In this document: positions 1-64,000 of the stretch, one piece after another
Numbering within the stretch: the stretch's first letter is position 1
How the letters are laid out: the number at the start of each line of letters is the position of its first letter
DNA from: a virus
Taxonomy: Duplodnaviria; Heunggongvirae; Uroviricota; Caudoviricetes
IMG/VR virus record: IMGVR_UViG_3300031760_000004
Span: 92,294 to 156,293 of that record
Length of the DNA stretch: 64,000 nucleotides
Reading direction: 5' to 3' (one strand)
Notes under the pieces: generated by a model
What the model was told of the DNA's origin: nothing
The model's input: only the letters and a program-made list of their open reading frames with translations
Databases searched by the model: none
Position numbers and translations under genes: made by a program

Positions 1-5
1 TAGAC

Positions 6-260
6 GTGGCATGGCAGCACCTCACCGATTACACGCCTCACAACCGCATTCAGATCAAGTGCTTCCCGTCGCAAGGGACGTACCCTGCCGACAGGGCCAT
101 GCAGCTTGTCACGGACGCCCTGAAGTGGATGTCCCAGTGGAACGACATCGTGGCCCGGTACAACCGCCTGAGGAGCACCGTTGACACCCACGAGCGCAAC
201 GAGTCGCTCGACCGCGTAACCAAGTACAGGCACCAGCTTGAACTGCTGAGGAAGCTATGA
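6..260 (+). CDS. hypothetical phage protein
   Basis: ORF with GTG start, overlaps the next gene by 4 nt; may be 5'-truncated by the window edge. Confidence 0.5.
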   Translation: MAWQHLTDYTPHNRIQIKCFPSQGTYPADRAMQLVTDALKWMSQWNDIVARYNRLRSTVDTHERNESLDRVTKYRHQLELLRKL

Positions 261-742
261 GCGTGCACTACGAGATATACGGCGACAAGCCTGAGCTGAT
301 TGACAAGAACGTGCGCGTCTGGCATGACGGCGACGACAGCGCCGTCTACGACGGCCGGTACGGCGACCTGCTGACCGACATGTCCGCCAACTACTCCACC
401 GACGAGGACGTGGGTGTGCTGTGGAACGAGATGTCGTGCTTCAACGACGATTTCGCCGACGAGACTCCGAGGACCATTGCGTTCAACGTGTTCAACGGAA
501 GCAGGGTTGTCACCCAGTATCCGGAAGACAGCACGAAGTACGACATGTATGGTGCGATCGTAACGCGTCACGGATTCGATCCTGGCGGAAGGCTTTACGG
601 ACGCTGCGGGGACGGGGCGCTAACGTCGTTCCAAAACTGGCGCTGCCTCGAGTGGTGGCTGGCCAGGGAGATCAACATCCACTGTTTCCTGAGCTGGGTT
701 GCAGACAACATGCTGCCCAAGGGGAAGGGAGCCGAGCCATGA
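257..742 (+). CDS. hypothetical phage protein
   Basis: ATGA-coupled ORF in a co-directional run. Confidence 0.7.
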   Translation: MSVHYEIYGDKPELIDKNVRVWHDGDDSAVYDGRYGDLLTDMSANYSTDEDVGVLWNEMSCFNDDFADETPRTIAFNVFNGSRVVTQYPEDSTKYDMYGAIVTRHGFDPGGRLYGRCGDGALTSFQNWRCLEWWLAREINIHCFLSWVADNMLPKGKGAEP

Positions 743-1107
743 CCAGACGCGAGTTCTACAAGAAGTTCAAGCCGGTAGTCGACGACTGGCTTGAGAAGTT
801 CCGTAAGAACGGGTCGCTCGCGATAGAGAACGCGTACGACATCGCCGTGGTCAAGGAGGTCATGTTCTTCCTGGACGTCGAAGCCGACGACCAGGATGAC
901 GACGTCAGTCTGTTCGACGACGTGCCTCCGGAATACTTTCTGGACGACATACTGAACCTGTGCGGCGACTGGGACAGGCTGGGCGGGATATTCATCCCGG
1001 ACTGCGGCCAGAGTTTCGAGACATACTCCGAGATGCTGGGCATCATCGGCGAGGACTGGAAACAGGACAAGGAGGAGGCTGAAAAAGATGGCGAAAAAGA
1101 GGAATAA
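739..1107 (+). CDS. hypothetical acidic protein
   Basis: ATGA overlap; start refined to MTRREFYKK. Confidence 0.7.
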   Translation: MTRREFYKKFKPVVDDWLEKFRKNGSLAIENAYDIAVVKEVMFFLDVEADDQDDDVSLFDDVPPEYFLDDILNLCGDWDRLGGIFIPDCGQSFETYSEMLGIIGEDWKQDKEEAEKDGEKEE

Positions 1108-1630
1108 CCGGCCGCGGCAGGCCGGAAATGCGTGTACAGTTGTATGCACCTTCCATGGGCATCCATGCTCCATCGCGGTGTACGAGGACGACAAGGCCGC
1201 GCTCAGGGCGTACCGCGAGGACATAGAGATCCACAAGGACGTGGCGTCGAAACAGGTCGGTAACGCGCTGGAGGCGCACGAGGAGTACCAGGAAAAAAGC
1301 CGTGTCAAAACATCGTGCTCCGGGCTGCCGCGGTGCGAGTTCAGCGACGGTTACGCCGTGGCCGTGGTCAGAGGTCCCATGTTCACGACGATGAAGGCTA
1401 CGATGCCTTTCATCGCGGTGAACTATGACGACGGGCGTCTGAACGTCGTGGGATTCGAGGACACCGCTAAGGCGTACGAGATCTACGACCGGATCAGGAA
1501 GTCCCACGACGACCGCGAGGTGCAGGAAATGCACGAGGACTCGTACAAGGCGTTTTCCACCGACGAAATCTCGGTTGCGGTGGGGATCGCAGATGTGGTG
1601 GCGAGGGGCGACGAATGCCAGCTGGTGTAG
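1088..1630 (+). CDS. hypothetical phage protein
   Basis: GGAGG upstream, overlapping start. Confidence 0.7.
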   Translation: MAKKRNNRPRQAGNACTVVCTFHGHPCSIAVYEDDKAALRAYREDIEIHKDVASKQVGNALEAHEEYQEKSRVKTSCSGLPRCEFSDGYAVAVVRGPMFTTMKATMPFIAVNYDDGRLNVVGFEDTAKAYEIYDRIRKSHDDREVQEMHEDSYKAFSTDEISVAVGIADVVARGDECQLV

Positions 1631-1647
1631 ACGGGACACCCGTTCCG

Positions 1648-1860
1648 ATGATGGAGCCGGAGGCGTTCGAGGACGAGCTGATGAAGCTGTGGAACGACCA
1701 GCGCGAGCTGACTGACAAGATCGGCAGGCTGCTTGACGTCTGCGGATTCAAGTCGGAGGAGTATGCCGACTGGCTGAATGATTTCTGCCTCGGCGAGAAC
1801 GAACAGATAGAGAGGCTGATGGAGATGTACAAGGAGAAATACAATGCAAGTTCCAATTAA
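1648..1860 (+). CDS. hypothetical protein
   Basis: short ORF filling the gene run. Confidence 0.55.
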   Translation: MMEPEAFEDELMKLWNDQRELTDKIGRLLDVCGFKSEEYADWLNDFCLGENEQIERLMEMYKEKYNASSN

Positions 1861-2077
1861 CGCGGTCCTGGCGTTTGTCAGCGTGGGAATTGGAATCGGA
1901 ATCGTGGTGGCGAGGGTGTGGGCCTTCTTCACCATGCGTAACTGCGACCGCTTCGACAGCTTCGACGAGGCGCATGTGGCGTTCCTGCGGGAAAACCCTG
2001 AGGGGACAATGTACGAACTTGACGACTGGCTGTTCAAACGGGTGTTTGGAAGCCCTAAAAACAATGAGGCAAAATGA
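1844..2077 (+). CDS. small membrane protein
   Basis: AAGGAG RBS; hydrophobic N-terminal helix AVLAFVSVGIGIGIVVARVWAFF. Confidence 0.65.
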   Translation: MQVPINAVLAFVSVGIGIGIVVARVWAFFTMRNCDRFDSFDEAHVAFLRENPEGTMYELDDWLFKRVFGSPKNNEAK

Positions 2078-2436
2078 ACTGGCAAGTGACATTGGTGCTG
2101 ATGCTGGCTGGACACCTTGTGGCGGACTACACGCTGCAGGGATGGCTGGCCAACGGGAAGCAGAAGGCGTGGTGGATCAAGACCTGCGACGGAAATCTAC
2201 CTGACAAGTACAGGTATGACTACATAGCGGCACTTGTGTGCCACTCGTTGTACTGGAGCATATTCGTGTGCTCCGTGTTCTATGGCTCGAGACTGTTCCT
2301 TGCGGCGATAGCAGTGAACACGCTGGTTCACGCCGTCGTAGACGATCTCAAGGCCAACAGGATGAAGATAAACCTGATTGCAGACCAGCTGCTACACCTA
2401 TCGCAGATTCTGATCACGTTCTCAGTGCTTAACTAA
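2074..2436 (+). CDS. DUF3307-family membrane protein
   Basis: motifs GHLVADYTLQ, HAVVDDLKA, ADQLLH. Confidence 0.8.
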   Translation: MNWQVTLVLMLAGHLVADYTLQGWLANGKQKAWWIKTCDGNLPDKYRYDYIAALVCHSLYWSIFVCSVFYGSRLFLAAIAVNTLVHAVVDDLKANRMKINLIADQLLHLSQILITFSVLN

Positions 2437-2447
2437 GGAGGAATAAC

Positions 2448-3569
2448 ATGGCAAGAAAACTGGCAAGTGTTGTTGAGATTGAATCGGTCGAGCCGATTCC
2501 CGATACGGAGCGGCTCTCCGTGGCGACCATGCATGGCAAGGGCTGGAAGGTCGTCGTGGGGCGCGAAGATTTCAGGCCCGGTGACTGGGCGGTGTACTTC
2601 GAGATCGACTCGTACCTTCCGGACGAGGAGCGCTACGCATTCCTTCGCGAGCGCTGTCTGCGGAAATTCTGCACAAAGGGCGGAGAAGTTCTTAAGAAGG
2701 GGCTCAGGATCAAAACCATGAAGCTCCGCGGGGTGATCTCCCAGGGGCTGCTCATGCCGTTCCGATACTTCACGGAGCTGTACACAAGCGACGGTCTGAG
2801 AGCGGTCAACGAAGGAGACGACGTGACAGAGCGTCTTGGAGTGGAGCACTTCGACGAGGTAAAGGCCGCGCTGTCCCCGGCGATGGGAAACCCAATATCA
2901 GCCGAAGCCGCCGGCTCATTCCCGTCGTACGTGCCCAAGACCGACGAGGAACGCATCCAGAACCTCGTGGAATACTTCACCACGATGAAGGATCGCACGT
3001 TCGAGGTCACGGTCAAGGCCGACGGCAGCAGTGTTACAATGCTGTACGCTCCGAACGAGGACTCTGAGGCGCCGTTCAAGGTATGCTCCCGCAACCTCAA
3101 CCTGAAGCCCGAAAAGTCCGACGGCACCAAGCCGCTGCCGTGGCAGATGGCCTTCAAGTACGACGTGGAGAACAAGCTCCGCAAGTACTGGGAGGACCAC
3201 GGAATCGAACTGGCCGTGCAGGGCGAGCTGATTGGTCCCGGCATCCAGAGCAACCGCGACATGCTCACCGAGCATGAATGGCGGGTGTTCAAGATCTGGG
3301 ACATCACCAACCAGCGGTACCTTCTTCCTGGCATCACGAAAAAGGTCTGCGACGGCATGGGGCTGAAGTACGTGACCGTGATCGCCTCCGGCGTGCCCGT
3401 GTTCCAGCGGTTCAAGAACGTCGACGAGCTGCTCTTATTCGCGGAGGGCAAGACCGACCGCGGCAACGAGCGCGAGGGGCTGGTGTTCAAGACGATGGAC
3501 GAGCCGTACCGTACGTTCAAGGCGGTCAGCAACCGCTACCTGCTCAAGCAGGCCGCGAAGGAGGACTGA
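2448..3569 (+). CDS. RNA ligase (DRB0094/Rnl2-like) with N-terminal OB-fold
   Basis: N-terminal RKLASVVEIESVEPIPDTERL; nucleotidyltransferase motifs KADGSS, QGELIGPGIQ, EGLVFK, FKAVSNRYLL; AAGGAGG RBS. Confidence 0.9.
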   Translation: MARKLASVVEIESVEPIPDTERLSVATMHGKGWKVVVGREDFRPGDWAVYFEIDSYLPDEERYAFLRERCLRKFCTKGGEVLKKGLRIKTMKLRGVISQGLLMPFRYFTELYTSDGLRAVNEGDDVTERLGVEHFDEVKAALSPAMGNPISAEAAGSFPSYVPKTDEERIQNLVEYFTTMKDRTFEVTVKADGSSVTMLYAPNEDSEAPFKVCSRNLNLKPEKSDGTKPLPWQMAFKYDVENKLRKYWEDHGIELAVQGELIGPGIQSNRDMLTEHEWRVFKIWDITNQRYLLPGITKKVCDGMGLKYVTVIASGVPVFQRFKNVDELLLFAEGKTDRGNEREGLVFKTMDEPYRTFKAVSNRYLLKQAAKED

Positions 3570-3571
3570 TA

Positions 3572-3820
3572 GTGGCAAATGACAAAAGTGACGCCCTTCT
3601 GGAAGCCGTTACAGCCATGCAGAAGGCGCTTGACGAGCGCGACGCCATTGAAAAACGGCTCAAGAAGGCCGAAGAGGTCATCCATACCATAGGTGAGGTT
3701 TCGGGGATGCTTGACGTATGCGACGGCGCGGATGCCAAGAGGCTCTACGCCCTGTGTCAGGAGTGTCGTAAACGTCTTGAACATGCAGCCAGCGACTACT
3801 GGAAAACGGTGGAGGAGTGA
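3572..3820 (+). CDS. hypothetical coiled-coil protein
   Basis: GAGG RBS, GTG start. Confidence 0.6.
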   Translation: MANDKSDALLEAVTAMQKALDERDAIEKRLKKAEEVIHTIGEVSGMLDVCDGADAKRLYALCQECRKRLEHAASDYWKTVEE

Positions 3821-3821
3821 C

Positions 3822-4238
3822 ATGGACAAGCAGAATCCGTTTATCGAACAGCCGTCGGATTCACCAGAGTCCGAGTCAGACGTGGCGAAAAAGAAGTCAA
3901 AGCGGTACTCGCTCACGTGCTACGAGGATTCGGAGTCGTATGAGCCTGGACTTAGGACACTGTCCGAGTTCGAGGACGATCCACATTATCCGTCAATCGG
4001 GTATTGCGCCAAGAGCAAGGCCATTGACTACTGCCACGATCTTCTGATGGCCGTCACGGACATGAGGTTCAACCTGTTCGACGAGCTTAAGAAGATGGCG
4101 AACGAAATCAACGACACGATTGTGGAGGAGTCGAAAGGCAAGTGCGCCGACGTGCCTCCGCTGTCCACGTACAACCTGCCGTTGTCCATCGTCAACCTTC
4201 TGCTCGACAAGTACAACCTGGAGCTTGAGGAGCACTGA
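3822..4238 (+). CDS. hypothetical protein
   Basis: GGAGGAG RBS. Confidence 0.7.
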   Translation: MDKQNPFIEQPSDSPESESDVAKKKSKRYSLTCYEDSESYEPGLRTLSEFEDDPHYPSIGYCAKSKAIDYCHDLLMAVTDMRFNLFDELKKMANEINDTIVEESKGKCADVPPLSTYNLPLSIVNLLLDKYNLELEEH

Positions 4239-4242
4239 TGCC

Positions 4243-4725
4243 ATGAAAAAACCTGGTACGGTGACGCTATGCCCGCTGACAGGAAAGGACAGGATCCTGT
4301 ATGGAAACTGCGAGAGCTGCCAGCATTTCAGCCATTACTCGTTTCCGGGAAGACTGCCGGCGTGTTTTATTTCTGGAAATGCCTGCCCGATCAAGGGAAG
4401 GGGTTCGTATTCCGCTATTGCGAAATCCACCATTGACGCAGGCATTTTACAGTTAGCGCGGGAAGACAACCCGTACGACACGCTGTACTACAAGGACATG
4501 TCCGACACCGTCAGGAGCGTGCTGTATACTCTGACGGTGCGCGAACGCCAGGTGCTTTGGCTCAGGTTCGGGTTCTACCACGCTCCGATGACACGTGACA
4601 GGATTGGAAATCTTTTTCACGTGACGAGCGAAAGAATAAGGATGATAGAGGACAAGGCGTTGAGAAAGTTGAGGCACAATAATAGGATGAAAAGGCTCAG
4701 GGAGGCGGTTGAATGGGAATACTAG
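4243..4725 (+). CDS. sigma70 region-4 (HTH) domain protein with Cys-rich N-terminus
   Basis: LTVRERQVLWLRFG..MTRDRIGNLFHVTSERIRMIEDKALRKLRH resembles RpoD region 4; no regions 2/3. Confidence 0.85.
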   Translation: MKKPGTVTLCPLTGKDRILYGNCESCQHFSHYSFPGRLPACFISGNACPIKGRGSYSAIAKSTIDAGILQLAREDNPYDTLYYKDMSDTVRSVLYTLTVRERQVLWLRFGFYHAPMTRDRIGNLFHVTSERIRMIEDKALRKLRHNNRMKRLREAVEWEY

Positions 4726-5132
4726 TCGAACTGCACGAGGAGGATCCGAAGCGTAAAAACACCTCGGTATTCGTAAACCCTGAGTTCGTAACGTTCGTCC
4801 AGAAGTCCCCCACGTCGTCAGGCACCATAGTCGGGCTCGTAGGGGACGACCTCGGATGCGTGGTAAGGGAGAGCGTGTCCGAGGTAGCCAGGCTCGTGTC
4901 CATGGCGAACGCTCAGCCAGAGGTGACGCCAATGCCTGCCGAGTCCCCGTTCGGAGGGCCGTGCGGCAAGTACGTGCTGTCAAGAATCACTGGAGAGGAC
5001 GTACATTCCTCCAATGCGAATCCGGAACAGGAGAAGAGCACGGCCGTCCAGACAGGTTCGGAAGAGGTCAGAAAGCCGAGGAAGGCTAGGAAGTGGCATT
5101 CCAGAAAACCGTTCAACAAGGAGGACGAGTGA
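4713..5132 (+). CDS. hypothetical protein
   Basis: overlapping ORF, GGAGG upstream. Confidence 0.6.
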   Translation: MGILVELHEEDPKRKNTSVFVNPEFVTFVQKSPTSSGTIVGLVGDDLGCVVRESVSEVARLVSMANAQPEVTPMPAESPFGGPCGKYVLSRITGEDVHSSNANPEQEKSTAVQTGSEEVRKPRKARKWHSRKPFNKEDE

Positions 5133-5410
5133 TGAAGGTGAAATGCACCCACATAGACTGGGACATTCCGGACGAATGCTTGGAGGAAATATTCGGAAGC
5201 ACCGTCGACAAAGACGGTCTCCCGTATACCGCCAAGGACCTTAAACTCCCAACGTACGATGAGGAAGTGGAAATCGAAATCGACGACGGGGAGTGGGCCG
5301 CGGCGGTCGAAGACGGGGAAGAGTCGTATCTCGTGGCCAACAAACTGTCCGACGAGTACAGCTGGCTCATCAACTCGCTGTATATTGAGGAGGTGAAGGA
5401 TGAAGACTGA
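5132..5410 (+). CDS. hypothetical acidic protein
   Basis: AAGGAGG RBS. Confidence 0.7.
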   Translation: MKVKCTHIDWDIPDECLEEIFGSTVDKDGLPYTAKDLKLPTYDEEVEIEIDDGEWAAAVEDGEESYLVANKLSDEYSWLINSLYIEEVKDED

Positions 5411-5678
5411 CATAGTCGAAGACGTGCCATGCTGGGCTACCGTGTATCTGATGTACGGTGACGACACCGGTCTCAGCGAGGAGGACAAGAAGGAATGCGA
5501 CGAGTTCGTCGCAGACCTAAGAAAACAGGGCATGGTCCTACTGGAACCCATTGAGGAGTCGCACAATGACTTCAACAGCTGGCCCGCGTTTGGGCTCGCA
5601 TGCGACACCGAGAACTGGGTTGTCGAAGTGGTCCCGAAGGAGAAGAGGAAAAATGGCGGCAAGAAGAAGACGGTATGA
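5400..5678 (+). CDS. hypothetical acidic protein
   Basis: GAGG RBS, coupled to upstream gene. Confidence 0.7.
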   Translation: MKTDIVEDVPCWATVYLMYGDDTGLSEEDKKECDEFVADLRKQGMVLLEPIEESHNDFNSWPAFGLACDTENWVVEVVPKEKRKNGGKKKTV

Positions 5679-5682
5679 ACGC

Positions 5683-6126
5683 ATGAACGCACGAAAGGTG
5701 CGTGACGCGGTAAAGTGGCTCATCGACACTCAGGAGGGGTGCGTCCACCATCAGGTTGGCGCGACACGCCTCATGGACGTGTTCGTGGCCATCGGATGGC
5801 GCGAATGCGACGACGCCGAGACGCTCCCTGATGGCAGGTTTAACCACAAGCCGGTATGGCGCGTATGCTGGAAGATCGGCATCCAGACCTCCGGTTACTA
5901 CCACATGATGACGGACTTGGACTGGGACTTCGACTACCCGTGGGGCGGAGAGTATAACGACTGCTACGTGGTCGACGGAGAGATCTGCGACCAGAACGGC
6001 CCTGTTCCGACCTGGAAGGAGTGCCAGCATATCTCCAAGTACATCAACGGGGAGATCATGGGCGTAATCAAGTTCCAGAAGGAGATGGAGCGCAACCACG
6101 AGGGCTCCGGAAAACCAAAGGAGTAG
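5683..6126 (+). CDS. hypothetical protein
   Basis: ORF in gene run; start uncertain (5653 or 5683). Confidence 0.65.
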   Translation: MNARKVRDAVKWLIDTQEGCVHHQVGATRLMDVFVAIGWRECDDAETLPDGRFNHKPVWRVCWKIGIQTSGYYHMMTDLDWDFDYPWGGEYNDCYVVDGEICDQNGPVPTWKECQHISKYINGEIMGVIKFQKEMERNHEGSGKPKE

Positions 6127-6129
6127 GAC

Positions 6130-6450
6130 ATGGACGAAAAAGTCGAGAAGCTGATGGACGACGCCGGTCATGCCGCGTCGGAAAAGGTTACGGAGGCCGT
6201 GAAGAAGGCCATGGAGCGCATGAAGGGCCCGATAGGCGACATCGGCGCGTCATTCGGCGACAGGGAGAAGATAAGCCACGGCATCGATGGGGTGCTCGCG
6301 GTCGTCATGGACCTAGCCAAGGAGGCCTGCGGCATCGGCATGAGGGCCGGGATAGAGACGACAAGGGCGCTGGTGGAGAGCGTCGTCGGCGACATCAGGG
6401 CGGACATGAAGGTCGTGAAGGAGGCAGTCTGTGCGGGCAAGCGAGCTTAA
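6130..6450 (+). CDS. hypothetical helical protein
   Basis: AAGGAG upstream. Confidence 0.65.
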   Translation: MDEKVEKLMDDAGHAASEKVTEAVKKAMERMKGPIGDIGASFGDREKISHGIDGVLAVVMDLAKEACGIGMRAGIETTRALVESVVGDIRADMKVVKEAVCAGKRA

Positions 6451-6718
6451 GGCCGCCATCACCAGGTTCAACAACGCCAGGCACGTCGCGGACCGCGTCG
6501 TCCGGGCGGCCGTACCACGCGTAAGGGACGAGAAGGGCCTCGAGATAACGGACCTGGAGATAGCCGTGGACGGCGGCGGCAGGGAGTACGTCCGCATCTA
6601 CTACCGGCATCCCAGCGGGCTCAACATGTGGGAGTTGTCGGACGTGTGGATCCCGTTGCAGCTGTGGGGGTGCTCCGACAGGGCCATCGAGAAGTACATG
6701 ATAAAGGGCGAACTTTAG
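6431..6718 (+). CDS. hypothetical protein
   Basis: AAGGAGG RBS, GTG start. Confidence 0.65.
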   Translation: MRASELKAAITRFNNARHVADRVVRAAVPRVRDEKGLEITDLEIAVDGGGREYVRIYYRHPSGLNMWELSDVWIPLQLWGCSDRAIEKYMIKGEL

Positions 6719-6756
6719 CCATAATGGTGTATAATGTTCACCCGTATGCGGTATAC

Positions 6757-6832
6757 GCGGCCGTGGTGAAATCGGACATCACGCAACCCTCCTAAGGTTG
6801 ACTTCCGGGTTCGAGTCCCGGCGGCCGCACCA
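6757..6832 (+). tRNA. tRNA-Arg(CCT)
   Basis: acceptor GCGGCCG/CGGCCGC, anticodon arm CAACC-CTCCTAA-GGTTG, TTCGAGT T-loop, encoded CCA; TATAAT at 6730-6735 upstream. Confidence 0.95.
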
Positions 6833-6841
6833 TCTTCAACA

Positions 6842-6917
6842 GGGCCCTTGGCGCAATGGTTAGCGCAAGTGACTCATAATCACTGGGTTGCAGGTTCGAG
6901 TCCTGCAGGGCCCACCA
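6842..6917 (+). tRNA. tRNA-Ile2(CAT) (lysidine type; elongator Met less likely)
   Basis: GGGCCCT/AGGGCCC acceptor with C4:G69 and C5:G68, loop CTCATAA, A73, CCA; resembles E. coli Ile2. Confidence 0.9.
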
Positions 6918-6934
6918 ACATCACGGAGAACAAC

Positions 6935-7480
6935 ATGGACATAGAGGAACTAAAGAAAACGGTTGAAAATTACAAGGCGGCCTGCGCCGAGCTCGCGGAC
7001 TTCGTCAGAGATGTCGTGCCGAGGGTCGAGGAGGACGACTACGTCCGCATCGAGAAGGTGTCGGTGAAGACGCCGGAGCACGTGAAGGAGGGCGAGCCGT
7101 TCGCGGAGATGCTTTCCATACACTACCGGTACGCCGGCAACGGGGAGCCCGACGCGAAGCTGAAGTACGGGGTGCTGAAGGTGCCGGCCGACACGGTATT
7201 CAACCCCGAGAAGGCGAGGGACTACATCGAGTCCAAGTGCGAGCGGGCGCACTCGTTCTACGGGTGGCTGAAGGTCGCCTACAAGGAGGGGTCGCAGCGA
7301 AGGGAGGCGTTCCCTCCGGGCGGCGACCTGCTTGACGACGCGATGCGCGACCCGAAGTTCCCGAGGCTGGCGAAGGACTACATGAAGCTCCGGAACTACC
7401 TCGAGCGGTGCGGCGCGTGCGACGACGCCATGAAGGCCTACGACAGGGCGTACAACGAATACGCCGGGGTGCTTCCGTGA
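6935..7480 (+). CDS. hypothetical protein
   Basis: GGAG RBS; the ORF-track start lies inside a tRNA and was moved downstream. Confidence 0.7.
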   Translation: MDIEELKKTVENYKAACAELADFVRDVVPRVEEDDYVRIEKVSVKTPEHVKEGEPFAEMLSIHYRYAGNGEPDAKLKYGVLKVPADTVFNPEKARDYIESKCERAHSFYGWLKVAYKEGSQRREAFPPGGDLLDDAMRDPKFPRLAKDYMKLRNYLERCGACDDAMKAYDRAYNEYAGVLP

Positions 7481-7878
7481 GCGAGTGGCTGATAGCGGCA
7501 GGCGCCGTTCTGGCGGCCGCGGTTGTCTGGTACGCACTGTGGAGGGTGTTCCGCAAGCCGGACGCGTACATATACGTTCCTGAAGGCGTGGCCATCGCCG
7601 AGTGGCAGTACAAGCAGCTGCCTATGCGCGAGTGCAAGTTCTGTGGTTCCGCGGTAAACCTCAACCGGCACCACGTTATCAGCCAGCTCGCCTGTCCTGA
7701 GAGGAAGAACGACCCCACGAACCTCATCGTTCTGTGCAGGTCGTGCCATCAGGTAGTCGGACACAAGAACAACTGGAAGAAGTTCAACCCGTATGTCGCC
7801 GAGATATGCGAGAAGTACGGGGGGCCGCCGGTTGACTCGAAGGAGTGGAGACAACAGCATGAAAATGCAGTTCACTGA
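7477..7878 (+). CDS. HNH endonuclease with N-terminal transmembrane helix
   Basis: CKFC..LNRHHV...NLIVLCRSCHQVVGH; hydrophobic WLIAAGAVLAAAVVWYALW. Confidence 0.85.
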   Translation: MSEWLIAAGAVLAAAVVWYALWRVFRKPDAYIYVPEGVAIAEWQYKQLPMRECKFCGSAVNLNRHHVISQLACPERKNDPTNLIVLCRSCHQVVGHKNNWKKFNPYVAEICEKYGGPPVDSKEWRQQHENAVH

Positions 7879-8095
7879 GGATCAACTCAGAGGCGTGATA
7901 GCCGAGGCGTGCGGTGACTGGTACAGCGAGATACTTCGCAACAGGCAGGTCGGTGCCGGCACGTCCAAGCTCCGCAGCCCATCTGAGTTCGCCAGCGACT
8001 TCGTAAAATATGTGTCATCCACATGGAACGACACAGTTGAGTGCCCCGAGATAGACGCGATTATGGACTATGACCGCGGTAAGGAGAAGCAATGA
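7859..8095 (+). CDS. hypothetical protein
   Basis: GGAG upstream. Confidence 0.6.
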   Translation: MKMQFTEDQLRGVIAEACGDWYSEILRNRQVGAGTSKLRSPSEFASDFVKYVSSTWNDTVECPEIDAIMDYDRGKEKQ

Positions 8096-8472
8096 AGTTT
8101 AGAAGGTGGCATCCTTCATTCGTCACGCTCAGCGACGACGAGGAGAAGGAGTTTCAGAAGTGGCACGATGTAAAAGGCATCGTAGACTGCATGAAAGTCG
8201 TTTTCCCGTGCGGCCCTTACATGGTGTATTATGAGGGAATGCCGGAAGAGCGTGTCGCTTGCCTGGCCAATGACCACAAATACTTCATAGAGACACGCGA
8301 CACTACGTCCATCTGCGGCAAAAGCGTGCACTACCTCGTGGACTACACTCCAGACGGCAAGTACTGGGTTCTGGGGTTTGTGGATGGCGACGGCGACGGC
8401 AAGACCGTCGAATGGGATGAGAACCGGGAGGAATGGCGCATAACAGACGGCCTTCCAGACAAGCGATACTAG
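8092..8472 (+). CDS. hypothetical protein
   Basis: AAGGAG RBS, ATGA coupling. Confidence 0.7.
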   Translation: MKFRRWHPSFVTLSDDEEKEFQKWHDVKGIVDCMKVVFPCGPYMVYYEGMPEERVACLANDHKYFIETRDTTSICGKSVHYLVDYTPDGKYWVLGFVDGDGDGKTVEWDENREEWRITDGLPDKRY

Positions 8473-8479
8473 GAGGGAT

Positions 8480-8803
8480 ATGGGCGCAAAAGAAAAGAAT
8501 CCGTGGGACTATCCGAAGCCTGTGACAGAGCTTCCATGGCACTGCGTCGACTGGGCTGACGAGTTCAAGACCACGGTGCATGCTGAAGATAACCGCCATG
8601 TATGCGACGTTACTGACGCGAGGGACGCCGCGTACCTGGTGGAGGCGGCCAACCGTCACGTCTCGATGTGCATGGCCATAGAGAAATACGACGCCAGGGT
8701 ACGCAGGTTCGCAAAGCTCATAGCCGAGTATGAGCGAATGTACGGAAAGCTGCAGGACTACAAGGACGTTATAGACGAAGCCGTCGAACTCGCGATGAAT
8801 TAA
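8480..8803 (+). CDS. hypothetical protein
   Basis: GGAGG RBS. Confidence 0.7.
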   Translation: MGAKEKNPWDYPKPVTELPWHCVDWADEFKTTVHAEDNRHVCDVTDARDAAYLVEAANRHVSMCMAIEKYDARVRRFAKLIAEYERMYGKLQDYKDVIDEAVELAMN

Positions 8804-8832
8804 CTAGATTTACCTCGGAGGAGAGGAGGCGA

Positions 8833-8955
8833 ATGCGCATAGCCGAATCTTCGAAGAGGGAAACTCCGGCCGGAATGTCCGCCGCCGGCGATACGCGCTG
8901 CCGCCAGGTAGAGAGCATGCCAACCATCCTGGCCACATGCGCGTCGGAGCGGTAA
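8833..8955 (+). CDS. possible 40-aa small protein (or structured RNA)
   Basis: strong GGAGGAGAGGAGG upstream of ATG; below the ORF-track cutoff. Confidence 0.35.
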   Translation: MRIAESSKRETPAGMSAAGDTRCRQVESMPTILATCASER

Positions 8956-8986
8956 AAGCCCGAAGGCGGGCTTCAAGGAGACAACA

Positions 8987-9376
8987 ATGAATACGATGAA
9001 GACAGAGGTTCCTGAGGGAACCGACGAGGTTACACTCGTCATACACAAGGACAATGGCCACAAGGAACCTACCCTGAGGGACATACTGCCGCTGATCCAG
9101 GGGGAGGTCGAGCTGTTCGTGTGGCAGGACTACAGGCTTGACTTCGACCGTCCGATCGGGGGTACTGACGGCGTGTCGAAGAGCGCGTGCTGGTCGACCT
9201 ACACCGAGGAAGGAAAAACGATGATCCAGCTTCTTGAGAAGTCCAGGATCGTCGACGGTGAAAAGATTCTCGGAATGAAGCCGTTTGTCAGGTCGGAGGC
9301 CCCACAGGTCACGATGACAAATGGATCGGCCGTTCTCAGTGGCAACTCCCGCGTAACGCTCCACGTGAGACTGTAG
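8987..9376 (+). CDS. hypothetical protein
   Basis: AAGGAG RBS. Confidence 0.7.
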   Translation: MNTMKTEVPEGTDEVTLVIHKDNGHKEPTLRDILPLIQGEVELFVWQDYRLDFDRPIGGTDGVSKSACWSTYTEEGKTMIQLLEKSRIVDGEKILGMKPFVRSEAPQVTMTNGSAVLSGNSRVTLHVRL

Positions 9377-9378
9377 CG

Positions 9379-10056
9379 ATGACAGATGACCTGAAGTTGC
9401 TGATGGACCTCGCCAACAGCGAGTCCGTGGAACTTCTCCCAAAGGATCTGAGGGACCGCGTAATGGCCTTCAAGGACAAGAAGGAGAAGGAGGATCTGAA
9501 GCGTGCGGAGGACGCCAGGGCGGCTGCCGAGAAACTGGCTGAGGAAGACCGTAAAAAGAACGATGAGGAGTACAGGGAACTTCTGTGCATAGGAGGCTGG
9601 GGCGAGAAGGTGCCGCGTGAGCGCAGGTTCGCCCTGTGCTACAAGATGGGCAAGTTCTCGTATGACGGCGACAACTGGCACAAGGAACCGTTCTACTGCG
9701 CCATCGACCTTGTGCGCGGATACAAGTCACCATACTGGTACTACTACGGATCCTCTACCGAGGCCGGGCAGCGCGATGCGTTCTACAACGAGCGCATACG
9801 CCCGGTGCTTGAGGCAAGTGACAGCTCGGAGCTGGTAAGGGTTCTCAGAAGAGACTGGAACTTCTTCAAGATTTACGACAGCGAGGAGTCCGAGAAGTTC
9901 AAGGTGCTGAAGTACCATGTCGAAAAGGGCGCCGGCGTACCGTTCAACCCCCGCCGAGACGGGTGGAAGGCAGACCTGGTTGTCGTGGACGACATGAGTG
10001 AGTACAAGACTCTGGCAGAGCACCAATCTGACCTAAAGAAGGAGTTCTGCGAATGA
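9379..10056 (+). CDS. hypothetical protein
   Basis: 225-aa ORF in gene run. Confidence 0.7.
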   Translation: MTDDLKLLMDLANSESVELLPKDLRDRVMAFKDKKEKEDLKRAEDARAAAEKLAEEDRKKNDEEYRELLCIGGWGEKVPRERRFALCYKMGKFSYDGDNWHKEPFYCAIDLVRGYKSPYWYYYGSSTEAGQRDAFYNERIRPVLEASDSSELVRVLRRDWNFFKIYDSEESEKFKVLKYHVEKGAGVPFNPRRDGWKADLVVVDDMSEYKTLAEHQSDLKKEFCE

Positions 10057-10328
10057 GCATTGCAAGTAAGTTCCGCGAATGGAAGCTTGAGCACGACGAA
10101 TTCTGGTTCATATTCGTCGTGCCGTTTATGATTGGAGCCGTGGCGATACCGACCATAGTTGCCGCGGTGTACGCCGTGATGCACACGGCATTTCTTAAAA
10201 AGGCCCTGCTGATCGCGCTTGGCGCCGTGGGAATAGTGTTTGCCGTATGGTTCGTCGGCTTGGTGCTGTTCCTGCTGCACGAAGCCCTGTCGGGGCTGTT
10301 TGACAGAACAACAGGAAAAGAGGAGTGA
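10053..10328 (+). CDS. membrane protein (2 TM helices)
   Basis: two long hydrophobic segments. Confidence 0.7.
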   Translation: MSIASKFREWKLEHDEFWFIFVVPFMIGAVAIPTIVAAVYAVMHTAFLKKALLIALGAVGIVFAVWFVGLVLFLLHEALSGLFDRTTGKEE

Positions 10329-11029
10329 AAATGGAAGAAAAGAAGGAAGAGACTGCTGAAGCTGCGAAGCCCAAGCACATCAGGAACTATGCCAAGGCGC
10401 TCAAGATGATCCGTGACTACCACAGGAAATGGCGCTCTGGAAAGCTTACCAAGTGGGATTCGGAGACCGACGAGCAGTTCAAAGAGCGCCAGAAGGAGCA
10501 CCTGAAGTCCTGCGACAAGTCAGAGGCAAACGCCATCAAGCGGCTTGAGAACGCCGACAAGGCCGGGAAGCTGAAGGAGATCGAGGCCGAGGTCAACTGG
10601 GGAAGCAACCGAGGCGTGTACGGGTACCAGTGCCACGCGCACGTCTGGGTGTCGTACGAGCACCCGGTGCATGGCACGGACAGCTCGTATGTCGAGGGTC
10701 CGCGAACAGGGGGCTGCGGCTACGACAAGGCCAGCACGGCCCTGAGCGACGCGTTCATGAAGCTGGACGCACCAGGTCGCGGCGCCCTTGACCGGTGGGT
10801 GATCGAGGGCGGGCCGAAGGTCTGGGCCGAATACGCCATCGAGAGCAGGCCGTATCCGCACTTCGAGTTCGGTGGAAAGGGAATGTCCACGTTCACCGGG
10901 CTGTTCCACCGGCTTGGAAACAAACACTACAAGGGCGACAAGTTCGCGTTCCCGAAGTTCGAGATCGACTACCGGCAGAACAGGGATGAGGACTACTTCA
11001 TCCACGTGATTCGGAGGGACCTGGTTTGA
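10325..11029 (+). CDS. hypothetical protein (GGCGYDK motif)
   Basis: AGGAG RBS; motif TGGCGYDKASTAL. Confidence 0.7.
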   Translation: MKMEEKKEETAEAAKPKHIRNYAKALKMIRDYHRKWRSGKLTKWDSETDEQFKERQKEHLKSCDKSEANAIKRLENADKAGKLKEIEAEVNWGSNRGVYGYQCHAHVWVSYEHPVHGTDSSYVEGPRTGGCGYDKASTALSDAFMKLDAPGRGALDRWVIEGGPKVWAEYAIESRPYPHFEFGGKGMSTFTGLFHRLGNKHYKGDKFAFPKFEIDYRQNRDEDYFIHVIRRDLV

Positions 11030-11310
11030 AACGTGTTATGACTTTCCCTGAGTCGTTCTGGACGCTGGCGGTCGACAGGCCGTATGAGTCAATTCAGTTC
11101 ATGCACTGGAAGGACCACGGCGCGTCAGGATGCTACATTGCGGTGGGAGACCCGGCGAACGCCGAGCGGTTCGGATCGTACCTGGAGCTCCGCAGGGCCA
11201 TGAAGCGGGACAGTGACGTCAGGGACTTCATCGAGTACTACCCACATGCGGTCCCAGCAAAGATAACCAGAAAGACGGAGGTGTACCTGCATGGACATGT
11301 GGCTTCTTAA
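11026..11310 (+). CDS. hypothetical protein
   Basis: TTG start coupled to upstream stop. Confidence 0.55.
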   Translation: MKRVMTFPESFWTLAVDRPYESIQFMHWKDHGASGCYIAVGDPANAERFGSYLELRRAMKRDSDVRDFIEYYPHAVPAKITRKTEVYLHGHVAS

Positions 11311-11593
11311 GAGCACGTTCGGCGACGAGACCGAGCTCCTCGGAGTGTTCAGCCTGCCTGAGAAGGCCGCAGAGGCGTTCAGGGCGGTGGCATGGGACGC
11401 AAAGGAAGTCTGCAACAAAGAGGCGTTGGACATACTGTCAGAGGAACTTGTCAGTGACGGGTGCTGCGAGACCTACAACACGTCCTACGAGCTCAGGCCG
11501 GTGAAGCTGGACGAACTTCTCGTCGGACTTTCAGACACGCGTGGAAAAACGGAGGTAATCGATGGAAAGGCAAAGGGAGACGATAGTCATTGA
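11291..11593 (+). CDS. hypothetical protein
   Basis: GGAGG RBS. Confidence 0.65.
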   Translation: MDMWLLKSTFGDETELLGVFSLPEKAAEAFRAVAWDAKEVCNKEALDILSEELVSDGCCETYNTSYELRPVKLDELLVGLSDTRGKTEVIDGKAKGDDSH

Positions 11594-11771
11594 CGAGCCG
11601 GAGACCACCAGGGAGCACGCCCGCTACGCGTGGGAGGGCTTGAAGATGGTCGTTGGCAGCTCGGCCGTTCTCGCATGGCGGGGGGCCAAGGCCGCGTACG
11701 TGAAGGTCCGCGGCGCAATCAGCAGTCGGAAGGGAAGTGGCGATGGGGATCGAGCAGAAGGAGAGGACTAG
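11562..11771 (+). CDS. hypothetical protein
   Basis: GGAGG RBS. Confidence 0.55.
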   Translation: MERQRETIVIDEPETTREHARYAWEGLKMVVGSSAVLAWRGAKAAYVKVRGAISSRKGSGDGDRAEGED

Positions 11772-12300
11772 TCCGAACCGCAAGGTCGTGATACGGGCCC
11801 TCAAGAAGACCACGAAGGCGATATCGGAGCAGCCCGGGACAAGACTTGTGTACGCGCAGGACCCGACGTTCGGAGTAATAACGGTGTACGCCTACGCGGA
11901 CTTCAAGACGTACAAGAAGCTGTCCGGGCTGCTGTTCAAGAACCCCCGGCCGAGCGAGTTCCCGGCGAACGGGTTCGCCGCGTTCGGACCGTCCGTGGAC
12001 GAGCTGGACGCGATGATATGCCTGGTGTGGGTGAACAACCGCCAGCCGATCGACGAAACCCTGCCCGTGTTCGTGCACGAGATCGTGCACATGTCGCAGG
12101 ACATGCTGGACCACGCCGGCGTCCAGGACAAGTCCGGCGAGGTCCAGGCGTACACCGTCGAGCGGGAGACGATAAGGATCATGAAGGAGATGCTGGACAT
12201 GAGGACGTCCAGGTCGCCATCGATCAAGAAGGTGAAGGAGATAGTTGATGGAGAAAAATGCGAAGACGGTGACGACGACTCCGGCTCGGACAGGACGTAG
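11737..12300 (+). CDS. HExxH-motif protein (putative Zn-metallopeptidase-like)
   Basis: FVHEIVHMSQDML followed by EVQAY. Confidence 0.55.
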   Translation: MAMGIEQKERTSPNRKVVIRALKKTTKAISEQPGTRLVYAQDPTFGVITVYAYADFKTYKKLSGLLFKNPRPSEFPANGFAAFGPSVDELDAMICLVWVNNRQPIDETLPVFVHEIVHMSQDMLDHAGVQDKSGEVQAYTVERETIRIMKEMLDMRTSRSPSIKKVKEIVDGEKCEDGDDDSGSDRT

Positions 12301-13033
12301 CTCTATCTCGCTGTTCGGGTCCGACGCCCAGAACTGGTTCGACGCCCAGATGGCGAAGCGCAACGCGGAGCGAAAGGCGGACGACGAAAAGGCGAACGCC
12401 GAGAAGGAGAAGGGCATGGCTGCCGGGGCTAAGAACCACGCGTCCCTGCTCCAGGCCGCCCAGACGGTGGCCAGGTCGCTCGCTGTGGACGGCGTCGTCA
12501 CAATCGACGACGTAGTGCGCGAGATGCGCCGCCAGGGGTTCAGGGAGGACGACATCAAGGCCGGCGACGCCAAGGCCAAGAACTGGAAGGGATCCGTGTT
12601 CTCGGACGCCGACTGGGTGTGCGTCGGGACGATCGCCTCCAGGGAGGCCTCGGCGCATGGCCGGCATGTCCGCCAATGGGCCACGAAGGGATGGCTGAGA
12701 AACCATCCCGTGAACGGCACCAACAGCGACGCGTCGTGCTTCCACCTGTTCGGAATCTACAACGAGGCCGTGCACTGCTACCCGGCCGGCACGGAACTGG
12801 TGTTCATCCTCGGAAGGGACATGCTGGATTCCAGCTTCGACCTGCTTAAGATCGGACGCACCCGCGCCAAGTTCAACGCGGACGGATCAGCCGATCCCGC
12901 CGGGGAACCGGGGGTGGCGCTCTTCGGCTGCCGGGTGTTCGCGTGCGACGGCGTAGGCGCGATATGCCTGCCGAGGCGTGCGCTGGAAGGCGATCTCAGG
13001 GAAATGTCCCTGCTGAACAGGATGACGCCATGA
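12245..13033 (+). CDS. hypothetical protein
   Basis: AAGGAG upstream; 262 aa. Confidence 0.65.
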   Translation: MMEKNAKTVTTTPARTGRSSISLFGSDAQNWFDAQMAKRNAERKADDEKANAEKEKGMAAGAKNHASLLQAAQTVARSLAVDGVVTIDDVVREMRRQGFREDDIKAGDAKAKNWKGSVFSDADWVCVGTIASREASAHGRHVRQWATKGWLRNHPVNGTNSDASCFHLFGIYNEAVHCYPAGTELVFILGRDMLDSSFDLLKIGRTRAKFNADGSADPAGEPGVALFGCRVFACDGVGAICLPRRALEGDLREMSLLNRMTP

Positions 13034-14556
13034 CCCATGACGAGCTGATGGCATTCCTGGACGCAAGGGCCGAACGCGTGCGATCGATGAACGACAAGTT
13101 CGCCGGGCACGTGCTCGACCCGATGTCGTACTTCCCGTCTGTCTGGTGGCCCGGGTTTAACCAAAACGGATGGGTGATGCCGCACGACATGGACGCCTGG
13201 CCCCAGGCGACGAGGTTCAGCATAGCGGACCCGGACTGGGTGTGGTCGCACATAATGCTGACTCCGTACTGCCTGGGCGCCACGGTGCCGGTGCTCGACC
13301 GCAAGGAGATTCCGCCGCTTCCGAACGTGAACACGGACTGGGACGCCATCCTCGGCTGCCTGAACAACGTCGGCCGGCCTTCCGGATCCGGCGAGTTCAG
13401 GAGGCCGGAGGGGCCGTTCGTGCTCGACCTCGTAAAGGACCCGAAAGGCAGGAAACTGCTTGAAGCCGCCCATGCCGTGGCCCATGCCAGGGCCATGGCG
13501 GAAGGCGAGGTTTCCGGGCACGGCGGGTTCCTGGAGGCTCTGGCCGAGATGTTCCTGGCGATGAGGTGGCACATCACGTTCCACTGCCCCACGCTTGGTG
13601 AGATCCTGGGAGACGACAGGGCCAGAGGAGACGAGAGCGCGTTCAGGTGGCACGGCATAAAGGTTGTGACGTCCACGAGGCCGCGCAAGCCGTGGCTGAC
13701 AATGCCGGCCGTGGGTCCGCAAGGGCCAAGGGTCGGCAGGGACTGCATCGCGGTCCTGGTCGGAGTCCACCTGGAGGCCGAACCATGGGCGACACGCGAG
13801 GGAAACCCCAACACTGAGGACGAAACCTGGCTTGAGATGAACAGGTGGTCGTGCATGCCGTCCCTTCTGTGCCTCTCCGGATGGAAGGGCATGGACGAGC
13901 TCATGAAGGCGCCGCTTGTCCTGCCGTACAAAAACTCCGGCAAGGAGGACGTGTGCGCCACGATGCCGGTCACGGCGCTTGACCCGCCGTCGGCCCTTGA
14001 CGCCCTTGTGGCGCAGCAGGCGAAGGTGTCGTCCAGGTGCGCGAACCCGGCTCTTGGCGTATGGTTCGTCGAGGACTTCCTTGATAGCCGGTGGCTGAAG
14101 GCGCTTCTGAGCGTGACGCCGCCGCTGCCGTGCAGGGACTGTCTAAGGCTCAACATGGCCTCTCCCGGAGCTCCGTCAAGGCCGGCCTCCAGAAGGCCGG
14201 ACGCAAAGTCAAAGGGTAGGAGATCGTCCGGAACGGACGAGGCCGAGCGCGAGTGGGCGGACTACGACGCGAAGGTCGACAGGATATTCAAGGTCGTCGA
14301 CAAGGCGTGCCGGTTCCACGACATGCGGTTCGGAGGCGGCCTGAAGTTCAGGAAGCTAAGATCGCGCAACTCGAAGAAGGTCGCGGAGCTTCTCGACAAG
14401 ATCGCGGTATGCCGCAGGCGCATGCGCAAGTTCGCCGCCGACTCGGAGTACACGAAGGCGGCCGTGGAGGAGCTGAGGGCGGCCGACGCGAAGAAGGAGA
14501 TGGCCATGATGATGGAAGGAGAGCAGGATGTACAGATACGTTACACTTGGAATTGA
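13030..14556 (+). CDS. large hypothetical protein
   Basis: ATGA coupling; about 508 aa with a CxxC near the C-terminus. Confidence 0.7.
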   Translation: MTHDELMAFLDARAERVRSMNDKFAGHVLDPMSYFPSVWWPGFNQNGWVMPHDMDAWPQATRFSIADPDWVWSHIMLTPYCLGATVPVLDRKEIPPLPNVNTDWDAILGCLNNVGRPSGSGEFRRPEGPFVLDLVKDPKGRKLLEAAHAVAHARAMAEGEVSGHGGFLEALAEMFLAMRWHITFHCPTLGEILGDDRARGDESAFRWHGIKVVTSTRPRKPWLTMPAVGPQGPRVGRDCIAVLVGVHLEAEPWATREGNPNTEDETWLEMNRWSCMPSLLCLSGWKGMDELMKAPLVLPYKNSGKEDVCATMPVTALDPPSALDALVAQQAKVSSRCANPALGVWFVEDFLDSRWLKALLSVTPPLPCRDCLRLNMASPGAPSRPASRRPDAKSKGRRSSGTDEAEREWADYDAKVDRIFKVVDKACRFHDMRFGGGLKFRKLRSRNSKKVAELLDKIAVCRRRMRKFAADSEYTKAAVEELRAADAKKEMAMMMEGEQDVQIRYTWN

Positions 14557-15127
14557 CGGCAAGGGACAGGTATACGGCCTGGAACTTAACGACAGCGAAA
14601 GCGGAGGCTTTCGACATAACTCGCTCGGATATTCCACGAGTTGCGCAGTGATACGACCGGTTCCAAGGGAAACCCTGGAATACTGCCGCAACGACATGGA
14701 CAGTGTCCGTGAGTGGTGGAAAATGGCCGTGGCCGACGACCACACGGAGCTCGGGCTCGAGGACTACTTCAAGCAGATGCTCGATACCGATTCCGACAGC
14801 TTCTGGTACGACGAGGACTGGCCGGCCAAGGACGAGTCGTTCTGCTACGGTCTGCTGGAGGACCACGATAACCCGACGCTCAAGGCGGGCGGGTTCAAAG
14901 GCGAGGATCAGAATGGCGGCGACTTCCGGAAGTACATCGAAAAACTCATCGCCGACAGCGACGAGATCGACATTGACGGTGAGGACATAGCCACATGGGA
15001 GGCGTCCGGATTGTGGGCGCCGAGCGAACCGTTCGTGATCGAGCTTGCGCCGCGGGAGATCCTTGACGAGTACTACTCGCACCTTGTCAAGACGGACGCG
15101 AAGTTCCAGGAGAACTGGAAACGATGA
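14528..15127 (+). CDS. hypothetical acidic protein
   Basis: AAGGAG upstream. Confidence 0.7.
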   Translation: MYRYVTLGIDGKGQVYGLELNDSESGGFRHNSLGYSTSCAVIRPVPRETLEYCRNDMDSVREWWKMAVADDHTELGLEDYFKQMLDTDSDSFWYDEDWPAKDESFCYGLLEDHDNPTLKAGGFKGEDQNGGDFRKYIEKLIADSDEIDIDGEDIATWEASGLWAPSEPFVIELAPREILDEYYSHLVKTDAKFQENWKR

Positions 15128-15393
15128 ACAGCACGAGAATCTATCTGGAGGACGGTATGTACATGGCGATTGTCGTGTTTCTGGGACTGGTCGTCCTGGC
15201 ATTCGCCGTCAAGGGCGGGACCAGGCGGATAGTCAAGGCCATCGACAACCTCGCGGAAGTCGAGAGGAACCGCCCAGTCATACACATGGGAGCGCCGGAA
15301 CCGCTTATCGAGTTCGGCAAACCCGACATCATGCTCTGCAACGTGAACACGGAGGAAGACAATGGCAGCAACAGCGACAACGAACAAAATTGA
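15124..15393 (+). CDS. small membrane protein
   Basis: one TM helix. Confidence 0.6.
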   Translation: MNSTRIYLEDGMYMAIVVFLGLVVLAFAVKGGTRRIVKAIDNLAEVERNRPVIHMGAPEPLIEFGKPDIMLCNVNTEEDNGSNSDNEQN

Positions 15394-15658
15394 GTACCCG
15401 GTCCCGAGCGGGCCGCGGCTGGTGACGTCGGCGAACCTGACGCCGTGGGCCGTCATGTGCATCGTGGGCGCGCTACGGCGCGACTCAGAGGCGCGAAGCA
15501 AGCAGGCCGCGGAGGAGGGCGATAAGACCGGCTCACTGAAGCAGATAGCCGACGACGAGCTGGCCCTGTCCAGGCTCATCTCGGCGCTTGACTCCGCCGA
15601 CGGGATCGCGGTCTACCCGATCAAGATCAACGTCTACGCCGAGGAGGCCCCGAAGTGA
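15362..15658 (+). CDS. hypothetical protein
   Basis: GGAGG RBS. Confidence 0.65.
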   Translation: MAATATTNKIEYPVPSGPRLVTSANLTPWAVMCIVGALRRDSEARSKQAAEEGDKTGSLKQIADDELALSRLISALDSADGIAVYPIKINVYAEEAPK

Positions 15659-16017
15659 GGAAGCCCTGCCTCCAGTGCTTCAGGAAGCACATGGGTAACG
15701 CGGCCGTCCTGATGGAGGAGGTCCTAGACGGGTATCCGTACCGGTTCCTCGTCTGCGGGCACCTCGACCAGGCGGCGCAGGAGATACGCAGGTGGTCCCC
15801 GCGGCTGGCGACGGTCGTGCGGGCCCACCGCATCAGGCTCCAGAACGCGGACTTCGACTACGACATCCCGTTCGAGGAGATCGACCGGTTCATCTCGGAT
15901 GTCGAGCTGATTCCCGACCACGACACGAATTTCCCGGAAATCCCGGAGTCGTGCTACGAGGGTCTGGAGAGGAACGCCACCGGCGGCTGGGAGCTGTACG
16001 AAGGCGACCAGCGATGA
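15655..16017 (+). CDS. hypothetical protein (CxxC N-terminus)
   Basis: GTGA coupling, GGAGG RBS. Confidence 0.65.
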   Translation: MRKPCLQCFRKHMGNAAVLMEEVLDGYPYRFLVCGHLDQAAQEIRRWSPRLATVVRAHRIRLQNADFDYDIPFEEIDRFISDVELIPDHDTNFPEIPESCYEGLERNATGGWELYEGDQR

Positions 16018-16121
16018 GCGAGCAGATCATACGCTACGAACGCGATGGAGGATGCGGTTGCGAGACGATTATCATAATCGGACTGCTTCTGTACATTATC
16101 CACCTGCTTGGAGGATTATGA
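16014..16121 (+). CDS. 35-aa membrane peptide
   Basis: ATGA coupling; MSEQIIRYERDGGCGCETIIIIGLLLYIIHLLGGL. Confidence 0.5.
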   Translation: MSEQIIRYERDGGCGCETIIIIGLLLYIIHLLGGL

Positions 16122-16122
16122 C

Positions 16123-16221
16123 ATGAACGAGAGCGCCATAATTATATGCACGACGATGGTGTGCTTCACAGCCATAATCGTAACTCTCATAATCGTGCTC
16201 GGAGGTGGCGATAGGGGATGA
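16123..16221 (+). CDS. 32-aa membrane peptide
   Basis: GGAGG RBS; MNESAIIICTTMVCFTAIIVTLIIVLGGGDRG. Confidence 0.5.
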   Translation: MNESAIIICTTMVCFTAIIVTLIIVLGGGDRG

Positions 16222-16622
16222 GCAAGGAATACCGCGTCAACGTGGTGTACTCGATGGTGCACACCATGTATGTAGAGGCTGACTCGCCGTCAGAGGCGAG
16301 GGCTCTGGCGATGGAGAAGTTCTGCGACGAGCCGGACTTCTCCGACGACGAGATCGACGAGGTCATGCGCGCCAGCGTCGTTCCAGGCCCGGGTGACAAG
16401 ACATATCCGGTACGGTATCGTGGCTGCTACAGGCACGGAGGAGCACCTGACCCGGACGATCCTAAGGTTGGACGAGTAGAGTATTGGACCATGGACCACA
16501 TACTCGACGAGATCAACGGCGGACGTTGCGAAGGCTGGACCCCGTACACCAAGGAGGACTGGCAGGAGGGACTCGACGAGTGGACGGAGTGGGAGCCTGT
16601 AAGGGAGGATGACAAATGCTGA
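16218..16622 (+). CDS. hypothetical protein (DpnD/PcfM-like N-terminus)
   Basis: YRVNVVYSMVHTMYVEADSPSEARALA pattern. Confidence 0.55.
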   Translation: MSKEYRVNVVYSMVHTMYVEADSPSEARALAMEKFCDEPDFSDDEIDEVMRASVVPGPGDKTYPVRYRGCYRHGGAPDPDDPKVGRVEYWTMDHILDEINGGRCEGWTPYTKEDWQEGLDEWTEWEPVREDDKC

Positions 16623-16822
16623 CACTGGGCGAGGAGAGCCTGCTTCACGGCGCCATGAAAGAGGCGCATGAGCTGGAGAACTTGGACAAGAACGACAGCC
16701 ATGCATCTGTAATAAGGCGGCTTGTCGATCTAGTCAGAGACAAGGACCACGAGATCCGGGAGCTGGAGCTCAAGATTTCGTCAATGAAGCGAAGGGCCAG
16801 TAGGGGGCTGCCGTTGTTCTGA
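16616..16822 (+). CDS. hypothetical coiled-coil protein
   Basis: GGAGG RBS. Confidence 0.6.
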   Translation: MLTLGEESLLHGAMKEAHELENLDKNDSHASVIRRLVDLVRDKDHEIRELELKISSMKRRASRGLPLF

Positions 16823-16948
16823 TGATTGACAAGATACTGCATGTGTTTGCCGGGCTGTGCCTTGTAATCGCGCTTTGGGCGGCATACGAGATCATACCGG
16901 CGTGCATCGCCCTGCTGTTCGACTGGTTGTTTTGGAGAAGTAAAAAGC

Positions 16949-17302
16949 ATGAACGCACTGAAGCTGAAAAAACTGTACGCGAAGACAATTAGTGATTCGC
17001 CGTACTTCTGCGACCAGATGCTGCCTACGCAGCCACGTGACGAGATCCGTCTCGCCACAGTTAAGATGCGGAACGCCGCACGGCACCGCGTCGCGAATGG
17101 AATTGAAGCCGGGAATCTCATGTGGAACGAGATTCTCAACGAGAACGTGTGGGAGGCCACAACCCACATGGCGTTCGACGAGAACACCGAGGCGATCGAC
17201 AGCCTGTACGACGCCGTGGTGACGATCATGCGCACAATCGACGTGCTTGAAGGTAAGCAAGCACTTGGCAAGCCGGACAAGGAGAAGACCGATGAAAAGT
17301 AA
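16949..17302 (+). CDS. hypothetical protein
   Basis: GGAG upstream. Confidence 0.65.
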   Translation: MNALKLKKLYAKTISDSPYFCDQMLPTQPRDEIRLATVKMRNAARHRVANGIEAGNLMWNEILNENVWEATTHMAFDENTEAIDSLYDAVVTIMRTIDVLEGKQALGKPDKEKTDEK

Positions 17303-17696
17303 GGAAAAGAACTACAACGAAGTCAGCTGCGACGACCAGAGCCGGTGGGGCATGCTGAACGACTCTGACCTGGCGTGCAACAACTACTACGGCGCCAGGT
17401 GCATAGCCGAGCGCTCGTACGACAGGAAGTCCGTCCGCCTCGACTTCATCCCCAACCGGATCTCGTTCAGGGGGTGCCGGAAGGACGTGGACAAAATCGT
17501 AAAGTTCGTCAACCGGCACGTCAGGCGGATCGAGAAGTTCGTGCACGAGCACGGTCTCGGCTCCAGCAAGGAGTACGTGGTCGAGTCTCCGGAGGGAATC
17601 AAGCTCACAGCCACCCCTCACGGGTCTGACGGCTACGTGTATCTCAAGGCGGTCTGGAACGGCTACGACAAGAGGAAGGGGGCCGTTAATGGCTGA
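17292..17696 (+). CDS. hypothetical protein
   Basis: AAGGAG RBS. Confidence 0.65.
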   Translation: MKSKEKNYNEVSCDDQSRWGMLNDSDLACNNYYGARCIAERSYDRKSVRLDFIPNRISFRGCRKDVDKIVKFVNRHVRRIEKFVHEHGLGSSKEYVVESPEGIKLTATPHGSDGYVYLKAVWNGYDKRKGAVNG

Positions 17697-18180
17697 CGGA
17701 AACGACGAGATGATGAAGATGCTGTCGAAGCTCTTCGACATCAAGGCGAAGTACGAGAATCTGAGGGGGGTGCTGTCGAAGCACGTGGAGAACCCGGACG
17801 ACCTACAGGAGGTCGAGGAGGTGCTCGGCAAGGCCGGGGCTGACGACCTGCTGGACCAGCTGATGGAGACTACCGGGCACGACCAGTACGTGGACTTCGA
17901 GGAGTTCGTGTGCGACGCCGCAAAGGAGAGGGACCTGCACAAGGGCATGGTTCCGCTGGCGTGGATCGAGACAGAGGACCACGGTGACATCGTTACGACC
18001 CCGGACTTCTGGGACTGCGGCTGCACAGTCGACTATGTCCATCCGAAGACAGAGGACGTCTGCCCGAAGTGCGGGTTCAAACGCGACGAGCAGCCCGACT
18101 CCCGTCTGGACGAGGCCCTATGGTACTACAGGAACAAGCTCGGCCTGTCCAGTAACGACAAGGAAAAGGACAACGCATGA
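17689..18180 (+). CDS. hypothetical protein with C-terminal Zn-ribbon
   Basis: WDCGC...CPKCG. Confidence 0.7.
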   Translation: MADGNDEMMKMLSKLFDIKAKYENLRGVLSKHVENPDDLQEVEEVLGKAGADDLLDQLMETTGHDQYVDFEEFVCDAAKERDLHKGMVPLAWIETEDHGDIVTTPDFWDCGCTVDYVHPKTEDVCPKCGFKRDEQPDSRLDEALWYYRNKLGLSSNDKEKDNA

Positions 18181-18413
18181 ACGCTCTTTCAGAGACTCTG
18201 GACTACACCGGGCAATACCGGGACGCACGAAAGCTCGCCGTGTCAAGCGGGCTGATACCGGCCGAAAAGGCCGCCGTGATGACCGACGACGAGGTGTGCA
18301 GCAAGCTGCTTGGAAAATACTCCATACTTGCCAAGGACGGGGAAACAGTGTTCCTTGTCGACAAGGCTGACGAGGCAAAAGTCAGGTCGATGCTGAAGTG
18401 TCTCAGCAGATAG
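18177..18413 (+). CDS. hypothetical protein
   Basis: ATGA coupling. Confidence 0.65.
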   Translation: MNALSETLDYTGQYRDARKLAVSSGLIPAEKAAVMTDDEVCSKLLGKYSILAKDGETVFLVDKADEAKVRSMLKCLSR

Positions 18414-18421
18414 GAGGCTGT

Positions 18422-18655
18422 ATGGCCGAAAAGGTCATGCTCTCGATAAGAGACCCCGAGCAAGCCCTGCAGGCAATGCTGATGGAAAGGTTCAGAAGGA
18501 CCGAGTTCCTCTGGAAGACCGCCGACGGAAGTGTCGTAAACGTCAGGGACATGGATGACGTCCACCTGAACAACGCGATAGGCTATCTAAGGCGAGCAGT
18601 ATTCAACAAGGAGGTCTGCCTTGAGAATGAAGCGGAGGCACTAAACAATGACTAA
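18422..18655 (+). CDS. hypothetical protein
   Basis: AGGAGG RBS. Confidence 0.65.
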   Translation: MAEKVMLSIRDPEQALQAMLMERFRRTEFLWKTADGSVVNVRDMDDVHLNNAIGYLRRAVFNKEVCLENEAEALNND

Positions 18656-18944
18656 GAGGGAAAGGTGCAGACTTTGTTTTGATGGTGAAATTGAACCTAA
18701 GGACTGCATCTACTACGGCGAGCCGAACGGATGTAATTCGCCAATATACGGCGAGTACCCGAAGTTCAACGAGGCCGACATAACGCGTGTTCTTTCCAAG
18801 GTGCACGACTACCTGGGAGAACTCATTCGTGACGGTCTGGTCGATGACACCGTCAGGGCAAGCGAACTTGCAGACGAGGTATGGGATGCGTACCACTACA
18901 CTGACACCGAGGCGGGCGAGGAAGATCCTCAGGCTGGCGTCTGA
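18648..18944 (+). CDS. hypothetical protein
   Basis: GGAGG RBS. Confidence 0.6.
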   Translation: MTKRERCRLCFDGEIEPKDCIYYGEPNGCNSPIYGEYPKFNEADITRVLSKVHDYLGELIRDGLVDDTVRASELADEVWDAYHYTDTEAGEEDPQAGV

Positions 18945-19377
18945 TCTTGTCCGCATCACGACGCCGCTCGCCGACGACGCCGGGCGGAGGCTCATGGGAA
19001 ACGACAACGGCCTCAGATGGTGGCGTCCAGGAGACCCAGACGACAAGGAGGCGCACCAAGACTGGATGCGCCTCGTCCTGTATTCGGACACATGCGATGA
19101 AATCGCAAAGGAGGTTTCAAGGATGAATATACCCGTCAAGGATGACGTGACGATCCCATGGATGAGCACAAGGGAAATACCGGCAATAAAGTTCGTGCTG
19201 CAGGCGTGGCGCAAGGCGCGTAAAGACTCCGGGTTCAGGCTTGCCGTCAAGAAGAACATGCCTGCGGAAGACGTTCTGATGGACACCCTGGCTTCACATG
19301 CGGACTTTGTTTCACACTGTCTCGAAGAGGTAGCCATAGCCAACGAGACGCTGAAAGGGAGGGGAAAGGTAAAATGA
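18886..19377 (+). CDS. hypothetical protein
   Basis: ORF in gene run; start uncertain. Confidence 0.55.
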   Translation: MRTTTLTPRRARKILRLASDLVRITTPLADDAGRRLMGNDNGLRWWRPGDPDDKEAHQDWMRLVLYSDTCDEIAKEVSRMNIPVKDDVTIPWMSTREIPAIKFVLQAWRKARKDSGFRLAVKKNMPAEDVLMDTLASHADFVSHCLEEVAIANETLKGRGKVK

Positions 19378-19583
19378 CATACAGGCTTGCAAAGGTCAAC
19401 GGCAGGGTGATTCAGGTGCTTCGCGGGTCGTCCGTCGTATACTACGATGGGGACGACAGGGTTGAAGCCCCTGTCTCACTTGTCGAGGCCGACTCGTTTG
19501 ACGAGGCGGTTCGTAAGTTTTCGGAGGAAAACGATGGACAAGGATCCCGGACTGGAGATGCGTCGTCTGTCCAACGACCGTGA
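19374..19583 (+). CDS. hypothetical protein
   Basis: ATGA coupling. Confidence 0.55.
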   Translation: MTYRLAKVNGRVIQVLRGSSVVYYDGDDRVEAPVSLVEADSFDEAVRKFSEENDGQGSRTGDASSVQRP

Positions 19584-19887
19584 CTACTGGAAACGGAAGG
19601 CCGCGGCGCTCGAGCGTAAGTACGGTCGGCTAGAGGGCCACGCGTTCATAGCGCTTGTGGCCGTCAAGCACGGCAAGAAGTGGGACTCGGAAGTGCTGTG
19701 GTTCGACGACGAGCGCGAAAGCGTCCAGGCGTCGCGCCACATGCGCAGGCAGATGATGACGCTGACCGAGATGCTCAAGGACGACGGCTACGTGCCGGAG
19801 GAGGATCAGGATGGAGGCAAAAGCGGAGAACGGATACCCGACAAAGTGCCTGGCAGGCAAGATCCCGAAAAACAAGTTCGAGTATGA
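19534..19887 (+). CDS. hypothetical protein
   Basis: GGAGG RBS. Confidence 0.6.
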   Translation: MDKDPGLEMRRLSNDRDYWKRKAAALERKYGRLEGHAFIALVAVKHGKKWDSEVLWFDDERESVQASRHMRRQMMTLTEMLKDDGYVPEEDQDGGKSGERIPDKVPGRQDPEKQVRV

Positions 19888-20236
19888 AGGCGGCGTGGTA
19901 CTGTTCCACCCCGGCAGGCGAGAGTTCATAAGAATAGCGTTCGGCAACGGCGACAATCTTACCCAGGAGGACCTTGAGACAAAGGACTCGAACGGCAACG
20001 GCGTCGACGACTACATGTACCTGACGACGTACAGTGTGCCGCAGGACATGGGATGGGACGGGCTGTGCCTGCAGGAAAAGGACGGTGGCCTGATGCTGTT
20101 TTCGCACGAGACCTACAGGTCGGGCGACATACGCGAGATGCTCGCCCCGTCGCTTGACTTCATGGGGTGGCCGGACAGCGTCGGCGAATATGTGTTCGTG
20201 TCAGGGGAGGATCTATGCGAAGAGCAGGCAAGATAG
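19811..20236 (+). CDS. hypothetical protein
   Basis: GGAGG upstream. Confidence 0.65.
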   Translation: MEAKAENGYPTKCLAGKIPKNKFEYEGGVVLFHPGRREFIRIAFGNGDNLTQEDLETKDSNGNGVDDYMYLTTYSVPQDMGWDGLCLQEKDGGLMLFSHETYRSGDIREMLAPSLDFMGWPDSVGEYVFVSGEDLCEEQAR

Positions 20237-20439
20237 TCTCAGGCGGAGGCTTCGCCAGGATAGACGGAAAGACGTACTCCTACGTGTATCGTAAGGGAAA
20301 GCCGGTAGTAACGGGAATAACCGGAGACGAGTTCAAACACGGTGTGGAATCCGTATTTGGAAAAGGCTGGGTTGATGACGACAAGCCCGTGAGTAACGAC
20401 GAAAAAGACAAGAGGGAGGACCAGTGCGAACAATCATAG
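20215..20439 (+). CDS. hypothetical protein
   Basis: GGAGG RBS. Confidence 0.5.
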   Translation: MRRAGKIVSGGGFARIDGKTYSYVYRKGKPVVTGITGDEFKHGVESVFGKGWVDDDKPVSNDEKDKREDQCEQS

Positions 20440-20858
20440 GAACTCTTCTTAGCGTGATGATCGGAGGTTTAGCCATGGCCGATGTGACTGTTTCCAAGGA
20501 TTTCCTGGCAAGGATAGCCTACGTGGAAAGCAAAGGAAACCCGTCGGCCTTCAACCGCGGGTCTGGCGCGTACGGCATGTACCAGATACGAATGCCGTAC
20601 CTGTCGGACGCCAACGAGGCGATGGGCACTGACTACACCCTTGACGACATGTTCGACGCTGAAAAGGCCGAGCAGGTAGTCAGGGCGTATCTCATGAAAT
20701 GGGGGTCTAAGTTCGCCGAGCGTCACGGCAGGCTTCCAACTGACGAGGAGCTGGCCCGTATACACAATGGCGGTCCACGCGGCGCCGAGAGGCAGAGCAC
20801 GCTGAAATACGCGGCGCTGTTCAGGGACGCGCCAGAAGGGGGCGGAAGATGCTTCTGA
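20424..20858 (+). CDS. lysozyme-fold muramidase (i-type/destabilase-like or lytic transglycosylase) with signal peptide
   Basis: IAYVESKG (catalytic Glu), GAYGMYQI, ARIHNGGPRG; hydrophobic N-terminus ending A-M-A. Confidence 0.8.
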   Translation: MRTIIGTLLSVMIGGLAMADVTVSKDFLARIAYVESKGNPSAFNRGSGAYGMYQIRMPYLSDANEAMGTDYTLDDMFDAEKAEQVVRAYLMKWGSKFAERHGRLPTDEELARIHNGGPRGAERQSTLKYAALFRDAPEGGGRCF

Positions 20859-21190
20859 ACGAGGAGACGTTCCTGCTGAGGACGACCGACGGGGAGCTGG
20901 TCCTGGCCAACCTTGACGTCAAAGAGCAGTGGGATTCGATAAACCTATACTGGCCGAACAGCGACGGGTTCGGAATTCCGGCCGTGTGGGTCGGAGACGA
21001 CGGCGGATACGAGAGGGAGGTTGAACAGGCGTACGAGTACTCCGGAACCGGGTTCTCGGACGTCTTCAATGTCTTCAAGCCGTACGACATGGAGACCTTC
21101 ATACGAAGGGTCATACAGAAAAGGGACAAGTACTACCCTGGGTACGAGGAGTCAACCCAGGAAATCCTAATGAGAATGGAGCCGACATGA
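20849..21190 (+). CDS. hypothetical protein
   Basis: overlapping ORF. Confidence 0.65.
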   Translation: MLLNEETFLLRTTDGELVLANLDVKEQWDSINLYWPNSDGFGIPAVWVGDDGGYEREVEQAYEYSGTGFSDVFNVFKPYDMETFIRRVIQKRDKYYPGYEESTQEILMRMEPT

Positions 21191-21501
21191 ACATTAAGTT
21201 CGCAGACGAGGAGACGCTCAACCGTTTCCAGCAGTGTCGGGAGATGTCACGCGAGTGCGAGAACTCCCTCGACAGAGTGATCACAAACCTGATGTGCTGG
21301 CACCCGCACACCGACACCGCGGTTATCTACCGAGACTTCCACGAGCAGTCGTTCTTCTTCCAGGAGATCCACGCCGACGGGAAGAAGGGAATGTGCGGCG
21401 GCATCATCTTCCATGGCAAGCACGACAACGGAGGAGACGGCGGTCCGTCAACCTTCAGCGTGTGCCTGAGCCCGACGGACGGGTACGCCATCCACACCTA
21501 G
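21187..21501 (+). CDS. hypothetical protein
   Basis: ATGA coupling; common phage-type SVCLSPTDGYAIHT C-terminus. Confidence 0.7.
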   Translation: MNIKFADEETLNRFQQCREMSRECENSLDRVITNLMCWHPHTDTAVIYRDFHEQSFFFQEIHADGKKGMCGGIIFHGKHDNGGDGGPSTFSVCLSPTDGYAIHT

Positions 21502-21509
21502 GGGGCCTC

Positions 21510-21863
21510 ATGGACATTTCGGAGGCCACGGTGAGCCAGCTCCTGTCGGAGCTCAGAGGCCGTAAGGAAGTGATAGCAGTCAAATGCTGGGTCGTAAAGG
21601 ACCTGCACTACTGGATTGACAGGGAGATCGAAGTCGAAGACACCGGCGACGACGAGGACAAGGAGCGGGCTGCGTTCATGGACGCGCACCGAGACGAAAT
21701 CGTTGAAGAGGCAGTTGGCAACCTGTTCGATCTTGAGGACTGCATCCAGGAGGACTGGCGGATGATCGACGCCGTCATGCACGACGCCGTCATGCACGCT
21801 AGGGTGAAAGATTATGACCGCAAGCACGCGGCAGACAACAACAAGGAGAAGAACAATGACTAA
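21510..21863 (+). CDS. hypothetical acidic protein
   Basis: ORF in gene run. Confidence 0.65.
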   Translation: MDISEATVSQLLSELRGRKEVIAVKCWVVKDLHYWIDREIEVEDTGDDEDKERAAFMDAHRDEIVEEAVGNLFDLEDCIQEDWRMIDAVMHDAVMHARVKDYDRKHAADNNKEKNND

Positions 21864-22509
21864 GGCAACCTACGAACTGACGTTCACCGAGATGGCTCTC
21901 GGAAGCAAACCCTCCAACGAGGGCGTTTTCACAGACTACATCGCCGCGAACAAAAAGGACGGAGTGGATCCTGAGGAGGTGGCCGCGGCCAAGGAGGCCG
22001 AGGAGCGCGTTAAGGAGTCCATCACCGTCTTCCACCGCATGGAGGATGGAAAGACCCCGATGGTGTGGAACTACCAGATCAAGGGTCTCGCCAAGGAATC
22101 GTGCGGAGCGCTTCGCCGCGTCGACGGAACCCTTTCGGCCAAAATCGCGTCGTACAAGACGATCATCGACACCCTCGTGTTCGTCGGTCCTCGCAAGATT
22201 CCGCTTGTCCTTCCCGAGGGAGGGGAAGTCGGCGTGTTCGAAAGGCCGCTGCGCGCAGAGACCATGCAGGGCCCGCGTGTGGCCCTAGCGAAGTCCGAGA
22301 CCGTCCCGGCCGGAACGAAGATGGCCTTCGAGGTCACGTTCATGACCCCGAAGGTTGGAAAGTCAGACAAGGTCGTCGACCTCAAGGAGGCGTTCGAGGA
22401 GTGGCTTGACTATGGAGAGCTCCATGGATTCGGCCAGTTCAGAAACGGCTCTTACGGGACGTTCACCTGGCGCGAGATCAAGCCCGAGGACACTGAAAAG
22501 GCCGAATAG
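21856..22509 (+). CDS. stand-alone RAMP/Cas7-like RNA-binding protein (217 aa)
   Basis: RAMP hallmarks: N-terminal strand YELTFTEMALGS, YQIKGLAKES helix, ERPLRA..ALAKSETVPAGTKMAFEV, C-terminal Gly-rich loop GELHGFGQFRNGSYGTF; AAGGAG RBS. Confidence 0.8.
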   Translation: MTKATYELTFTEMALGSKPSNEGVFTDYIAANKKDGVDPEEVAAAKEAEERVKESITVFHRMEDGKTPMVWNYQIKGLAKESCGALRRVDGTLSAKIASYKTIIDTLVFVGPRKIPLVLPEGGEVGVFERPLRAETMQGPRVALAKSETVPAGTKMAFEVTFMTPKVGKSDKVVDLKEAFEEWLDYGELHGFGQFRNGSYGTFTWREIKPEDTEKAE

Positions 22510-22519
22510 TTTGGCCAAC

Positions 22520-22543
22520 GGGGGCCGGTCCATTCCGGCCCCC
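22520..22543 (+). other. perfect 9-bp GC hairpin (leader or processing stem)
   Basis: GGGGGCCGG-TCCATT-CCGGCCCCC, no U-tract, 10 nt after the RAMP stop. Confidence 0.75.
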
Positions 22544-22553
22544 TGTCCGCTAT

Positions 22554-23285
22554 GGCTACGTGCGGCACAGAGCGGATATGCTTTGCTTAGGCAGGGCAAA
22601 GCGGAGCGGTACGCCGCGAAGGCCTAGCGCAGAATCGCTCAGTGTAGGCAAAGCAACGAGGAGCGAAGCGACGGCAGGGCAACGAAATGCGAAGCAAGTC
22701 CAGGCAGCGCTTCGGCTCGGAATTGACGTGCGTCGATATGCCAGGGAAAAGCGTGGATTGGCAATGGCAACGACATGCGAGGATACGCAACGCACCGGAA
22801 ACGCAGCGAGCTGCGATGGCATAGCACAGATCAACAGTGCAAGGGCATGGCTGGGCAAAGACACGTGACGCAACGCGTCGGCACTGCATGGAACGGAAGA
22901 GCAATGAGGGGCAAAGGCATGGAGTAGCAACGAAATGCTACGGCAACGCAGGGACTGGCGCCTAAAGGCAAAGCAATGGCAAAGCAATGATCAGCGCAGC
23001 GAAGCGCGGCGCCGGCCTAGCTATGATGGGCACGGCAAAGCGCAGAAGTGCAATGGCATGGTTCTGCGAAGCAACGATTCGCGACGGCTGAGCATAGACG
23101 AGAAGCGTTCGGCGGCGCATTGGCAAAGCGAAGCTACGACTGGCACCGCAAAGGCACAGACTGGCGCAGATTCGCGACGCAAAGGCGCAGACTGGCGCAG
23201 ATTCGCGACGCAAAGGCATGGACACGCAAAGAGATGCGATGTGCTACAGCGGCAAAGCACAGAATATTGTCGCAAGGCAGGGGAA
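22554..23285 (+). repeat. 5-nt-periodic array [G(G[C/A/T]NNN)4-8]x23; putative guide-RNA array
   Basis: manual parse: 142 pentamers, 136 with G at the same phase; a +1 phase shift at GG(C/A) 22 times; complete block lengths 21-41 nt, all 5n+1. Confidence 0.85.
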
Positions 23286-23307
23286 CTGAAACTGGGAGGA
23301 TAAGAAC

Positions 23308-24030
23308 ATGGACATCAAGGTGTTCACCATGGTGGAGGCCGTGCATCTTTCAGGCACGGCAAGCCAAATGGACAGCGACGACCTGTCGGCATGGAGCCAG
23401 ACATACTCAAGCATGCCGGAGGCCATGCTGTCAGTGAAAAACGCGATACAGAGTGCCGTGTACGAGTTCTACAACGGCTCCGACATGACGTGCGACGACC
23501 TTGACAAGATTGTCGACGTCGTGTTCGGCGACAGGCGTGAAGACGGCGACTGGGTGTGGGATCCGGCAGACAGGTCATATCTGTGGCGGATAGTTGAGGA
23601 CGTGCTGTACGTCCCGTGCGACTGCGAAGACGAGCCTGACACGACCGTGGAGCAGATGGGACACCGGAAGGACGACAGCGAGCACGTTGATGGGCTTGAC
23701 GGATGCAAATACCCGAAGCTCAGCGTCTGGTTCAAAAACGCCAATACGCCAGGAAGCGAAATCGGCATGGAGTTTTCAACTCCGGAGGAGGCCCTGGCAT
23801 GGGCGGAGACATACGACGGTGGTAACTCCGAGTTTGGAAGGACCTGGTTGCCCGTAGTCATCAATGTCGTAACCCCCGGTTACACAAGGGAAATACATGA
23901 CTGCGCCGGCAGCTGGGAGGACTTCATCGGAGAGCTGGCGTACGCGTGTGGAGACGACGGGTCGTTTGCAGATCCGGACGAACTTGAACGCAGGAACGAA
24001 AAGTACCGTGAATGGTACAGGGAGGTTTAG
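23308..24030 (+). CDS. hypothetical acidic protein
   Basis: GGAGG RBS. Confidence 0.75.
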   Translation: MDIKVFTMVEAVHLSGTASQMDSDDLSAWSQTYSSMPEAMLSVKNAIQSAVYEFYNGSDMTCDDLDKIVDVVFGDRREDGDWVWDPADRSYLWRIVEDVLYVPCDCEDEPDTTVEQMGHRKDDSEHVDGLDGCKYPKLSVWFKNANTPGSEIGMEFSTPEEALAWAETYDGGNSEFGRTWLPVVINVVTPGYTREIHDCAGSWEDFIGELAYACGDDGSFADPDELERRNEKYREWYREV

Positions 24031-24031
24031 G

Positions 24032-24406
24032 ATGACAAGAAGCAAGTTTAGCAGGTTGAACGCGGAGTACAATTCGCGGTTCAAGGACGAGGTACTGGCC
24101 AAGACCAAGAAGGAGATCATGGGCAACTCGATGGAGATCATCATGGCCGAGGAGATGGATGCCGTGGCTGAGATGCTAGAGATGGGCGCCCGAGGAAATT
24201 CGTACGACAGGGTCTGTGCGCACAGGCTGTGTGGTCTTGTGAAAAAGCTCAAGCCCGAGCAGTACACGTACGATGTGTTCCTGTCGTGCATCCCGTGGCT
24301 GTGCGAGCCTATGGACGACGGTAACTACGGTCTGTTCGACAACGGAACGAAGTACGACGAGTTCGCCGCGGCCATCGAGAACGCAATGGGGTTAGGTGAG
24401 GACTAG
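24032..24406 (+). CDS. hypothetical protein
   Basis: GGAGG RBS. Confidence 0.7.
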   Translation: MTRSKFSRLNAEYNSRFKDEVLAKTKKEIMGNSMEIIMAEEMDAVAEMLEMGARGNSYDRVCAHRLCGLVKKLKPEQYTYDVFLSCIPWLCEPMDDGNYGLFDNGTKYDEFAAAIENAMGLGED

Positions 24407-24426
24407 AAAGACAAGGAGAGCAATCG

Positions 24427-25455
24427 ATGAAAAAACTGAAGGTGATGAGCACGGACGACGAGTCGTTCCAGAACTGCAGGGAATGGGTCGAGCTCCACAG
24501 GGACACCAACGGGTACAACCCGTTCGAGGACTGTGAGCAGGTGTTCGAACTCTGGTCCAACATCCCAAGGGAGATTGGATCGACCAGGAACGCCGAGGAC
24601 CCGCTCGAGGAGGTTCTTGACGAAGACGGATACGGAACCGGTCGGTATCAGCCCAAGGAAGGCTACATCATCGTTCCTGTGAGTGTCATGATCCACAGCG
24701 GGATTTACTTCAGCGTCGGCACCGTGAGGTGCATGTTCGGGGACACTCCCGGCCCTGGCGGCCGAGGCTGGGACACAACCCCCAACGCCTGCTTCCTGTA
24801 CACGTACAAGGAGCTGTGGGAGCGCATGATGGGGAAGGGAACCTGGATGAAGGTCCGCAACAACCCCAAGTCCGACACTGACTGGTCAAGGCGTCCAGGC
24901 ACTCGTGAGGAGTTCGAGAAGGAAGTCGAGTGCAAGGCCGGCTATCTGGTCGACCAGCTCAACCTGGCCGAAGAGGGGTCGGTCTACGGATACACAACGC
25001 ACAAGCGTGTGCACTACACGCGCATTGATGACGACGGGACCAGAACAGACTGCTGGGAGGAGCAGGACGGAGACGACTCCTGCTGGGGGTTCCTAACAGA
25101 CAAAGTCGATGACATCGACTTCCCGCGTGAACTTCCAGTGTACGCCGACCCGAACGGTGACTGCCAGTGGTTCATCGGCGACGAGTACGAGGTTCCGGAG
25201 TTCCTGGTCACCGAGGTTGAGAAGGGTACCGGGAAGCGGGCGTTCCTGAAGAGCTACGAGGTGGGACCGGACGGAAAGTGCCAGCGGGCCGAATGGGTCT
25301 ATGACAGGAACGACGCCATGAAGCTCGTCTCCTGGTGGCAGGTCCAGCGGGTGGCCCAGATCGTAATCCCTAAGGACGAGTACAACTGCCACCGTAACTG
25401 CGTCGAAATCGACAAGGTGGACGAGCTGGACGGAGCCGCCGAGGCTAAGGCTTAG
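24427..25455 (+). CDS. hypothetical protein
   Basis: AAGGAG RBS; motifs GSVYGY and DSCWGF. Confidence 0.75.
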   Translation: MKKLKVMSTDDESFQNCREWVELHRDTNGYNPFEDCEQVFELWSNIPREIGSTRNAEDPLEEVLDEDGYGTGRYQPKEGYIIVPVSVMIHSGIYFSVGTVRCMFGDTPGPGGRGWDTTPNACFLYTYKELWERMMGKGTWMKVRNNPKSDTDWSRRPGTREEFEKEVECKAGYLVDQLNLAEEGSVYGYTTHKRVHYTRIDDDGTRTDCWEEQDGDDSCWGFLTDKVDDIDFPRELPVYADPNGDCQWFIGDEYEVPEFLVTEVEKGTGKRAFLKSYEVGPDGKCQRAEWVYDRNDAMKLVSWWQVQRVAQIVIPKDEYNCHRNCVEIDKVDELDGAAEAKA

Positions 25456-25680
25456 CCGGACTTGAAATTGCTTCTGTGGTGTTCCGTACGGAACTTCAGG
25501 AAGCAGACTGGGGACGCAATGCCGATTCCTGCCACGGGAAGGCCCCTCTTGGCGCGCCGCGCAGTCCGGGGGTATGTTCGTATACCCCGGCGCGTGAAAC
25601 GCGCTCAGAGGGCCTCCTGAGGCGAAACTGTCCGGAAGGGCTTGCAAGGGGCTGGAATCCGGAACTGGCGGCCGAACTGC

Positions 25681-25960
25681 CGGAACGGAAGTGTGGCTGG
25701 AATGCAGAACGATGGAATGGAATGTTCTGAGAGACAGTGGTTTTTTCACCCCTAAAGAGTGATATAATATATCACCCTTTATGGGGTGTGGAATTTCCAC
25801 AGTATCGCGGGCAAAAATTCTGCGGACACGGCCCCGCCGTTCTCTGGGGTTTCGTTTCACTCCACTCCACTTCACTCCTTCACCACTGTTACTTCGTAAC
25901 AGTTAAGTAGTATATAAATATACTACTGTTCAGTCGTTACGTTCCGTTCCGTTACACTCA
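25681..25960. other. AT-rich multi-palindrome intergenic region; candidate replication origin or control region
   Basis: four inverted repeats (25747-25788, 25788-25800, 25885-25903, 25906-25927) flanked by GGAAY and TCCAC/GTTCC short repeats. Confidence 0.45.
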
Positions 25961-26066
25961 ACCCCAATCGAAACGGCGGCATGCGCGCACGCATGTGCGC
26001 TGGCGCGTATAATAAAGGTTATAAAGGGTTACCATCGGCAACTTCACTTCTGGAGGATTGAAAACC

Positions 26067-26813
26067 ATGAAAAAGACCAAGAAGACCTTGAAGGGTTCCG
26101 GGGGTTCAACCTCCGAACCCGTTGAACCAAGTAAGCAGAAGTCAGGCGCGAGATGGTGCGTGACCGATGGGTGGGGCAACCTTGAAAGGGTTGTGAAACC
26201 CTGGGCTTCCGGAAGGGATCTGGAATCCGCCTACGACGCCCTCGGGAGGTACGCGAAGCGTACGTACCCGAGAACCTTCATGAAGGTGTGGACTCAGACG
26301 TTCCTTGGCAGGGGTGTCGTATGCGACTTCGGCGACCACCGCTTCTTCGGGTTCGTCGAGCTGCAGGACGGTTCAGCCATCCTTCCGCCAGCCTACGGCT
26401 GCAATGCCGGGCATGGCGTTCCGGACGCTACTGGCATTACGGACGTCCCCGATGTCCAGAAGGCGCCGGCTGGCGCATCCGTGCACGATTGCCTCGCCAG
26501 CTCATGGGGCCTGGCCCTTACTCGCCTGTTCCAGGACTACCTCAGGCGTGCCGAGTCGGCAGGCTCCGGATGGTTCACGTCGCACGCCCTCGAGTACTGC
26601 TGCGTCAGCGAATGGTGGGAGATGTTCTGCCAGGACGATCCCGACATTTCGCCGGTGTGGGAGGACGACATGTCCCCGGAGGACGTGTACAACGGTGTCG
26701 TCGGATGGGCGAAATGCTGCACGGACGCCCCGGAGATACTCCTGCAGAACAGCCCCGACGCCAGGTGGGACGCCTTCAGGGCCGGCCTGCTGTGGGGCGC
26801 GAAAAGGCCTTAA
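26067..26813 (+). CDS. hypothetical protein
   Basis: GGAGG RBS; TATAAT at 26008-26013 upstream. Confidence 0.65.
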   Translation: MKKTKKTLKGSGGSTSEPVEPSKQKSGARWCVTDGWGNLERVVKPWASGRDLESAYDALGRYAKRTYPRTFMKVWTQTFLGRGVVCDFGDHRFFGFVELQDGSAILPPAYGCNAGHGVPDATGITDVPDVQKAPAGASVHDCLASSWGLALTRLFQDYLRRAESAGSGWFTSHALEYCCVSEWWEMFCQDDPDISPVWEDDMSPEDVYNGVVGWAKCCTDAPEILLQNSPDARWDAFRAGLLWGAKRP

Positions 26814-26839
26814 CAGGGGCCGGAAAAAGGTTATAACAA
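26807..26839 (+). promoter_or_regulatory. repeated promoter-like motif GYCTTAA-N16-GTTATAACAA, copy 1
   Basis: GCCTTAA at 26807, GTTATAACAA at 26830. Confidence 0.55.
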
Positions 26840-26929
26840 CATACCGGGGGAGCTTAGTTTCCACTGGAGGCCACGCGACGACGCGGGCATTCCATGGAGG
26901 CCCCTCCGATAAGATGGAAGGTTTTCACA

Positions 26930-27724
26930 ATGAACAAGGTTTCACTGGCGGCCGTGTTCCGCCATGATCCCGAGAGCGACGGCAGCACGATACCGGCCTC
27001 CCTGGAGCGCCAGGACCCCACCTGCGAGTGGGAGACGGTCGTCGACCCGATAGTCGGGTTCATGGCCGTGTCCTACATGGGTAGGGTTTCGTGGTGCTTC
27101 GTCAAATACGAGGCGCCCGACATCAGGTACCTGAAGAAGGGCGACAAGAGCCCCAGGATCAGGCTGGCCTCTATGTCCACGGCAAGGGTCGGCCACGTGA
27201 CGTGCCCGCAGTGCGGGAACGCGTGCGTGTACCCGGTCTGGTCTAAGACCGAGAACATGCCGTGCCCCGCGTGCGGCCACAAGGGCGTGGAGGCGGACCT
27301 CATCCGCGAGGGCGGATCGGAATTCATGTCCCTGATGGGCGACCTGAAGGGGCAGCTCGAGGAGGCAGTGCTCGGGGTCGACCAGGACACGGCCGACGAG
27401 TTCCGGTTCCCGGATCTCATGCTTCTTGGCCATGTCGACCCGTCCCCGTCCGTCGATCCGGCGCTTCAGGGTCTGGCCACGTCACGCGGCCTAGGCCTGA
27501 AGCTGGCGCGTGAAAGCTCCTCCCAGGAGCTGTTCGGGACCGGGATGCAGGGGCCGGACACCGGCCTCCTCATCAAGCCGGGCGTCGTGTCCGGGGTCCT
27601 GGACGCCGACGACGCCAGAGACGGGTGGCGCCGCACCGAGGGCGTGGTAACGTCATTTGTCAAGCTCGGGTGGCTCCCGAAGGAGCCGGCCAGGCCGGCG
27701 AGGTTCGGCGGTGCCAGGCTCTGA
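26930..27724 (+). CDS. hypothetical protein with Zn-ribbon
   Basis: CPQC...CPAC. Confidence 0.7.
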   Translation: MNKVSLAAVFRHDPESDGSTIPASLERQDPTCEWETVVDPIVGFMAVSYMGRVSWCFVKYEAPDIRYLKKGDKSPRIRLASMSTARVGHVTCPQCGNACVYPVWSKTENMPCPACGHKGVEADLIREGGSEFMSLMGDLKGQLEEAVLGVDQDTADEFRFPDLMLLGHVDPSPSVDPALQGLATSRGLGLKLARESSSQELFGTGMQGPDTGLLIKPGVVSGVLDADDARDGWRRTEGVVTSFVKLGWLPKEPARPARFGGARL

Positions 27725-27968
27725 ATGGGAACGGTTCGACCATGCACTATTCAGGCGTCTCAGGATTGAGCGCAAGCTCAGTCAGAGGGACCTGGCACGC
27801 GCCGTCGGGGTCACCACTATGACGGTCAAGAACTGGGACCACGGCAGATATTCGCCGAACGCCTCCGTGGTTCCGGCCCTGTGCGCGGCAATGGGGCTTT
27901 CCCCGTCCGAGCGCGCAAGGCTTGGCCTGAGGGGGTTTTCCGGGCCTTCCGGGCCCGACGATCTTTGA
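27711..27968 (+). CDS. XRE-family HTH transcriptional regulator
   Basis: LRIERKLSQRDLARAVGVTTMTVKNWDHGRYSP. Confidence 0.85.
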   Translation: MPGSEWERFDHALFRRLRIERKLSQRDLARAVGVTTMTVKNWDHGRYSPNASVVPALCAAMGLSPSERARLGLRGFSGPSGPDDL

Positions 27969-27969
27969 C

Positions 27970-27998
27970 TTGAAATCGCCTCTGCGTTCGCGTATACT
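27970..27998 (+). promoter_or_regulatory. sigma70-type promoter
   Basis: TTGAAA-N17-TATACT; ATG at 28006 suggests a leaderless mRNA. Confidence 0.7.
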
Positions 27999-28005
27999 AT
28001 GTCAC

Positions 28006-28302
28006 ATGGAAAACACCAGTGACAACGCGGGCATGGGGGCGTTTGAGCCGAAGGTATCGCAGCTCATCCACGAGACCAGGGGCCTTCTAGGGATCCTGAA
28101 GTCCGTGAAGGGGCTTGAAAACGACGGGGCCGAGAACCAGCTGTACCGGATAACGCTGAAGCGCTTCCGGGACAACTGCCTCCGGCTCGCGTCCTACATG
28201 GAGGCCTGCTCGATGCTCGCCGGCGACGCCGAGCGCGACAGGATCCTCAAGGCCAACGGCTGCGGCTGGGACGACGGAAAACACCGCGTCCTGCTGGGCT
28301 GA
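28006..28302 (+). CDS. hypothetical protein
   Basis: ATG just after the promoter. Confidence 0.65.
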   Translation: MENTSDNAGMGAFEPKVSQLIHETRGLLGILKSVKGLENDGAENQLYRITLKRFRDNCLRLASYMEACSMLAGDAERDRILKANGCGWDDGKHRVLLG

Positions 28303-28370
28303 ATTCCAACGCGGCCGCGCAGAACCAGCTATGCGCGGCCAAGATCAAGCTGGGAAAAGGAGCCATCATC

Positions 28371-28769
28371 ATGGCATTCAAGTTCAAGGTCAACCAGGGC
28401 GTCCACGTCCGCCAGGACATCTTCGACAAGCTGTGCGAGGCGCGCAACATGCGTCTGCACGGGGAGATACAGTTCATCGACTGCCACGCGGACCGTTTCG
28501 AGGTCCGGAAGAGCGACGGGTCCGTCGAGACGTTCAAGGCCTACGGTGACGAGCCGTCGTCGGTGAGGCTTTGCAACCTCCTCAACGCGGACATCCAGGC
28601 CGAGCCTGCGCGTCGCGAGGCCTACCTCGCGGCAAAGGCCTCCGACGTCAAGTCGGAGAAGTCGAAACCGGACACAGGGAAGCCCTCGGTCCGCCCGTTC
28701 ATACCGCGTGGCGAGAGGTTCGCACGCGAGGACGCCGAGAACGCGAAGTTCAAGGGGGCCAGGATATGA
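28371..28769 (+). CDS. hypothetical protein
   Basis: AAGGAG RBS. Confidence 0.7.
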   Translation: MAFKFKVNQGVHVRQDIFDKLCEARNMRLHGEIQFIDCHADRFEVRKSDGSVETFKAYGDEPSSVRLCNLLNADIQAEPARREAYLAAKASDVKSEKSKPDTGKPSVRPFIPRGERFAREDAENAKFKGARI

Positions 28770-28921
28770 GGGCCTCCCGCAACATCAGCGTCCGCGCCGT
28801 CCGCGAGGCGCAGAAGGCCGAGTACCGCGAACGTCGCCAGGCAGCCTCGGGCTTCGGTCCGGATACGCTGTTCGGCTGGAGACAGCCGAGCAAGCCTGAG
28901 CCGGCCAAGACCGGCAAGTGA
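28766..28921 (+). CDS. small basic protein
   Basis: ATGA coupling; ends at a terminator. Confidence 0.5.
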   Translation: MRASRNISVRAVREAQKAEYRERRQAASGFGPDTLFGWRQPSKPEPAKTGK

Positions 28922-28957
28922 GAGAGCGGCCCCTTCGGGGGCCGTTTCTCTTTTTTT
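28921..28957 (+). terminator. intrinsic terminator
   Basis: GCGGCCCC-TTCG-GGGGCCGT stem followed by a T7 tract. Confidence 0.9.
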
Positions 28958-28964
28958 ACCTATC

Positions 28965-28997
28965 GTCTTAAAACAGCCTCTACAGAAGTTATAACAA
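28965..28997 (+). promoter_or_regulatory. repeated promoter-like motif, copy 2
   Basis: GTCTTAA at 28965, ACAGCCT, AGAAGTTATAACAA. Confidence 0.65.
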
Positions 28998-29062
28998 AAT
29001 AGTAGGAAACTGTTAATTTCCAACGCACAACGCGTGGAGCGGTTTCTTTAAGGAGATTTACA

Positions 29063-30004
29063 ATGAAAAAGTTCTACCGTGACCGTGCTTCTCTTGTTCC
29101 TGGAGACTTAATGCCTGGTCCAGAATGGCACGATACCGACAACATTGACGTTGAGAATTGCCTCAGGACATATGCGGGACAGTATGTTGCTGCCGTCCAT
29201 ACGGCGGCTGGCAATGCCCACTATGACACCTGTTGCTTCCTCGCTGGGTTTGGCACCCGCGATGCGGCGGAAAGGGCCGTGGCGGAGGTCATATCGGCCA
29301 GACTCAAGACCTTCGGGAAAAACATCCTCCCAGGAGAGGTCCTTGAGCTTGGTCGAAGGTCTTGGAGTCGGAGGCCTACTGAATGGGGTGGCCCTCCTCG
29401 CCCGTTTCAGCGGATCAGTTTGTTTCTTCACTTCGGACGGGTGTACAGCCCATTGAAGCCTGAGGAGCAGGCCAAGGACCGGAACGCCTACGAGGCCTAC
29501 ATGGCCATGAAGGCCGAGGAAGAGGCCATCGCCAAGGCCAGGGCGGAGGAGGCAAAGGCGAAGATGCTCTCCGAGCATCAAAGTCAGCCACGGGCCGTGC
29601 ATGACCGGAAGCCTCCGGAAATCGAGGACCGTGAGACGAGGGAGGACCGGGAGTTGATATCGCGGCTTGTCTTCAGGGCCCAGGATAGAAGGTTCACAGG
29701 CTTGCGGTACAAGGTAGACTGGGCTCCGATAAACCGGCAGTTGGCCAGATGTGGCGTCTGGTCTGAGATTCACTCTGCGCTTGACGCGCTTGTTACCACG
29801 GACAAGTACTGGTTCATCGCCAGATGCCGTGTCTACGGGCAGAGAGCGGCTGAGTTGAACAACTTGCGGAACAAGATCCGAAAGGCCGCGTTCCGAGAGC
29901 TTGAGATCGCCTCGTTTTACAGGAGGCTACCGGAGATCACGCGCAAGTGGGCGGAGGCATACGTGGCGAGACGTCGCGAACGCCTCGACTCTATTGCAGC
30001 GTGA
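29063..30004 (+). CDS. hypothetical protein
   Basis: AAGGAG RBS; own promoter and terminator. Confidence 0.75.
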   Translation: MKKFYRDRASLVPGDLMPGPEWHDTDNIDVENCLRTYAGQYVAAVHTAAGNAHYDTCCFLAGFGTRDAAERAVAEVISARLKTFGKNILPGEVLELGRRSWSRRPTEWGGPPRPFQRISLFLHFGRVYSPLKPEEQAKDRNAYEAYMAMKAEEEAIAKARAEEAKAKMLSEHQSQPRAVHDRKPPEIEDRETREDRELISRLVFRAQDRRFTGLRYKVDWAPINRQLARCGVWSEIHSALDALVTTDKYWFIARCRVYGQRAAELNNLRNKIRKAAFRELEIASFYRRLPEITRKWAEAYVARRRERLDSIAA

Positions 30005-30008
30005 CCAC

Positions 30009-30043
30009 GCACGCGGCGGCCTTCGGGCCGCTGCGCGTTTTTT
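30009..30043 (+). terminator. intrinsic terminator
   Basis: CGCGGCGGCC-TTCG-GGCCGCTGCG followed by T6. Confidence 0.9.
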
Positions 30044-30052
30044 ATCTATCAG

Positions 30053-30085
30053 GTCTTAATTACAGCCTGTAAGAAGTTATAACAA
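30053..30085 (+). promoter_or_regulatory. repeated promoter-like motif, copy 3
   Basis: GTCTTAA at 30053, ACAGCCT, AGAAGTTATAACAA. Confidence 0.65.
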
Positions 30086-30185
30086 TTTAACGGAAGGACG
30101 TTATTACATGACGCATAATGCGTGTGGCGTCCGACCATTAGCACCGGCATTCTGGACGCCGGAATAAAAATAGTTCGGAAAACTT

Positions 30186-30875
30186 ATGACAGACACACAG
30201 GTACAGCAACTCATGACGACGCTCTCGAAAATAGAGCGCAAGTACGTAAACGCGGTCTTCTCGTTCATAAAACTGGTTGAACGCGTTGCCATGGCGCCGT
30301 ACCCGGTCGCCATGCTGAAGACTCTCGAATGGCTTGCGGAAAACAACCAAGTTGAGATAAAGCTTAACTCAGACAACAAGATAAAGCCCGAGGACGAAGA
30401 GTATTCAAGCGGAGACCACCGCGTATACATCCACGCCTCAGACGGCATGGTGTGCGTTTCCGACAAGATGCCTTCCAAATGGACTGACAGTATTGGCAGG
30501 ACTCATGTCGAGAACCACATCGTGCTTGGACTGTCTACAAGTCTTGAGGGAATGCTGTCTGAGGGTCTCCACAACTTTGGGACACGCCCATCAGACATCA
30601 CGGAGTACAAGCGTGTATGCTCGAAACAACTGCTTATGGTTGAATACCTCAAGCACTACGAGGATGCGCTGACATACGTCATCGACTATGCGACCGTTCG
30701 GTCTGAAACTGAAGACGAGGCTTTGTCCACGTTTGACAAGATGTTGTCAGGCGAGACTGAGAACAGTTCGCTCAAGATAATGAGTAGAGAGTCACCAAAG
30801 TATCGTCCATCCATGCCAGATAGGCCAGTTTTGTCAGAAATGCATTGCGAAGACAATGACGATGACAATGACTAG
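30186..30875 (+). CDS. hypothetical protein
   Basis: ORF between promoter motif and terminator. Confidence 0.7.
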   Translation: MTDTQVQQLMTTLSKIERKYVNAVFSFIKLVERVAMAPYPVAMLKTLEWLAENNQVEIKLNSDNKIKPEDEEYSSGDHRVYIHASDGMVCVSDKMPSKWTDSIGRTHVENHIVLGLSTSLEGMLSEGLHNFGTRPSDITEYKRVCSKQLLMVEYLKHYEDALTYVIDYATVRSETEDEALSTFDKMLSGETENSSLKIMSRESPKYRPSMPDRPVLSEMHCEDNDDDND

Positions 30876-30883
30876 CCACTCAC

Positions 30884-30919
30884 AAGCCCGTCCCCGCAAG
30901 GGGCTCCGGGCTTTTTTTT
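30884..30919 (+). terminator. intrinsic terminator
   Basis: AAGCCCG-TCCCC-GCAA-GGGG-CTC-CGGGCTT followed by a T tract. Confidence 0.85.
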
Positions 30920-30957
30920 ACCTATCAAAGATTTTTTTACAGAGTCGAAAAAAAGTG

Positions 30958-30986
30958 TTGACACAGAAGCAACTTTTAGATATACT
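30958..30986 (+). promoter_or_regulatory. near-consensus sigma70 promoter
   Basis: TTGACA-N17-TATACT. Confidence 0.85.
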
Positions 30987-30995
30987 CTTAAGCAA

Positions 30996-31649
30996 ATGAT
31001 CGACTCGGAATCAACAATAGCACAAGCCCTTGCCAGCAGGGCTAATACTTCCAAGGCCAAGGCCAAAAAGCCAAAGTCGGTTAAGTGCCACCGCCCGCGC
31101 AGGGAGTCCACCAAGACCATCACCACCAGGCTTTACTCCAAGTGGTCCGAAGTGGTCCGCGCCCTTGCTGGAAACAAGTGCATCGTATGCGGGTCGACCG
31201 AGCTTCTGAACGCCCACCACATCATTCCAAGGCAGATCTGCTCCGGCCTCAGGTTCAGCGTAGAGAACGGAGCCTGCCTTTGCCCTAGCCACCACAAGTT
31301 CGGGAAGCACTCGGCACACAAGAACGGAGTGTGGTTCTCCGAATGGCTACGTGCGCATGACCCCGAGAAGCACATGTTTTGCGTTGAGCACATGGAGGAC
31401 GAGCTTGACTGCTCTGACCGTCTGGCCCTGTACTGCGTCGAGCTGAAGATGCACACAAGGTACGTGCATGTGCTTGGAAAGCTAGACTCGTTTGAGGTTT
31501 ATGGAATCCTTGCGGACGGACGCGAGATACACGGAACCGTTCCTGGAGTTTACAACGCCAAGGCAGCCGAGACCTTGTTCGCTGCAGGATGGAACACCAA
31601 GGGCCCTGAACGTCTTAAGGGCATAACCAAGGTGGAGAAGCAGAAATGA
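30996..31649 (+). CDS. HNH endonuclease (NinG-like)
   Basis: WSEVVR..KCIVCG..LNAHHII..ENGACLCPSHH. Confidence 0.85.
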   Translation: MIDSESTIAQALASRANTSKAKAKKPKSVKCHRPRRESTKTITTRLYSKWSEVVRALAGNKCIVCGSTELLNAHHIIPRQICSGLRFSVENGACLCPSHHKFGKHSAHKNGVWFSEWLRAHDPEKHMFCVEHMEDELDCSDRLALYCVELKMHTRYVHVLGKLDSFEVYGILADGREIHGTVPGVYNAKAAETLFAAGWNTKGPERLKGITKVEKQK

Positions 31650-31658
31650 TTTTCACTA

Positions 31659-31735
31659 GCACCCTTAGCACAATTGGCCAGTGCACCAGATTGTCGATCT
31701 GGCGGTTGCCGGTTCGAGCCCGGCAGGGTGCGCCA
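31659..31735 (+). tRNA. tRNA-Asp(GTC)
   Basis: GCACCCT/AGGGTGC acceptor, CCAGA-TTGTCGA-TCTGG arm, G73, CCA. Confidence 0.92.
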
Positions 31736-31742
31736 TTTTTAC

Positions 31743-31819
31743 CGCGGGGTGGAGCAGGTGGAAGCTCACCAGACCAATACTCTGGAGGTCGCGTGGTTCG
31801 AGTCCCGCCCACGCTACCA
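31743..31819 (+). tRNA. atypical tRNA-like gene: initiator-like body with AAT anticodon (possible pseudo-tRNA)
   Basis: CGCGGGGTGGAGCAG 5' end, CCAGA-CCAATAC-TCTGG arm (C33), mismatched acceptor and T-stem, CCA end. Confidence 0.6.
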
Positions 31820-31837
31820 TTTTGTGAGGTATAAACG

Positions 31838-32590
31838 ATGCCGTCTGAATCTTTAATCAACACAGGCATGGGTGACCCTGAAGAGCTGGAGAGAATAGTC
31901 GCGGTCGAAAAGGCCGAGAAGCTCAAGGCCGCCCAGGATGTCCTTGACAACTTCATCAAGAAGGACATGCGTCTTAGCCAGCAAGAGCTTGACTGGGAGT
32001 CGGACAAGTTCGACGAATGGATGCAGTCAGATTCCCTCAAGAAGTTTGTTGAGGCAGCCTGGGAGGTTTTTGGAAACGTAGAGAGGAACGACAGAGGTAT
32101 CTTTGTAAGCTGGATATCGGCGGTTGAGGATGCCTTTGATGTCGAATCAGTGTCCGCCACCACTGTTTCGGAGGCGTACCTGTACGCCGTAACACTGCAT
32201 ATCCGGTGTAAGGACGGGAAGCTGTACGACTACTGTCAAAGATATGACAAGGCCGAGTTCATTCTTTTTGAAACGTTCCACGACAAGAAGCTTGACTTAT
32301 TCAAGCGGTTCTTCAGGTATGACAACATGCGCTGCCTGAAGGAGTTGGTCATGGAGATAAGGCTTCAGCATCCGTATGACAACTGGGACAACTACAAGGA
32401 CATGAGCAAGGTCCCTCTGTCAGAGCTACCAGAACCTGCCAAGATGGATCCAGAGAAGTTCAAGAGAATATGCGACCAGCTTGACAAGGAGGCTGCTGAG
32501 AACCTTACGTTGAAGGAGGCGGCCAGACGTGGCAACTGGAATGCCGATACATTCAAGAGGCAGACCGGAAGAGGATTGTTTGAATTTTAA
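31838..32590 (+). CDS. hypothetical protein
   Basis: GAGG RBS. Confidence 0.75.
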   Translation: MPSESLINTGMGDPEELERIVAVEKAEKLKAAQDVLDNFIKKDMRLSQQELDWESDKFDEWMQSDSLKKFVEAAWEVFGNVERNDRGIFVSWISAVEDAFDVESVSATTVSEAYLYAVTLHIRCKDGKLYDYCQRYDKAEFILFETFHDKKLDLFKRFFRYDNMRCLKELVMEIRLQHPYDNWDNYKDMSKVPLSELPEPAKMDPEKFKRICDQLDKEAAENLTLKEAARRGNWNADTFKRQTGRGLFEF

Positions 32591-32594
32591 CCAT

Positions 32595-32685
32595 CGTGAG
32601 GTATGACCAGTGGCGACGTCAGTGGACTGTAAATCCACCACCCTTTCGGGAAACACCGGAGGTTCGACTCCTCCCCTCACGACCA
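32595..32685 (+). tRNA. tRNA-Tyr(GTA), long variable arm, C1:G72
   Basis: CGTGAGG/CCTCACG acceptor, GTGGA-CTGTAAA-TCCAC arm, GGAGG-TTCGACT-CCTCC, A73, CCA. Confidence 0.9.
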
Positions 32686-32714
32686 TTTAACCCGCACCCA
32701 ACCAAGGAGAGACA

Positions 32715-33278
32715 ATGATCAGCAACGCCCCAGATGGCCTTATGCCAGAACAACACGCGTACAACGCGGACAGCGCAAAAGCCTCGGTTTCCGCACCGTG
32801 GTACATTTACTGCAGGGAGGTGAAGGCCCTGTTCCACAAGGACCCGGACGTGACCGTACAGTTCGAGGATTCAGGTGAGGCGAAGACGCTCAAGCTATTC
32901 GTAGAGGGCTACGACAAGACCGAGGCAATCGGACTGCTTCTTCCCAAGGAGAAGGTGTTCGGCAACGTCGTGGTTGACATACAGGTCATACCGTCCAACA
33001 ACAACAAGATCGGGTATACGATCGAGGATATCTTCAAGCGTGCGTTCGAAGGCAACCCGTCGTTCAAGGGAGTGGTAACTTTCAAGCCGGTTGGAACAAC
33101 TAACCCGTTCACTTTCGTGACGTTCGAGAACGCCGTAACGCAAATTTGGGTTGACAACCTTTCCGACATCAACGGTATCAAGTCGACTCTTCTCGAGGAT
33201 GTCGCCAAGGACGTCATCAACACTCCTCTCGGCGTTTGCTACTGCACCGCTCTAGGAGACGATGTCATCAGGAAGTAG
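32715..33278 (+). CDS. conserved hypothetical phage protein
   Basis: AAGGAG RBS; SAPW..LPKEKVFGNV..AFEGNP..STLLEDVAKD pattern recalled from other phages. Confidence 0.75.
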   Translation: MISNAPDGLMPEQHAYNADSAKASVSAPWYIYCREVKALFHKDPDVTVQFEDSGEAKTLKLFVEGYDKTEAIGLLLPKEKVFGNVVVDIQVIPSNNNKIGYTIEDIFKRAFEGNPSFKGVVTFKPVGTTNPFTFVTFENAVTQIWVDNLSDINGIKSTLLEDVAKDVINTPLGVCYCTALGDDVIRK

Positions 33279-33284
33279 GCTGAC

Positions 33285-33671
33285 ATGTCAGATTCAGACA
33301 GTTTGAAGTCCCTGGATCTGTGCGGGAAGAACCTCGACACGTCCAGTCTCGAGTACCTTGTAGACTGGAGACTTGACGAGAAGTTCAAGTACGATCCAAG
33401 CGCGTTCAGGGTTCTTACACCTAGCATCAGGTACAGCGTTTCGGATCCGCGTTTCGCCGGAAAGGCCAGCGACGCAATATCCGAAATCATAGCCGGCGAC
33501 CTGTTCAAGACCGTGTCGTCGCATCCCGGATTCCGTGACGACGATATATGCGCCATGAGCAAGACGTACCTCGTTAAGGACGACAACGCCGGGGATCCGG
33601 GCTTCAAGGCGTTCGCGTGGATCGCCATGAGGCGGCACGACGGAAGCAAACCAGAAGTGGAAAAGGAGTAG
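33285..33671 (+). CDS. hypothetical protein
   Basis: ORF in gene run. Confidence 0.65.
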   Translation: MSDSDSLKSLDLCGKNLDTSSLEYLVDWRLDEKFKYDPSAFRVLTPSIRYSVSDPRFAGKASDAISEIIAGDLFKTVSSHPGFRDDDICAMSKTYLVKDDNAGDPGFKAFAWIAMRRHDGSKPEVEKE

Positions 33672-33675
33672 TGCA

Positions 33676-33966
33676 ATGACGTTTGGAGAAGCAATCGAGG
33701 CCCTGAAGGCCGGCAAGAAGGTGGCCCGCAAGGGCTGGAACGGAAAGGGCATGCACCTGTGGCTCAAGCCCGCCACGATGGTGAAGTCCGAGTGGTGCCA
33801 CGACCCGGAGCTCAAGAAGCTTGTGGACGCCAACGGCGGCGAGCTTCTAGCCCTTGGAACAATTTGCATGTACACGCACGATTCGACTGGAAGGAACGCC
33901 ATCCTGACAGGCTGGCTGGCGTCGCAGTCGGACATGCTTCTAGATGACTGGGAAGTCGTTCAGTAA
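33676..33966 (+). CDS. DUF2829-family protein, Tad2-like anti-defence nucleotide-sponge candidate
   Basis: MTFGEAIEALKAGKKVARKGWNGKGM..GWLASQSDMLLDDW. Confidence 0.85.
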   Translation: MTFGEAIEALKAGKKVARKGWNGKGMHLWLKPATMVKSEWCHDPELKKLVDANGGELLALGTICMYTHDSTGRNAILTGWLASQSDMLLDDWEVVQ

Positions 33967-33977
33967 GGAGGACAACC

Positions 33978-34283
33978 ATGGCGGAAGACAACAACACCAA
34001 TGACAATGCAACTGAGGCTGCGGCAGCGCCGGAGCAGGAGCGCATCAGCGAATTGAAGCGCGAGGACCTTGTCAGAATCATCATGCCGTCGGTAGGCGAC
34101 ATGCAGCTCGTGGTACAGGACGGCGGAGTGCTCCTGTTCCGTCCGGTATACTTTGGAGGCGAGTGCGCGGGCCCGATCGTCCAGCGCGTGAGCGCGTGCT
34201 CGGACGGCACGGAGCATGTCAACGCCTCGTACCGAGTCAAGATCCGCAGCAACGGCGAGCTCAAGCTCGCGAAGGCCGATTAG
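33978..34283 (+). CDS. hypothetical protein
   Basis: AAGGAGG RBS. Confidence 0.7.
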   Translation: MAEDNNTNDNATEAAAAPEQERISELKREDLVRIIMPSVGDMQLVVQDGGVLLFRPVYFGGECAGPIVQRVSACSDGTEHVNASYRVKIRSNGELKLAKAD

Positions 34284-34294
34284 GATCCACCGGC

Positions 34295-34846
34295 ATGAAG
34301 ATGGAGCTGTCCAGAAGGCAGGGTTACGAGGCCGACGGCGCGGTTGCAGCCAAGCTGTCCGAGCAGGCCGCGTACCATCTGTCGCAGATACTTGAGACGT
34401 TCGGCATACGCGAGATACGAGTCGGATTCGCAAAGTCGATGTCCGGCGAGACTCCGAGGCTGTCCGAGGTGTCGTACTTCGACGGGGTTCCGCCCGAGAT
34501 ATCGTCATGGGCCGTTCCGGCGGAGCATCTTCTGGCCGGCCTAATGGCCGTGTTCGGGATGTCCGGGCTGTCGTTGAAGGCCGAGGGCCAGGACGACGAG
34601 GCCGAACTGTCCAGGCTGTGGGCTGGCATCCTTTCGGCGGAGACGCCGAAGTGGAAGCCCCCGGTCAGGGAGTGGGGCGTGTCCGGAGGCGAGCGCATAG
34701 ACGTCGGCGGAGACATGCCCAGGTTGGATCAGGCGACGCCAAAGCCGATCCAGCCTTCCCAGCCGGCTCAGCAGGAGTCTGAATCCGACTCACAGGACAT
34801 GGCCGGCGACGGCCGTGATTCAGGCCCGGAGGTCATACTGCTTTGA
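34295..34846 (+). CDS. hypothetical protein
   Basis: ORF in gene run. Confidence 0.6.
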   Translation: MKMELSRRQGYEADGAVAAKLSEQAAYHLSQILETFGIREIRVGFAKSMSGETPRLSEVSYFDGVPPEISSWAVPAEHLLAGLMAVFGMSGLSLKAEGQDDEAELSRLWAGILSAETPKWKPPVREWGVSGGERIDVGGDMPRLDQATPKPIQPSQPAQQESESDSQDMAGDGRDSGPEVILL

Positions 34847-35205
34847 GGAAAGAGCTGGAACACGATCCGGACGCGCTCGACGCCCTTGGCGCCGTCGATT
34901 CCGTCGCGGCGACCTCGAGGATACACAACGACTCGGGCGTCGACAGGATGACCGAGGCGCAGAAGAAGCGCGTGGCCAGGTTCTACGAGGTGCTGGCCAA
35001 CTCCATGCCGCTCGAGGGCAGGGACTTCAGGGTGGTGTTCGTCCCGATGGACGACGGCCTGTCCGTCTCCACTGAGCTCCACGGCCTGAACCCGCTCGGG
35101 CGTGCGTTCATGGCGGCCCTGGCCTCCGAGTGGAGGATCCACGGCTCTGGAGACTACGACATAGACAGGGGCGGGTCCGGGAAGGGCCGCGCCGTTGACA
35201 GGTAA
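34843..35205 (+). CDS. hypothetical protein
   Basis: TTGA coupling. Confidence 0.6.
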   Translation: MRKELEHDPDALDALGAVDSVAATSRIHNDSGVDRMTEAQKKRVARFYEVLANSMPLEGRDFRVVFVPMDDGLSVSTELHGLNPLGRAFMAALASEWRIHGSGDYDIDRGGSGKGRAVDR

Positions 35206-35217
35206 AGGAGAACAGGA

Positions 35218-35982
35218 ATGTCAGAGGAAGTTGAAGCAAGGCAAGGCGAAGAGGCTCAGTCGCAGCAGGACGAGGGTCCGAAGAGGGCCGTCGTGATATC
35301 GCCCAAGGCGAGGGTGGTCTTCCGCAGGAAGTCCACGGGCGCCGAAGAGGTGGTCATGACCGGCAGGGACGTGTTCTCGGTCATAGACGCCGTCGGTTCC
35401 CGCATAGAGTCCACCAAGGACAAGGAGGAGTTCGAGGACACCGTGGTGTCCGTGCTGTCGGTCGAGGACCCAGACAAGTCGGACCCGCTGCCTGAAGGCG
35501 GAAAGCGCTGGGAGGGCCCATACGGCGTGGGGAACGTCGAGGTGGACGGTCTTCCGCTGTCGGACGCCATGACCGAGCTCGCCAAGGCGGTCATACCGAA
35601 CGACGCGGCGGTCAGGGGCGTCGAGCGCCTGGCGGAGCAGCTTTTCCTGCGCTCCAGGCTTGACGGCTTCGTGTTCATCGGGACGTTCGACGGGCAGCCG
35701 GCGGTCATCCCGCTGATTTCCTCGTTCAGGGAGAGGACCGAGGAGTGCTTCGCGATGCTGTACCGCCAGCTGCACATACAGGCCGAGAACCTGAAGGCCT
35801 GGACGTCGAAGACGTTCCCGGATCTGAAGGTCAACTGGACCGGCCAGGACGGTCGCAACCAGAACCAGGGGCAGGGTCAGGGCGGCAGGCCGTCCGGGCT
35901 CGTCCTTCCGGACGGTCGTCCGGTCGAGTCCAGGTCGGCGCACGGGAAGCCTTCGTGCGGCCCGTCGTGCAGGAGGGGGTAG
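35218..35982 (+). CDS. hypothetical protein
   Basis: AAGGAG RBS. Confidence 0.7.
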   Translation: MSEEVEARQGEEAQSQQDEGPKRAVVISPKARVVFRRKSTGAEEVVMTGRDVFSVIDAVGSRIESTKDKEEFEDTVVSVLSVEDPDKSDPLPEGGKRWEGPYGVGNVEVDGLPLSDAMTELAKAVIPNDAAVRGVERLAEQLFLRSRLDGFVFIGTFDGQPAVIPLISSFRERTEECFAMLYRQLHIQAENLKAWTSKTFPDLKVNWTGQDGRNQNQGQGQGGRPSGLVLPDGRPVESRSAHGKPSCGPSCRRG

Positions 35983-35988
35983 TCTTAA

Positions 35989-36351
35989 GTGAACCACGCC
36001 GGCACGCACTACACCCGAGACATCGGGGGTCCCGCCTCCAGGAGGATGGCGGGGTTCCTGTCGTGCTTCCCGAGGGGAGGCACGATAGGGACGTACGGCG
36101 TCTCCGCCGGCTTCCTTGGCGACCTGGCGCTCGCGCTTCCGCCGAACAGGGCGAGGCACAAGATAGAGCGTCTGCTTGACTCGGCCGAGAGGGAGGGTTT
36201 CATACGGCGCCTCCCGTCCAGGGTGGTGTCGTCGTCGCCCAGGGCCAGGAACTTCGGCCGGCACATGGACAAGGAGCTGGCCTGGCAGCTCACTCCCGAG
36301 GGGGAAAGGTACGCCGAGGAGGTGGCGGATGCCGTCGCGTCGCGTACGTAG
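35989..36351 (+). CDS. hypothetical protein (possible winged HTH)
   Basis: C-terminal WQLTPEGERYA resembles a wHTH wing. Confidence 0.5.
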   Translation: MNHAGTHYTRDIGGPASRRMAGFLSCFPRGGTIGTYGVSAGFLGDLALALPPNRARHKIERLLDSAEREGFIRRLPSRVVSSSPRARNFGRHMDKELAWQLTPEGERYAEEVADAVASRT

Positions 36352-36645
36352 CGGAAAGGTGCCGGGGCCTGCGTCGCAGCCCTGCAGCCTGAGGCTCCTG
36401 TCGAGGGCGCTGTCGTCGCTCCGTGTCGAAGGCTTCGCGTCGGAATCGGAGCTCAACGCGTTCCGTAGGATGTTCTCGGAGCTCATATCCGAGGCCGGAG
36501 GGCTGAGGAGGCTCGCTGAGTCGCAGGCACGCGAGCTGGCCGTCCTCAGGGACGAGATGTTTTTGATCGGGCATGGCGGAAGGGCCCCGGGCCGTCCATG
36601 CGCTTCGGTATCCGGGGAGACACAACACCAGCAGGAGGAAAACAC

Positions 36646-37008
36646 ATGACAACCAAGAAGAACTGCTCCAAGGCGTGCTGCAAGGCCGCGAAGGAAGCTA
36701 AGGACGCCAAGGCCGTCAAGGCCGCGAAGGCGGACGCCCCCGAGGCCCGAAAGATCGACCTCGGCAAGGTCACGGAGGCCGTGAAGAAGGTCCCGCAGTG
36801 GCTCGTCCGGGTCCAGGCTGAGCTCAAGCAGCTCATCGAGCGCCTCGAGAAGCTTGACGCCATGATCGATAAGCTGAAGAAGCTCATCGACGACAAGACG
36901 GCTACCAAGGAGGACAAGGAGAACTACCGCCTCCTCTCGAAGCAGCGCAAGGCGATGGGCGCCTACCGGGCGGTCCTCGAGGAGCGGGTTGCCCGTTCCG
37001 CGAAGTAG
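36646..37008 (+). CDS. coiled-coil protein with Lys/Ala-rich N-terminus (crAss001_48-like C-terminus)
   Basis: AGGAGG RBS; LKQLIERLEKL..LLSKQRKAMGAYRAVLEERV. Confidence 0.65.
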   Translation: MTTKKNCSKACCKAAKEAKDAKAVKAAKADAPEARKIDLGKVTEAVKKVPQWLVRVQAELKQLIERLEKLDAMIDKLKKLIDDKTATKEDKENYRLLSKQRKAMGAYRAVLEERVARSAK

Positions 37009-37075
37009 CGGCCCGGCACAGGGGTCAAAATAAAACCGCGCACGAAAACCACGGAAGGTAAAGGCTGGAAAAGGC

Positions 37076-37753
37076 ATGAGACTGCTCAACAGAGGCAATT
37101 CCCCAAGGTACTCCGAGCTCGCCGGAAGCACGGTGGGTCCGGGGAGGTCCACGCGTGAGCTGGACTCGTTCGAGAAGGCCGTCAACTCCGTGTTCTCCCG
37201 GGCCAGGGGCTTCGAGGTCGTTCTTTCAGAAGGCGACATCAGGCTCCTGGCCGGGTTGTGCGCGAAATACCTTGCGGGTTCCAAATCATTGGAATCCAAG
37301 GAACTGGACGACATAGCCGGAATAGAGGCCCTCAGGGCGTCGCTGCGCGACCCGGACGGCACGAAGGTGCTTGCCGAGAGGGCGATGGCTGTCCGCGGCG
37401 CCGTCCAGAAGGCACGCAGGGAGGTCATGCGGGAGCGCGTCGAGAAGGAGGCGAGGGTGATGGCCGAGTCGAACTTCCTCGACGAGACCGGCAACCCGAT
37501 ACCGCACGCCGGCCTAATAGCCTCGGACAAGCGTCTGCAGGGTCTGGAGCCCAAGAAGCACGACGGCATGCCGAACGACATGCGGTCCATTCTCGAGAAC
37601 AACCTGGCCATAATGACGTCGGCCTCCGGGCAGCCACTTGACAATGGATCCAGGACCGTGGTGGCCACGCCCGGCGGAACACCGGTCCCGCACGATCCGA
37701 AGGCATACCAGAAGCCAAGGACAGTGCCGCCGGGACAGCCTGAACTGCCATGA
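37076..37753 (+). CDS. hypothetical protein
   Basis: ORF in gene run. Confidence 0.65.
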   Translation: MRLLNRGNSPRYSELAGSTVGPGRSTRELDSFEKAVNSVFSRARGFEVVLSEGDIRLLAGLCAKYLAGSKSLESKELDDIAGIEALRASLRDPDGTKVLAERAMAVRGAVQKARREVMRERVEKEARVMAESNFLDETGNPIPHAGLIASDKRLQGLEPKKHDGMPNDMRSILENNLAIMTSASGQPLDNGSRTVVATPGGTPVPHDPKAYQKPRTVPPGQPELP

Positions 37754-38601
37754 ACGACAACGATGGAAACAGCCGCGTCGGCGGAGACCTTTTCATAAAG
37801 CCTGACAGGCTTCCAGGCGCCGTCAGGTCAAAGCCACGCGTAAAACGCTCCGGCTCACCGTCGTCGCCGTCGCCGTCGCCGGATCCAAGGAGGTCCAAGG
37901 CGGAGGCAAGGAAGGCGTTGGCGCGCTTGCAGGCCGCGCCAGTGGCCTCCAGCCTGTCCAGGGCCGGCAACTCGGACGACGTATATGACCGCCCCGACAT
38001 CATAGACGGCATAGTGCGCGGCGTCGAGCCCGTCAGTATAGTCACCACCACGAGGAAGACCAGGAACTACATTCCTAGGCCGGTCCCGGGGGTTAAGTCG
38101 TCGCAGGAGCGCAGGGAGGAGCGCGACTGGCCACTCGACCCGTGCCCGCTGTGCGGCGGCGATGCCGCCTACGAGGACATGGGAACGCTTTATCCTAACT
38201 GGAGCGTCGTATGTCAGAAGTGCTTCTGCTCCACGCAGAGCTACAGGTCCAAGTACTGGGCGGCGTGGCGCTGGAACACGCGACGTCCGCAGCTATCCAA
38301 GATTGAGATGCCGCCGCCTGAAGAGGACACCCCGCCGAACGACTACGGGGAGGACAAGGGCTACGTCCAGCCCGAGGCGGAGTCGGAAACGGACGTCACG
38401 GAGACGCCGGCCGAGCAGTGCGTGCCGCCCGCTCCGTCCGAGCCGTCCGAGACAGTTCCTCCGGACTTCATGCCGGTCATGGCCGCCCTGCCGCCCGTTG
38501 AACCCCAGCCTGAAAAGCCCGTGAAGCCACGTAGGCGCCGCGCAAGGCCCGTGGACACCAACCAGATGTTGTTCGGCTTTATGGAGGCTCCAGGTGGATG
38601 A
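37750..38601 (+). CDS. protein with Lar-like (restriction alleviation) Zn domain and low-complexity flanks
   Basis: LDPCPLCGG..WSVVCQKC..AAWRWNTR. Confidence 0.7.
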   Translation: MNDNDGNSRVGGDLFIKPDRLPGAVRSKPRVKRSGSPSSPSPSPDPRRSKAEARKALARLQAAPVASSLSRAGNSDDVYDRPDIIDGIVRGVEPVSIVTTTRKTRNYIPRPVPGVKSSQERREERDWPLDPCPLCGGDAAYEDMGTLYPNWSVVCQKCFCSTQSYRSKYWAAWRWNTRRPQLSKIEMPPPEEDTPPNDYGEDKGYVQPEAESETDVTETPAEQCVPPAPSEPSETVPPDFMPVMAALPPVEPQPEKPVKPRRRRARPVDTNQMLFGFMEAPGG

Positions 38602-40471
38602 CCGTCTGCACATAGTCGTGTCGATGGGCGTGTACGACCCTGGAAACACGTCGTATTTGAGCGTCATGCGCATGGGTCAGTTACTGGTTACGCTGCTGTC
38701 CGTCGCCAGGACGACGCCGAACTGCGTCATCCATTTCATATACGACGGCATCGACAAGTACTTCATATACTGCTGCGGACGCATACTGGCGTCAACTGGC
38801 TCGGCGTCGTTCGAGCCACTGCACATGTCCGTGGAGACGGCCGCAGACTACCTGTCGCACTGCAGGATGAACGGCATAGGCAGCCATTCCATGATACGTA
38901 TGGCGCTGTCGCAGGTGTTCCCGGATCTCGGCAATGTCGTCTGGCTGGACTGCGACGTGGTGGTGTTCGACGACCTCAACAAGTTCGCAAGGGAGTGCAG
39001 GGAGTCCCTTGCGAAGACAAGGTTCTACTACGCCGGCGCCGCCGAGAGGGGACGGTCCATCATAAACGCCGGCGTCATGTACATCGACCTGGACAGGCTG
39101 CGCTCCATGGACGGAGAGGAGTCCAGGCTGCTGCACCTGTGTGACTCGTCCACCGACGAGGAAGGGTCCGGCATAACTGTCAGGATGCTTGACCAGGACG
39201 TGGTGAACGCCGTTGGGGCTGCCCATGTCGACGAGCGGTGGAACGTCACCCTGCACGACTGGCCCGACGTACCTCCCTTCAAGCTTCCGGATAACCCCGG
39301 CTGCCTACACTTCACTGGATCCAAGAAGTACGTATGGTCCTGCCTGTCCCAGTACCCCGAGTACGCCTTCCTCAACGAGATGACGGAGGAGGTTTTCAGG
39401 CTGTGCCCGGATCTCGACAGCAAGTACCGCCTGGTTTACGTGCCGTCAGTCTACGACGACTCCTCGGACTTGGTCAAGATACCTTCGAGAAACGGACTTA
39501 AAGTCGCCCCTGTGACCATAACTGAGAGCAGACCGGCGTATGTTGACTCGGTGCACGTGGCCTACGGTGTGTCAGGGCCGCATTCAATTCTGACGTGCCT
39601 TCCGGCGTCGATGCTGTCGTACGCCATGAACTCCTCGGTTCCGGTGTCCTTCCACGTGGTCTGCGGAGTGGAGGACGAAGACAGGCGTCTTGTTGACTCG
39701 CTTTCCACGTTCATGGACAACTTTAAGTCCATGTACGGCGCCTCCGTGTTCGTCCACGATGTCCCGGAACGGGTAAAAAAGATCATGGAGTCGGCCGGGG
39801 ACGGCCTGGAGTCCAACTACTGGCGCAACCACATGGTCTCAGGGTTCCCGCATGAGGTTCCCGGAATCCCGGACATTGTTGTGAAGGCGGACGCCGACAC
39901 AATATGCGTCGGGGACGTGGGACTCCTGGTGGACTACTGCCTTGGGCACGGTCTCGACGAGGAGACGGCCGGATTCGCCGTGAGAAGCCTGCAAAAGGGC
40001 TACTTCCTGTCCGAGTGGAACTTCGGCGTGTTCCCGGTGTCCACGCGGATGCTCAGGGAGTCCGGATACACTGGCTTCGTAGAGAAGGCGGTGTCGTTCG
40101 GGTCTAACCTGCTTCTGGACGAGCTCACCACAAGGGCGTGGCTCGCCGGCCTGTTCCCGCTGTCAGAGCTGCCGCTCCAGTGGAACATGCTGTCTAGCCT
40201 AAGGGCGTCCATGAAGTCCGAGATGTCGACGTTCCCTCCCGAGGTTGACAGGTTCTACGGAATGAGGTGCAGGACGCCAGGGTACCGTCCGATGTTCAAC
40301 TACTACAATCCGGAGTTCGGTGGCGAGGATTACCGAAGGGTGTGCAGGATATACCATTTCTCGGGAATGCGTGGGAGGAAGTCTGCCGAGGGTATGCCTG
40401 ATTCTGATATATGGGACAGATACGCCAACATGGCCAGGGCGATGGGGGGCTACCAATGCGCGAGGTCCTGA
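38594..40471 (+). CDS. tandem two-domain GT8-family glycosyltransferase
   Basis: VWLDCDVVV, INAGVMYIDL, DQDVVN, ERWN, LHFTGSKK; second domain VKADADT, LQWN, IYHFSG. Confidence 0.85.
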   Translation: MDDRLHIVVSMGVYDPGNTSYLSVMRMGQLLVTLLSVARTTPNCVIHFIYDGIDKYFIYCCGRILASTGSASFEPLHMSVETAADYLSHCRMNGIGSHSMIRMALSQVFPDLGNVVWLDCDVVVFDDLNKFARECRESLAKTRFYYAGAAERGRSIINAGVMYIDLDRLRSMDGEESRLLHLCDSSTDEEGSGITVRMLDQDVVNAVGAAHVDERWNVTLHDWPDVPPFKLPDNPGCLHFTGSKKYVWSCLSQYPEYAFLNEMTEEVFRLCPDLDSKYRLVYVPSVYDDSSDLVKIPSRNGLKVAPVTITESRPAYVDSVHVAYGVSGPHSILTCLPASMLSYAMNSSVPVSFHVVCGVEDEDRRLVDSLSTFMDNFKSMYGASVFVHDVPERVKKIMESAGDGLESNYWRNHMVSGFPHEVPGIPDIVVKADADTICVGDVGLLVDYCLGHGLDEETAGFAVRSLQKGYFLSEWNFGVFPVSTRMLRESGYTGFVEKAVSFGSNLLLDELTTRAWLAGLFPLSELPLQWNMLSSLRASMKSEMSTFPPEVDRFYGMRCRTPGYRPMFNYYNPEFGGEDYRRVCRIYHFSGMRGRKSAEGMPDSDIWDRYANMARAMGGYQCARS

Positions 40472-42300
40472 ACGTGTTCATGGCCCTTGGCGAGTACTCG
40501 CACGAGGAGCCCGTGAAGCAGCTGAGGCAGTATCGCCGCTCGTGGCTGCTTCTGTCGCTCTACGCCCTTTCCAAGTCAACCCCGGACTGTAATGTCACCC
40601 TGATGTACTGCGGGCTGGACAACGATTTCCTGGCCATGTGCGCCTCCGTCACGGCCAGTGGCAGGAACTTCAGGCTTACGCCGGAGTTCATAGGCGAGGG
40701 TAGCGCGTCCGACATAACGAAGGGAAAGGATGGCGGCGTAAACCTAGGCACCCACGCGAACCTCAGGCTGTTCATACACCGTCTTCACCCCGAGATCGAC
40801 GAGTACGTATGGCTGGACTGCGACACCGTGCCGCTCGCCGACGTGCACGGGTTTCTTGAGGCAGGCAGAAACGCAATTGAGTCAGGGTCAGGAAGAAACC
40901 ACTTCGCCTGCGTTGGCGACTCGTTCTTCGGGAAGCCTGGGGCCAACAGCGGAGTAATGTACTGCGATGCGGCCGGCCTCAGGAATGACGCCGAGGCGTG
41001 CTGCAGGATTGACAGGCTGTGCGGAATGAAGGCCGACGAAGGTTCGAGCATAACGAAGAGCGGCGGCGACCAGGACATCGTGAACACCGTGGGGTTCGAG
41101 TTCGTGCCGGACACATCGTGGAACGTGTGCTTTCCGGACGTGCCCGAGGAGCCTCCGGCCGACGCCAAGCTGCTTCACCTTACCGTGGCCCCGAAGTACG
41201 CCCTGGGGCCTGTGTCGAGGATGCCGGGCTGGGGCTTCCTGCGGAGGATGGCCGAAGGGATGGTTCGGCTGTGCCCGCATCTGGCCGCCGGAGGACGCAG
41301 GTACCTGTTCACCACCACGGGCGACCTGAACAACTCCGAGAGACTGGACGCCCATGTATTCGGAAGGCCCGATGAGGACAGGTTCCTGCAGTCGGCCGAC
41401 GAGTATGTGCCAGGATACTTCCCGAACGCCGTAGACATAGCCTGCTACATAAGCGGAGGCGCGCTTGCCAGGGCCCTTGAGACCTCGATGGTGTCGTACG
41501 TCTCGAACTGTTCGGTTCCGGTCAGGTTCCACGTAATGCTCACGCCAGGCACATGCTCGGAGGACGAGGTGTGGCGGCTTCTTAAGTTCTCGTCGGCGCT
41601 CCAGGACCGGTACGGATGCACCGTGGAGGTCAGGAACACTCCGGACCGAATCCTTTACCAGACGGTGGCCGCCGGCGACCAGCTTGACTCGGCCGTGTGG
41701 AAGAACAACCTGTCAGGAGACCTGATGCACGATGTGTTCCTGGACGTGGACCTGTGCGTACGCGTGGACGCCGACACGGTGTGCGTCGGTGACATAGCCT
41801 GGCTCGTTGGGTACTGCATGGGTTTCGGGCTTGGCGAAAAGCGGCATCTGTTCGGGCTTCCGAACCGATGGATGCATCAGTATCCGGAGCGCATGGCCTT
41901 CGGGGTCAGCCCCCAGTCGTTCAGGATGATGCGCGAGTCCGGGTTCACCGACTTCCTGTTCAAGCGGATGGCCTACGGAAGGTTCCTGCGCGCAGACGGA
42001 GAGTATTCGCTCGCCATACAGGCCGGCATACTCATGGCGGGATCCTACCCAATGGAGTGGAACATGCATCCTGACTTGCGAAGGCCGCTGTCGTCGCTCA
42101 ACTTCACCGAGTTCCAGGACTTGGACGCCGTCTATGGAAACATCCCGGGAGCCTATCCAGTTCCGTCTCCCAAGTATCTGAAGCCGATGGTGTATCATTT
42201 CACCGGATCTCCGAAGCCGTGGGAGGGTACGTCGTTCAACCAGGAGGTGTGGGACCGCTACACCCGTCTCGCAGAAGCCGTTTCAAGGAGCGCAGAATGA
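40456..42300 (+). CDS. tandem two-domain GT8-family glycosyltransferase (paralogue)
   Basis: VWLDCDTV, NSGVMYCD, GDQDIVN, SWN; second domain VRVDADT, MEWN, VYHFTGSPKPW. Confidence 0.85.
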   Translation: MREVLNVFMALGEYSHEEPVKQLRQYRRSWLLLSLYALSKSTPDCNVTLMYCGLDNDFLAMCASVTASGRNFRLTPEFIGEGSASDITKGKDGGVNLGTHANLRLFIHRLHPEIDEYVWLDCDTVPLADVHGFLEAGRNAIESGSGRNHFACVGDSFFGKPGANSGVMYCDAAGLRNDAEACCRIDRLCGMKADEGSSITKSGGDQDIVNTVGFEFVPDTSWNVCFPDVPEEPPADAKLLHLTVAPKYALGPVSRMPGWGFLRRMAEGMVRLCPHLAAGGRRYLFTTTGDLNNSERLDAHVFGRPDEDRFLQSADEYVPGYFPNAVDIACYISGGALARALETSMVSYVSNCSVPVRFHVMLTPGTCSEDEVWRLLKFSSALQDRYGCTVEVRNTPDRILYQTVAAGDQLDSAVWKNNLSGDLMHDVFLDVDLCVRVDADTVCVGDIAWLVGYCMGFGLGEKRHLFGLPNRWMHQYPERMAFGVSPQSFRMMRESGFTDFLFKRMAYGRFLRADGEYSLAIQAGILMAGSYPMEWNMHPDLRRPLSSLNFTEFQDLDAVYGNIPGAYPVPSPKYLKPMVYHFTGSPKPWEGTSFNQEVWDRYTRLAEAVSRSAE

Positions 42301-43031
42301 CATACTCCATAGTGTTTTCACTGATAGTCACACCGTCCATAGCCCCGTACGACGAGGCCATGGCGTCTGCCGGCAGCCTCATGCGCAACCTGCCGATGGA
42401 CTCGTTTTCGCACAGGATGCTGGCCTACGACAAGAGGTACGCCAGCTACGGCAGGGTGTCGGAGCTGCTGTCCGTGCTGGACGGGTTCGAGCCGGTCGAG
42501 GTCCCTCCAATGGATAGGTCGCTGCAGCTGTGCGGGTGCAGGCAGCTGGACTTCGTGTCCTCGGCCTTGTCGGCCCATGAGTCCGACGCAATCCTATCCG
42601 TGCCATCCAACTGGCTGCTGCGGTACAGGATCGACGTCTCTAAGTCGCTTCTGGCCGCCACATCTCCGGACGTGTTCTCGGTGTTCCTGGGAGGATGCCC
42701 GCTGGCGCACGTTGACGCTGGAGGATACTTCTCCATGTGCGACTCAACGCTTCCCAAGTACCGCCGCCTCAGGACGTCATCGTGGAACCTGCCCGGCCTG
42801 GACAGGGGCGAGTGCCCGTCGATATTCAACTCGGTCAACTTCCCGGAGATATTCAAGGCCGGGCAGTGCAACCTTAACTTTCTGAACCGGTGCGGATGGG
42901 ATCCGAAACTACAGGTGCTGTACCCCGAATCGCTCAAGTCGTCTCCGTCAGACCTGAAGCCGGAGCCATTCGTTGACATTGTGGGGATATGCCCCGAATA
43001 CTGGGACAGGTTTGAACTTGAAAGGAGCTAG
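42297..43031 (+). CDS. hypothetical protein in glycosyltransferase cluster
   Basis: ATGA-coupled to a GT gene. Confidence 0.6.
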   Translation: MTYSIVFSLIVTPSIAPYDEAMASAGSLMRNLPMDSFSHRMLAYDKRYASYGRVSELLSVLDGFEPVEVPPMDRSLQLCGCRQLDFVSSALSAHESDAILSVPSNWLLRYRIDVSKSLLAATSPDVFSVFLGGCPLAHVDAGGYFSMCDSTLPKYRRLRTSSWNLPGLDRGECPSIFNSVNFPEIFKAGQCNLNFLNRCGWDPKLQVLYPESLKSSPSDLKPEPFVDIVGICPEYWDRFELERS

Positions 43032-43033
43032 AG

Positions 43034-43942
43034 ATGTCAGAATCATACGACACCCTCAAGGACCTGCCACGCGTTCCACACGCGGAGGGCACGGTTAAGA
43101 CCGGAATGCAGACCGGAGTAGGTGGAAACCCTCCTGACAAGAAGTACATATCGTACGGCGAGCCAGTCGACATAGCCGTGGCGGCCGCCAACCTGCGGGC
43201 GAGGGTCAAGGGCGAGAAGCCGATCATAGCCGGCGGAATTGACGACGAGGACGAAAGGTTGTACAATAAACCTGAACCAACCGGTCCGTTCTCGAAGATG
43301 CGCGTGGCGCAGGGCAGGGCCCTGACGGCAGGCGACGTGGAGAGGATAAAGTCCGGCGGTTCCGCAGGGCCTTCCGGCAAAGTCATCTCTGGCCCTCGCG
43401 CCGTCGATGGGAATGCCGAAAAAAAAGCTCCGGGGAACTTAGTTTCTTCATACCCGGACACTCCTGGGCAGGTTGACGGGCGGCGCGAGGGCCTTTTTCG
43501 TTCAATGGGCGGCCCGGCCGGAAGAGAGCCTCCGCAGCCGGAGGACGACACGGCGCAGCAGCTTAACGGAGGACAGCCGAAGGTCGTGTACGTCGACAGG
43601 CCAGTCGAGGTCGAGAAAGTGGTCGAGGTCGAGAAGGAGACTGAGGCGTCAAGGTGGCTCAGACAGCGCACAAGGGTCATGATATCGACCTCGGAGACCA
43701 CGTTCAGCGTGTCTGCGGTGGCTGTCGTAAGGTCGGAGCACGCCGTGACCGTTATCCTGCCGACGTCCAACGACGCCATGACGTTCATACCCAGGACAGG
43801 CGCCAGGATAAAGGTGCAGTACAAGGGGTCGGACCCGCTCGACACCGTGTTCACCGGGGCGGTGTTCGACATACCGGAACTCGGGATACTCGGCCTGGCG
43901 TTCCTGATACCCCGTCCGGCCGATGACGCCGGCCGCGGCTAA
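43034..43942 (+). CDS. hypothetical protein
   Basis: AAGGAG upstream; disordered N-half, beta-rich C-terminus. Confidence 0.7.
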   Translation: MSESYDTLKDLPRVPHAEGTVKTGMQTGVGGNPPDKKYISYGEPVDIAVAAANLRARVKGEKPIIAGGIDDEDERLYNKPEPTGPFSKMRVAQGRALTAGDVERIKSGGSAGPSGKVISGPRAVDGNAEKKAPGNLVSSYPDTPGQVDGRREGLFRSMGGPAGREPPQPEDDTAQQLNGGQPKVVYVDRPVEVEKVVEVEKETEASRWLRQRTRVMISTSETTFSVSAVAVVRSEHAVTVILPTSNDAMTFIPRTGARIKVQYKGSDPLDTVFTGAVFDIPELGILGLAFLIPRPADDAGRG

Positions 43943-43948
43943 GCGATG

Positions 43949-43977
43949 TTGACGCAGAGGACATTTTAAGGTATCAT
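43949..43977 (+). promoter_or_regulatory. sigma70-type promoter
   Basis: TTGACG-N17-TATCAT. Confidence 0.65.
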
Positions 43978-43996
43978 CTATTACCGAGGGCATCTA

Positions 43997-44491
43997 ATGG
44001 ACAAAGATCTAAAAGAACGCATAATCGAAGAGCTGGAATCGCTTTCCGCGGCCTTGGACAGGGCCCGCGAGGCGGCCGGCAGGCTGAACTACCTGTTCGA
44101 CGCCGCATCCGGACGTCCCTGCGGGAGCCATGATCCGGATTCGGATTCGGACACGGCCTCAGGCCAGGACGAGTCCACCGCAGGCCGGATGACGCTTAGG
44201 GATTTCGTGAGGGAGGTTCTCGACAGGTCGAGGTACGCCGTCCCGCGTGACATCCTGAGGTTCCGGATAGTGGAGGACGAAAACGGCGTCAAGGCGGTCA
44301 GGTTCAGGCTTGACCAGGCCGCCCCGTACTATGGCGGCCATGCGTTCAGATACGTCGAGGAGTTCACGGTGTACGCGCACAGGGACATGTCCAACACCGT
44401 GGCCGAGTTCGACGAGGCCGTAGGCCATCTGCATCTTGTAAGGGTGCCGCTGAAGCGCGAAGACCACGACGACTGGGATTCGCTGGACTGA
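43997..44491 (+). CDS. hypothetical protein
   Basis: GAGG RBS, downstream of the promoter. Confidence 0.7.
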   Translation: MDKDLKERIIEELESLSAALDRAREAAGRLNYLFDAASGRPCGSHDPDSDSDTASGQDESTAGRMTLRDFVREVLDRSRYAVPRDILRFRIVEDENGVKAVRFRLDQAAPYYGGHAFRYVEEFTVYAHRDMSNTVAEFDEAVGHLHLVRVPLKREDHDDWDSLD

Positions 44492-44520
44492 TTGCAACGA
44501 TATTCACGGGAGGGTTCGCC

Positions 44521-44718
44521 ATGGTAAAGACAGGTGTTGTTGACGGTGTCGTGAAGACAGCGTCCGCTGACAACGAGGGTGACGCGGTCGGGTCCGCGGC
44601 CAAGTGCATCGCAGCCGCCAGGGAGGCAGTGTCCGGCCTGTCGGAGGTCAGGTCATCCGCCGAGAAGGCAAGGGACGAGGCGCGCAAGTCGGCGGCCGAA
44701 GCCGCCAGGGGCCGTTAG
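44521..44718 (+). CDS. small Ala-rich protein
   Basis: GGAGG RBS; contains VKTA. Confidence 0.55.
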   Translation: MVKTGVVDGVVKTASADNEGDAVGSAAKCIAAAREAVSGLSEVRSSAEKARDEARKSAAEAARGR

Positions 44719-44720
44719 CC

Positions 44721-47405
44721 ATGGCGACCCAGAACAATCCGTTCGGAGGCGTCGATTCCTGGGGCGCCAGGGCCGACGCCTACAAGTACCCGAACCCGTT
44801 CTGCGACATCGCGTCGGTGTACCTGCCGACCAATCTCAACGACGCGTTCGAGTGGATGGAGTTTCTGATGCTCACGATGCCGCCTTTCATGGCGGTCGTC
44901 AACCGCGTGGTCAGCTACTTCCTCACCGAGATAGAGGTCAACGACGTCTCCGACGACGTCCGGGACAACTACCGGGAGGTGTTCGACGACCAGCTGCATC
45001 TCGTGCAGAAGCTCCAGGACATCGGAAAGGACTACTTCTGCTTCTCCGGGGACACGCTTGTCCACACTTCAGATGGGCTGGCCCGCATGGACGACCTCGC
45101 CAGGCTTGGCAAGCCGGTGGACGTGTGCGGCATAGACGGCAGGTGGCACAAGGCCGTGTTCAAGTCCTTCGGCGTCCAGAAGACGGTCGAGCTCGAGTTC
45201 GGAAACGGGCGCAAGGTGAGGACCACGCCGTCGCACCAGTGGTGGGTGGACGCCGGCGACGACGGGGACGGCCTGTCTAGGGTCCGGACCGACGGCCTCA
45301 AGTACTGGTTCAAGGTGCCGGTTAAGGACGTCCCGCGCCCGGAGAAGGACAGGGACTACGACCGAGGGGTTCTCCACGGCATGGCCCTGTCCTCCGGCGG
45401 CAACCCCGTCAAGGCCAAGAAATGCGTCCTGGACTGGTACTCCGACCACATAGGCGTAGAACCGCAGGACTGCATGCTCGTCCCGCCGGCGCCCGAGAAG
45501 TCGAGGTCGTACTGGTACGGTGTGTTCACCGGAATGGCCGAGACGGCCGGGTACATGCAGCCGCGCAAGCACTGCATGTTCATCTCACATCCGGACCTGT
45601 CGGTGCTCGAGCGTCTCAAGGAGGGGTTCGAGTCGGTCGGTCTTGCGGCAAGGTCGGTGTCCAGGCGCAGGATATGGAACGGCGAGGTCAGGTACTACAT
45701 GCCGTTCTCCTGCCGCCACCTGTCCGAGGACGACTTCATGTTCGAGGAGACCGTGGAGAAGTTCAGGGCGATGATGGCCGACGCCCCGGCCCCCAGGTAC
45801 TACACCGGCGTCAGGCGGTCCCCGGAGCCTCCACGCGAGGAGGAGGTGTTCTGCTGCGAGGAGCCCGAGACGCACACGTTCACGCTCGCCGGCGGAATCG
45901 TCACCGGAAACTGCTACGGCAACAGCTTCGTGTCTCTGAACCTTCCGTTCGAGCGTTATCTGAAGTGCCCGGACTGCAGCACCGAGATCCACATATCCAA
46001 GCTCAAGTACGACTTCAAGGCCGACACCGGAAGGTTCATGTGCGAGTGCCCGAAGTGCAAGAGGGGCAAGGTGGAGTTCGAGCGCATAGACCGGCGCCTC
46101 AGGGACACGGCCAAGATAAACGTCATACGGTGGAACCCCAAGCGCATAAGGCTCAAGGTACATCCGATAACCGGCGAGATCAAGTACTACTACAAGCTCG
46201 AGGAGAAGTTCGTGCAGCGGGTCAGGGAGGGCAACCCGTTCTACATCAACACAACCCAGTGGGGCTTCATCGAGACGTGCTGCGGCGACAAGGCGCGCAA
46301 GAACTCCACGGAGTGCCTCTTCGAGTTCGACGAGGGCCAGATCTACCACATGCGTGACACCGTGTTCGCCGGCCTCCAGGACAAGATCAAGGGCTGGGCG
46401 ATACCCCCGCTCCTGCCGTACTTCAAGCTGGCGTACTACATCCAGCTGATGCGCCGGTATGACGAGGCGATAGCCCTCGACTTCATCATGCCGTTCCGGA
46501 TCCTGTACCCGCAGGGCCAGGCCCCGGGCGGCCAGGACGCCCTCACCATGGTGTCCATGCAGACGTTCATCTCGGCCATGAGCCAGATGATCGAGAAGAA
46601 GCGGGCCAACATGACTGCCATCGAGGTGGCCCCGTTCGCGATCGGATACGAGCTCATCGGCGGCGAGGCCAAGCAGCTGGCGCCGAAAGAGAGCATCCAG
46701 CAGGCGGAGCAGGAGCTTCTCAACGCCATGGGGTTCCCGCAGGAGCTCTTCGCCGGCACCCTCTCGCTTCAGGCGGCGCCTGTCGCGCTGAGGCTGTTCG
46801 AGCGCGAGTGGAACCCGCTCGTCGACAACATGAACTCGATTCTGCAGTGGATCTCCGACCAGGTCGCCCGCTACTTCATGTGGGACAAGGCGTCCGTCAG
46901 GTTCACCCCGATCACGCTCGCCGACGACATCGAGAAGAAGGGCCTCCAGATGCAGGCCGCAGCAGGCCAGGACATCTCCAAGCAGACCGCGTACCGCGCC
47001 ATGGGCATCGACTACCTCAAGGAGCAGGAGCGCGTCATCAAGGAGCAGCAGGACGTCCAGAAGATGCAGGAGAAGGCCATGGCCGAGGCGCAGGCCCAGC
47101 AGGCGAACGGAGCCATGGGCGGCGGCGATGGCGGCGGAGCCGAAGGCGGCGGGGAGTCCGGCATGTCCGGTCCCGGCGGCGATGTCGGCGCCACACCTGG
47201 CGACGTCTTCCAGCAGGCCCAGGAGATCGCCAGGCAGCTCATCGCGGCCAACAACCCGGCCCATACAAGGCAGACGCTCGCGCAGGTCAAGAACACCAAC
47301 CCGACTCTGTGGGCCATGGTCAAGGGCCAGCTCCAGGAGCAGAGGCAGCAGCTATCGTCCGAAGGCAGGCAGATGCTCGTCCAGCAGATGCAGCAGGAAG
47401 GATGA
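44721..47405 (+). CDS. putative portal protein with intein and Zn-ribbon insertion
   Basis: spliced junction DIGKDYF|CYGNSF resembles the portal 'yGNa' motif; CPDC..CPKC insert; Gln/Gly-rich tail. Confidence 0.55.
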   Translation: MATQNNPFGGVDSWGARADAYKYPNPFCDIASVYLPTNLNDAFEWMEFLMLTMPPFMAVVNRVVSYFLTEIEVNDVSDDVRDNYREVFDDQLHLVQKLQDIGKDYFCFSGDTLVHTSDGLARMDDLARLGKPVDVCGIDGRWHKAVFKSFGVQKTVELEFGNGRKVRTTPSHQWWVDAGDDGDGLSRVRTDGLKYWFKVPVKDVPRPEKDRDYDRGVLHGMALSSGGNPVKAKKCVLDWYSDHIGVEPQDCMLVPPAPEKSRSYWYGVFTGMAETAGYMQPRKHCMFISHPDLSVLERLKEGFESVGLAARSVSRRRIWNGEVRYYMPFSCRHLSEDDFMFEETVEKFRAMMADAPAPRYYTGVRRSPEPPREEEVFCCEEPETHTFTLAGGIVTGNCYGNSFVSLNLPFERYLKCPDCSTEIHISKLKYDFKADTGRFMCECPKCKRGKVEFERIDRRLRDTAKINVIRWNPKRIRLKVHPITGEIKYYYKLEEKFVQRVREGNPFYINTTQWGFIETCCGDKARKNSTECLFEFDEGQIYHMRDTVFAGLQDKIKGWAIPPLLPYFKLAYYIQLMRRYDEAIALDFIMPFRILYPQGQAPGGQDALTMVSMQTFISAMSQMIEKKRANMTAIEVAPFAIGYELIGGEAKQLAPKESIQQAEQELLNAMGFPQELFAGTLSLQAAPVALRLFEREWNPLVDNMNSILQWISDQVARYFMWDKASVRFTPITLADDIEKKGLQMQAAAGQDISKQTAYRAMGIDYLKEQERVIKEQQDVQKMQEKAMAEAQAQQANGAMGGGDGGGAEGGGESGMSGPGGDVGATPGDVFQQAQEIARQLIAANNPAHTRQTLAQVKNTNPTLWAMVKGQLQEQRQQLSSEGRQMLVQQMQQEG
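45039..45911 (+). mobile_element. intein (291 aa) with degenerate LAGLIDADG endonuclease
   Basis: block A CFSGDTLVHT, block B TTPSHQWWV, block F/G EEVFCCEEPETHTFTLAGGIVTGN, +1 Cys. Confidence 0.92.
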
Positions 47406-47414
47406 TGAAACAGG

Positions 47415-48209
47415 GTGGATGGCATGGAAGGGTTGCTGTTCTTCTACGCGGTTGAAAAGGAGGCGTACCTGCAGTTTGTACTGCCGTTCCTGTATTTTGC
47501 CGAAAAATACAATCCAGGTTCAAAGTTTGAGATAGCCGTTGTAAACGGGGACGTTCCGAAGTGGATTTCAGACGGACTTTCAATTATGAAGTCTCCCGGA
47601 GACATATCCGTATACAGTCTTGAAAGCAAGTCTACCGCTGCCATCAGCAGGTGGCTGTTTGAACCAAGGACGCCTTCTGAATTCGTATATACAGGCGACA
47701 TAGACATCATGATATCCGAGCCTGTTGCCCCGTACCATGTCGGACGCATGGAGGAGTGCGGGTCGTGCTACAGCAACACGGTGAGGCCAAACAATTCCGG
47801 AAGGATGTCCGGACTACAGTTCATGAGTCGGGAATGGTATGCCAGGACAAGAACGGCGCGTGAAAAGCGAATTTCAAATAAAAACAGCACACGCGGCATG
47901 AACGACGAGGTCGTACTGATGGACATTGTACGCGAAAGCGGGCTTCCAGTCATAAGCGAGCCCAGGCCCGTGCATGGCGTCCACATGTCGCTTCACAGAA
48001 AACCGTTTTGGAAATCATCATACATGATAAACGTTTTGCCGGACGAGTTCAGGCCGCAGTTCGAAGAGACCGTGTCAGAGGCTCGGTTTAAGCTAATTGT
48101 CGATGCATGCCCGATGTTCAGAGACACGCTCAGCGAATTCATAGAGTATGTGTCTGGAGATGCGTCCGAAAGCGATTTCCGTAACGCAGCCGGGCCAGTA
48201 ACGGGGTAA
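47415..48209 (+). CDS. putative GT-A fold glycosyltransferase
   Basis: VYTGDIDI (DxD), CYSNTVR, RMSGLQF; start may be 47424. Confidence 0.65.
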   Translation: MDGMEGLLFFYAVEKEAYLQFVLPFLYFAEKYNPGSKFEIAVVNGDVPKWISDGLSIMKSPGDISVYSLESKSTAAISRWLFEPRTPSEFVYTGDIDIMISEPVAPYHVGRMEECGSCYSNTVRPNNSGRMSGLQFMSREWYARTRTAREKRISNKNSTRGMNDEVVLMDIVRESGLPVISEPRPVHGVHMSLHRKPFWKSSYMINVLPDEFRPQFEETVSEARFKLIVDACPMFRDTLSEFIEYVSGDASESDFRNAAGPVTG

Positions 48210-48308
48210 AGCCGAAAACCGCCGTCCACGGGTGTGGCGGCGGACACATCGTACAACAGGGACAAAGCGAAAAGGATCGGCACCCGGCTGCGGGACGGAA
48301 AACACGCC

Positions 48309-49499
48309 ATGTTCGATTTCGGAAAATACGTTGACGCCGTGTACGTCCTTCATTTCTCCGGCAATGCGTGGCGCAGGAGATATCTCGAGCCAGAGCTTAG
48401 GAGGGTAGGTCTTCTTGGGTCTCCGCTGCTTCACTGGAGGATCAGCGGAGCCAAGCCGTTTCTGTCTTCAGACAGGATTGACGCGTCTAACAGGTACGCC
48501 CACGACATAATCCACGAGAACATAGACATACTGGAGGACGCCCTGGACGAGGGATATTCCAGGATAATGGTAATGGAAGACGACATAGCGTTTGTAAAGG
48601 ACCTGTACGCCATTTCGCTCGCGTTTAACAAGACTCCTCCAGGATTCAGCGTGCTTCACCTTGAGTGGGTGACGTCAAAGCCAGGTCTCTTGCCGAAAGG
48701 AGAGCGGTGGTCCGGGGACGTGCATATGACACTAGGGGAGGGGTGCTCCGTTTTCAGTCGTACAGGCATGAAGGAGCTTCTAAACCGAATTTCAGCCCCC
48801 GGGTTCCGCCCGATAGACCTGGTGTCAAGGGATATTCCCGGGTGCCATGTTGCGACTCCAAGGCTCGCCATACAGCTTCCATTCCTGTCAAGCGGCAGCA
48901 ATGGGGCGTACGGTGTGGCTGGTCATGTGCTGTCAGAAGACTGGAAAAGGTACAGTTTTCCTGACGACTTCATTCCCGGAGTAGGGGTAGTTCCTGGAAA
49001 AAAGTGCTTTGAGAGCCTTATTCCAGCCGTGGTAGCCGCCGTTGCAGAGCATATGTCGTCTGGAACACTGTCCGACCCTACGTGCGGAAGGCTGTACAGG
49101 GCGGCCTCAGAGCACAGGGGGGAGAATCCCGCGGCGTATGCCGTCGCGATGGCTATGATCGCCTCAGCGCGCCAAGGACTTGTATCTCCGTACCTGGCGC
49201 TTGCAAAGCTATGCCCGAAGTCGTCGTTCCCTGGAGACGAACAAAGACGAATACTCAAGATGGCCTCCGAAGTGGCTGGCGATAATTTCGACCGGGACAT
49301 ATACTCAGTCCCGGGACCGTCAGGCGATTTAGCCGGAGACGTCTCCAACGCCGACATGGAGCCTCTGTTCAGGGACATAGTTGAATCGTCCGCCCCGGGA
49401 GACCTTGACGGACCGGACGGAGACCTCATAAGGTTCTCGGCCTATCAGCTTCCGGAATGGCGCGATGTCGAGGAAAGTTCAAATGGTTTAGATGGATGA
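48309..49499 (+). CDS. GT25-like glycosyltransferase with C-terminal extension
   Basis: VDAVYVLH...WRRRY, ILEDAL..IMVMEDDIAF. Confidence 0.75.
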   Translation: MFDFGKYVDAVYVLHFSGNAWRRRYLEPELRRVGLLGSPLLHWRISGAKPFLSSDRIDASNRYAHDIIHENIDILEDALDEGYSRIMVMEDDIAFVKDLYAISLAFNKTPPGFSVLHLEWVTSKPGLLPKGERWSGDVHMTLGEGCSVFSRTGMKELLNRISAPGFRPIDLVSRDIPGCHVATPRLAIQLPFLSSGSNGAYGVAGHVLSEDWKRYSFPDDFIPGVGVVPGKKCFESLIPAVVAAVAEHMSSGTLSDPTCGRLYRAASEHRGENPAAYAVAMAMIASARQGLVSPYLALAKLCPKSSFPGDEQRRILKMASEVAGDNFDRDIYSVPGPSGDLAGDVSNADMEPLFRDIVESSAPGDLDGPDGDLIRFSAYQLPEWRDVEESSNGLDG

Positions 49500-49524
49500 C
49501 CATTTGTGCCTGCGGCCTTTTTTG

Positions 49525-49533
49525 TGGTATACT
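49525..49533 (+). promoter_or_regulatory. extended -10 promoter
   Basis: TGG-TATACT; TTGTGC about 18 nt upstream. Confidence 0.6.
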
Positions 49534-49554
49534 TTATGCAAAGGAGGCCGCGCA

Positions 49555-50157
49555 ATGTCCGCCCTGTTCGAGTTCCTTACGAACCTGCTAGGGTTCATAA
49601 CCGGGGTTTTCAGCGATAAAAAAGAGAACAAGGAAAACCTGTGGTCCGAGATACTGGACTGCAGGTCGAAGCTTTCCGTGGCGCTCGCCGAAGGCCGGAT
49701 AACCGACGTCGCTGTCCTCAGGAAGGAGCTGGAGTCCCTTATGAGACGGTATTCAAAGTACATCAGGTCGGAGGAGCGCGCCTTCAGGCGCGGGGCCAAG
49801 GGCGGGATAAAGTGGGCCTCGTTCTGTCTGTCGGCGGTTATTCTGGCCGTATCAGGATGCGCCAACACCAAGTCGAGGCCGCAGCAGCAGGTGCTCGTGA
49901 TAGGTGAGCGTATCCACGTCCTGGAGCCAGGTTCGGACCTCAAGGTTCCGCAGCTTGTCCCGCCGGCCAGAAAATGGTACCTAGTAGACGACGTGGCCAT
50001 ACTGCAGTGGCTTGGAATACCTTTTGACTACGGAAGCCCCGGTCCTGGCGACAGGAGGGACGTAATAGTGTCGGACGTTCGGGACGGGGCGATGTCCGTG
50101 AAGACATACAGCTACGATTCCAAGGCTGACAGATGGGTGGAGGTTGTTCCGAGATGA
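49555..50157 (+). CDS. membrane/lipoprotein, possible spanin-like
   Basis: AAGGAGG RBS; N-terminal amphipathic helix, coiled coil, internal lipobox VILAVSG|C. Confidence 0.5.
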   Translation: MSALFEFLTNLLGFITGVFSDKKENKENLWSEILDCRSKLSVALAEGRITDVAVLRKELESLMRRYSKYIRSEERAFRRGAKGGIKWASFCLSAVILAVSGCANTKSRPQQQVLVIGERIHVLEPGSDLKVPQLVPPARKWYLVDDVAILQWLGIPFDYGSPGPGDRRDVIVSDVRDGAMSVKTYSYDSKADRWVEVVPR

Positions 50158-50516
50158 GGGATTTCAGAGGACTTTTGAAGATGGCGTTCTTCGGCCAGCC
50201 GGAACAGCAGACCGTCGGCCAGTTCATGAACGCGTGGAACGCGAACCTGAACGCGAACCCTTCCATAAGGCACGACGCCTTCCAGCGCATCAACAGCGCC
50301 GGGCTCGACGTAAAGCAGCCGGCGTCGAGGATACCGTACGTGCTCGGCGGCGGTCTCGTTGGGCGTACCGCGGCGTCGTATCTAGGCGCCAATCCGTTCT
50401 GGAAGGGCGTCGCGACCATAGGCGGGGCCATGTACGGCAACCACATGTACAACAAGAACCACCCCGACCCCAGGATGGAGCCAGTAGCGCCAGGACTTGT
50501 CAGGAGGGGTTTCTAG
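50154..50516 (+). CDS. putative virion protein with MRDFRGLLKMA leader and Gly-rich helices
   Basis: leader shared with 60495; LGGGLVG and IGGAMYG. Confidence 0.65.
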   Translation: MRDFRGLLKMAFFGQPEQQTVGQFMNAWNANLNANPSIRHDAFQRINSAGLDVKQPASRIPYVLGGGLVGRTAASYLGANPFWKGVATIGGAMYGNHMYNKNHPDPRMEPVAPGLVRRGF

Positions 50517-50517
50517 C

Positions 50518-51834
50518 ATGACAGCGTACGAACATGGCTTCATGAGCAAGTGCGCCGAATACGGCATAGGCCCGTTCTACGCGGGGCGCATGCTGAAAAT
50601 TGCGCAGCAGCCTGATCCGTTTGGGTGGGATGAGGAGTTTGACCCTGATCTTTATGACGAAGACTCGCCTGAGGCTATACGTGAACGATGGGTTGAAGAA
50701 CAGATAGCTAAAAATCCGAAACTATACAGTAATTTAGGCCCGGCAAAGCAACGAGCCTTCTGGCGCAGAGAATACGACACCACCCAGCGTAAGCCAGGAA
50801 CTTACGAAGGCGGTGTAAGGACCATGGATGAAAATGGCAACCCTGTTGAAATAAGCCCAGAGGACCAGAAGATGGTTGACGCCGCCAGACATGTGCGGGA
50901 ACTTATGAGCGGTGCGAGCAGTCGACTACCTACCCAGCCATCCGTTCAGCCGCAGGCACAGACATTTGTCCAGCAGCCTGCACAGCCGGCGTACAACGAA
51001 CGCGTCATGGACGACTTCGCCGGATACGAGGGCCAGGTCCACGACGTGGAGCGCGTTCCGACGCACATCAACAACGCTGTCCAGCCGCCTAAGACCACTC
51101 CTCCTGTTCCTCCAGCGCCACCTCCTCCTCCTCCTGCACCCCCTCCCGCGCCACCTCCGGCTCCTGCGCCAGCACCTACTGCCGCACCGGTCCAGACCCC
51201 TTCACAGCAGCGTGACCAGATGTGGGCCGGCTTGAACGAGCAGCAGAAGAACTCGTTCAGGACGTGGGCCCAGAAGGACGGGCGCGGAAAGACGTTCGGC
51301 GCGATGTTCCGAGGCGCCGACGGCAAAATAGACCAGGCCGCCGCGAACAAGTTCCTTAAGGACAATCCGAATTTCCTGACCGGCACCGATGCCGACAGGG
51401 ATGCGATTCTAAAGCAAAGATACGGGCAGCTAAACCAGCAGCAGGCCGACGCCTTCCACAACAGCCAGGAGTACAAGGCGTACAGGCAGTCCGCAGCGGC
51501 CAGGCAGCAGGCTGCTAGGGACCGCGCCGCCAAGACTTCGTTCAGGACTCCGACTCCGAACGGGTGGGCCGAGGGCAAGGACTCGAGCGGAAACTCGTAC
51601 CGCGTGCACCAGGAGGACGCCGCTGCGGCGGCGAAGTGGCTTGCCGAGATAGACAGGGCCAATGCGGCGGCCAAAGGCAATACGCAGCCACCGAATGCCG
51701 GAACGGCCACGGTGACGCGCAGGTACGGCAACCCGGCGCCGAAGAAGATCACCAAGATCGAGGATCGTGGCGGCGACCCTGGCATGAGGACGTTCAAGCA
51801 GCCGGTCAGGTACGGCTATCATTACAGAGGTTGA
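50518..51834 (+). CDS. putative virion protein with HG..A..GIGP..M.K.A leader and poly-Pro linker
   Basis: leader aligns with 62764; PPVPPAPPPPPPAPPPAPPPAPAPAP. Confidence 0.7.
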   Translation: MTAYEHGFMSKCAEYGIGPFYAGRMLKIAQQPDPFGWDEEFDPDLYDEDSPEAIRERWVEEQIAKNPKLYSNLGPAKQRAFWRREYDTTQRKPGTYEGGVRTMDENGNPVEISPEDQKMVDAARHVRELMSGASSRLPTQPSVQPQAQTFVQQPAQPAYNERVMDDFAGYEGQVHDVERVPTHINNAVQPPKTTPPVPPAPPPPPPAPPPAPPPAPAPAPTAAPVQTPSQQRDQMWAGLNEQQKNSFRTWAQKDGRGKTFGAMFRGADGKIDQAAANKFLKDNPNFLTGTDADRDAILKQRYGQLNQQQADAFHNSQEYKAYRQSAAARQQAARDRAAKTSFRTPTPNGWAEGKDSSGNSYRVHQEDAAAAAKWLAEIDRANAAAKGNTQPPNAGTATVTRRYGNPAPKKITKIEDRGGDPGMRTFKQPVRYGYHYRG

Positions 51835-51840
51835 TGAGAC

Positions 51841-54800
51841 ATGGCCGAAGAAGACAAGGTCCCGGACTTCCTGCGCGAGTTTGACGACGCCAAGTCGGCC
51901 CGCCGGAACATCTACGACAACACGCTTGAGGCGATGAGGAAGCGCTTCCCCATTGAGGACGACAACTACCGCCTCGAGCTTAACGACCTCCATTACGACG
52001 GGCCTCTGGAGTACTCCCTCGCCGAGCAGAAGAAGGCGCTTCTAAACAACCGCAATCTCCGTACCAACCTGGTTGGCACGTGGCGGCTCGTTGATAAGAA
52101 GACGGGAAACGTCGTCGATGAGCGCAAGGACTCCGTGATGCAGGTGCCGTACTGGACAGACCGCGGCACGATCATCAACAACGGCTCCGAGTACACGGTC
52201 ATCTCCCAGTCGAGGTTGCGTCCCGGCGTGTACGCCCGCAGGAAGTCCAACGGGGAGCTCGAGGCCCAGTTCAACATCAAGCCCGGTACTGGCCGCGCCT
52301 TCCACATAGGCCTGCAGCCCGAGACCGGCGTCATGACGCTCCAGACGGGGCAGGGCTCGATGCCGCTGTACCAGATACTGAGGGGGCTTGGAGTAGACAA
52401 CAAGGACATAGTCAAGTACTGGGGCGCCGACGTTGCGGCGGCAAACGCGCAGAAGGCCGACGCCCAGGCCTGGAACAAGCTGTACCGGAGGATGGCCGGC
52501 TACAAGGCCGTTCCAAACGCCACGGAGGCGGACAAGATCCAGTTCGTCAAGGACGCCGTGTCGAAGTACGAGGTCGACCCAGAGGTCGTCGAGCGCACCA
52601 TGGGGCTCAGGAACGTGTCGACTGTGACGCCGGAGCTGCTTCTCAGGGCGTCGCAGAAGGTTTTGAACGTGTCCCGCGGCGACGAGAAGCCGGACAACCG
52701 CGACAACCCGAGGTTCAGCAAGTTCTACGGGGTGGAGGACTACTTCAAGGAGCGTGTCGAGAAGAACGCCGGCCGCCTGGCGAACACCTTGCTTTACAAG
52801 GCCCGCAGGAACGGCAGCCTGAAGGGAATACAGCGCAACGCTCTCAATCCGTGGGTCGACACAATCATAAACGGCTCCGGGCTTGCCATGCCCGGAGAGG
52901 AGGCGAATCCTCTTTCCACCCTGGAGCAGATGTCGCGCATCTCCAAGTTCGGACTTGGCGGCATAGGGTCGAAGGACGCCGTGACCATGGAGGCCCGCGA
53001 CGTCCAGGGTGACTACCTCGGTTTCGTGGATTCCATCCAGGGACCGGAGTCTGAAGCCATCGGTGTCGACGTGCGCGCCGCGTACAAGACGTTCCTCGGC
53101 AAGGACAACAAGCTTTACGGCGAGTTCATCGACAACCAGACTGGCAAGAAGGAGTACGTCGACATCGCCACGGCCTCCGACAGGCTCGTGGCCTTCCCAG
53201 GCCAGGATCCGAACGCCAAGTACGTCATGGCGATCAAGGACGGCATACCGCAGCGCGTTCCGCGTGACGAGGTGAGATACACGGTCCCGTCGTACGCCCA
53301 CATGGTCGCCTCCAACACCAACATGAACCCGATGCCGACCGGCGTTCAGGCCGGCAGGCAGTTCTACGGGTCGAAGTTCTGGTCTCAGTATCTGCCGCAG
53401 GCGAAGGGCGAGACGCCGCTTGTGGACACCCTGATGCCGGACGGCAAGCTCACCTGGCGAGAGTACTACGGCCGCAAGGTGGGGACGCTCAGCTCTGATG
53501 TCGACGGCGTGGTCACCAAGGTGGACGACGACAAGGTCGTCATCAAGGGCAATGACGGCAAGACGTACACCAGGGAGCTCACAAAGAACGTACCGTTCAA
53601 CCGCCTTAGCCAGATAAGCTACTTCCCGGCCGTGGAGGTTGGACAATCGGTGAAGGCCGGCGACATGCTGGCCCACTCGAACTACACCGACAGGAAGACC
53701 GGCGCCATCAACATGGGGCAGAACCTGCATGTGGCCATAATCCCGAACGGAGGTTCGTTCGAGGACGCATACGTGATCAGCGAGGCGGCGGCAAAGAGGA
53801 TGGCGACAGACCGGCTGTACAGCTTCGACCACGAGACCAGGAACGGCGTCACCATAGGCAAGAACAAGTTCATTTCGGCGTATCCATCGAAGTTCACGAA
53901 GGAGCAGGTCGAGACGCTTGACGACAACGGGATCGTAAAGCCGGGAACGATTCTTCACAGGGGCGACCCCATCGTGCTGTCTCTCGGCCCGAAGATGCTC
54001 TCGTCGCAGGACAAGGCCCTCGGAAAGCTTTCAAAGGCTCTCAGAAACTCCTACACCGACCGTTCGGAGGTGTGGGAGCACGACTACGAGGGGAAGGTCG
54101 TCGACACGGCCGTGACTTCCAAGGGGGCCAAGGTTAACGTGTCGGCGCAGCCGCCGGTCCGCGTCGGAGACAAGCTGTCCCCGATGGCCGGCATCAAGGG
54201 CGTCGTGGGCCAGATCATCCCGGACGACCAGATGCCAAGGGACGCCGTGACGAACCAGCCGTACGACATGCTCATGAACACCATGGGCTTCCTGTCCCGC
54301 GTTGCGCCGAACCAGATCATCGAGATGAACCTGGCCAAGGTTGCCAAGAAGACCGGAAAGCAGATCCGGATTCCGCAGCTTCCGCCTCCCGAGGGATGGT
54401 ACAGGTGGGCGCAGGCCCAGATGAAGGCCGCCGGCGTTCCCGAGACGGCGGACGTGTTCGACCCGGTCACCGGTCGTACCATGAAGGGCATCGGCGACGG
54501 GTACATGTACACGATGGCGTTCCACCACCTTGCCGAGAAGAAGGCCTCCGCGGTGGGTGCCGACGGGTCGTACACGCAGGACGAGCAGCCGTCGAAGGGC
54601 GGCTTCTCCGGAGGCAAGAAGACCTCCGGAATGGACCTCTGGGCCATGCTGGCCCACAATGTGCCGGATGTCATAAAGGATTCCCAGGCCATACGTGGAA
54701 CCAGGAACGACCAGTACTGGCGCGCCCTGCAGCTCGGTCTTCCGACTCCGGAGCCCGAGGAGCCGTTCATCTACAAGAAGTTCCTGAACACTCTCAGGGC

Positions 54801-56226
54801 CGGCGGCGTAAACGTCACCGAGAAGGGCGCCATCACCAAGATCATGCCTCAGACCGACAAGGACGTCGACCAGCTTGCGCAGGGACGCGTCATTACGTCG
54901 GCCGACATGGTCGACTCAGATTTCGAACCCGTCAAGGGCGGCCTTTTCGACCTTGGCAAGACAGGCGGGATGGGCGGCAACCAGTGGTCCATGATACAGC
55001 TCCCGGAGCCGGTTCCGAACCCGATCATGGAGGAGCCTGTCAGGCGCCTTCTCGGCCTTACAACATCCAAGATGGAGGACATACTGGCTGGCCGCGAGAA
55101 GCTCGACGGGAAGACCGGAGGCCAGGCGCTCAAGGATGCGCTGTCCAAGGTGGACGTGGACAGGCGCATAGCCGAGTCGAAGCGCGGTATAACCACGCTG
55201 CGCGGCCAGAAGCGCGACGACGCCGTGAAGGTCTACAGGTACCTAACCGCCATGAAGGAGCAGGGCCTGAAGCCGCATGACTGGATGGTGTCCAAGGTGC
55301 CGGTGATCCCGCCGGCGTTCAGGCCTGTGTCGAAGATGGGCGATGTCGCGCTTGTCTCCGACATGAACGAGCTCTACAAGGACATACTCGAGAACGCCAA
55401 GAACTTCGAGGAGCTCAGGAAGGACGTGTCCGACGACGGCTTGGCCGACGAGCGCCTGAACATCTACAACTCGGTGAAGGCGGCGTACGGCCTTGGCGAG
55501 CCGATCACCCCGGAGAACGCCGCGAAGGGCGTGAAAGGGGCCATGCGGCAGGTGATAGGGTCGAGGCCCAAGTTCGGGATGTTCCAGAACAAGGTGCTGT
55601 CCAAGGCTGTTGGAGGTGTGTCGCGTGGCGTCATCTCGCCGGACCTCAACCTGGACATGGACCAGTGCGGGATCCCAGAGGTCATGGCGTGGCCGATGTA
55701 CAAGCCGTACGTCATGCGGGAGCTTGTCAGGAACGGCTACCCGTCTGTCACGGCCGTCAAGATGATAGCCGACAGGACGGACACGGCAAGGCACGTTCTC
55801 GAGAAGGTCATGTCTGAGAGGCCCGTCATACTCGATCGCGCCCCCACATGGCACAAGTACAACTTCATGGCGTTCAAGCCGTTCCTGACCGATGGCGACA
55901 CCATACGCGTGTCACCGCTGATCGTCAGCGGGTTCAACGCCGACTTCGACGGAGACCAGATGAACGCCCATGTCCCGTCGTCGCAGAAGGCGGTGCAGCA
56001 GGCGTACGAGAAGATGCTTCCGTCAAGCAACCTCACGTCGATGACGGACCTCAAGTCGCCGAGGCACACCCCGTCCAAGGAGCAGATCTTCGGCCTGTAC
56101 GCCCTCACGAAGGGCATGGACACGACAAAGCCCGTCAAGGTTTTCAACAGCGTCTCGGAGGCCAAGCAGGCCTACGCCAGGGGCGAGATCGGCCCTAACG
56201 ACCCGATCGAGATTCTCGGGAGGTAG
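51841..56226 (+). CDS. rpoBC: DNA-directed RNA polymerase, beta subunit fused to N-terminal half of beta'
   Basis: beta motifs GTIINNGSEY, NPLS..RISKFGLGG, SFEDAY, GDKLSPMAGIKG, HHLAEK; beta' motifs VPVIPPAFRP, DRAPTWH, NADFDGDQM. Confidence 0.95.
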   Translation: MAEEDKVPDFLREFDDAKSARRNIYDNTLEAMRKRFPIEDDNYRLELNDLHYDGPLEYSLAEQKKALLNNRNLRTNLVGTWRLVDKKTGNVVDERKDSVMQVPYWTDRGTIINNGSEYTVISQSRLRPGVYARRKSNGELEAQFNIKPGTGRAFHIGLQPETGVMTLQTGQGSMPLYQILRGLGVDNKDIVKYWGADVAAANAQKADAQAWNKLYRRMAGYKAVPNATEADKIQFVKDAVSKYEVDPEVVERTMGLRNVSTVTPELLLRASQKVLNVSRGDEKPDNRDNPRFSKFYGVEDYFKERVEKNAGRLANTLLYKARRNGSLKGIQRNALNPWVDTIINGSGLAMPGEEANPLSTLEQMSRISKFGLGGIGSKDAVTMEARDVQGDYLGFVDSIQGPESEAIGVDVRAAYKTFLGKDNKLYGEFIDNQTGKKEYVDIATASDRLVAFPGQDPNAKYVMAIKDGIPQRVPRDEVRYTVPSYAHMVASNTNMNPMPTGVQAGRQFYGSKFWSQYLPQAKGETPLVDTLMPDGKLTWREYYGRKVGTLSSDVDGVVTKVDDDKVVIKGNDGKTYTRELTKNVPFNRLSQISYFPAVEVGQSVKAGDMLAHSNYTDRKTGAINMGQNLHVAIIPNGGSFEDAYVISEAAAKRMATDRLYSFDHETRNGVTIGKNKFISAYPSKFTKEQVETLDDNGIVKPGTILHRGDPIVLSLGPKMLSSQDKALGKLSKALRNSYTDRSEVWEHDYEGKVVDTAVTSKGAKVNVSAQPPVRVGDKLSPMAGIKGVVGQIIPDDQMPRDAVTNQPYDMLMNTMGFLSRVAPNQIIEMNLAKVAKKTGKQIRIPQLPPPEGWYRWAQAQMKAAGVPETADVFDPVTGRTMKGIGDGYMYTMAFHHLAEKKASAVGADGSYTQDEQPSKGGFSGGKKTSGMDLWAMLAHNVPDVIKDSQAIRGTRNDQYWRALQLGLPTPEPEEPFIYKKFLNTLRAGGVNVTEKGAITKIMPQTDKDVDQLAQGRVITSADMVDSDFEPVKGGLFDLGKTGGMGGNQWSMIQLPEPVPNPIMEEPVRRLLGLTTSKMEDILAGREKLDGKTGGQALKDALSKVDVDRRIAESKRGITTLRGQKRDDAVKVYRYLTAMKEQGLKPHDWMVSKVPVIPPAFRPVSKMGDVALVSDMNELYKDILENAKNFEELRKDVSDDGLADERLNIYNSVKAAYGLGEPITPENAAKGVKGAMRQVIGSRPKFGMFQNKVLSKAVGGVSRGVISPDLNLDMDQCGIPEVMAWPMYKPYVMRELVRNGYPSVTAVKMIADRTDTARHVLEKVMSERPVILDRAPTWHKYNFMAFKPFLTDGDTIRVSPLIVSGFNADFDGDQMNAHVPSSQKAVQQAYEKMLPSSNLTSMTDLKSPRHTPSKEQIFGLYALTKGMDTTKPVKVFNSVSEAKQAYARGEIGPNDPIEILGR

Positions 56227-56228
56227 CC

Positions 56229-57533
56229 ATGAGAAACTTTAGTTATGTTGGTCTTCTGAAGCTGGCAGGCCCGTCGTGGAAGGACAAGGCAAGCGCCAGT
56301 GTTCCTGGAGCTAAGAAGGTAGTCGCGCAGCAAAAACACGATTCCGAATACAGGCGTGCAAACCCTTCTGCCATGGGATCTCTCGCCCAACAAAAGGCAT
56401 GGATTCGGCAACAAGGCCAGAAAGCTCTTTCAAGGCAGACTCCGGAGGTGCAGGCAAAATTCTGGGATGACGCTCGTAAATATCAGGCCAATGCCGCGAG
56501 ATTCAGAGCGGCGGCAGGGGCTTTCATGCCTGGTCTTGGACTTATTGGTGCCTCTGGAATGATGGGAACTGGAGATACAATTGCCTCAAGAATTGAGGGT
56601 AAAGACTGGCTTGACAGCACCAAGGACGGTGCAAGGTCTGCATTGATGACGTACGCGGGAGGGAAAGCAGCAGATACCGGCTTAAGACATGCAGTTGGGT
56701 TAGCAAAGCGTTTTATACCTCGTTTTCGTAAGTTTGCGCTTAGACTTAATGCCAGAGACCCGTATCACAATAGCTTAAAGACAAAGGTAACAAACTATGA
56801 CATTCCAGTTAGAGAACCGGCGGCCCAAGGTGACATGTATCTGTCACATGCCGCTGCTCAGGGTCGGCTTCCTCAGGCTCAAACGTCAGCGCATGCCAAG
56901 TTTAACACCGCACAGCAGTATATAAGCGGCGAGGATTCAGTTATGCCCTCGCTTGGGCTTACGTCAGGTAAAAGGGTCACGCATTATGGCAGCGGGTACG
57001 CAAATGGGCATGGTTCGTTTTCTGACAACAGCATACCTGTAAGATATTATTATGACAGTTCTGTACTGAAAAAACCCAGAACGGTCATATTCCATACGAA
57101 TGATGCGTGGACGCCAACGTATGAGGGAGTACGCAGAGAGTATGGGAACTTAGCTGACTCAGCAGTACGTGAACGAATGTATTCCGATCTTTTCTCCAGA
57201 TCTAAACAACTATCCCCGAATATATCTGCCAAGGACGCTGTAAGACTGAATAAGGCCGGCATACTTGAGGGAGATGCTGGAAGAGTGTTCGAAGTTAAAC
57301 CGTACAGCGATCTCGGCTTAAGAGACATACGTGCTGCGTCTATAGGGACAAACGGCAATCTATCTGAGGCTGGTGTCGCAAGGATGGAGGAGCTGCTAGG
57401 GGACGCTGGAATACCATATTACTTCACAAGAGAGCCAGGGAACTTTAGAATCCCCGGGATGAAGTACCCAGAGTTTGTTTTGAGCCCTGAAGAGATGGTG
57501 CAACATTTTGCTCCTAACATAACCGGCTTATAG
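56229..57533 (+). CDS. hypothetical protein with MRNFSYVGLLKLA leader; lower GC
   Basis: leader similar to 59795; Gly-rich hydrophobic segment; visibly more AT-rich DNA than neighbours. Confidence 0.7.
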   Translation: MRNFSYVGLLKLAGPSWKDKASASVPGAKKVVAQQKHDSEYRRANPSAMGSLAQQKAWIRQQGQKALSRQTPEVQAKFWDDARKYQANAARFRAAAGAFMPGLGLIGASGMMGTGDTIASRIEGKDWLDSTKDGARSALMTYAGGKAADTGLRHAVGLAKRFIPRFRKFALRLNARDPYHNSLKTKVTNYDIPVREPAAQGDMYLSHAAAQGRLPQAQTSAHAKFNTAQQYISGEDSVMPSLGLTSGKRVTHYGSGYANGHGSFSDNSIPVRYYYDSSVLKKPRTVIFHTNDAWTPTYEGVRREYGNLADSAVRERMYSDLFSRSKQLSPNISAKDAVRLNKAGILEGDAGRVFEVKPYSDLGLRDIRAASIGTNGNLSEAGVARMEELLGDAGIPYYFTREPGNFRIPGMKYPEFVLSPEEMVQHFAPNITGL

Positions 57534-57562
57534 CAAAAGAGGTTGTTGAGCAAGGACTAGTC

Positions 57563-57910
57563 ATGAGAGACACATCAAAGGACAGGAAGTTCTTCGTCAA
57601 GATGGACATGCACCGTGAGGTTGTCATATCCGTCATGGCTCCCGACGAGGATTGTGCAATGGATATGGCCGCATCTGTCGTTGACGAGGCCGTAAGGAAT
57701 GTATGCACTTTTTGCAAGAGCGCCAGCTTCCAGGATTCGGCAACTCTGGGTGAGGAGCAGCCGTTCATAGAGTTGTTCAAGGCCCGCAGCTTCAGATATC
57801 CGCAGCTCGCGAAGCAGGAGGTAGCCAATCCCGATGAGTTCAAGTCCGGACATACGCAAGAGGAGTGGGACATACTGGAGGAGGCCGCCAAGCTTCCGTC
57901 AAACTACTAG
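57563..57910 (+). CDS. hypothetical protein (DpnD/PcfM-like N-terminus)
   Basis: KFFVKMDMHREVVISVMAPDEDCA. Confidence 0.6.
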   Translation: MRDTSKDRKFFVKMDMHREVVISVMAPDEDCAMDMAASVVDEAVRNVCTFCKSASFQDSATLGEEQPFIELFKARSFRYPQLAKQEVANPDEFKSGHTQEEWDILEEAAKLPSNY

Positions 57911-57919
57911 GGTGAACAG

Positions 57920-59782
57920 ATGCCGACGACCATTGGACAGATACTTGTGAACGAGGCGCTCCCGGAGAAGTTCCGGGACTATAATCGCGTTCTCGGGGCC
58001 GACGGGATGGAGGACCTTCTGAAGCGCATCATCCAGGAGGATCCAGACTCGTACCGCGACGTGTCGTACAAGCTGATGCGCATAGGCGCCAAGGCCGCAT
58101 ACGACACCGGCACGACGCTGAAGCTGTCTGATCTTGAGCCGGCCCTTGACAACACCGAGCTGTACCGCAGGCTTGACGCCGCCGAGGACGCCATACGCGG
58201 AGACAGGTCCCTGTCAGACGACCAGAAGCGCGAAAAGCTGTCCGAGCTCTATGACAAGGTGTACTCCGACATCAAGGAGCGCGCCTACGCGTCCGCGGAC
58301 GCCAGGGGCAACGGGTTCGCCATGCAGGTCAAGTCGAAGGCCCGCGGAAACAAGGACCAGCTTTCAGCCATGCTGTCCACGCCCGGCGTGTACAAGGACC
58401 CTAGCGGGCGCACTATACCGATGTTCATCAGGCACAGCTACGCCGACGGTCTTTCCCCCGCCGAGTACTGGGCCGGCTCGTACGGCGCCAGAACCGGTGT
58501 TGTCTCGACCAAGTTCGCCACCGCCAATGCAGGGGCCCTTGGAAAGCTGTTCTCGTCCGCCTCCGTGGAGCAGGTCGTTACAGAGGATGACTGCGGCACG
58601 GTTTCGGGAATGCCCGTGAAGACTGACGACAAGGACAACATCGGGTCTGTGCTGGCGGCCGACGCCGGCGGGTACAAGGCCGGGACCGTGATAAGCAAGG
58701 CCGTCATGGCCGACCTCCAGAAGCAGAAGATCGAGGACATCCTCGTCAGGTCGCCTGTGACGTGCAACGCCAAGAACGGCGTGTGCGCCCACTGCGCCGG
58801 CATCAGGGAGAACGGAAAGTTCCCCGAGATAGGGTACAACCTCGGACTTAATTCGGCCTCTGCGCTTGCCGAGAGAGTCGCCCAGGGAAGTCTGAACACA
58901 AAGCATTCGGGAAAGAAACTCGAGGGGTCCAGCCAGTACTCCGGCTTCGATATGCTGAAGTCAATGGTGACCGTCCCGAAGATCTACAAGGACCGTGCGA
59001 CCGTTTCGGAGGTCGACGGACGGGTGGAGAAGATCGAGAAGGCGCCCCAGGGCGGTTCGTATGTCTGGGTGAACGACAGCAAGTTCTACGTTCCGTCCGG
59101 ATACGACGTTCTTGTCAAGGAAGGCGACGAGGTCGAGGCGGGCGACCAGCTGTCCGACGGCGTGGTCAACCCGGCGGACGCCGTGAAGTACAAGGGGATA
59201 GGCGAGGGCCGGCGCTACTTCACGCAGCGCTTCACTCAGGCTTACCGTGACTCAGGCTACAAGGGAAACCGCCGAAACGTGGAGGCTCTTGCCAGGTCAA
59301 TCATCAACAACGTCGTGGTGGACACCGAGGACTCCGAGGGACAGATGCTCCCCGGCGACGAGGTGTCGTACTCCAGGTGGGCGTGGGGCTTCAAGCCCAG
59401 GCAGGGTTCCGTCCAGGCGTCGCCACGGCAGGCCGTCGGCAAGTATCTTGAGCAGCCGGCGCTGCACTACACCATAGGGACAAGGGTGACCAAGAAGGTT
59501 GCGGACGAGCTTGAAAAGTTCAAGGTTCCCAGTGTACTATATAACGAGGCTCCCCCGGGGGTTCACCCGGAGATGAAGTCGATTGTCGAGACGACCGGCC
59601 AGACTGACGACTGGATGGGGCGTCTCGGAACCACGTACATCGGAAAGCGCCTGGTCGAGGACGTCCAGCGCGGCGCCGAGAGTAACTCACAGGGGCTGAA
59701 CCCATACCCGGCGGTGGCCAAGGGGACCACGCTGGGGCAATGGGGGACGCCAGGGCACAGGAACGAGGAGTTCCACTACTAG
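57920..59782 (+). CDS. rpoC: DNA-directed RNA polymerase, C-terminal part of beta'
   Basis: KARGN, YADGLSPAEYW..YGARTG (bridge helix), VTEDDCGT, RSPVTC..GVCAHCAG (Zn), ALAERVAQGSLNTKHSG (trigger loop). Confidence 0.93.
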   Translation: MPTTIGQILVNEALPEKFRDYNRVLGADGMEDLLKRIIQEDPDSYRDVSYKLMRIGAKAAYDTGTTLKLSDLEPALDNTELYRRLDAAEDAIRGDRSLSDDQKREKLSELYDKVYSDIKERAYASADARGNGFAMQVKSKARGNKDQLSAMLSTPGVYKDPSGRTIPMFIRHSYADGLSPAEYWAGSYGARTGVVSTKFATANAGALGKLFSSASVEQVVTEDDCGTVSGMPVKTDDKDNIGSVLAADAGGYKAGTVISKAVMADLQKQKIEDILVRSPVTCNAKNGVCAHCAGIRENGKFPEIGYNLGLNSASALAERVAQGSLNTKHSGKKLEGSSQYSGFDMLKSMVTVPKIYKDRATVSEVDGRVEKIEKAPQGGSYVWVNDSKFYVPSGYDVLVKEGDEVEAGDQLSDGVVNPADAVKYKGIGEGRRYFTQRFTQAYRDSGYKGNRRNVEALARSIINNVVVDTEDSEGQMLPGDEVSYSRWAWGFKPRQGSVQASPRQAVGKYLEQPALHYTIGTRVTKKVADELEKFKVPSVLYNEAPPGVHPEMKSIVETTGQTDDWMGRLGTTYIGKRLVEDVQRGAESNSQGLNPYPAVAKGTTLGQWGTPGHRNEEFHY

Positions 59783-59794
59783 GAGGAATACAAA

Positions 59795-60484
59795 ATGAGG
59801 AAGTTTAGTTCTGTTGGACTCATGAAGATGGCTGGCGTCGGAGACCCTGCAAAAGAAATCGTATCCACTAACGGCGGTTCATCTGGGTACGATACAAGAC
59901 TTTTAGGAGGACTTGGCGGAGCGGCGATTGGTGGAATAGCTGGCGCTCTAATAGACCGCAAGAAGCGCTGGCGTGGTGCTCTTATAGGTGCTCTTGGAGG
60001 AGGAGCAGCCGGATTCGGCCTCGGCGCCCAGCACCGCTACCTCCAGAACAAGTCGCAGCTTGACGCCCAGTCCAGGGAGCGGGCGCGTCTTGCTGCGGCT
60101 AAGGCCGCACGCATCGCCAGAAGGGATGCCATATCCGCACGCCTTGCCGAACATGGCATTACGGACGTAACCCCGTATGGAGACACTGACACCGACATAG
60201 CCGACTACGCAGACAGAGCAGATAACGCAATAGCGAGTCGAGACAACATGTTGATGAATCTTACTGTGGAGGATATCGATTTGCTGTCATCTAACGGCAG
60301 ACGCGTGCTGTTTAGAGCGTATCCTAGCATTGAATCAGCATATTCAAGAGCAGATAAAATCACGCGTGATGCGATTGGACGGGCGAACGCTATCAACCAG
60401 AATACTGACCCGGATAAATATCGGAGCGCCTATGACGAGTTTGTCAAGTTAAATACGTCCCCGCTATCCAGCTTTGTACAGTAG
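59795..60484 (+). CDS. putative virion protein with MRKFSSVGLMKMA leader and glycine zipper
   Basis: GGLGGAAIGGIAGAL...GALIGALGGGAAGFGLGA. Confidence 0.7.
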   Translation: MRKFSSVGLMKMAGVGDPAKEIVSTNGGSSGYDTRLLGGLGGAAIGGIAGALIDRKKRWRGALIGALGGGAAGFGLGAQHRYLQNKSQLDAQSRERARLAAAKAARIARRDAISARLAEHGITDVTPYGDTDTDIADYADRADNAIASRDNMLMNLTVEDIDLLSSNGRRVLFRAYPSIESAYSRADKITRDAIGRANAINQNTDPDKYRSAYDEFVKLNTSPLSSFVQ

Positions 60485-60494
60485 GAGACAGCCT

Positions 60495-61202
60495 ATGAGA
60501 GACTTTAGAGGACTTTTGAAGATGGCCGGAGTCGGCAAGGTCGCGTTCGCCGGAACAGGCGTCAGCCCGCTCTACGGCAACATGCGGATGATGCAGGCGC
60601 CCGAGCTGGCCACGGACGACTACGGCAAGTCGGGACGCATAGAGCTTTCGTTCCCAAACGGTCTGATAATCGACCCTGACAGGCCGTTCACGTCGGTTCA
60701 CTCGTTCATGAGCGGCGTGAAGCACTCCGGGCTGCAGGACCGCATAACGCCCGAGCTCATCGCAAAGCACACGCACATACCGGTGGAGAAGGTGAACGAG
60801 GTCATGGGCCGGATGCCGTACGACAAGCTGGACACGTTCACCGCGGAGCAGCTCGCCAGGCTGGACGCGCCGGCGGCCGAGGCTTTGCAGGCCGCCGTAA
60901 ATGAGCATGTGCAAAGCAGGCAGGCGGAAACGCCGGCGGCCGGCTCCGAAGGCTCACAGCCCCGGCAGCAGGCCAGTCAGCAGGCAAAGGCTGACAGGCA
61001 GTCGGCTGTCGCCCGTCTTGCGGCCGCGTTGAAGAAGGAGCAGCTCAGGTCGTTCGCCAGCAGGCACAAGGTGCCGCTGATGGCCGGCGGGGCCGCGCTT
61101 CTCGGAGGCGGTCTCATGGCCCTTTACATGGCCCTCCGCGCCAGAAACAGGCGTCGCAGGGCCGCCGCCGGCAAGGAAACCGTTGTGCCCGCGACCGTGT
61201 AG
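60495..61202 (+). CDS. putative virion protein with MRDFRGLLKMA leader and C-terminal TM helix
   Basis: leader shared with 50154; LMAGGAALLGGGLMALYMAL followed by RARNRRRR. Confidence 0.7.
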   Translation: MRDFRGLLKMAGVGKVAFAGTGVSPLYGNMRMMQAPELATDDYGKSGRIELSFPNGLIIDPDRPFTSVHSFMSGVKHSGLQDRITPELIAKHTHIPVEKVNEVMGRMPYDKLDTFTAEQLARLDAPAAEALQAAVNEHVQSRQAETPAAGSEGSQPRQQASQQAKADRQSAVARLAAALKKEQLRSFASRHKVPLMAGGAALLGGGLMALYMALRARNRRRRAAAGKETVVPATV

Positions 61203-61211
61203 TGGTATACT
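61203..61211 (+). promoter_or_regulatory. extended -10 promoter, leaderless transcript
   Basis: TGG-TATACT with ATG 7 nt downstream. Confidence 0.6.
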
Positions 61212-61217
61212 TTTAAC

Positions 61218-62747
61218 ATGGCGAAGCGGGATTTTGAAATGCTTGAGCGGAAAGTGGACGCGTTCATGGACGGACGCGTCCGCTCCGGCATGTCCAAGAG
61301 CGCCGCCGTGTCGTTCCTTCCCTGGAACTGGTGGAGGGACGCGGAAAAAGACCCAAACGCCGGTTATGGCGCTAACTGGGGCGACTTCTGGGGGCCTCTG
61401 GGCAGCAACCTCAGGCTTCGCAACACGGCATCCCGGGCCGGCCAGATACTTTCGCATGGCGGTACCGACCTTGTGTCGGGCGTGGCCGACCTGGTGGGAG
61501 CCCATGAAACGGCCGACAGCGTGCGCGGCTGGCAGAACCAGATGGACGCCACCTACGACTCCATGATGGATCCGGAGATGCGGGCGGCGTACCAGGAGGA
61601 CGAGTTCGGACGCGCCGCCGGCGAACTTGGAAGCTGGGCTGTCGGCGCCGCGCTCACGGCCGGCCTCGGGTCCAAGATCCGCATAGGCGGAGCCCTTGGA
61701 AATGTGCTTTCAAAGGCCCCGAGGGCGTTCAAGGCCACAAGGGGTGTCGGGTGGCTGCTGACCCACATGAGCCCGCTTCAGGCGAAGATACTTCTGGCCA
61801 CGACCGGGGCCGCGGCAAGTGCGCGTGGAAGGTCTCCGGATTCAGACTCGCCCAGGTATTCCGGCGATGCAAACAAGGTCATGCGCCTCAAGGACGCCCT
61901 CAACATCCTCAGGATGAAGGGCGGTGCGTCGTTCGGGTCCGAGCGCGACATGTCCAGGCTCGCCGAAACAATCGTCAATCACCTTTCGACCTACAATCCC
62001 AAGGGGGATAGCCAGTCTGTAAGGCCGATGACAATTGGCGGCGAGCGGATATACGGCAGCGACGGCCGTGGAAAGCTGACCGACGAGCCGCTGTTTGTGA
62101 ACAGCGAGAACGAGCAGAGGCTGTACGAGGAGCTTCTTCCGGTATTCCGCAAGTACCATGAGTCGAAGGCCACGTCCGGGTTCGATTCAAGCTGGTTGGG
62201 CAAGATTCTCGGAATGCAGCAGGCCAAGTTCTCCAAGGTCCCCGGCCTTCTCAGGAACGACGACGGCAGCTACACGCTAGTTCCCAGGCCGGAGGTCATG
62301 CTGTACAAGGGCCAGTACACGTGGCCCAGGCAGAGCATCTACGAGGCCATAGGATCCAGGCTGGACAAGAAGCATGGGACTACGGACAGCGGCGTGTACA
62401 CAGGCATAGGCGGTGCAGTAGGCTTTATACCAAGATACGTATCATACAGGGTGGCCCCGGTGCTGTCGGTTCTGCATGATCTGAAGGAGGGGCTGAAACA
62501 CGGTCGAGGAGGCGATGTTGGCGCCGCGGCCGGGTATGCCGCCGGAGCGCTCATCCCCAACATAGCGCGATGGAAGCTTGGACCGCTTCTGGCATTGTAC
62601 GGAGGCGCCTACGCCGGCGGGAAGATTCATCCTGGACTGGCCCCCATCCTGTCGGACAACGCTCTCAGACTTGTGTCTGAGGTGGAGTCTAGGTCTGTCG
62701 GAGGCGCGACTCCCGGGTTTTTCGCCGGGACACGCGCAAAGAAGTAG
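61218..62747 (+). CDS. putative virion protein with Gly-rich hydrophobic segments
   Basis: MSKSA near the N-terminus; several GxxxG helices. Confidence 0.7.
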   Translation: MAKRDFEMLERKVDAFMDGRVRSGMSKSAAVSFLPWNWWRDAEKDPNAGYGANWGDFWGPLGSNLRLRNTASRAGQILSHGGTDLVSGVADLVGAHETADSVRGWQNQMDATYDSMMDPEMRAAYQEDEFGRAAGELGSWAVGAALTAGLGSKIRIGGALGNVLSKAPRAFKATRGVGWLLTHMSPLQAKILLATTGAAASARGRSPDSDSPRYSGDANKVMRLKDALNILRMKGGASFGSERDMSRLAETIVNHLSTYNPKGDSQSVRPMTIGGERIYGSDGRGKLTDEPLFVNSENEQRLYEELLPVFRKYHESKATSGFDSSWLGKILGMQQAKFSKVPGLLRNDDGSYTLVPRPEVMLYKGQYTWPRQSIYEAIGSRLDKKHGTTDSGVYTGIGGAVGFIPRYVSYRVAPVLSVLHDLKEGLKHGRGGDVGAAAGYAAGALIPNIARWKLGPLLALYGGAYAGGKIHPGLAPILSDNALRLVSEVESRSVGGATPGFFAGTRAKK

Positions 62748-62763
62748 GTTTTCGGAGGTAAGA

Positions 62764-64000
62764 ATGTATCGAGTTCCAGAGTTCATATCTGACGACGAGC
62801 GCCTAGGCGCGATACAGCACGGCATGATCGCCGAGCTCGCGTCCAGGGGCATAGGCCCGCGTGATTTCGTCGAGATGAACAAGCAGGCGTCAAACAGCGT
62901 GTCTGACATAATCGACGCGGCGTTCAAGCTTTCGTTCGGCGCCGGCATCCCGATCGGAGTTGCCACGTACGCCGTAAGCCGTGCGCTGACGCCCACCGTG
63001 AGGACCAACAGGGCCCTCAAGCGCCAGCTTGACGAATACAACGACGTGGTGGCGCAGTACGAGAACCAGGTCGAGGAGCGTAAAAAGGAGGACGCGCAGG
63101 GCCAGGTCCAGAAGGCCGCCGCGTCCCCCATAGTGGAGGGTCTTGGAACCGGGCTTCTGGCCGGAGGGTCGCTGGCCGCCGTGCAGGCGATCGTGTCCGA
63201 CTACCTAGAGGCCAAGCGCCAGCGCGAGCTTGCGAAGAAGCGCAAGAGCAACGACGTGTCCCCAGACACCGTCGTGCTCTACCTTCCGAAGAATCAGGAT
63301 TCGGAATCGCAGGACAAGGCCGCCGAGGCCGGCCTGGGGGTTCGCGACCCGGCCAACGTCAAGGTCGAGCCGGCCGTGGAGTCCAAGGAGATAAAGTACG
63401 ATCCGGACCCGTCCAAGCAGCCCCGCGAGGTGAACGGCAGGTACTCCACCCTTGGCAAGTCCGCGCAGGAGAACACCGAGCCGGTCTCCAACGGCGTGTG
63501 GATCGCCTCGCTCATCGCCGGAGCCCCGCTGGGATACGCCGTGGTTCGCAAGATACACGACAAGCTCGAGGAAAACTCCCTGAAGCGCCAGATAGCCGCG
63601 GCCCAGAAGCAGTATGTGGACCTTCTTTCCAGGCCCCAGTCGGAGAAGACGGCAGAGGACCGCGAGTTCCTCGACATGATCTGGTTCGACCCCGGCATCG
63701 AGAAGCGTGCGAACATAGGCGGGTGGATCGGTGAGCAGGTCGGCGGCGCGTTCGACAACATGTACCAGCCCCTGGCCAACCTGACGTCTGGCGGCGTGGC
63801 CACCGCCATTCTCAGCGCGATCGCGTCGGCCTACGTCACCAACAGGGTCATGCACAAGCAGTTCGACCCGCCCGAGGAAGACGAGGACGAGGACAAGCCG
63901 AAGGTCAAGAAGGTTCTTTTCAAGCAGGGGTCTGGCGAGGCGTATGAAATCACCCCCGAGCAGTTCCTGACGACAATCGCCGTAATGCGCGACTGCATGG
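62764..64000 (+). CDS. putative virion polyprotein-like protein with repeated K-x-A motifs (3'-truncated)
   Basis: frame open from ATG 62764 to the window end; KQA, KAA, KAA, KSA, KTA, KRA interspersed with four hydrophobic Gly/Ala helices. Confidence 0.75.
   Translation, partial: MYRVPEFISDDERLGAIQHGMIAELASRGIGPRDFVEMNKQASNSVSDIIDAAFKLSFGAGIPIGVATYAVSRALTPTVRTNRALKRQLDEYNDVVAQYENQVEERKKEDAQGQVQKAAASPIVEGLGTGLLAGGSLAAVQAIVSDYLEAKRQRELAKKRKSNDVSPDTVVLYLPKNQDSESQDKAAEAGLGVRDPANVKVEPAVESKEIKYDPDPSKQPREVNGRYSTLGKSAQENTEPVSNGVWIASLIAGAPLGYAVVRKIHDKLEENSLKRQIAAAQKQYVDLLSRPQSEKTAEDREFLDMIWFDPGIEKRANIGGWIGEQVGGAFDNMYQPLANLTSGGVATAILSAIASAYVTNRVMHKQFDPPEEDEDEDKPKVKKVLFKQGSGEAYEITPEQFLTTIAVMRDCM

Follow-up and report, generated by a model that had tools for sequence, protein, structure and literature searches.

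A 162-kb phage of the bovine gut or rumen very probably carries a genuine VIPR (Viral Interference Programmable Repeat) system, made up of a gene for a stand-alone RAMP/Cas7-like protein (Vipr) and a pentanucleotide-periodic array next to it; we give this reading a probability of roughly 0.9. The locus lies in a stretch of 64,000 nt (IMGVR_UViG_3300031760_000004:92294-156293, hereafter the window, in which positions are counted unless stated otherwise) of a 162,185-bp IMG/VR virus rated as 100% complete by CheckV, and the sequencing runs containing this sequence are bovine gut or rumen metagenomes. It is a VIPR variant with a reduced repeat consensus and staggered short guides, which fits the published descriptions of YNNNG repeats and of staggered arrays, and not that of type II. 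The observations presented here concern the fold and family membership of the protein, the anatomy of the array, the conserved linkage between gene and array, and the module-wise variation between strains.

VIPR has been described in preprints dating from April to October 2026, and experimental characterisation covers only type II, in phages of E. coli and Pseudomonas. It is presented as a CRISPR-like, RNA-guided DNA silencing (bioRxiv 10.64898/2026.04.26.720920, 10.64898/2026.04.26.720927) in which phage-borne Vipr proteins bind vrRNAs built of YNNGG repeats, the NN dinucleotides of which pair with double-stranded DNA while every third target base is skipped, and by which competing phages and satellites are repressed (bioRxiv 10.64898/2026.04.26.720920). 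The same preprint describes seven VIPR types, with the repeat variants NNNGG, YNNNG and NNNNG, and counts as an array at least four pentanucleotide repeats of YNNGG or a related consensus in an adjacent intergenic tract; its methods ('VIPR type classification') and the legend of its fig. S18 speak of 'staggered arrays', with vrRNAs from positions overlapping by 1 nt (bioRxiv 10.64898/2026.04.26.720920). A vap accessory gene is typical of VIPR, not universal. According to cryo-EM, there is one Vipr protomer per repeat (bioRxiv 10.64898/2026.04.26.720927). The features of the window locus are the following:

21856-22509, + strand: vipr gene (ATG at 21856, stop codon at 22507-22509), coding for a stand-alone RAMP/Cas7-like protein of 217 aa
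22520-22543, + strand: G+C-rich hairpin separating the stop codon from the array, with a 9-bp stem, a 6-nt loop and no T tract after it
22554-23285, + strand: predicted staggered vrRNA array of 732 nt, with 23 modules and 142 units of the form N1-G2-[C/A]3-N4-N5
Starts (G1) of modules 1-12: 22554, 22590, 22621, 22647, 22673, 22714, 22745, 22766, 22797, 22818, 22844, 22880
Starts (G1) of modules 13-23: 22916, 22942, 22978, 23014, 23055, 23086, 23122, 23153, 23184, 23215, 23251
23153-23214, + strand: modules 20 and 21, adjacent, 31 nt each and near-identical, a tandem duplication of one module

The translation of the vipr gene carries the motifs YQIKG, SETVPAGT and GFGQFRNGSYGTF. Sequence searches with the protein against Pfam, PHROGs and the PDB returned nothing usable, and no Cas family of Pfam or PHROGs; its homologues number in the hundreds and are unannotated, and the only relatives in GenBank phages are four from uncultured human-faecal phages (38-41% identity). 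An AlphaFold2 model built with 36 homologues (pLDDT 80.8, pTM 0.75) has an RRM-type core with a helical insertion, a long beta-hairpin (the thumb, residues 126-150) and a C-terminal Gly-rich loop (residues 191-202). Compared with the PDB by Foldseek, this model retrieves CRISPR RAMPs exclusively, with Cas7 of type VII first and then Csm3 and Cmr subunits (best E 6e-7), and VIA-align gives a Z of 12.4 to Csm3, with over 40 CRISPR RAMP entries ranking behind it. The best fold matches in the PDB include Csm3, Cmr4 and Cas7 of types III, IV and VII. A ranking of AlphaFold-DB clusters places A0A1F4YLN4 first (E 6.6e-17, 31% identity), and ranks 1, 2, 3, 4 and 6 are held by A0A1F4YLN4, X1U2U4, A0A0F9A1L0, A0A2D6XG06 and A0A661D0E2, respectively, which the methods of the preprint name as the RAMP homologues, from non-CRISPR contexts, that founded the family (bioRxiv 10.64898/2026.04.26.720920). 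These founding entries rank ahead of the CRISPR RAMPs among the neighbours of the window protein. Since its nearest clusters are the five founding Vipr entries, the window protein was taken as a member of the Vipr family; the structural neighbours of the model, rather than a tree, point to the Vipr lineage and not to the Cas5/6/7 proteins of CRISPR.

When the tract downstream of the gene is read in one fixed 5-nt register, no phase carries a fixed G (47-59 G of ~147 per phase), and the Fourier spectrum of G is dominated by one peak, which lies at 5.15 nt and not at 5.0, with no 3-nt coding peak. A dynamic-programming parse allowing steps of four or six bases gives 143 units, 137 of which begin with G and 20 of which are six-base steps, all of them GG-initial. 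The final reading was set in the published repeat frame N1-G2-Y3-N4-N5, with phase shifts allowed: G2 is a G in 136 of the 142 units, and position 3 is C in 97, A in 37 (26%), T in seven and G in one, while N1 in the non-initial units is distributed as A 39, C 30, G 30 and T 20, so that G1 is free. The modules comprise 4-8 units and measure 21, 26, 31, 36 or 41 nt, that is, 5n+1, each neighbour being shifted by +1 in phase; the units account for 710 nt (142 x 5), and the remaining 22 nt are single linker bases between the 23 modules. Each module starts with one to three full GGC/GGA units, the opening one being GGC in 21 of the 23 modules and GGA in the other two, and no conserved 3' tail separates the modules of 22554-23285. 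Tandem Repeats Finder reports a period of 31 (2.3 copies, 95% matches) at 23147-23218, the region of modules 20 and 21. The tract is unique within the 162-kb phage genome, where its local parse score of 83 compares with a next best of 17 anywhere and with maxima of 12-15.5 in Markov-simulated genomes (n=5). The candidate scoring 17 (genome positions 11640-12132) was rejected as a second array, as an open frame of at least 193 codons runs through it. No match to Rfam families or to the hammerhead ribozyme was found in 21000-24000.

The segment between gene and array folds strongly (-27.6 kcal/mol for 22507-22556, z = -3.2), and its hairpin is kept solely in the relative with 97% protein identity (L009); in the other relatives the array begins right at the stop codon. 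Much of what the first-pass annotation had read from the window is borne out by these results: a 217-aa RAMP/Cas7-like protein with the motifs it quoted (Foldseek E 6e-7, Z 12.4), followed by a hairpin (22520-22543) and a 732-nt tract (22554-23285), in a window where the screen for CRISPR repeats came back empty. Its 142 pentamers, with the base counts given above, are likewise exact; it had, however, missed the 5n+1 grammar of the modules and the 22 linker bases, and the G does not keep to a single phase.

No CRISPR-type repeat-spacer array was found within the 64-kb window, and the genes neighbouring vipr match no Cas family of Pfam, their Pfam matches being limited to DUF4120 and SLT. An all-against-all blastp comparison of distant vipr loci, aimed at a vap accessory gene, found no neighbour common to them. 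A scan of the + strand for a sigma-70-type promoter found none, which says little because the phage encodes its own multisubunit RNA polymerase. A hint of transcription comes from one metatranscriptome library, in which a 1,147-nt contig extends from vipr across the hairpin and over the initial 350 nt of the L009 array, and which contains further pieces of the array. These are assembled contigs from one library that shares its sample with a DNA library, and they show presence in an RNA library, with DNA carry-over possible; the contig is compatible with co-transcription of vipr and array, as a weak hint, and may stem from contaminating DNA.

The association of gene and array recurs across homologues. 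A clear G-periodic array lies directly 3' of the gene in five metagenomic relatives (L001, L003, L005, L006 and L009, with 84%, 67%, 48%, 48% and 97% protein identity, respectively), of which L005, a prophage in a 1.6-Mb contig, has the most regular array, made mostly of 31-nt modules. The array downstream of a further relative (L002, 72%) is weaker, with 126 of 153 units G-initial, and in another (L004, 50%) there are ~110 nt alone, with a parse score at chance level. Vipr relatives are encoded by at least 570 viral contigs of IMG/VR, and 79 of the 80 loci that were fetched have an array on the same strand as the gene (directly downstream in 41, directly upstream in 32, on both sides in four and within 0.8 kb in two), which bears out the expectation, already voiced in the first-pass annotation, of periodic arrays beside homologues. 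Steps between units across the 80 loci are of five bases in 7,767 cases, of six in 1,255 and of four in 284. Searching 1.84 billion cluster representatives (50% identity) with a profile yielded 2,187 relatives at E <= 0.001, and 953 when the limit is E <= 1e-30.

The array varies between close relatives by whole stretches. L009 and the window share 88% nucleotide identity in vipr and 82% in the downstream gene, while about half of the array is alignable and the rest is replaced or inserted, the L009 array amounting to 922 nt and 28 modules. In other bovine-gut contigs, stretches within the array are likewise replaced between flanks kept at 82-88% nucleotide identity. The variable positions of the units turn over between relatives, and G2 stays fixed.

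Compared with the systems described so far, the window locus is closest to the staggered VIPR with YNNNG or NNNNG repeats. Both have a stand-alone viral Vipr gene with an adjacent pentanucleotide array on the same strand, in which adjacent guides are shifted by 1 nt and follow one another without a tail, and in which one G and the next base are conserved. They differ in that position 3 is here C or A (A in 26% of units, and in up to 68% in a sister clade) and not a pyrimidine, and in that no vap gene was recognised at the window locus. The reference to VIPR in the first-pass annotation was apt, as the class exists (bioRxiv 10.64898/2026.04.26.720920, 10.64898/2026.04.26.720927) and the clusters nearest to the protein are its five founders, whereas the 'different G[C/A]-NNN code' that it proposed is new only in part: the YNNNG and NNNNG variants and staggered arrays are already in the preprint.

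Type II VIPR was represented by the system of Escherichia phage SUSP1 and by that of a P. fulva prophage, which is likewise phage-borne. The SUSP1 Vipr gene was located at NC_028808.2 28474-29061 (minus strand), and its product agrees with the published residues at nine of ten positions, the exception being V at 175, where the paper has T. SUSP1 and the window share the RAMP fold with a thumb, the G-loop G-x-G-[D/Q]-[W/F]-R and a location on a phage, and by likeness to type II one protomer per 5-nt repeat would be expected for the window Vipr too. SUSP1 has strict GGY-NN units, 9-16 per vrRNA, in vrRNAs of ~100 nt with a conserved pseudoknotted 3' tail, and a vap1 gene. In the window array, by contrast, G1 is free, 23 guides of 4-8 units stand in one tract with no structured tail, and there is no vap. 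An assignment to type II was therefore rejected for want of strict GGY-NN units, of longer modules and of a structured tail. The Cas7 backbone proteins of class 1 systems (Csm3, Cmr4, Cas7 of type VII, Csf2) have the same fold (Z up to 12.4) and polymerise on guide RNA, flipping bases out at a fixed period; however, they act on a free spacer with a period of 6, while the window array has a period of 5 with fixed bases inside the guide, and the window is without CRISPR repeats and spacers and, in the neighbours screened, without other cas genes.

In SUSP1 Vipr, G1 is contacted by H17 and D177 and G2 by R138 and W178, and Y3 sits in a pocket of helix-1 and the G-loop (E71, M72, C173, T175, R179) from which purines are excluded (bioRxiv 10.64898/2026.04.26.720927). 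An hhalign comparison of the two proteins confines their similarity to 26 G-loop columns (E 0.002, probability 13%), where GVGDWR of SUSP1 stands opposite GFGQFR of the window protein, the clade consensus being G-x-G-Q-W-R. D177, which contacts G1, is replaced by Q throughout the 75 clade members with a single exception, and H17 lies opposite S17 of the window protein (S/T in the clade) in an ungapped comparison of the N-termini, whereas W178 and R179, which contact G2 and Y3, are retained as W/F and R. The replacement of D177 by Q and probably of H17 by S, with the G2 and Y3 contacts kept, fits an array in which G1 is free and G2 and the next base are fixed, as far as aligned residues can tell. 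Residue 192, aligned to SUSP1 pocket position 175, is mostly I in relatives with C-rich arrays, T in those with T-rich arrays and F in those with A-rich arrays; its neighbour, residue 193, is S in the A-rich clade and in no other, and helix-1 residue 78, the SUSP1 counterpart of which is not aligned, is F with C-rich arrays, M with A-rich ones and L in the clade of the window. In this set of 75 distinct family members from about three independent clades, the preferred base at position 3 may thus co-vary with residues at or near the SUSP1 base-3 pocket, although the pattern is suggestive only. Several points count against the VIPR reading: position 3 of the window array is A in 26% of the units although the SUSP1 pocket excludes purines, sequence similarity to SUSP1 Vipr does not go beyond the G-loop, no conserved vap gene was found beside the system, and the target searches described below, made with guides of low specificity, were negative.

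By analogy with SUSP1 and P. fulva, the + strand of the array would most likely be transcribed, probably together with vipr. Each five-base unit would then be occupied by one Vipr protomer, which would keep G2 and the C or A after it from pairing, while the variable bases would be presented for discontinuous pairing with double-stranded DNA of a competing mobile element, leading to its silencing. The +1 register break may delimit separate guides, or filaments of 4-8 protomers. We infer the guide function from the characterised systems, with no target found under any of the pairing rules tested (NNx, NNN, NNNx, NN, NNxx, xNN and seven further ones). Modules of at least six units from five related arrays, compared under six rules with the genome of the phage itself and the fetched loci (0.23 Mb), had best matches whose mismatches were distributed as for unit-shuffled guides. 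In the 1.08 Mb that surround vipr genes, the 440 unique modules of 87 loci showed no excess over shuffles under three rules, nor did 220 of these modules under the seven further ones, five of them taking position 3 into account. Guide matches were not above shuffles either in G001, a 151-kb IMG/VR relative recognised via the RNA-polymerase gene (38% G+C, no vipr). Exact scans of IMG/VR with module 11 under NNN and NNNx, and of JGI metagenomes with module 16 under NNN, returned no match. The gapped target that the first-pass annotation had envisaged for the variable bases did not, therefore, stand out from shuffled guides.

Several apparent matches were discarded. The near-perfect period-5 matches in the 1.08-Mb set are ordinary homology, the parser having run into coding sequence. 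A conserved module matches 20072-20094 of the window at 15-16 of 17 positions under NNNx, which was judged to be chance because it falls on a purine-rich site of the phage itself. Module 16 under NNx has 10 matches in IMG/VR, which are unrelated and of low GC, with agreement at the third base at chance level. The composition of the units was also considered: a depletion of stop codons among the variable triplets, at first promising with 913 units, weakened to a p of 0.037 in a larger set of 3,352 inner units from unique modules, and when orthologous modules are compared, their substitutions fall on all five positions.

Under the published rule of two paired bases and one skipped, a guide of 4-8 units specifies only 8-16 bases, so few that specificity would be low if the third variable base did not pair as well. 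An alternative is that the locus, and with it the large clade of 2,187 cluster representatives, uses a different code. In this code G2 and the next base alone would be held, and up to three bases per unit (N4, N5 and the N1 after them) would be read, or the skip would have another length; the one canonical GGC unit with which each 21-41-nt module opens at its 5' end would nucleate a short guide filament, which would end at the +1 break. The lack of conservation of G1 in non-initial units speaks for such a code, as do the replacement of the residues that read G1 in SUSP1 (D177 by Q and probably H17 by S) and the low specificity that two bases per unit would give over 4-8 units. We nonetheless consider it unlikely, as NNN, NNNx and five other rules produced no enrichment of matches over shuffled guides, the dependence of N1 on N4N5 is marginal (permutation p 0.037), and two paired bases with one skipped is the sole geometry shown experimentally. 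Our confidence in any one pairing rule for the window array is low.

It is much less probable that the array is not a guide at all, but acts as a sponge (decoy) RNA or as a regulatory leader, serves replication or packaging as a repeat, or is a remnant in decay, with the RAMP protein employed otherwise. The negative target searches and the failure to find an accessory gene would agree with this, but 79 of 80 diverged viral loci keep gene and array paired on the same strand, G2 is constant although the variable positions change, and the characterised members of the family use such RNAs as guides. That the gene is an orphan Cas7 fragment of a type III or IV CRISPR-Cas locus beside an unrelated low-complexity tract, as its best PDB folds (Csm3, Cmr4 and Cas7 of types III, IV and VII) might suggest, is scarcely credible for a window without CRISPR repeats, a protein that matches no Cas family of Pfam and is closer to the Vipr founders than to CRISPR RAMPs in the AlphaFold DB, and a genome-unique tract that is linked to the gene family-wide.

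Read as a VIPR system, the locus documents a well-populated clade of Vipr proteins from gut and rumen viromes, which differs from the characterised systems in its reduced repeat consensus, its very short tail-less guides and its lack of a recognisable accessory gene. While the VIPR concept itself is unchanged by the window locus, the clade offers a test case for the fewest fixed bases with which the register of a filament can be kept, for pairing of the third base, and for what large rumen phages silence.

Upstream of vipr, the gene for the RAMP/Cas7-like protein Vipr, the following genes are found:

20424-20858, + strand: SLT/destabilase-type lysozyme
21187-21501, + strand: DUF4120 protein
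21504-21863, + strand: 119-aa ORF, its 3' end overlapping the start of vipr by 8 nt

The lysozyme and DUF4120 pair is also present upstream of vipr in the close metagenomic relatives L001, L002 and L009. The 119-aa ORF, which matches no Pfam family, has a counterpart (80% identity) in the closest relative, L009, only. The 8-nt overlap suggests that its translation is coupled to that of vipr, and its product may work with the VIPR system as a partner specific to this clade.

In the pentanucleotide array, module 1 (22554-22589) is conserved in L009 (1619-1675) and in L003 (about 1345-1386), even though Vipr identity is only 67-97% among the three phages sharing it, and the later modules turn over. 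Module 2 is kept in L009 and L002. Under a rule of three paired bases and one skipped, it matches a site in the phage's own genome (20072-20094, + strand) at 15-16 of its 17 specified bases, which is probably a chance match since the site is purine-rich.

Gene annotation can readily mistake arrays of this kind for coding sequence. That of the window contains spurious ORFs of 102-143 aa, and in the prophage relative L005 a public gene call covers the whole array:

L005 5617-6624, - strand: 335-aa ORF spanning the entire pentamer array, on the opposite strand

The window also carries genes related to transcription and RNA:

51841-56226 and 57920-59782, + strand: large proteins with matches to PHROG families of multisubunit RNA polymerase beta-type subunits
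2448-3569, + strand: RNA ligase (PHROG, E 6e-85)
6757-6917, 31659-31819 and 32595-32685: five tRNA genes (Arg-CCT, Met, Asp, Ile-AAT and Tyr)

With these subunits the phage probably makes its transcripts using a polymerase that it encodes itself, so sigma-70 promoter scans are uninformative for it. The sole IMG/VR relative obtained through the RNA polymerase gene (G001, 150,989 bp; 79% amino-acid identity over the best segment) has no nucleotide similarity to the window phage, differs from it in G+C content (38% versus 60%) and carries no vipr.

In the Vipr profile search the two top matches were P0122 (458 aa) and P0123 (432 aa). Each has double the length typical of these proteins, and the profile aligns to two stretches in each of them. 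Both may be tandem double-Vipr fusions.

Follow-up and report, generated by a model that had tools for sequence, protein, structure and literature searches.

On the plus strand of the window (the whole 64-kb stretch of DNA analysed here), a small open reading frame, a gene for a RAMP/Cas7-like protein, a hairpin and a long array of five-nucleotide units follow one another, ahead of genes for proteins of 240 and 342 amino acids (Table 1). Further upstream lie an SLT/destabilase-like lytic transglycosylase (20424–20858) and a DUF4120 protein (21187–21501), whose position is kept in rumen relatives of the phage. Searches of the neighbouring proteins against Pfam, PHROG and PADLOC returned nothing but these SLT and DUF4120 assignments, with no cas genes in the locus, and TRF run on 15000–31000 detected no CRISPR-like repeats.

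Table 1 Features of the candidate VIPR locus, in window coordinates. L002 and L005 are related phages.
Feature	Position	Strand	Remarks
Small ORF, ~117 aa	21510..21863	+	3' end overlaps the vipr start; no Pfam match
vipr, stand-alone RAMP/Cas7-like protein, 217 aa	21856..22509	+	Directly upstream of the array
GC-rich hairpin, 9-bp stem, 6-nt loop, no U tract	22520..22543	+	Separates the vipr stop codon from block 1
Candidate vrRNA array, 23 blocks of G + (G-M-N-N-N)x4-8	22554..23285	+	Fills the entire intergenic gap between two plus-strand genes
Block 2, 6 units, 18-mer containing AAGGAGGT	22590..22620	+	Conserved in L005 and L002
Block 11, 7 units, 21-mer antisense to Lon protease codons D-V-V-V-F-P-H	22844..22879	+	Exact matches codon-aligned
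Block 17, 6 units, 18-mer equal to sense codons M-S-E-N-F-D of large serine recombinases	23055..23085	+	Variable bases identical in L005
Blocks 20 and 21, one 31-nt block duplicated in tandem	23153..23214	+	TRF period 31, 2.3 copies, 95% match
First gene 3' of the array, 240 aa	23308..24030	+	RBS GGGAGG directly after the last block
Conserved gene, 342 aa	24427..25455	+	Downstream of the array in 4/4 close relatives whose fetched locus passes the array

Among the flanking features, the overlap of the small ORF with the start of vipr suggests, from the gene layout, translational coupling of the two; relatives carry unrelated small ORFs in the same vipr-overlapping position, and this ORF and its counterparts are possibly variable accessory (vap-like) genes. 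Another possible accessory gene is that for the 342-aa protein, whose predicted structure (pLDDT 86.8) had no informative fold match in the PDB or AFDB and which matched only uncharacterised proteins, plus, at weak similarity, YubB-like and YezG-like entries. The segment around the hairpin (22507–22556) folds at −27.6 kcal/mol (z −3.2), and a hairpin with other stem sequences occupies the equivalent site in two related phages, L005 and L007. An Rfam search of 21500–24500 found no family for the array and a sub-threshold match to the hairpin only; this hairpin may help to process or stabilise the transcript of the array.

Phage VIPR (Viral Interference Programmable Repeat) systems combine a Vipr protein with vrRNAs composed of pentanucleotide repeats (10.64898/2026.04.26.720920), and the protein encoded directly upstream of the array resembles Vipr in several ways. 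A start at 21814 is possible, but homologues are 200–215 aa long, closer to the 217 aa from 21856. These homologues, 609 in number and about 200 aa in length, are uncharacterised and none carries a Pfam domain; likewise, the protein itself had no match in Pfam, PHROG or PADLOC. Its C-terminus holds a Gly-rich loop with invariant G191, G193, R196 and G201. Structurally, the AF2 (AlphaFold) model (pLDDT 83.8) was aligned by VIA-align to Csm3 with a Z of 12.9, and also to Cmr4 and type VII Cas7 (Z 10–12.9 over the three), while Foldseek gave an E of 5e-7 to type VII Cas7/Csm3 and a profile search of PDB sequences matched the G-loop region of Csm4/Cas7. The best entry for Vipr in the AFDB (2.3 million clusters) was A0A1F4YLN4 (E 1e-17, 32% identity); this entry together with A0A2D6XG06, A0A0F9A1L0, X1U2U4 and A0A661D0E2 all fell within the model's top six AFDB clusters, and it is from these same five that the VIPR family was defined (bioRxiv 10.64898/2026.04.26.720920, Methods). 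Judged by its predicted structure and the entries that this structure retrieves, the gene is a Vipr protein. A tblastn search of 50,697 phage records found just four uncultured gut phages, which places the Vipr described here in a distant clade.

The 732-nt array is built of 141 five-nucleotide units in 23 blocks. Within the units, position 1 is G in 96% of cases and position 2 is C (69%), A (27%) or T (4%), whereas positions 3–5 are nearly random (1.80–1.97 bits). We parsed the array by dynamic programming with a score that rewarded only a G followed by C or A every five bases, allowed single-base insertions and deletions, and was blind to the coordinates of the initial annotation, which had proposed that every block measures 5n+1 nt and that the phase slips by +1 at a GG. 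This rule was recovered independently: the parse placed insertions at 22554, 22590, 22621, 22647, 22673, 22714, 22745, 22766, 22797, 22818, 22844, 22880, 22916, 22942, 22978, 23014, 23055, 23086, 23122, 23153, 23184, 23215, 23251 and 23282, with 0 deletions within the array, and the extra base was G in 23 of 23 blocks, all phase slips being +1. Cut at the 22 breakpoints first listed, the internal blocks are all 5n+1 nt long (21–41 nt); the junctions themselves are real, although each of those coordinates is one base too low and marks the base before the GG. The count of 21 blocks opening with GGC and two with GGA (22745 and 22797) was also confirmed. Every junction reads N-N-N-G-G-M, and a guide written as GGM...NNN-G has one G in common with its neighbour.

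Block sizes were tightly constrained, at four to eight units with a mean of 6.1 and a standard deviation of 1.08. The shuffle test proposed with the initial annotation bore this out, since in 200,000 random divisions of the 141 units among 23 blocks the sizes never all fell between four and eight, nor was the standard deviation ever that small. The power spectrum of the array showed a single sharp peak at 5.16 nt (31/6) with a power of 26.2, compared with 0.45 at 5.0 and 0.13 at 3.0, and no such peak occurred elsewhere in the 64-kb window. Strand asymmetry was strong (G 253, A 214, C 177, T 88). TRF reported no five-nucleotide repeat in the array and just the 31-nt duplication. A conserved tail between the blocks is absent, as is the 3' tail with pseudoknot that caps type II vrRNAs. 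A sigma-70 promoter scan of the plus strand of the array found none, a null result that says little given that the phage encodes its own RNA polymerase.

Five rumen relatives and two human-gut phages share this grammar, and the array lies directly downstream of vipr here and in seven relatives. Phages whose Vipr is 97, 84, 81 and 72% identical, drawn from bovine rumen metagenomes or public sequencing runs, have arrays of 690–1160 nt in the same place and with the same grammar, as do the two human-gut phages, at 40% Vipr identity. It is the grammar that is conserved among the relatives and not the array sequence. The extra base was G in 26/27, 24/24, 19/20 and 31/31 blocks of relatives, in which a few four-nucleotide units and some long unsplit blocks were also found, so that the 5n+1 rule is strong without being absolute. 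In a phage with a 50% identical Vipr (L003), a short candidate vrRNA of about eight units (5652–5697) stands in place of the long array; the same phage carries a C5 DNA methylase with an intein (1617–4232), two ORFs upstream of its vipr. Blastn of the locus against phage and plasmid collections gave no match, and a search of viral contigs with Vipr for related loci confirmed none.

Against the closest of these relatives, L005 (97% identical Vipr), nine of the 23 blocks were colinear and 81–100% identical, with unrelated blocks in between, and identity dropped from about 93% inside conserved blocks to 35–65% in the flanks bordering non-conserved ones. In a further relative, obtained from a DNA sequencing run (X2), 134 other bases stand in place of 23162–23214 (blocks 20–21), and the match is restored precisely at the block start at 23215. 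These comparisons suggest that the block is the evolving unit. Substitutions in X2, among those listed, showed no clear pattern by repeat position; across retained blocks, the third variable base had changed in 1 of 63 cases and position 2 in 7 of 63, the third being the most conserved. Separately, block 1 (22554–22589), which is less regular than the other blocks, is conserved in four phages (L005 at 1629, L002 at 5707 and L007 at 3074, besides the present one), and its decoded core contains an imperfect inverted repeat, TACGC-4 nt-GCGTA, possibly a leader element or an operator-like target.

With respect to expression, the runs containing the phage were DNA only, and no RNA library with the 2.2-kb locus was listed. 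In one metatranscriptome run, 4% of the words of the array were present; the single contig there (X7) covers 64 nt of an array and stems from an L005-like relative, and since RNA libraries can contain DNA, it does not prove transcription of the array.

To decode the candidate guides, positions 3–5 of each unit were joined without gaps, block by block, and three of the 23 decoded blocks (2, 11 and 17) had a recognisable match. The consensus of block 2 across this phage, L005 and L002 had 37 matches in IMG/VR, all 37 of them to a Shine–Dalgarno box with the spacer that leads into ATG. The variable bases of block 11 are identical in L005 and share their first five triplets with L007; its 21-mer had one exact match in the metagenome collection and one among 185,579 species genomes, both on the lon motif. 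In a sample of 401 Burkholderiales genomes, which shows lon conservation and not host identity, six held this 21-mer at ≤2 mismatches, one of them being the genome with the exact match, and all six lay at the same lon site with every mismatch at a wobble position. The phage's own genome contains no lon. Block 17 had two independent matches in IMG/VR (L064 and L065), both in frame and within the catalytic-domain region of two distinct genes for large serine recombinases, the products of which carry Resolvase, Recombinase and Zn_ribbon_recom domains. Both the lon and the recombinase matches stop at the block edges: the adjoining blocks do not extend the target, and those beside block 11 do not continue lon.

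The holders of these matches should be read with care. The exact lon matches come from a low-GC contig and a Zwartia MAG, which are unrelated taxa, and they show what the string encodes and not that it binds the lon of this phage's host. L065 and relative L001 derive from one rumen metagenome; at 48% GC, against 58% for the phage, L065 may only be a homologue of the true target. The organisms with the exact lon and recombinase matches are probably not the real targets. As for other blocks, exact scans of IMG/VR gave no match for blocks 1, 18 and 22 and three of unclear meaning for block 19, and an 18-mer of block 11 gave two that look random. Within the phage's own 162-kb genome, decoded guides found self-targets no better than shuffled guides did, with skips of 0–3 and three choices of variable position, and the guides of four relatives gave no signal against this genome.

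Among the decoded triplets, in-frame sense stops are depleted here (1 against 6.5 expected, P 0.004) and in the pooled arrays (21 against 33.9, P 0.003), and the opening triplet is ATG in 17 of 110 blocks, compared with 11 of 591 triplets elsewhere, an eight-fold enrichment. The depletion holds for TAA and TAG, the third base after TA avoiding A and G (P 2e-4), and not for TGA, which makes up 10 of 24 TGN triplets; the unit GCTGA, with TGA as its triplet, is common at block starts (23086–23090 here; 5855 and 5890 in L001). Targets outside coding sequence, other reading frames or a structural preference may account for this. Because the searches demanded exact matches, they do not distinguish a reading of all three variable bases from one with a skipped base; the short guides, the unbiased third base and its conservation favour the three-base reading, which would explain why guides of only four to eight units suffice. 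That the code is gap-free, and in this differs from the published one, with a guide bank aimed in part at host housekeeping genes, namely at the best-conserved motif of lon, besides rival mobile elements, and VIPR serving as a tool of host takeover, is a tentative proposal that we consider less likely than not.

Taken together, we consider it probable, at roughly 80%, that the locus is the VIPR system of a 162-kb uncultured rumen phage, composed of vipr and an array of about 23 separate guide vrRNAs. The initial annotation had likewise proposed about 23 separate guides with 12–24 variable bases each, and the neighbouring Vipr, the turnover of blocks and the gene matches confined to exactly one block support it. 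Mechanistically, published work has one protomer binding one repeat, with G1 and G2 in one protomer and Y3 in the next, the target contributing three nucleotides per protomer and vrRNA length setting filament length (10.64898/2026.04.26.720927). Besides the main repeat, NNNGG, YNNNG and NNNNG have been described as alternative vrRNA repeats (10.64898/2026.04.26.720920, Methods), and as the fixed part here is only G-M, like the alternative YNNNG repeat, each unit has three variable bases. The array would be transcribed on the plus strand, probably with vipr, and would supply the ~23 vrRNAs; each Vipr protomer would bind one five-nucleotide repeat, clamp the fixed bases and present the variable ones, so as to read three target bases.

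The junctions would be punctuation under the same model. A guide would open with a full G-G-Y motif, made of the extra G and the first G-C, that may nucleate or cap a filament, and the opening G of the next guide would also close the previous one. Neighbouring guides share or abut at one G with their registers offset by +1, which yields both the 5n+1 spacing and the mean period of 5.16 nt. This frame shift most likely stops a filament from running into the next guide, and 23 separate filaments of four to eight protomers, each its own RNP, would form on and/or be trimmed from one transcript. Their candidate targets would be host-type lon, the serine integrase catalytic domain of competing mobile elements and a translation-start region, where guide binding would silence transcription, as in type II VIPR.

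Alternatively, the array may specify one or a few long vrRNAs in a continuous Vipr filament, with the extra G as a tolerated 6-nt step, for example one per turn of about six protomers. Such an arrangement would fit a mean block of 6.1 units, given six subunits per turn in the binary Vipr filament and reports of natural vrRNAs with as many as 30 repeats, and it would suit the lack of any tail or ribozyme between blocks; yet with blocks of four to eight units the step does not follow a constant turn, single blocks are exchanged between relatives, the matches to lon and recombinase genes end at block edges, and the VIPR preprint reads such arrays as separate overlapping vrRNAs (10.64898/2026.04.26.720920). 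On balance, we regard a continuous filament as unlikely.

Very improbable, in turn, is a role as a double-stranded DNA element, in which a G-C/A every half helical turn would form a binding lattice or curved DNA (a centromere, packaging or nucleoid site). The 5.16-nt peak, which persists coherently across 732 bp, corresponds to half a helical repeat of 10.3 bp, but there is no power at 10.3 bp, the asymmetry between strands is strong, and one additional base in about six units is enough to give a period of 5.16; moreover, the adjacent gene encodes an RNA-binding RAMP of the Vipr family and the variable bases spell gene sequences. A decaying, functionless pentanucleotide microsatellite born of replication slippage would account for tandem five-nucleotide periodicity and one recent 31-nt duplication, but the shuffle test and the comparison of relatives already refute it. 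Block sizes vary far less than chance would allow, 22 of 22 slips are +1 and all G, the units share two bases only, TRF sees no five-nucleotide repeat, and the grammar is conserved across relatives down to 40% Vipr identity and across habitats; the initial annotation, too, had argued against slippage, from the regularity of the single-G phase breaks.

Among known systems, the separate-guide VIPR reading places the locus closest to the staggered arrays, for which the legend of fig. S18 describes vrRNAs overlapping by 1 nt and which in that preprint are without RNA-sequencing confirmation (10.64898/2026.04.26.720920). As far as that legend goes, the two are alike in having a Vipr RAMP gene beside an uninterrupted pentanucleotide array and a single nucleotide shared between vrRNAs, in lacking tails, ribozymes and CRISPR repeats, and in being phage-borne. 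Systems of this kind and their staggered layout have already been published (2026 preprints), and the member described here is new, large and unusually regular; what it adds beyond the staggered-VIPR preprint are the rule G+(GMNNN)n with n = 4–8, its statistics, block turnover and candidate targets.

Type II VIPR, known from Escherichia phage SUSP1 and a Pseudomonas fulva prophage, shares with this locus the Vipr fold, guides (candidate ones here) matching conserved codons of mobile-element recombinases and a lack of self-targets, and one five-nucleotide repeat per protomer would be expected here too. However, SUSP1 repeats are GGY+NN, with three fixed and two variable bases, its vrRNAs have 9–16 units and a ~40-nt 3' tail with a pseudoknot, and it reads its target as NN with one base skipped, whereas in this array G-M alone is fixed, leaving three variable bases, and the 23 guides, of four to eight units and without a tail, stand head to tail. 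The array is not a type II (SUSP1-like) VIPR. The solved folds closest to this Vipr are Csm3, Cmr4 and type VII Cas7. Class 1 CRISPR effectors (Cascade, Csm/Cmr) are similar in that RAMP subunits assemble on a guide with constant nucleotide spacing and base pairing is broken at regular intervals by a thumb, but their backbone has a 6-nt step and a contiguous spacer flanked by repeat-derived handles, and they rely on Cas6/Cas5 processing, cas1-cas2 acquisition and a repeat-spacer array. None of these was found at this locus, which is not CRISPR-Cas.

For the VIPR family, the locus provides a tight punctuation rule for staggered arrays: one G, always +1, and four to eight units per guide. The three candidate targets make the decoding of repeats with two fixed and three variable bases directly testable in reporter assays. 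Functionally, the recombinase match of block 17 echoes the SUSP1 VIPR, which silences a satellite recombinase via a six-unit vrRNA (10.64898/2026.10.15.759431), and the absence of self-targets agrees with reports on other VIPRs. If the lon match is a real target, phage VIPR guides would act on host genes as well as on rival elements, and the gap-free three-base reading, if true, would offer a wider design space for short programmable DNA-binding guides.

Follow-up and report, generated by a model that had tools for sequence, protein, structure and literature searches.

Two genes in the 162,185-bp genome of a cattle-gut phage raise the question of how a bacterial-type RNA polymerase comes to have its subunit boundaries displaced, beta being joined to the front part of beta-prime and the remainder of beta-prime encoded separately, and of what role such an enzyme may have in the phage. 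The window, i.e. the whole stretch of DNA that was analysed, comprises 64,000 nucleotides of this genome; coordinates refer to it, and all features described lie on its plus strand. An initial annotation had proposed a multisubunit RNA polymerase with rearranged boundaries, a proposal that agreed throughout with the domain scans, the alignments within the family and the PDB matches in sequence and fold. We consider it likely, taking the evidence together, that the two chains form a predicted catalytic core generated by a fusion and then a single fission, and that this core is packaged in the capsid and acts independently of the host polymerase.

The two genes would together specify a phage-owned DNA-dependent RNA polymerase of the bacterial (two-barrel) type, supplying its entire catalytic core. 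The first gene (51841..56226) encodes, according to its ORF and translation, a fused chain of 1461 aa made of a complete beta and the first ~40% of beta-prime. Pfam domains were found in the order Rpb2_3 (residues 353-409), Rpb2_6 (553-920, E 1e-36), Rpb1_1 (1135-1195) and Rpb1_2 (1257-1390, E 1e-24) and, because beta domains are followed by beta-prime domains on one ORF, both double-psi barrels belong to this chain. Matches with PDB sequences assigned residues 73-987 to bacterial beta and residues 1085-1461 to beta-prime. The beta barrel motif (54166..54201) carries the active-site lysines K778 and K786, both invariant in a 16-sequence family alignment; in the beta-prime barrel, the aspartates of the catalytic loop NADFDGD (55936..55956, residues 1366-1372) are likewise invariant. 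The proposal of a single 1461-aa chain running from the beta motifs into beta-prime as far as NADFDGD was thus borne out by domain order, PDB matches and motif position. The equivalent of rifampicin-resistance cluster I of beta (52906..52938, residues 356-366), already described as diverged, proved strongly so, with many substitutions when aligned to Thermus beta 385-458. The predicted polymerase is probably insensitive to rifampicin.

The junction between beta and beta-prime (54763..54840) appeared linker-less, both in a family alignment that included single-chain forms and in the fold match. The C-terminal motif of beta occupies residues 975-996 (54763-54828), and residue ~999 (residue ~60 of the model) corresponds by structural alignment to residue ~20 of E. 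coli beta-prime, in agreement with the beta-prime start placed initially at about 54840. The fold of the junction and of the beta-prime N-terminal part matched E. coli beta-prime 17-553 with a Z of 21. The chain stops ~90 residues beyond NADFDGD, at about beta-prime residue 553 (E. coli numbering). The end of the gene (56210..56231), as read from the sequence, shows a ribosome-binding-like hexamer, GGGAGG, in the last codons, a TAG stop (56224-56226), 2 bases and an ATG. Chain 1 comprises all of beta and beta-prime residues ~20-553, with both catalytic barrels and the clamp helices. Two zinc sites are expected of a bacterial-type beta-prime, of which the first is absent here and the second present. 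The N-terminal zinc ribbon is replaced by a short Gly-rich loop (54937..54987, residues 1033-1049) that is cysteine-free in all relatives aligned, and a single cysteine was counted in the whole fused chain, which confirmed the loss of this domain noticed at first.

The second gene (57920..59782) starts 1693 nt past the stop of the fused gene and encodes a chain of 620 aa with Pfam domains Rpb1_4 and Rpb1_5, matching beta-prime residues 579-1092 of a 1188-aa chain in PDB. Its AlphaFold model (pLDDT 81) resembled bacterial beta-prime over almost the whole length, the top 50 results of a fold search all being bacterial beta-prime chains or models thereof (TM 0.67-0.76 by query). The bridge helix (58454..58552, residues 179-211) was located by alignment with bacterial beta-prime and coincides with a long helix of the model (180-215), and the trigger-loop segment with its conserved histidine (58862..58912, residues ~315-331) was located by alignment, a low-confidence flexible loop occupying 327-337 in the model. 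The chain has no cysteines besides Cys225, Cys282, Cys289 and Cys292, which make up the second zinc site (58586..58801); their columns are conserved in bacterial beta-prime and in the majority of relatives. Alignments, model and cysteines therefore agree with the earlier placement of bridge helix, trigger loop and C-terminal zinc site on a gene 1.7 kb downstream. Chain 2 supplies the rest of beta-prime, namely these three elements and the C-terminal module.

Such a layout might also stem from an error in assembly or sequencing, or from a captured bacterial rpoB-rpoC pair in decay. Contigs of all four runs do break at 55932-55961, a conserved catalytic motif common to other organisms, and the region is therefore hard to assemble. 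However, an 86-kb contig assembled in another study extends gap-free over 51500-55961 and crosses the junction with no indel, so that the frameshift or stop initially envisaged there was not found. Hundreds of contigs, at 28-91% identity, have both frames open and identical ends. Decay is further contradicted by the catalytic residues, all invariant in the family alignments, and by the chain-2 tree, in which the family is a clade of its own, separate from the sampled bacterial beta-prime sequences. Artefact or decay is thus barely credible.

The same fused form was seen in no fewer than 510 protein clusters, and relatives are encoded at 537 IMG/VR loci. Chain 2 had 1208 strong matches, and nearly all of the best 150 start or end at its boundaries. 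The fused-and-split layout is real and widespread, and apparently undescribed: no description was found in the literature searched, including the paper on phage Arash, jumbo-phage RNA polymerase reviews and the mReC paper. The suspicion that this architecture might be common and already described thus held for its frequency, in sequence data and in GenBank records of cultured phages, and failed for its description in the searched literature. Although metagenomes contain a very large number of its members, the family is absent from phage-polymerase reviews. New here are the single clade of two-chain forms, the position of single-chain forms outside it and the cargo slot described below.

In cellular polymerases, the alpha dimer is needed to bring beta and beta-prime together. 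Alpha (PF01000) and omega (PF01192) had been reported missing from the window, and this holds for the whole 162,185-bp genome, where neither gave a match, the same searches being positive in all 14 named control genomes. Nor was a second polymerase set detected in all 162 kb by tblastn and Pfam scans. Chains 1 and 2 total 2081 residues, lacking alpha, omega and the first zinc ribbon. The covalent link between beta and beta-prime probably stands in for the alpha dimer in assembly, although host alpha and omega subunits may serve the phage polymerase. With ~2080 residues this would be near the smallest bacterial-type core known and, since the link may replace alpha in an enzyme of this size, what assembly and catalysis minimally require becomes directly testable. 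PHROG matches were far stronger to families of unsplit phage beta and beta-prime (E 1e-41 to 1e-62) than to those of jumbo phages (E 1e-16 to 1e-20).

Fusions of beta and beta-prime exist in cells of Helicobacter and Wolbachia and in engineered E. coli, where the end of beta is joined head-to-tail to the start of beta-prime in one frame; there beta-prime is whole, and alpha and omega are still used. Assignment to this type was rejected, the present fused chain ending at about beta-prime residue 553, beta-prime being cut again and the accessory subunits being absent. In cyanobacteria and plastids, too, beta-prime is split after the NADFDGD barrel and before the bridge helix (gamma/RpoC1 and RpoC2). 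In the modelled 617-residue gamma chain of Synechococcus, residue ~560 corresponds to the end of the fused chain, and chain-2 residue 51 matches residue 35 of a cyanobacterial RpoC2-type beta-prime chain (8h3v_B). The boundary thus lies ~15-60 residues earlier than the cyanobacterial cut, and cyanobacterial beta is a separate gene. Since beta is fused here and the cut precedes the gamma end, this type was rejected as well; the phage split arose independently of the cyanobacterial and plastid one. Division of the enzyme into two proteins in this way is not known from any cell.

Polymerases of the phiKZ/AR9 type are likewise phage-encoded two-barrel enzymes without alpha or omega, have beta-prime cut between catalytic barrel and bridge helix, and have one of their two sets packaged in the virion (PMC7598289, PMC7824862). 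They differ in that virion and non-virion enzymes form two paralogous sets, with four to five chains, against one two-chain set here, and in a beta split into two or three chains and never joined to beta-prime, against a whole and fused beta; membership was rejected on these grounds. The mReC phages, which are uncultured and tailed, have bacterial-type beta and beta-prime that branch deeply and are tabulated as separate beta (~920-1560 aa) and beta-prime (~900-1370 aa) alongside a T4-type capsid protein (Weinheimer and Aylward 2020, PMC7481178). Membership calls for separate beta and beta-prime of 800 aa or more and for a T4-type capsid protein; their gene layout differs and PF07068 gave no match in this genome, so that this membership was rejected too.

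The closest cultured counterparts were Salmonella phage Arash, with gp206 (1525 aa) and gp216 (606 aa) (GenBank OQ632216.1; PMC10585845), and Vibrio phages D69, D148 and D181. Both chains recur in them, with colinear alignments covering 97-99% of each at ~30% identity; the split column, a portal gene upstream and the clade on both trees are shared with this phage as well. The portal gene of the present phage (44604..47405) was recognised by tblastn with Arash gp204 (E 1e-64) and by the PHROG portal family. The two polymerase genes are separated by 4.8 kb and nine genes in Arash, by 1.7 kb here and by 2 nt in a sister strain. In the Arash and Vibrio records the chains are annotated as 'beta' and 'beta-prime' or as hypothetical, and the fusion is unmentioned in the Arash paper (PMC10585845). 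As cultured members grow on Salmonella and Vibrio, experiments are possible now.

Other members of the family, from uncultured phages, have single-chain polymerases (~1985-2075 aa, e.g. P0213-P0220), on which no publication was found. They show the same linker-less junction, the same loss of the first zinc ribbon and the same retention of the second zinc site, but form one continuous protein, whereas here a stop and restart occur in a loop before a conserved Thr-Thr-x-Gly motif. Among 80 IMG/VR loci, 46 had continuous single chains and 22 had two genes. This phage, Arash and D69 are all split at one and the same alignment column, across which the single-chain forms run uninterrupted. In a quick chain-2 tree rooted on bacterial beta-prime, two-chain forms made up one group (support 94) with single-chain forms (~2050 aa) outside, the basal forks among the latter being weakly supported; in the chain-1 tree (83 rows, FastTree, query-anchored alignment, unrooted) one change of state sufficed (support 95). 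This phage fell inside the two-chain clade on both trees. Since the two-chain forms share one clade with single-chain forms outside it, the data fit one split of an already fused gene, and hence a single origin of the two-chain layout from a phage enzyme of one chain, the direction of the change being on weak ground.

The reverse order, in which the two-gene layout is the older and single-chain forms are later re-fusions, seems improbable. The two states lie on either side of one branch of the unrooted 83-row tree, which therefore gives no direction, and the paraphyly of single-chain forms depends on the weakly supported forks. However, with the bacterial beta-prime root these forms branch outside the two-chain group, and re-fusion would take three events (a split, the joining of beta to the front half, a re-fusion) against two. 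In a present-day example an insertion splits the gene rather than joining genes: in Vibrio phage D181 the fused gene, whole in D69, is broken into 514-aa and 1006-aa genes by a homing-endonuclease insert. Under the preferred order, an rpoB-rpoC fusion would have produced a single gene of ~2050 codons, a state that remains the more frequent one in the phage family, and a single fission would then have occurred in a surface loop ~90 residues past NADFDGD. Single-, two- and three-chain forms in close relatives offer a natural series in which to study how essential genes come to be fragmented while remaining functional.

The gap between the polymerase genes is a variable cargo slot. In the window it holds a gene of 434 aa (56229..57533), without Pfam or PHROG match and of foreign composition (GC3 0.45 vs 0.87 in the fused gene), and a small gene of 115 aa (57563..57910), also without Pfam or PHROG match and dispensable. 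In a near-identical strain (run X2) both are missing and 56228 is joined directly to 57920, so that the ATG after the fused-gene stop is the start of the beta-prime-C gene, 2 nt away. A 91%-identical contig lacks the 434-aa gene, of which two distant homologues only were found, and has only a 115-aa gene at the shared position; in other relatives the slot is occupied by genes of the LigD-like primase-polymerase or EF-hand kind. The 1.7-kb low-GC spacer of the window is thus a recent strain-variable insert. In the simplest strains the two genes, 2 nt apart, have a ribosome-binding-like site in common, and the gap left by fission has since become a slot in which cargo genes are gained and lost. 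This spacer, the suggested derivation from a more-fused single-chain form and the virion-found homologues all lie beyond the first reading of the window.

By homology with Arash, the polymerase is probably carried inside the capsid and enters the cell along with the DNA, in which case it would read phage genes with no need of the host enzyme. In purified Arash particles gp206 gave the most spectra of any protein (3516), above the major capsid protein, and gp216 gave 1210 (PMC10585845); packaging is seen only in this homologue at ~30% identity. The same proteome also lists ribonucleotide reductases, primase and kinases, and its authors considered that abundant infection-phase proteins may co-purify (PMC10585845). 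It is in this respect conceivable, if rather unlikely, that the polymerase is real but made after infection for middle and late genes, like the phiKZ-type non-virion enzyme, with early genes read by the host polymerase. The genome also has no second, 'late' polymerase, and a single enzyme must therefore serve late genes if the phage is host-independent. However, carry-over accords poorly with a spectral count exceeding that of the major capsid protein, and the polymerase genes adjoin the portal gene in both phages. Moreover, in a sister clade (~61% identity) pyrophosphatase, LysM and tail-lysozyme domains are present at the N-terminus of the same polymerase chain, and a virion role is suggested because fused LysM and tail-lysozyme domains fit only a protein that meets the cell wall at ejection. 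Beyond packaging itself, a more speculative possibility is that the family represents a third, independent solution to phage transcription: a minimal, alpha-less and omega-less capsid-borne polymerase of one or two chains, carrying out the whole programme without the host enzyme, its fission point serving as a landing slot for co-delivered effector genes.

As regards promoter specificity, no repeated promoter-like motif emerged from a search. Arash has a sigma-like protein (gp10) and a helicase (gp217), neither of which was found here: gp10 had no homologue in the genome by BLAST, Pfam region-2 and region-3 models gave no match of weight, and no homologue of gp217 was found. A small Cys-rich protein (4243..4725) with a sigma-70 region-4 helix-turn-helix (Pfam Sigma70_r4, E 6e-13; phrog_351 sigma factor, E 2e-14) is a candidate specificity factor only; its likely start is Met42 of ORF 4120-4725, and its gene lies 47 kb from the polymerase genes.

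The two polymerase genes lie on the plus strand at 51841-56226 (fused chain, 1461 aa) and 57920-59782 (short chain, 620 aa). Pfam placed the beta domains Rpb2_3 and Rpb2_6 ahead of the beta-prime domains Rpb1_1 and Rpb1_2 in the fused chain, and Rpb1_4 and Rpb1_5 in the short one. Against the PDB, fused-chain residues 73-987 matched bacterial beta and residues 1085-1461 bacterial beta-prime, while the short chain matched beta-prime positions 579-1092 of an 1188-residue chain. This order, with NADFDGD at residues 1366-1372, confirmed the initial annotation, which had read beta and then beta-prime through the catalytic loop in one polypeptide. The natural beta C-terminal motif occupied residues 975-996, and structural alignment placed residue ~999 at position ~20 of E. 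coli beta-prime and the end of the chain at ~553. There is thus no linker, and the junction falls at ~54830-54840, in agreement with the ~54840 first proposed; the underlying model of residues 940-1461 (pLDDT 70, below 50 over its first ~60 residues) served for residue mapping only. The suspected loss of the N-terminal Zn domain was borne out by a single cysteine in the fused chain and by a short Gly-rich loop replacing the first zinc ribbon in the window phage and all relatives aligned.

Only four cysteines occur in the short chain, and they aligned with the four zinc ligands at the second beta-prime site; this C-terminal Zn site, the bridge helix and the trigger loop, all ascribed beforehand to the second gene, were recognisable in its alignment. 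Its AlphaFold model (pLDDT 81) matched bacterial beta-prime across nearly the full length, and each of the top 50 Foldseek matches was a chain of bacterial beta-prime or a model of one. The two chains together (2081 residues) hold every catalytic element of a bacterial core enzyme. The rifampicin cluster-I segment aligned with Thermus beta with many changes, in keeping with the divergence reported for the Rif-pocket segment, and, by our mapping to E. coli numbering, several of the known contacts differed, including the equivalent of His526. Only one polymerase set was present in the whole genome. Neither alpha nor omega, already noted as missing from the window, was matched anywhere in the 162,185 bp, and the same searches matched 14 of 14 named control genomes.

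Contigs from four public runs were compared over 51500-60000. Those of run X1, probably the source sample, were identical to the window sequence. An 86-kb contig from run X2, a separate study, spanned 51500-55961 at ~96% identity and crossed the fusion point without insertion or deletion, which contradicts the alternative that the fusion conceals a frameshift or stop at the junction. At 55932-55961 contigs broke in all four runs, and word depth exceeded that of neighbouring bins ~20- to 100-fold in three of them; this collapse of the assembly is attributed to catalytic-loop DNA common to other organisms in the samples. The window corresponds to bases 92294-156293 of an IMG/VR record of 162,185 bp that is rated complete. 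Nearly all public runs holding the window sequence were labelled bovine gut metagenome, and no RNA run was listed among them.

The window enzyme is closer to bacterial beta/beta-prime and to unsplit phage families than to phiKZ/AR9. PHROG searches with the window polymerase gave E values of 1e-41 to 1e-62 for the unsplit phage beta/beta-prime families, as against 1e-16 to 1e-20 for phiKZ/AR9, whose doubled, four-to-five-chain organisation it does not share. The join resembles that of the Helicobacter and Wolbachia fusions, and beta-prime is cut within the inter-domain region that is also cut in cyanobacteria and plastids, although at an earlier position. Membership of the mReC phages was ruled out by layout and capsid type: these phages have separate beta and beta-prime subunits and a T4-type capsid protein (Weinheimer and Aylward 2020, PMC7481178), whereas no T4-type capsid protein is present in the window genome.

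It had been considered that the architecture might be already described and common. Common it is, with at least 510 protein clusters of the fused form in a word-index search and at least 537 related loci in a scan of IMG/VR, but no description of this fused-and-split layout emerged from full-text searches or from the papers on Salmonella phage Arash and the mReC phages, reviews of jumbo-phage polymerases and a jumbo-phage review of 2026. Many of the fused-form clusters were 1456-1476 aa long and came from contigs of 140-206 kb; inteins were present in others. With the short chain as query, an exhaustive HMMER search gave 1208 representatives with E values of 1e-30 or lower. The best 150 of these all had E below 1e-124, and almost all showed a match that started within a few residues of the protein's N-terminus or, where an intein interrupted it, reached the C-terminal end, which makes them free-standing beta-prime-C proteins with the boundaries of the short chain. 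Arash (gp206, 1525 aa; gp216, 606 aa) and Vibrio phage D69 (1527 and 609 aa) encode the same two chains, with an identity of ~30% and a coverage of 97-99%. Inteins (LAGLIDADG, Hint) occurred in both chains of many family members (including loci L063, L066 and L078), recurrently at sites directly behind NADFDGD, close to the bridge helix and at the trigger loop; the window genes have none.

Among relatives longer than the short chain were single-chain forms of 1985-2075 aa, with beta and the whole of beta-prime in one protein. Among the best 80 IMG/VR loci, 46 were single-chain and 22 carried two genes 0.9-4 kb apart; the remainder ended too early or had no second gene within 10 kb. The chain ends of the window phage, Arash and D69 fell in one alignment column, just before a conserved Thr-Thr-x-Gly-Arg/Gln motif, across which the single-chain forms are continuous. 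When the short-chain-region tree was rooted on eight bacterial beta-prime sequences, one branch (SH-aLRT 94) set all 22 two-chain sequences apart from the single-chain forms, which lay outside it, and a single change between the two states sufficed in the long-chain-region tree (83 rows, support 95). The simplest history is that rpoB and rpoC fused once and that the beta-prime part of the fused gene then split once. The number of events is on firmer ground than their direction, since support for the basal forks is weak and FastTree on a query-anchored alignment was used for the larger tree. How such breaks arise is shown by a present-day example in Vibrio phage D181 (locus L093, 3423-8937), where a ~950-bp insert carrying a free-standing homing endonuclease cuts the fused gene into genes of 514 and 1006 aa, giving a three-chain enzyme together with beta-prime-C; in the sister phage D69 the gene is whole.

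The second polymerase gene had been placed 1.7 kb downstream of the first, and it does follow two small plus-strand genes without family, at 56229-57533 (434 aa) and 57563-57910 (115 aa). A GGGAGG hexamer lies in the last codons of the fused gene, and the TAG stop is followed after two bases by an ATG, which in the window starts the 434-aa gene. In an X2 contig, 56228 is followed immediately by 57920, so that there this ATG belongs to the beta-prime-C gene and only 2 nt separate the polymerase genes; in the 91%-identical contig one 115-aa gene alone intervenes. The contents also vary among two-gene relatives, for example an EF-hand protein or a LigD-like primase-polymerase with 3'-phosphoesterase (489-571 aa; L041 14360-15856, L074 15313-16782, L076 7750-9465, L077 15419-16909), and no homing endonuclease was found among ten such genes scanned. 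From these comparisons, the gap is a cargo slot.

The GC3 of the 434-aa gene is 0.45, whereas the polymerase genes have 0.87 and 0.82, which marks it as a recent arrival. Its product matched no Pfam or PHROG family and had two distant homologues. Its C-terminal half, residues ~170-430, resembled Atlas structures of the ADP-ribosyltransferase-like families DUF3626, ART-PolyVal and DarT weakly (TM 0.3-0.38 by query), and some matched families are fused to Mu-F head proteins; as a lead only, from a model of low confidence, the protein may be an injected effector. A shared leader of ~14 residues, Met-Arg-x-Phe ... Gly-Leu-Leu/Met-Lys-x-Ala-Gly, opens three genes around the beta-prime-C gene (56229-56270, 59795-59836, 60489-60530). 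Two of these genes have low GC3 (0.45, 0.51) and are missing from the X2 strain, and the motif is internal in two distant homologues. The leader could be a targeting or recombination signal.

Since the genome encodes no alpha or omega, alpha-driven assembly is likely replaced by the covalent joining of beta to beta-prime. In purified Arash particles, gp206 gave the most spectra of any protein (3516) and gp216 gave 1210; the authors cautioned that abundant enzymes may co-purify, clearly non-structural enzymes being in the list, and never mentioned gp206 as a fusion (PMC10585845). In the window phage, as in Arash and D69, the polymerase is closely preceded by the portal gene. In a sister clade (~61% identity; P0071, P0073, P0084; L007 10001-15373), an inorganic pyrophosphatase domain occupies the N-terminus of the fused chain, some members adding LysM and phage tail-lysozyme domains, and such domains suit a protein passing the cell wall; within 10 kb downstream of the L007 fused gene no beta-prime-C gene was found. 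The Arash proteome, the portal-adjacent position and these domains point to a polymerase that may be delivered in the virion. A 445-aa gene without family (50497-51834), with a long Pro/Ala-rich stretch mid-protein, ends 6 nt before the polymerase start.

No homologue of the sigma-like Arash gp10 was found in the window genome by tblastn, BLASTP or Pfam regions 2 and 3, nor at the genome ends, where Arash synteny would place it, and the Arash helicase gp217 had no match in the genome. A 242-aa gene (60474-61202) was rejected as a sigma candidate, its sub-threshold region-3 match being lost in pairwise comparison. As to a promoter motif, counts of 9-mers over 82 intergenic regions of the genome gave nothing above five repeats except a terminator-like stem. 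The sole sigma-related gene found, at 4243-4725 on the plus strand, encodes a small protein rich in cysteine, with a sigma-70 region-4 helix-turn-helix at its end (Pfam E 6e-13); codons 1-41 of its ORF (4120-4725) look spurious.
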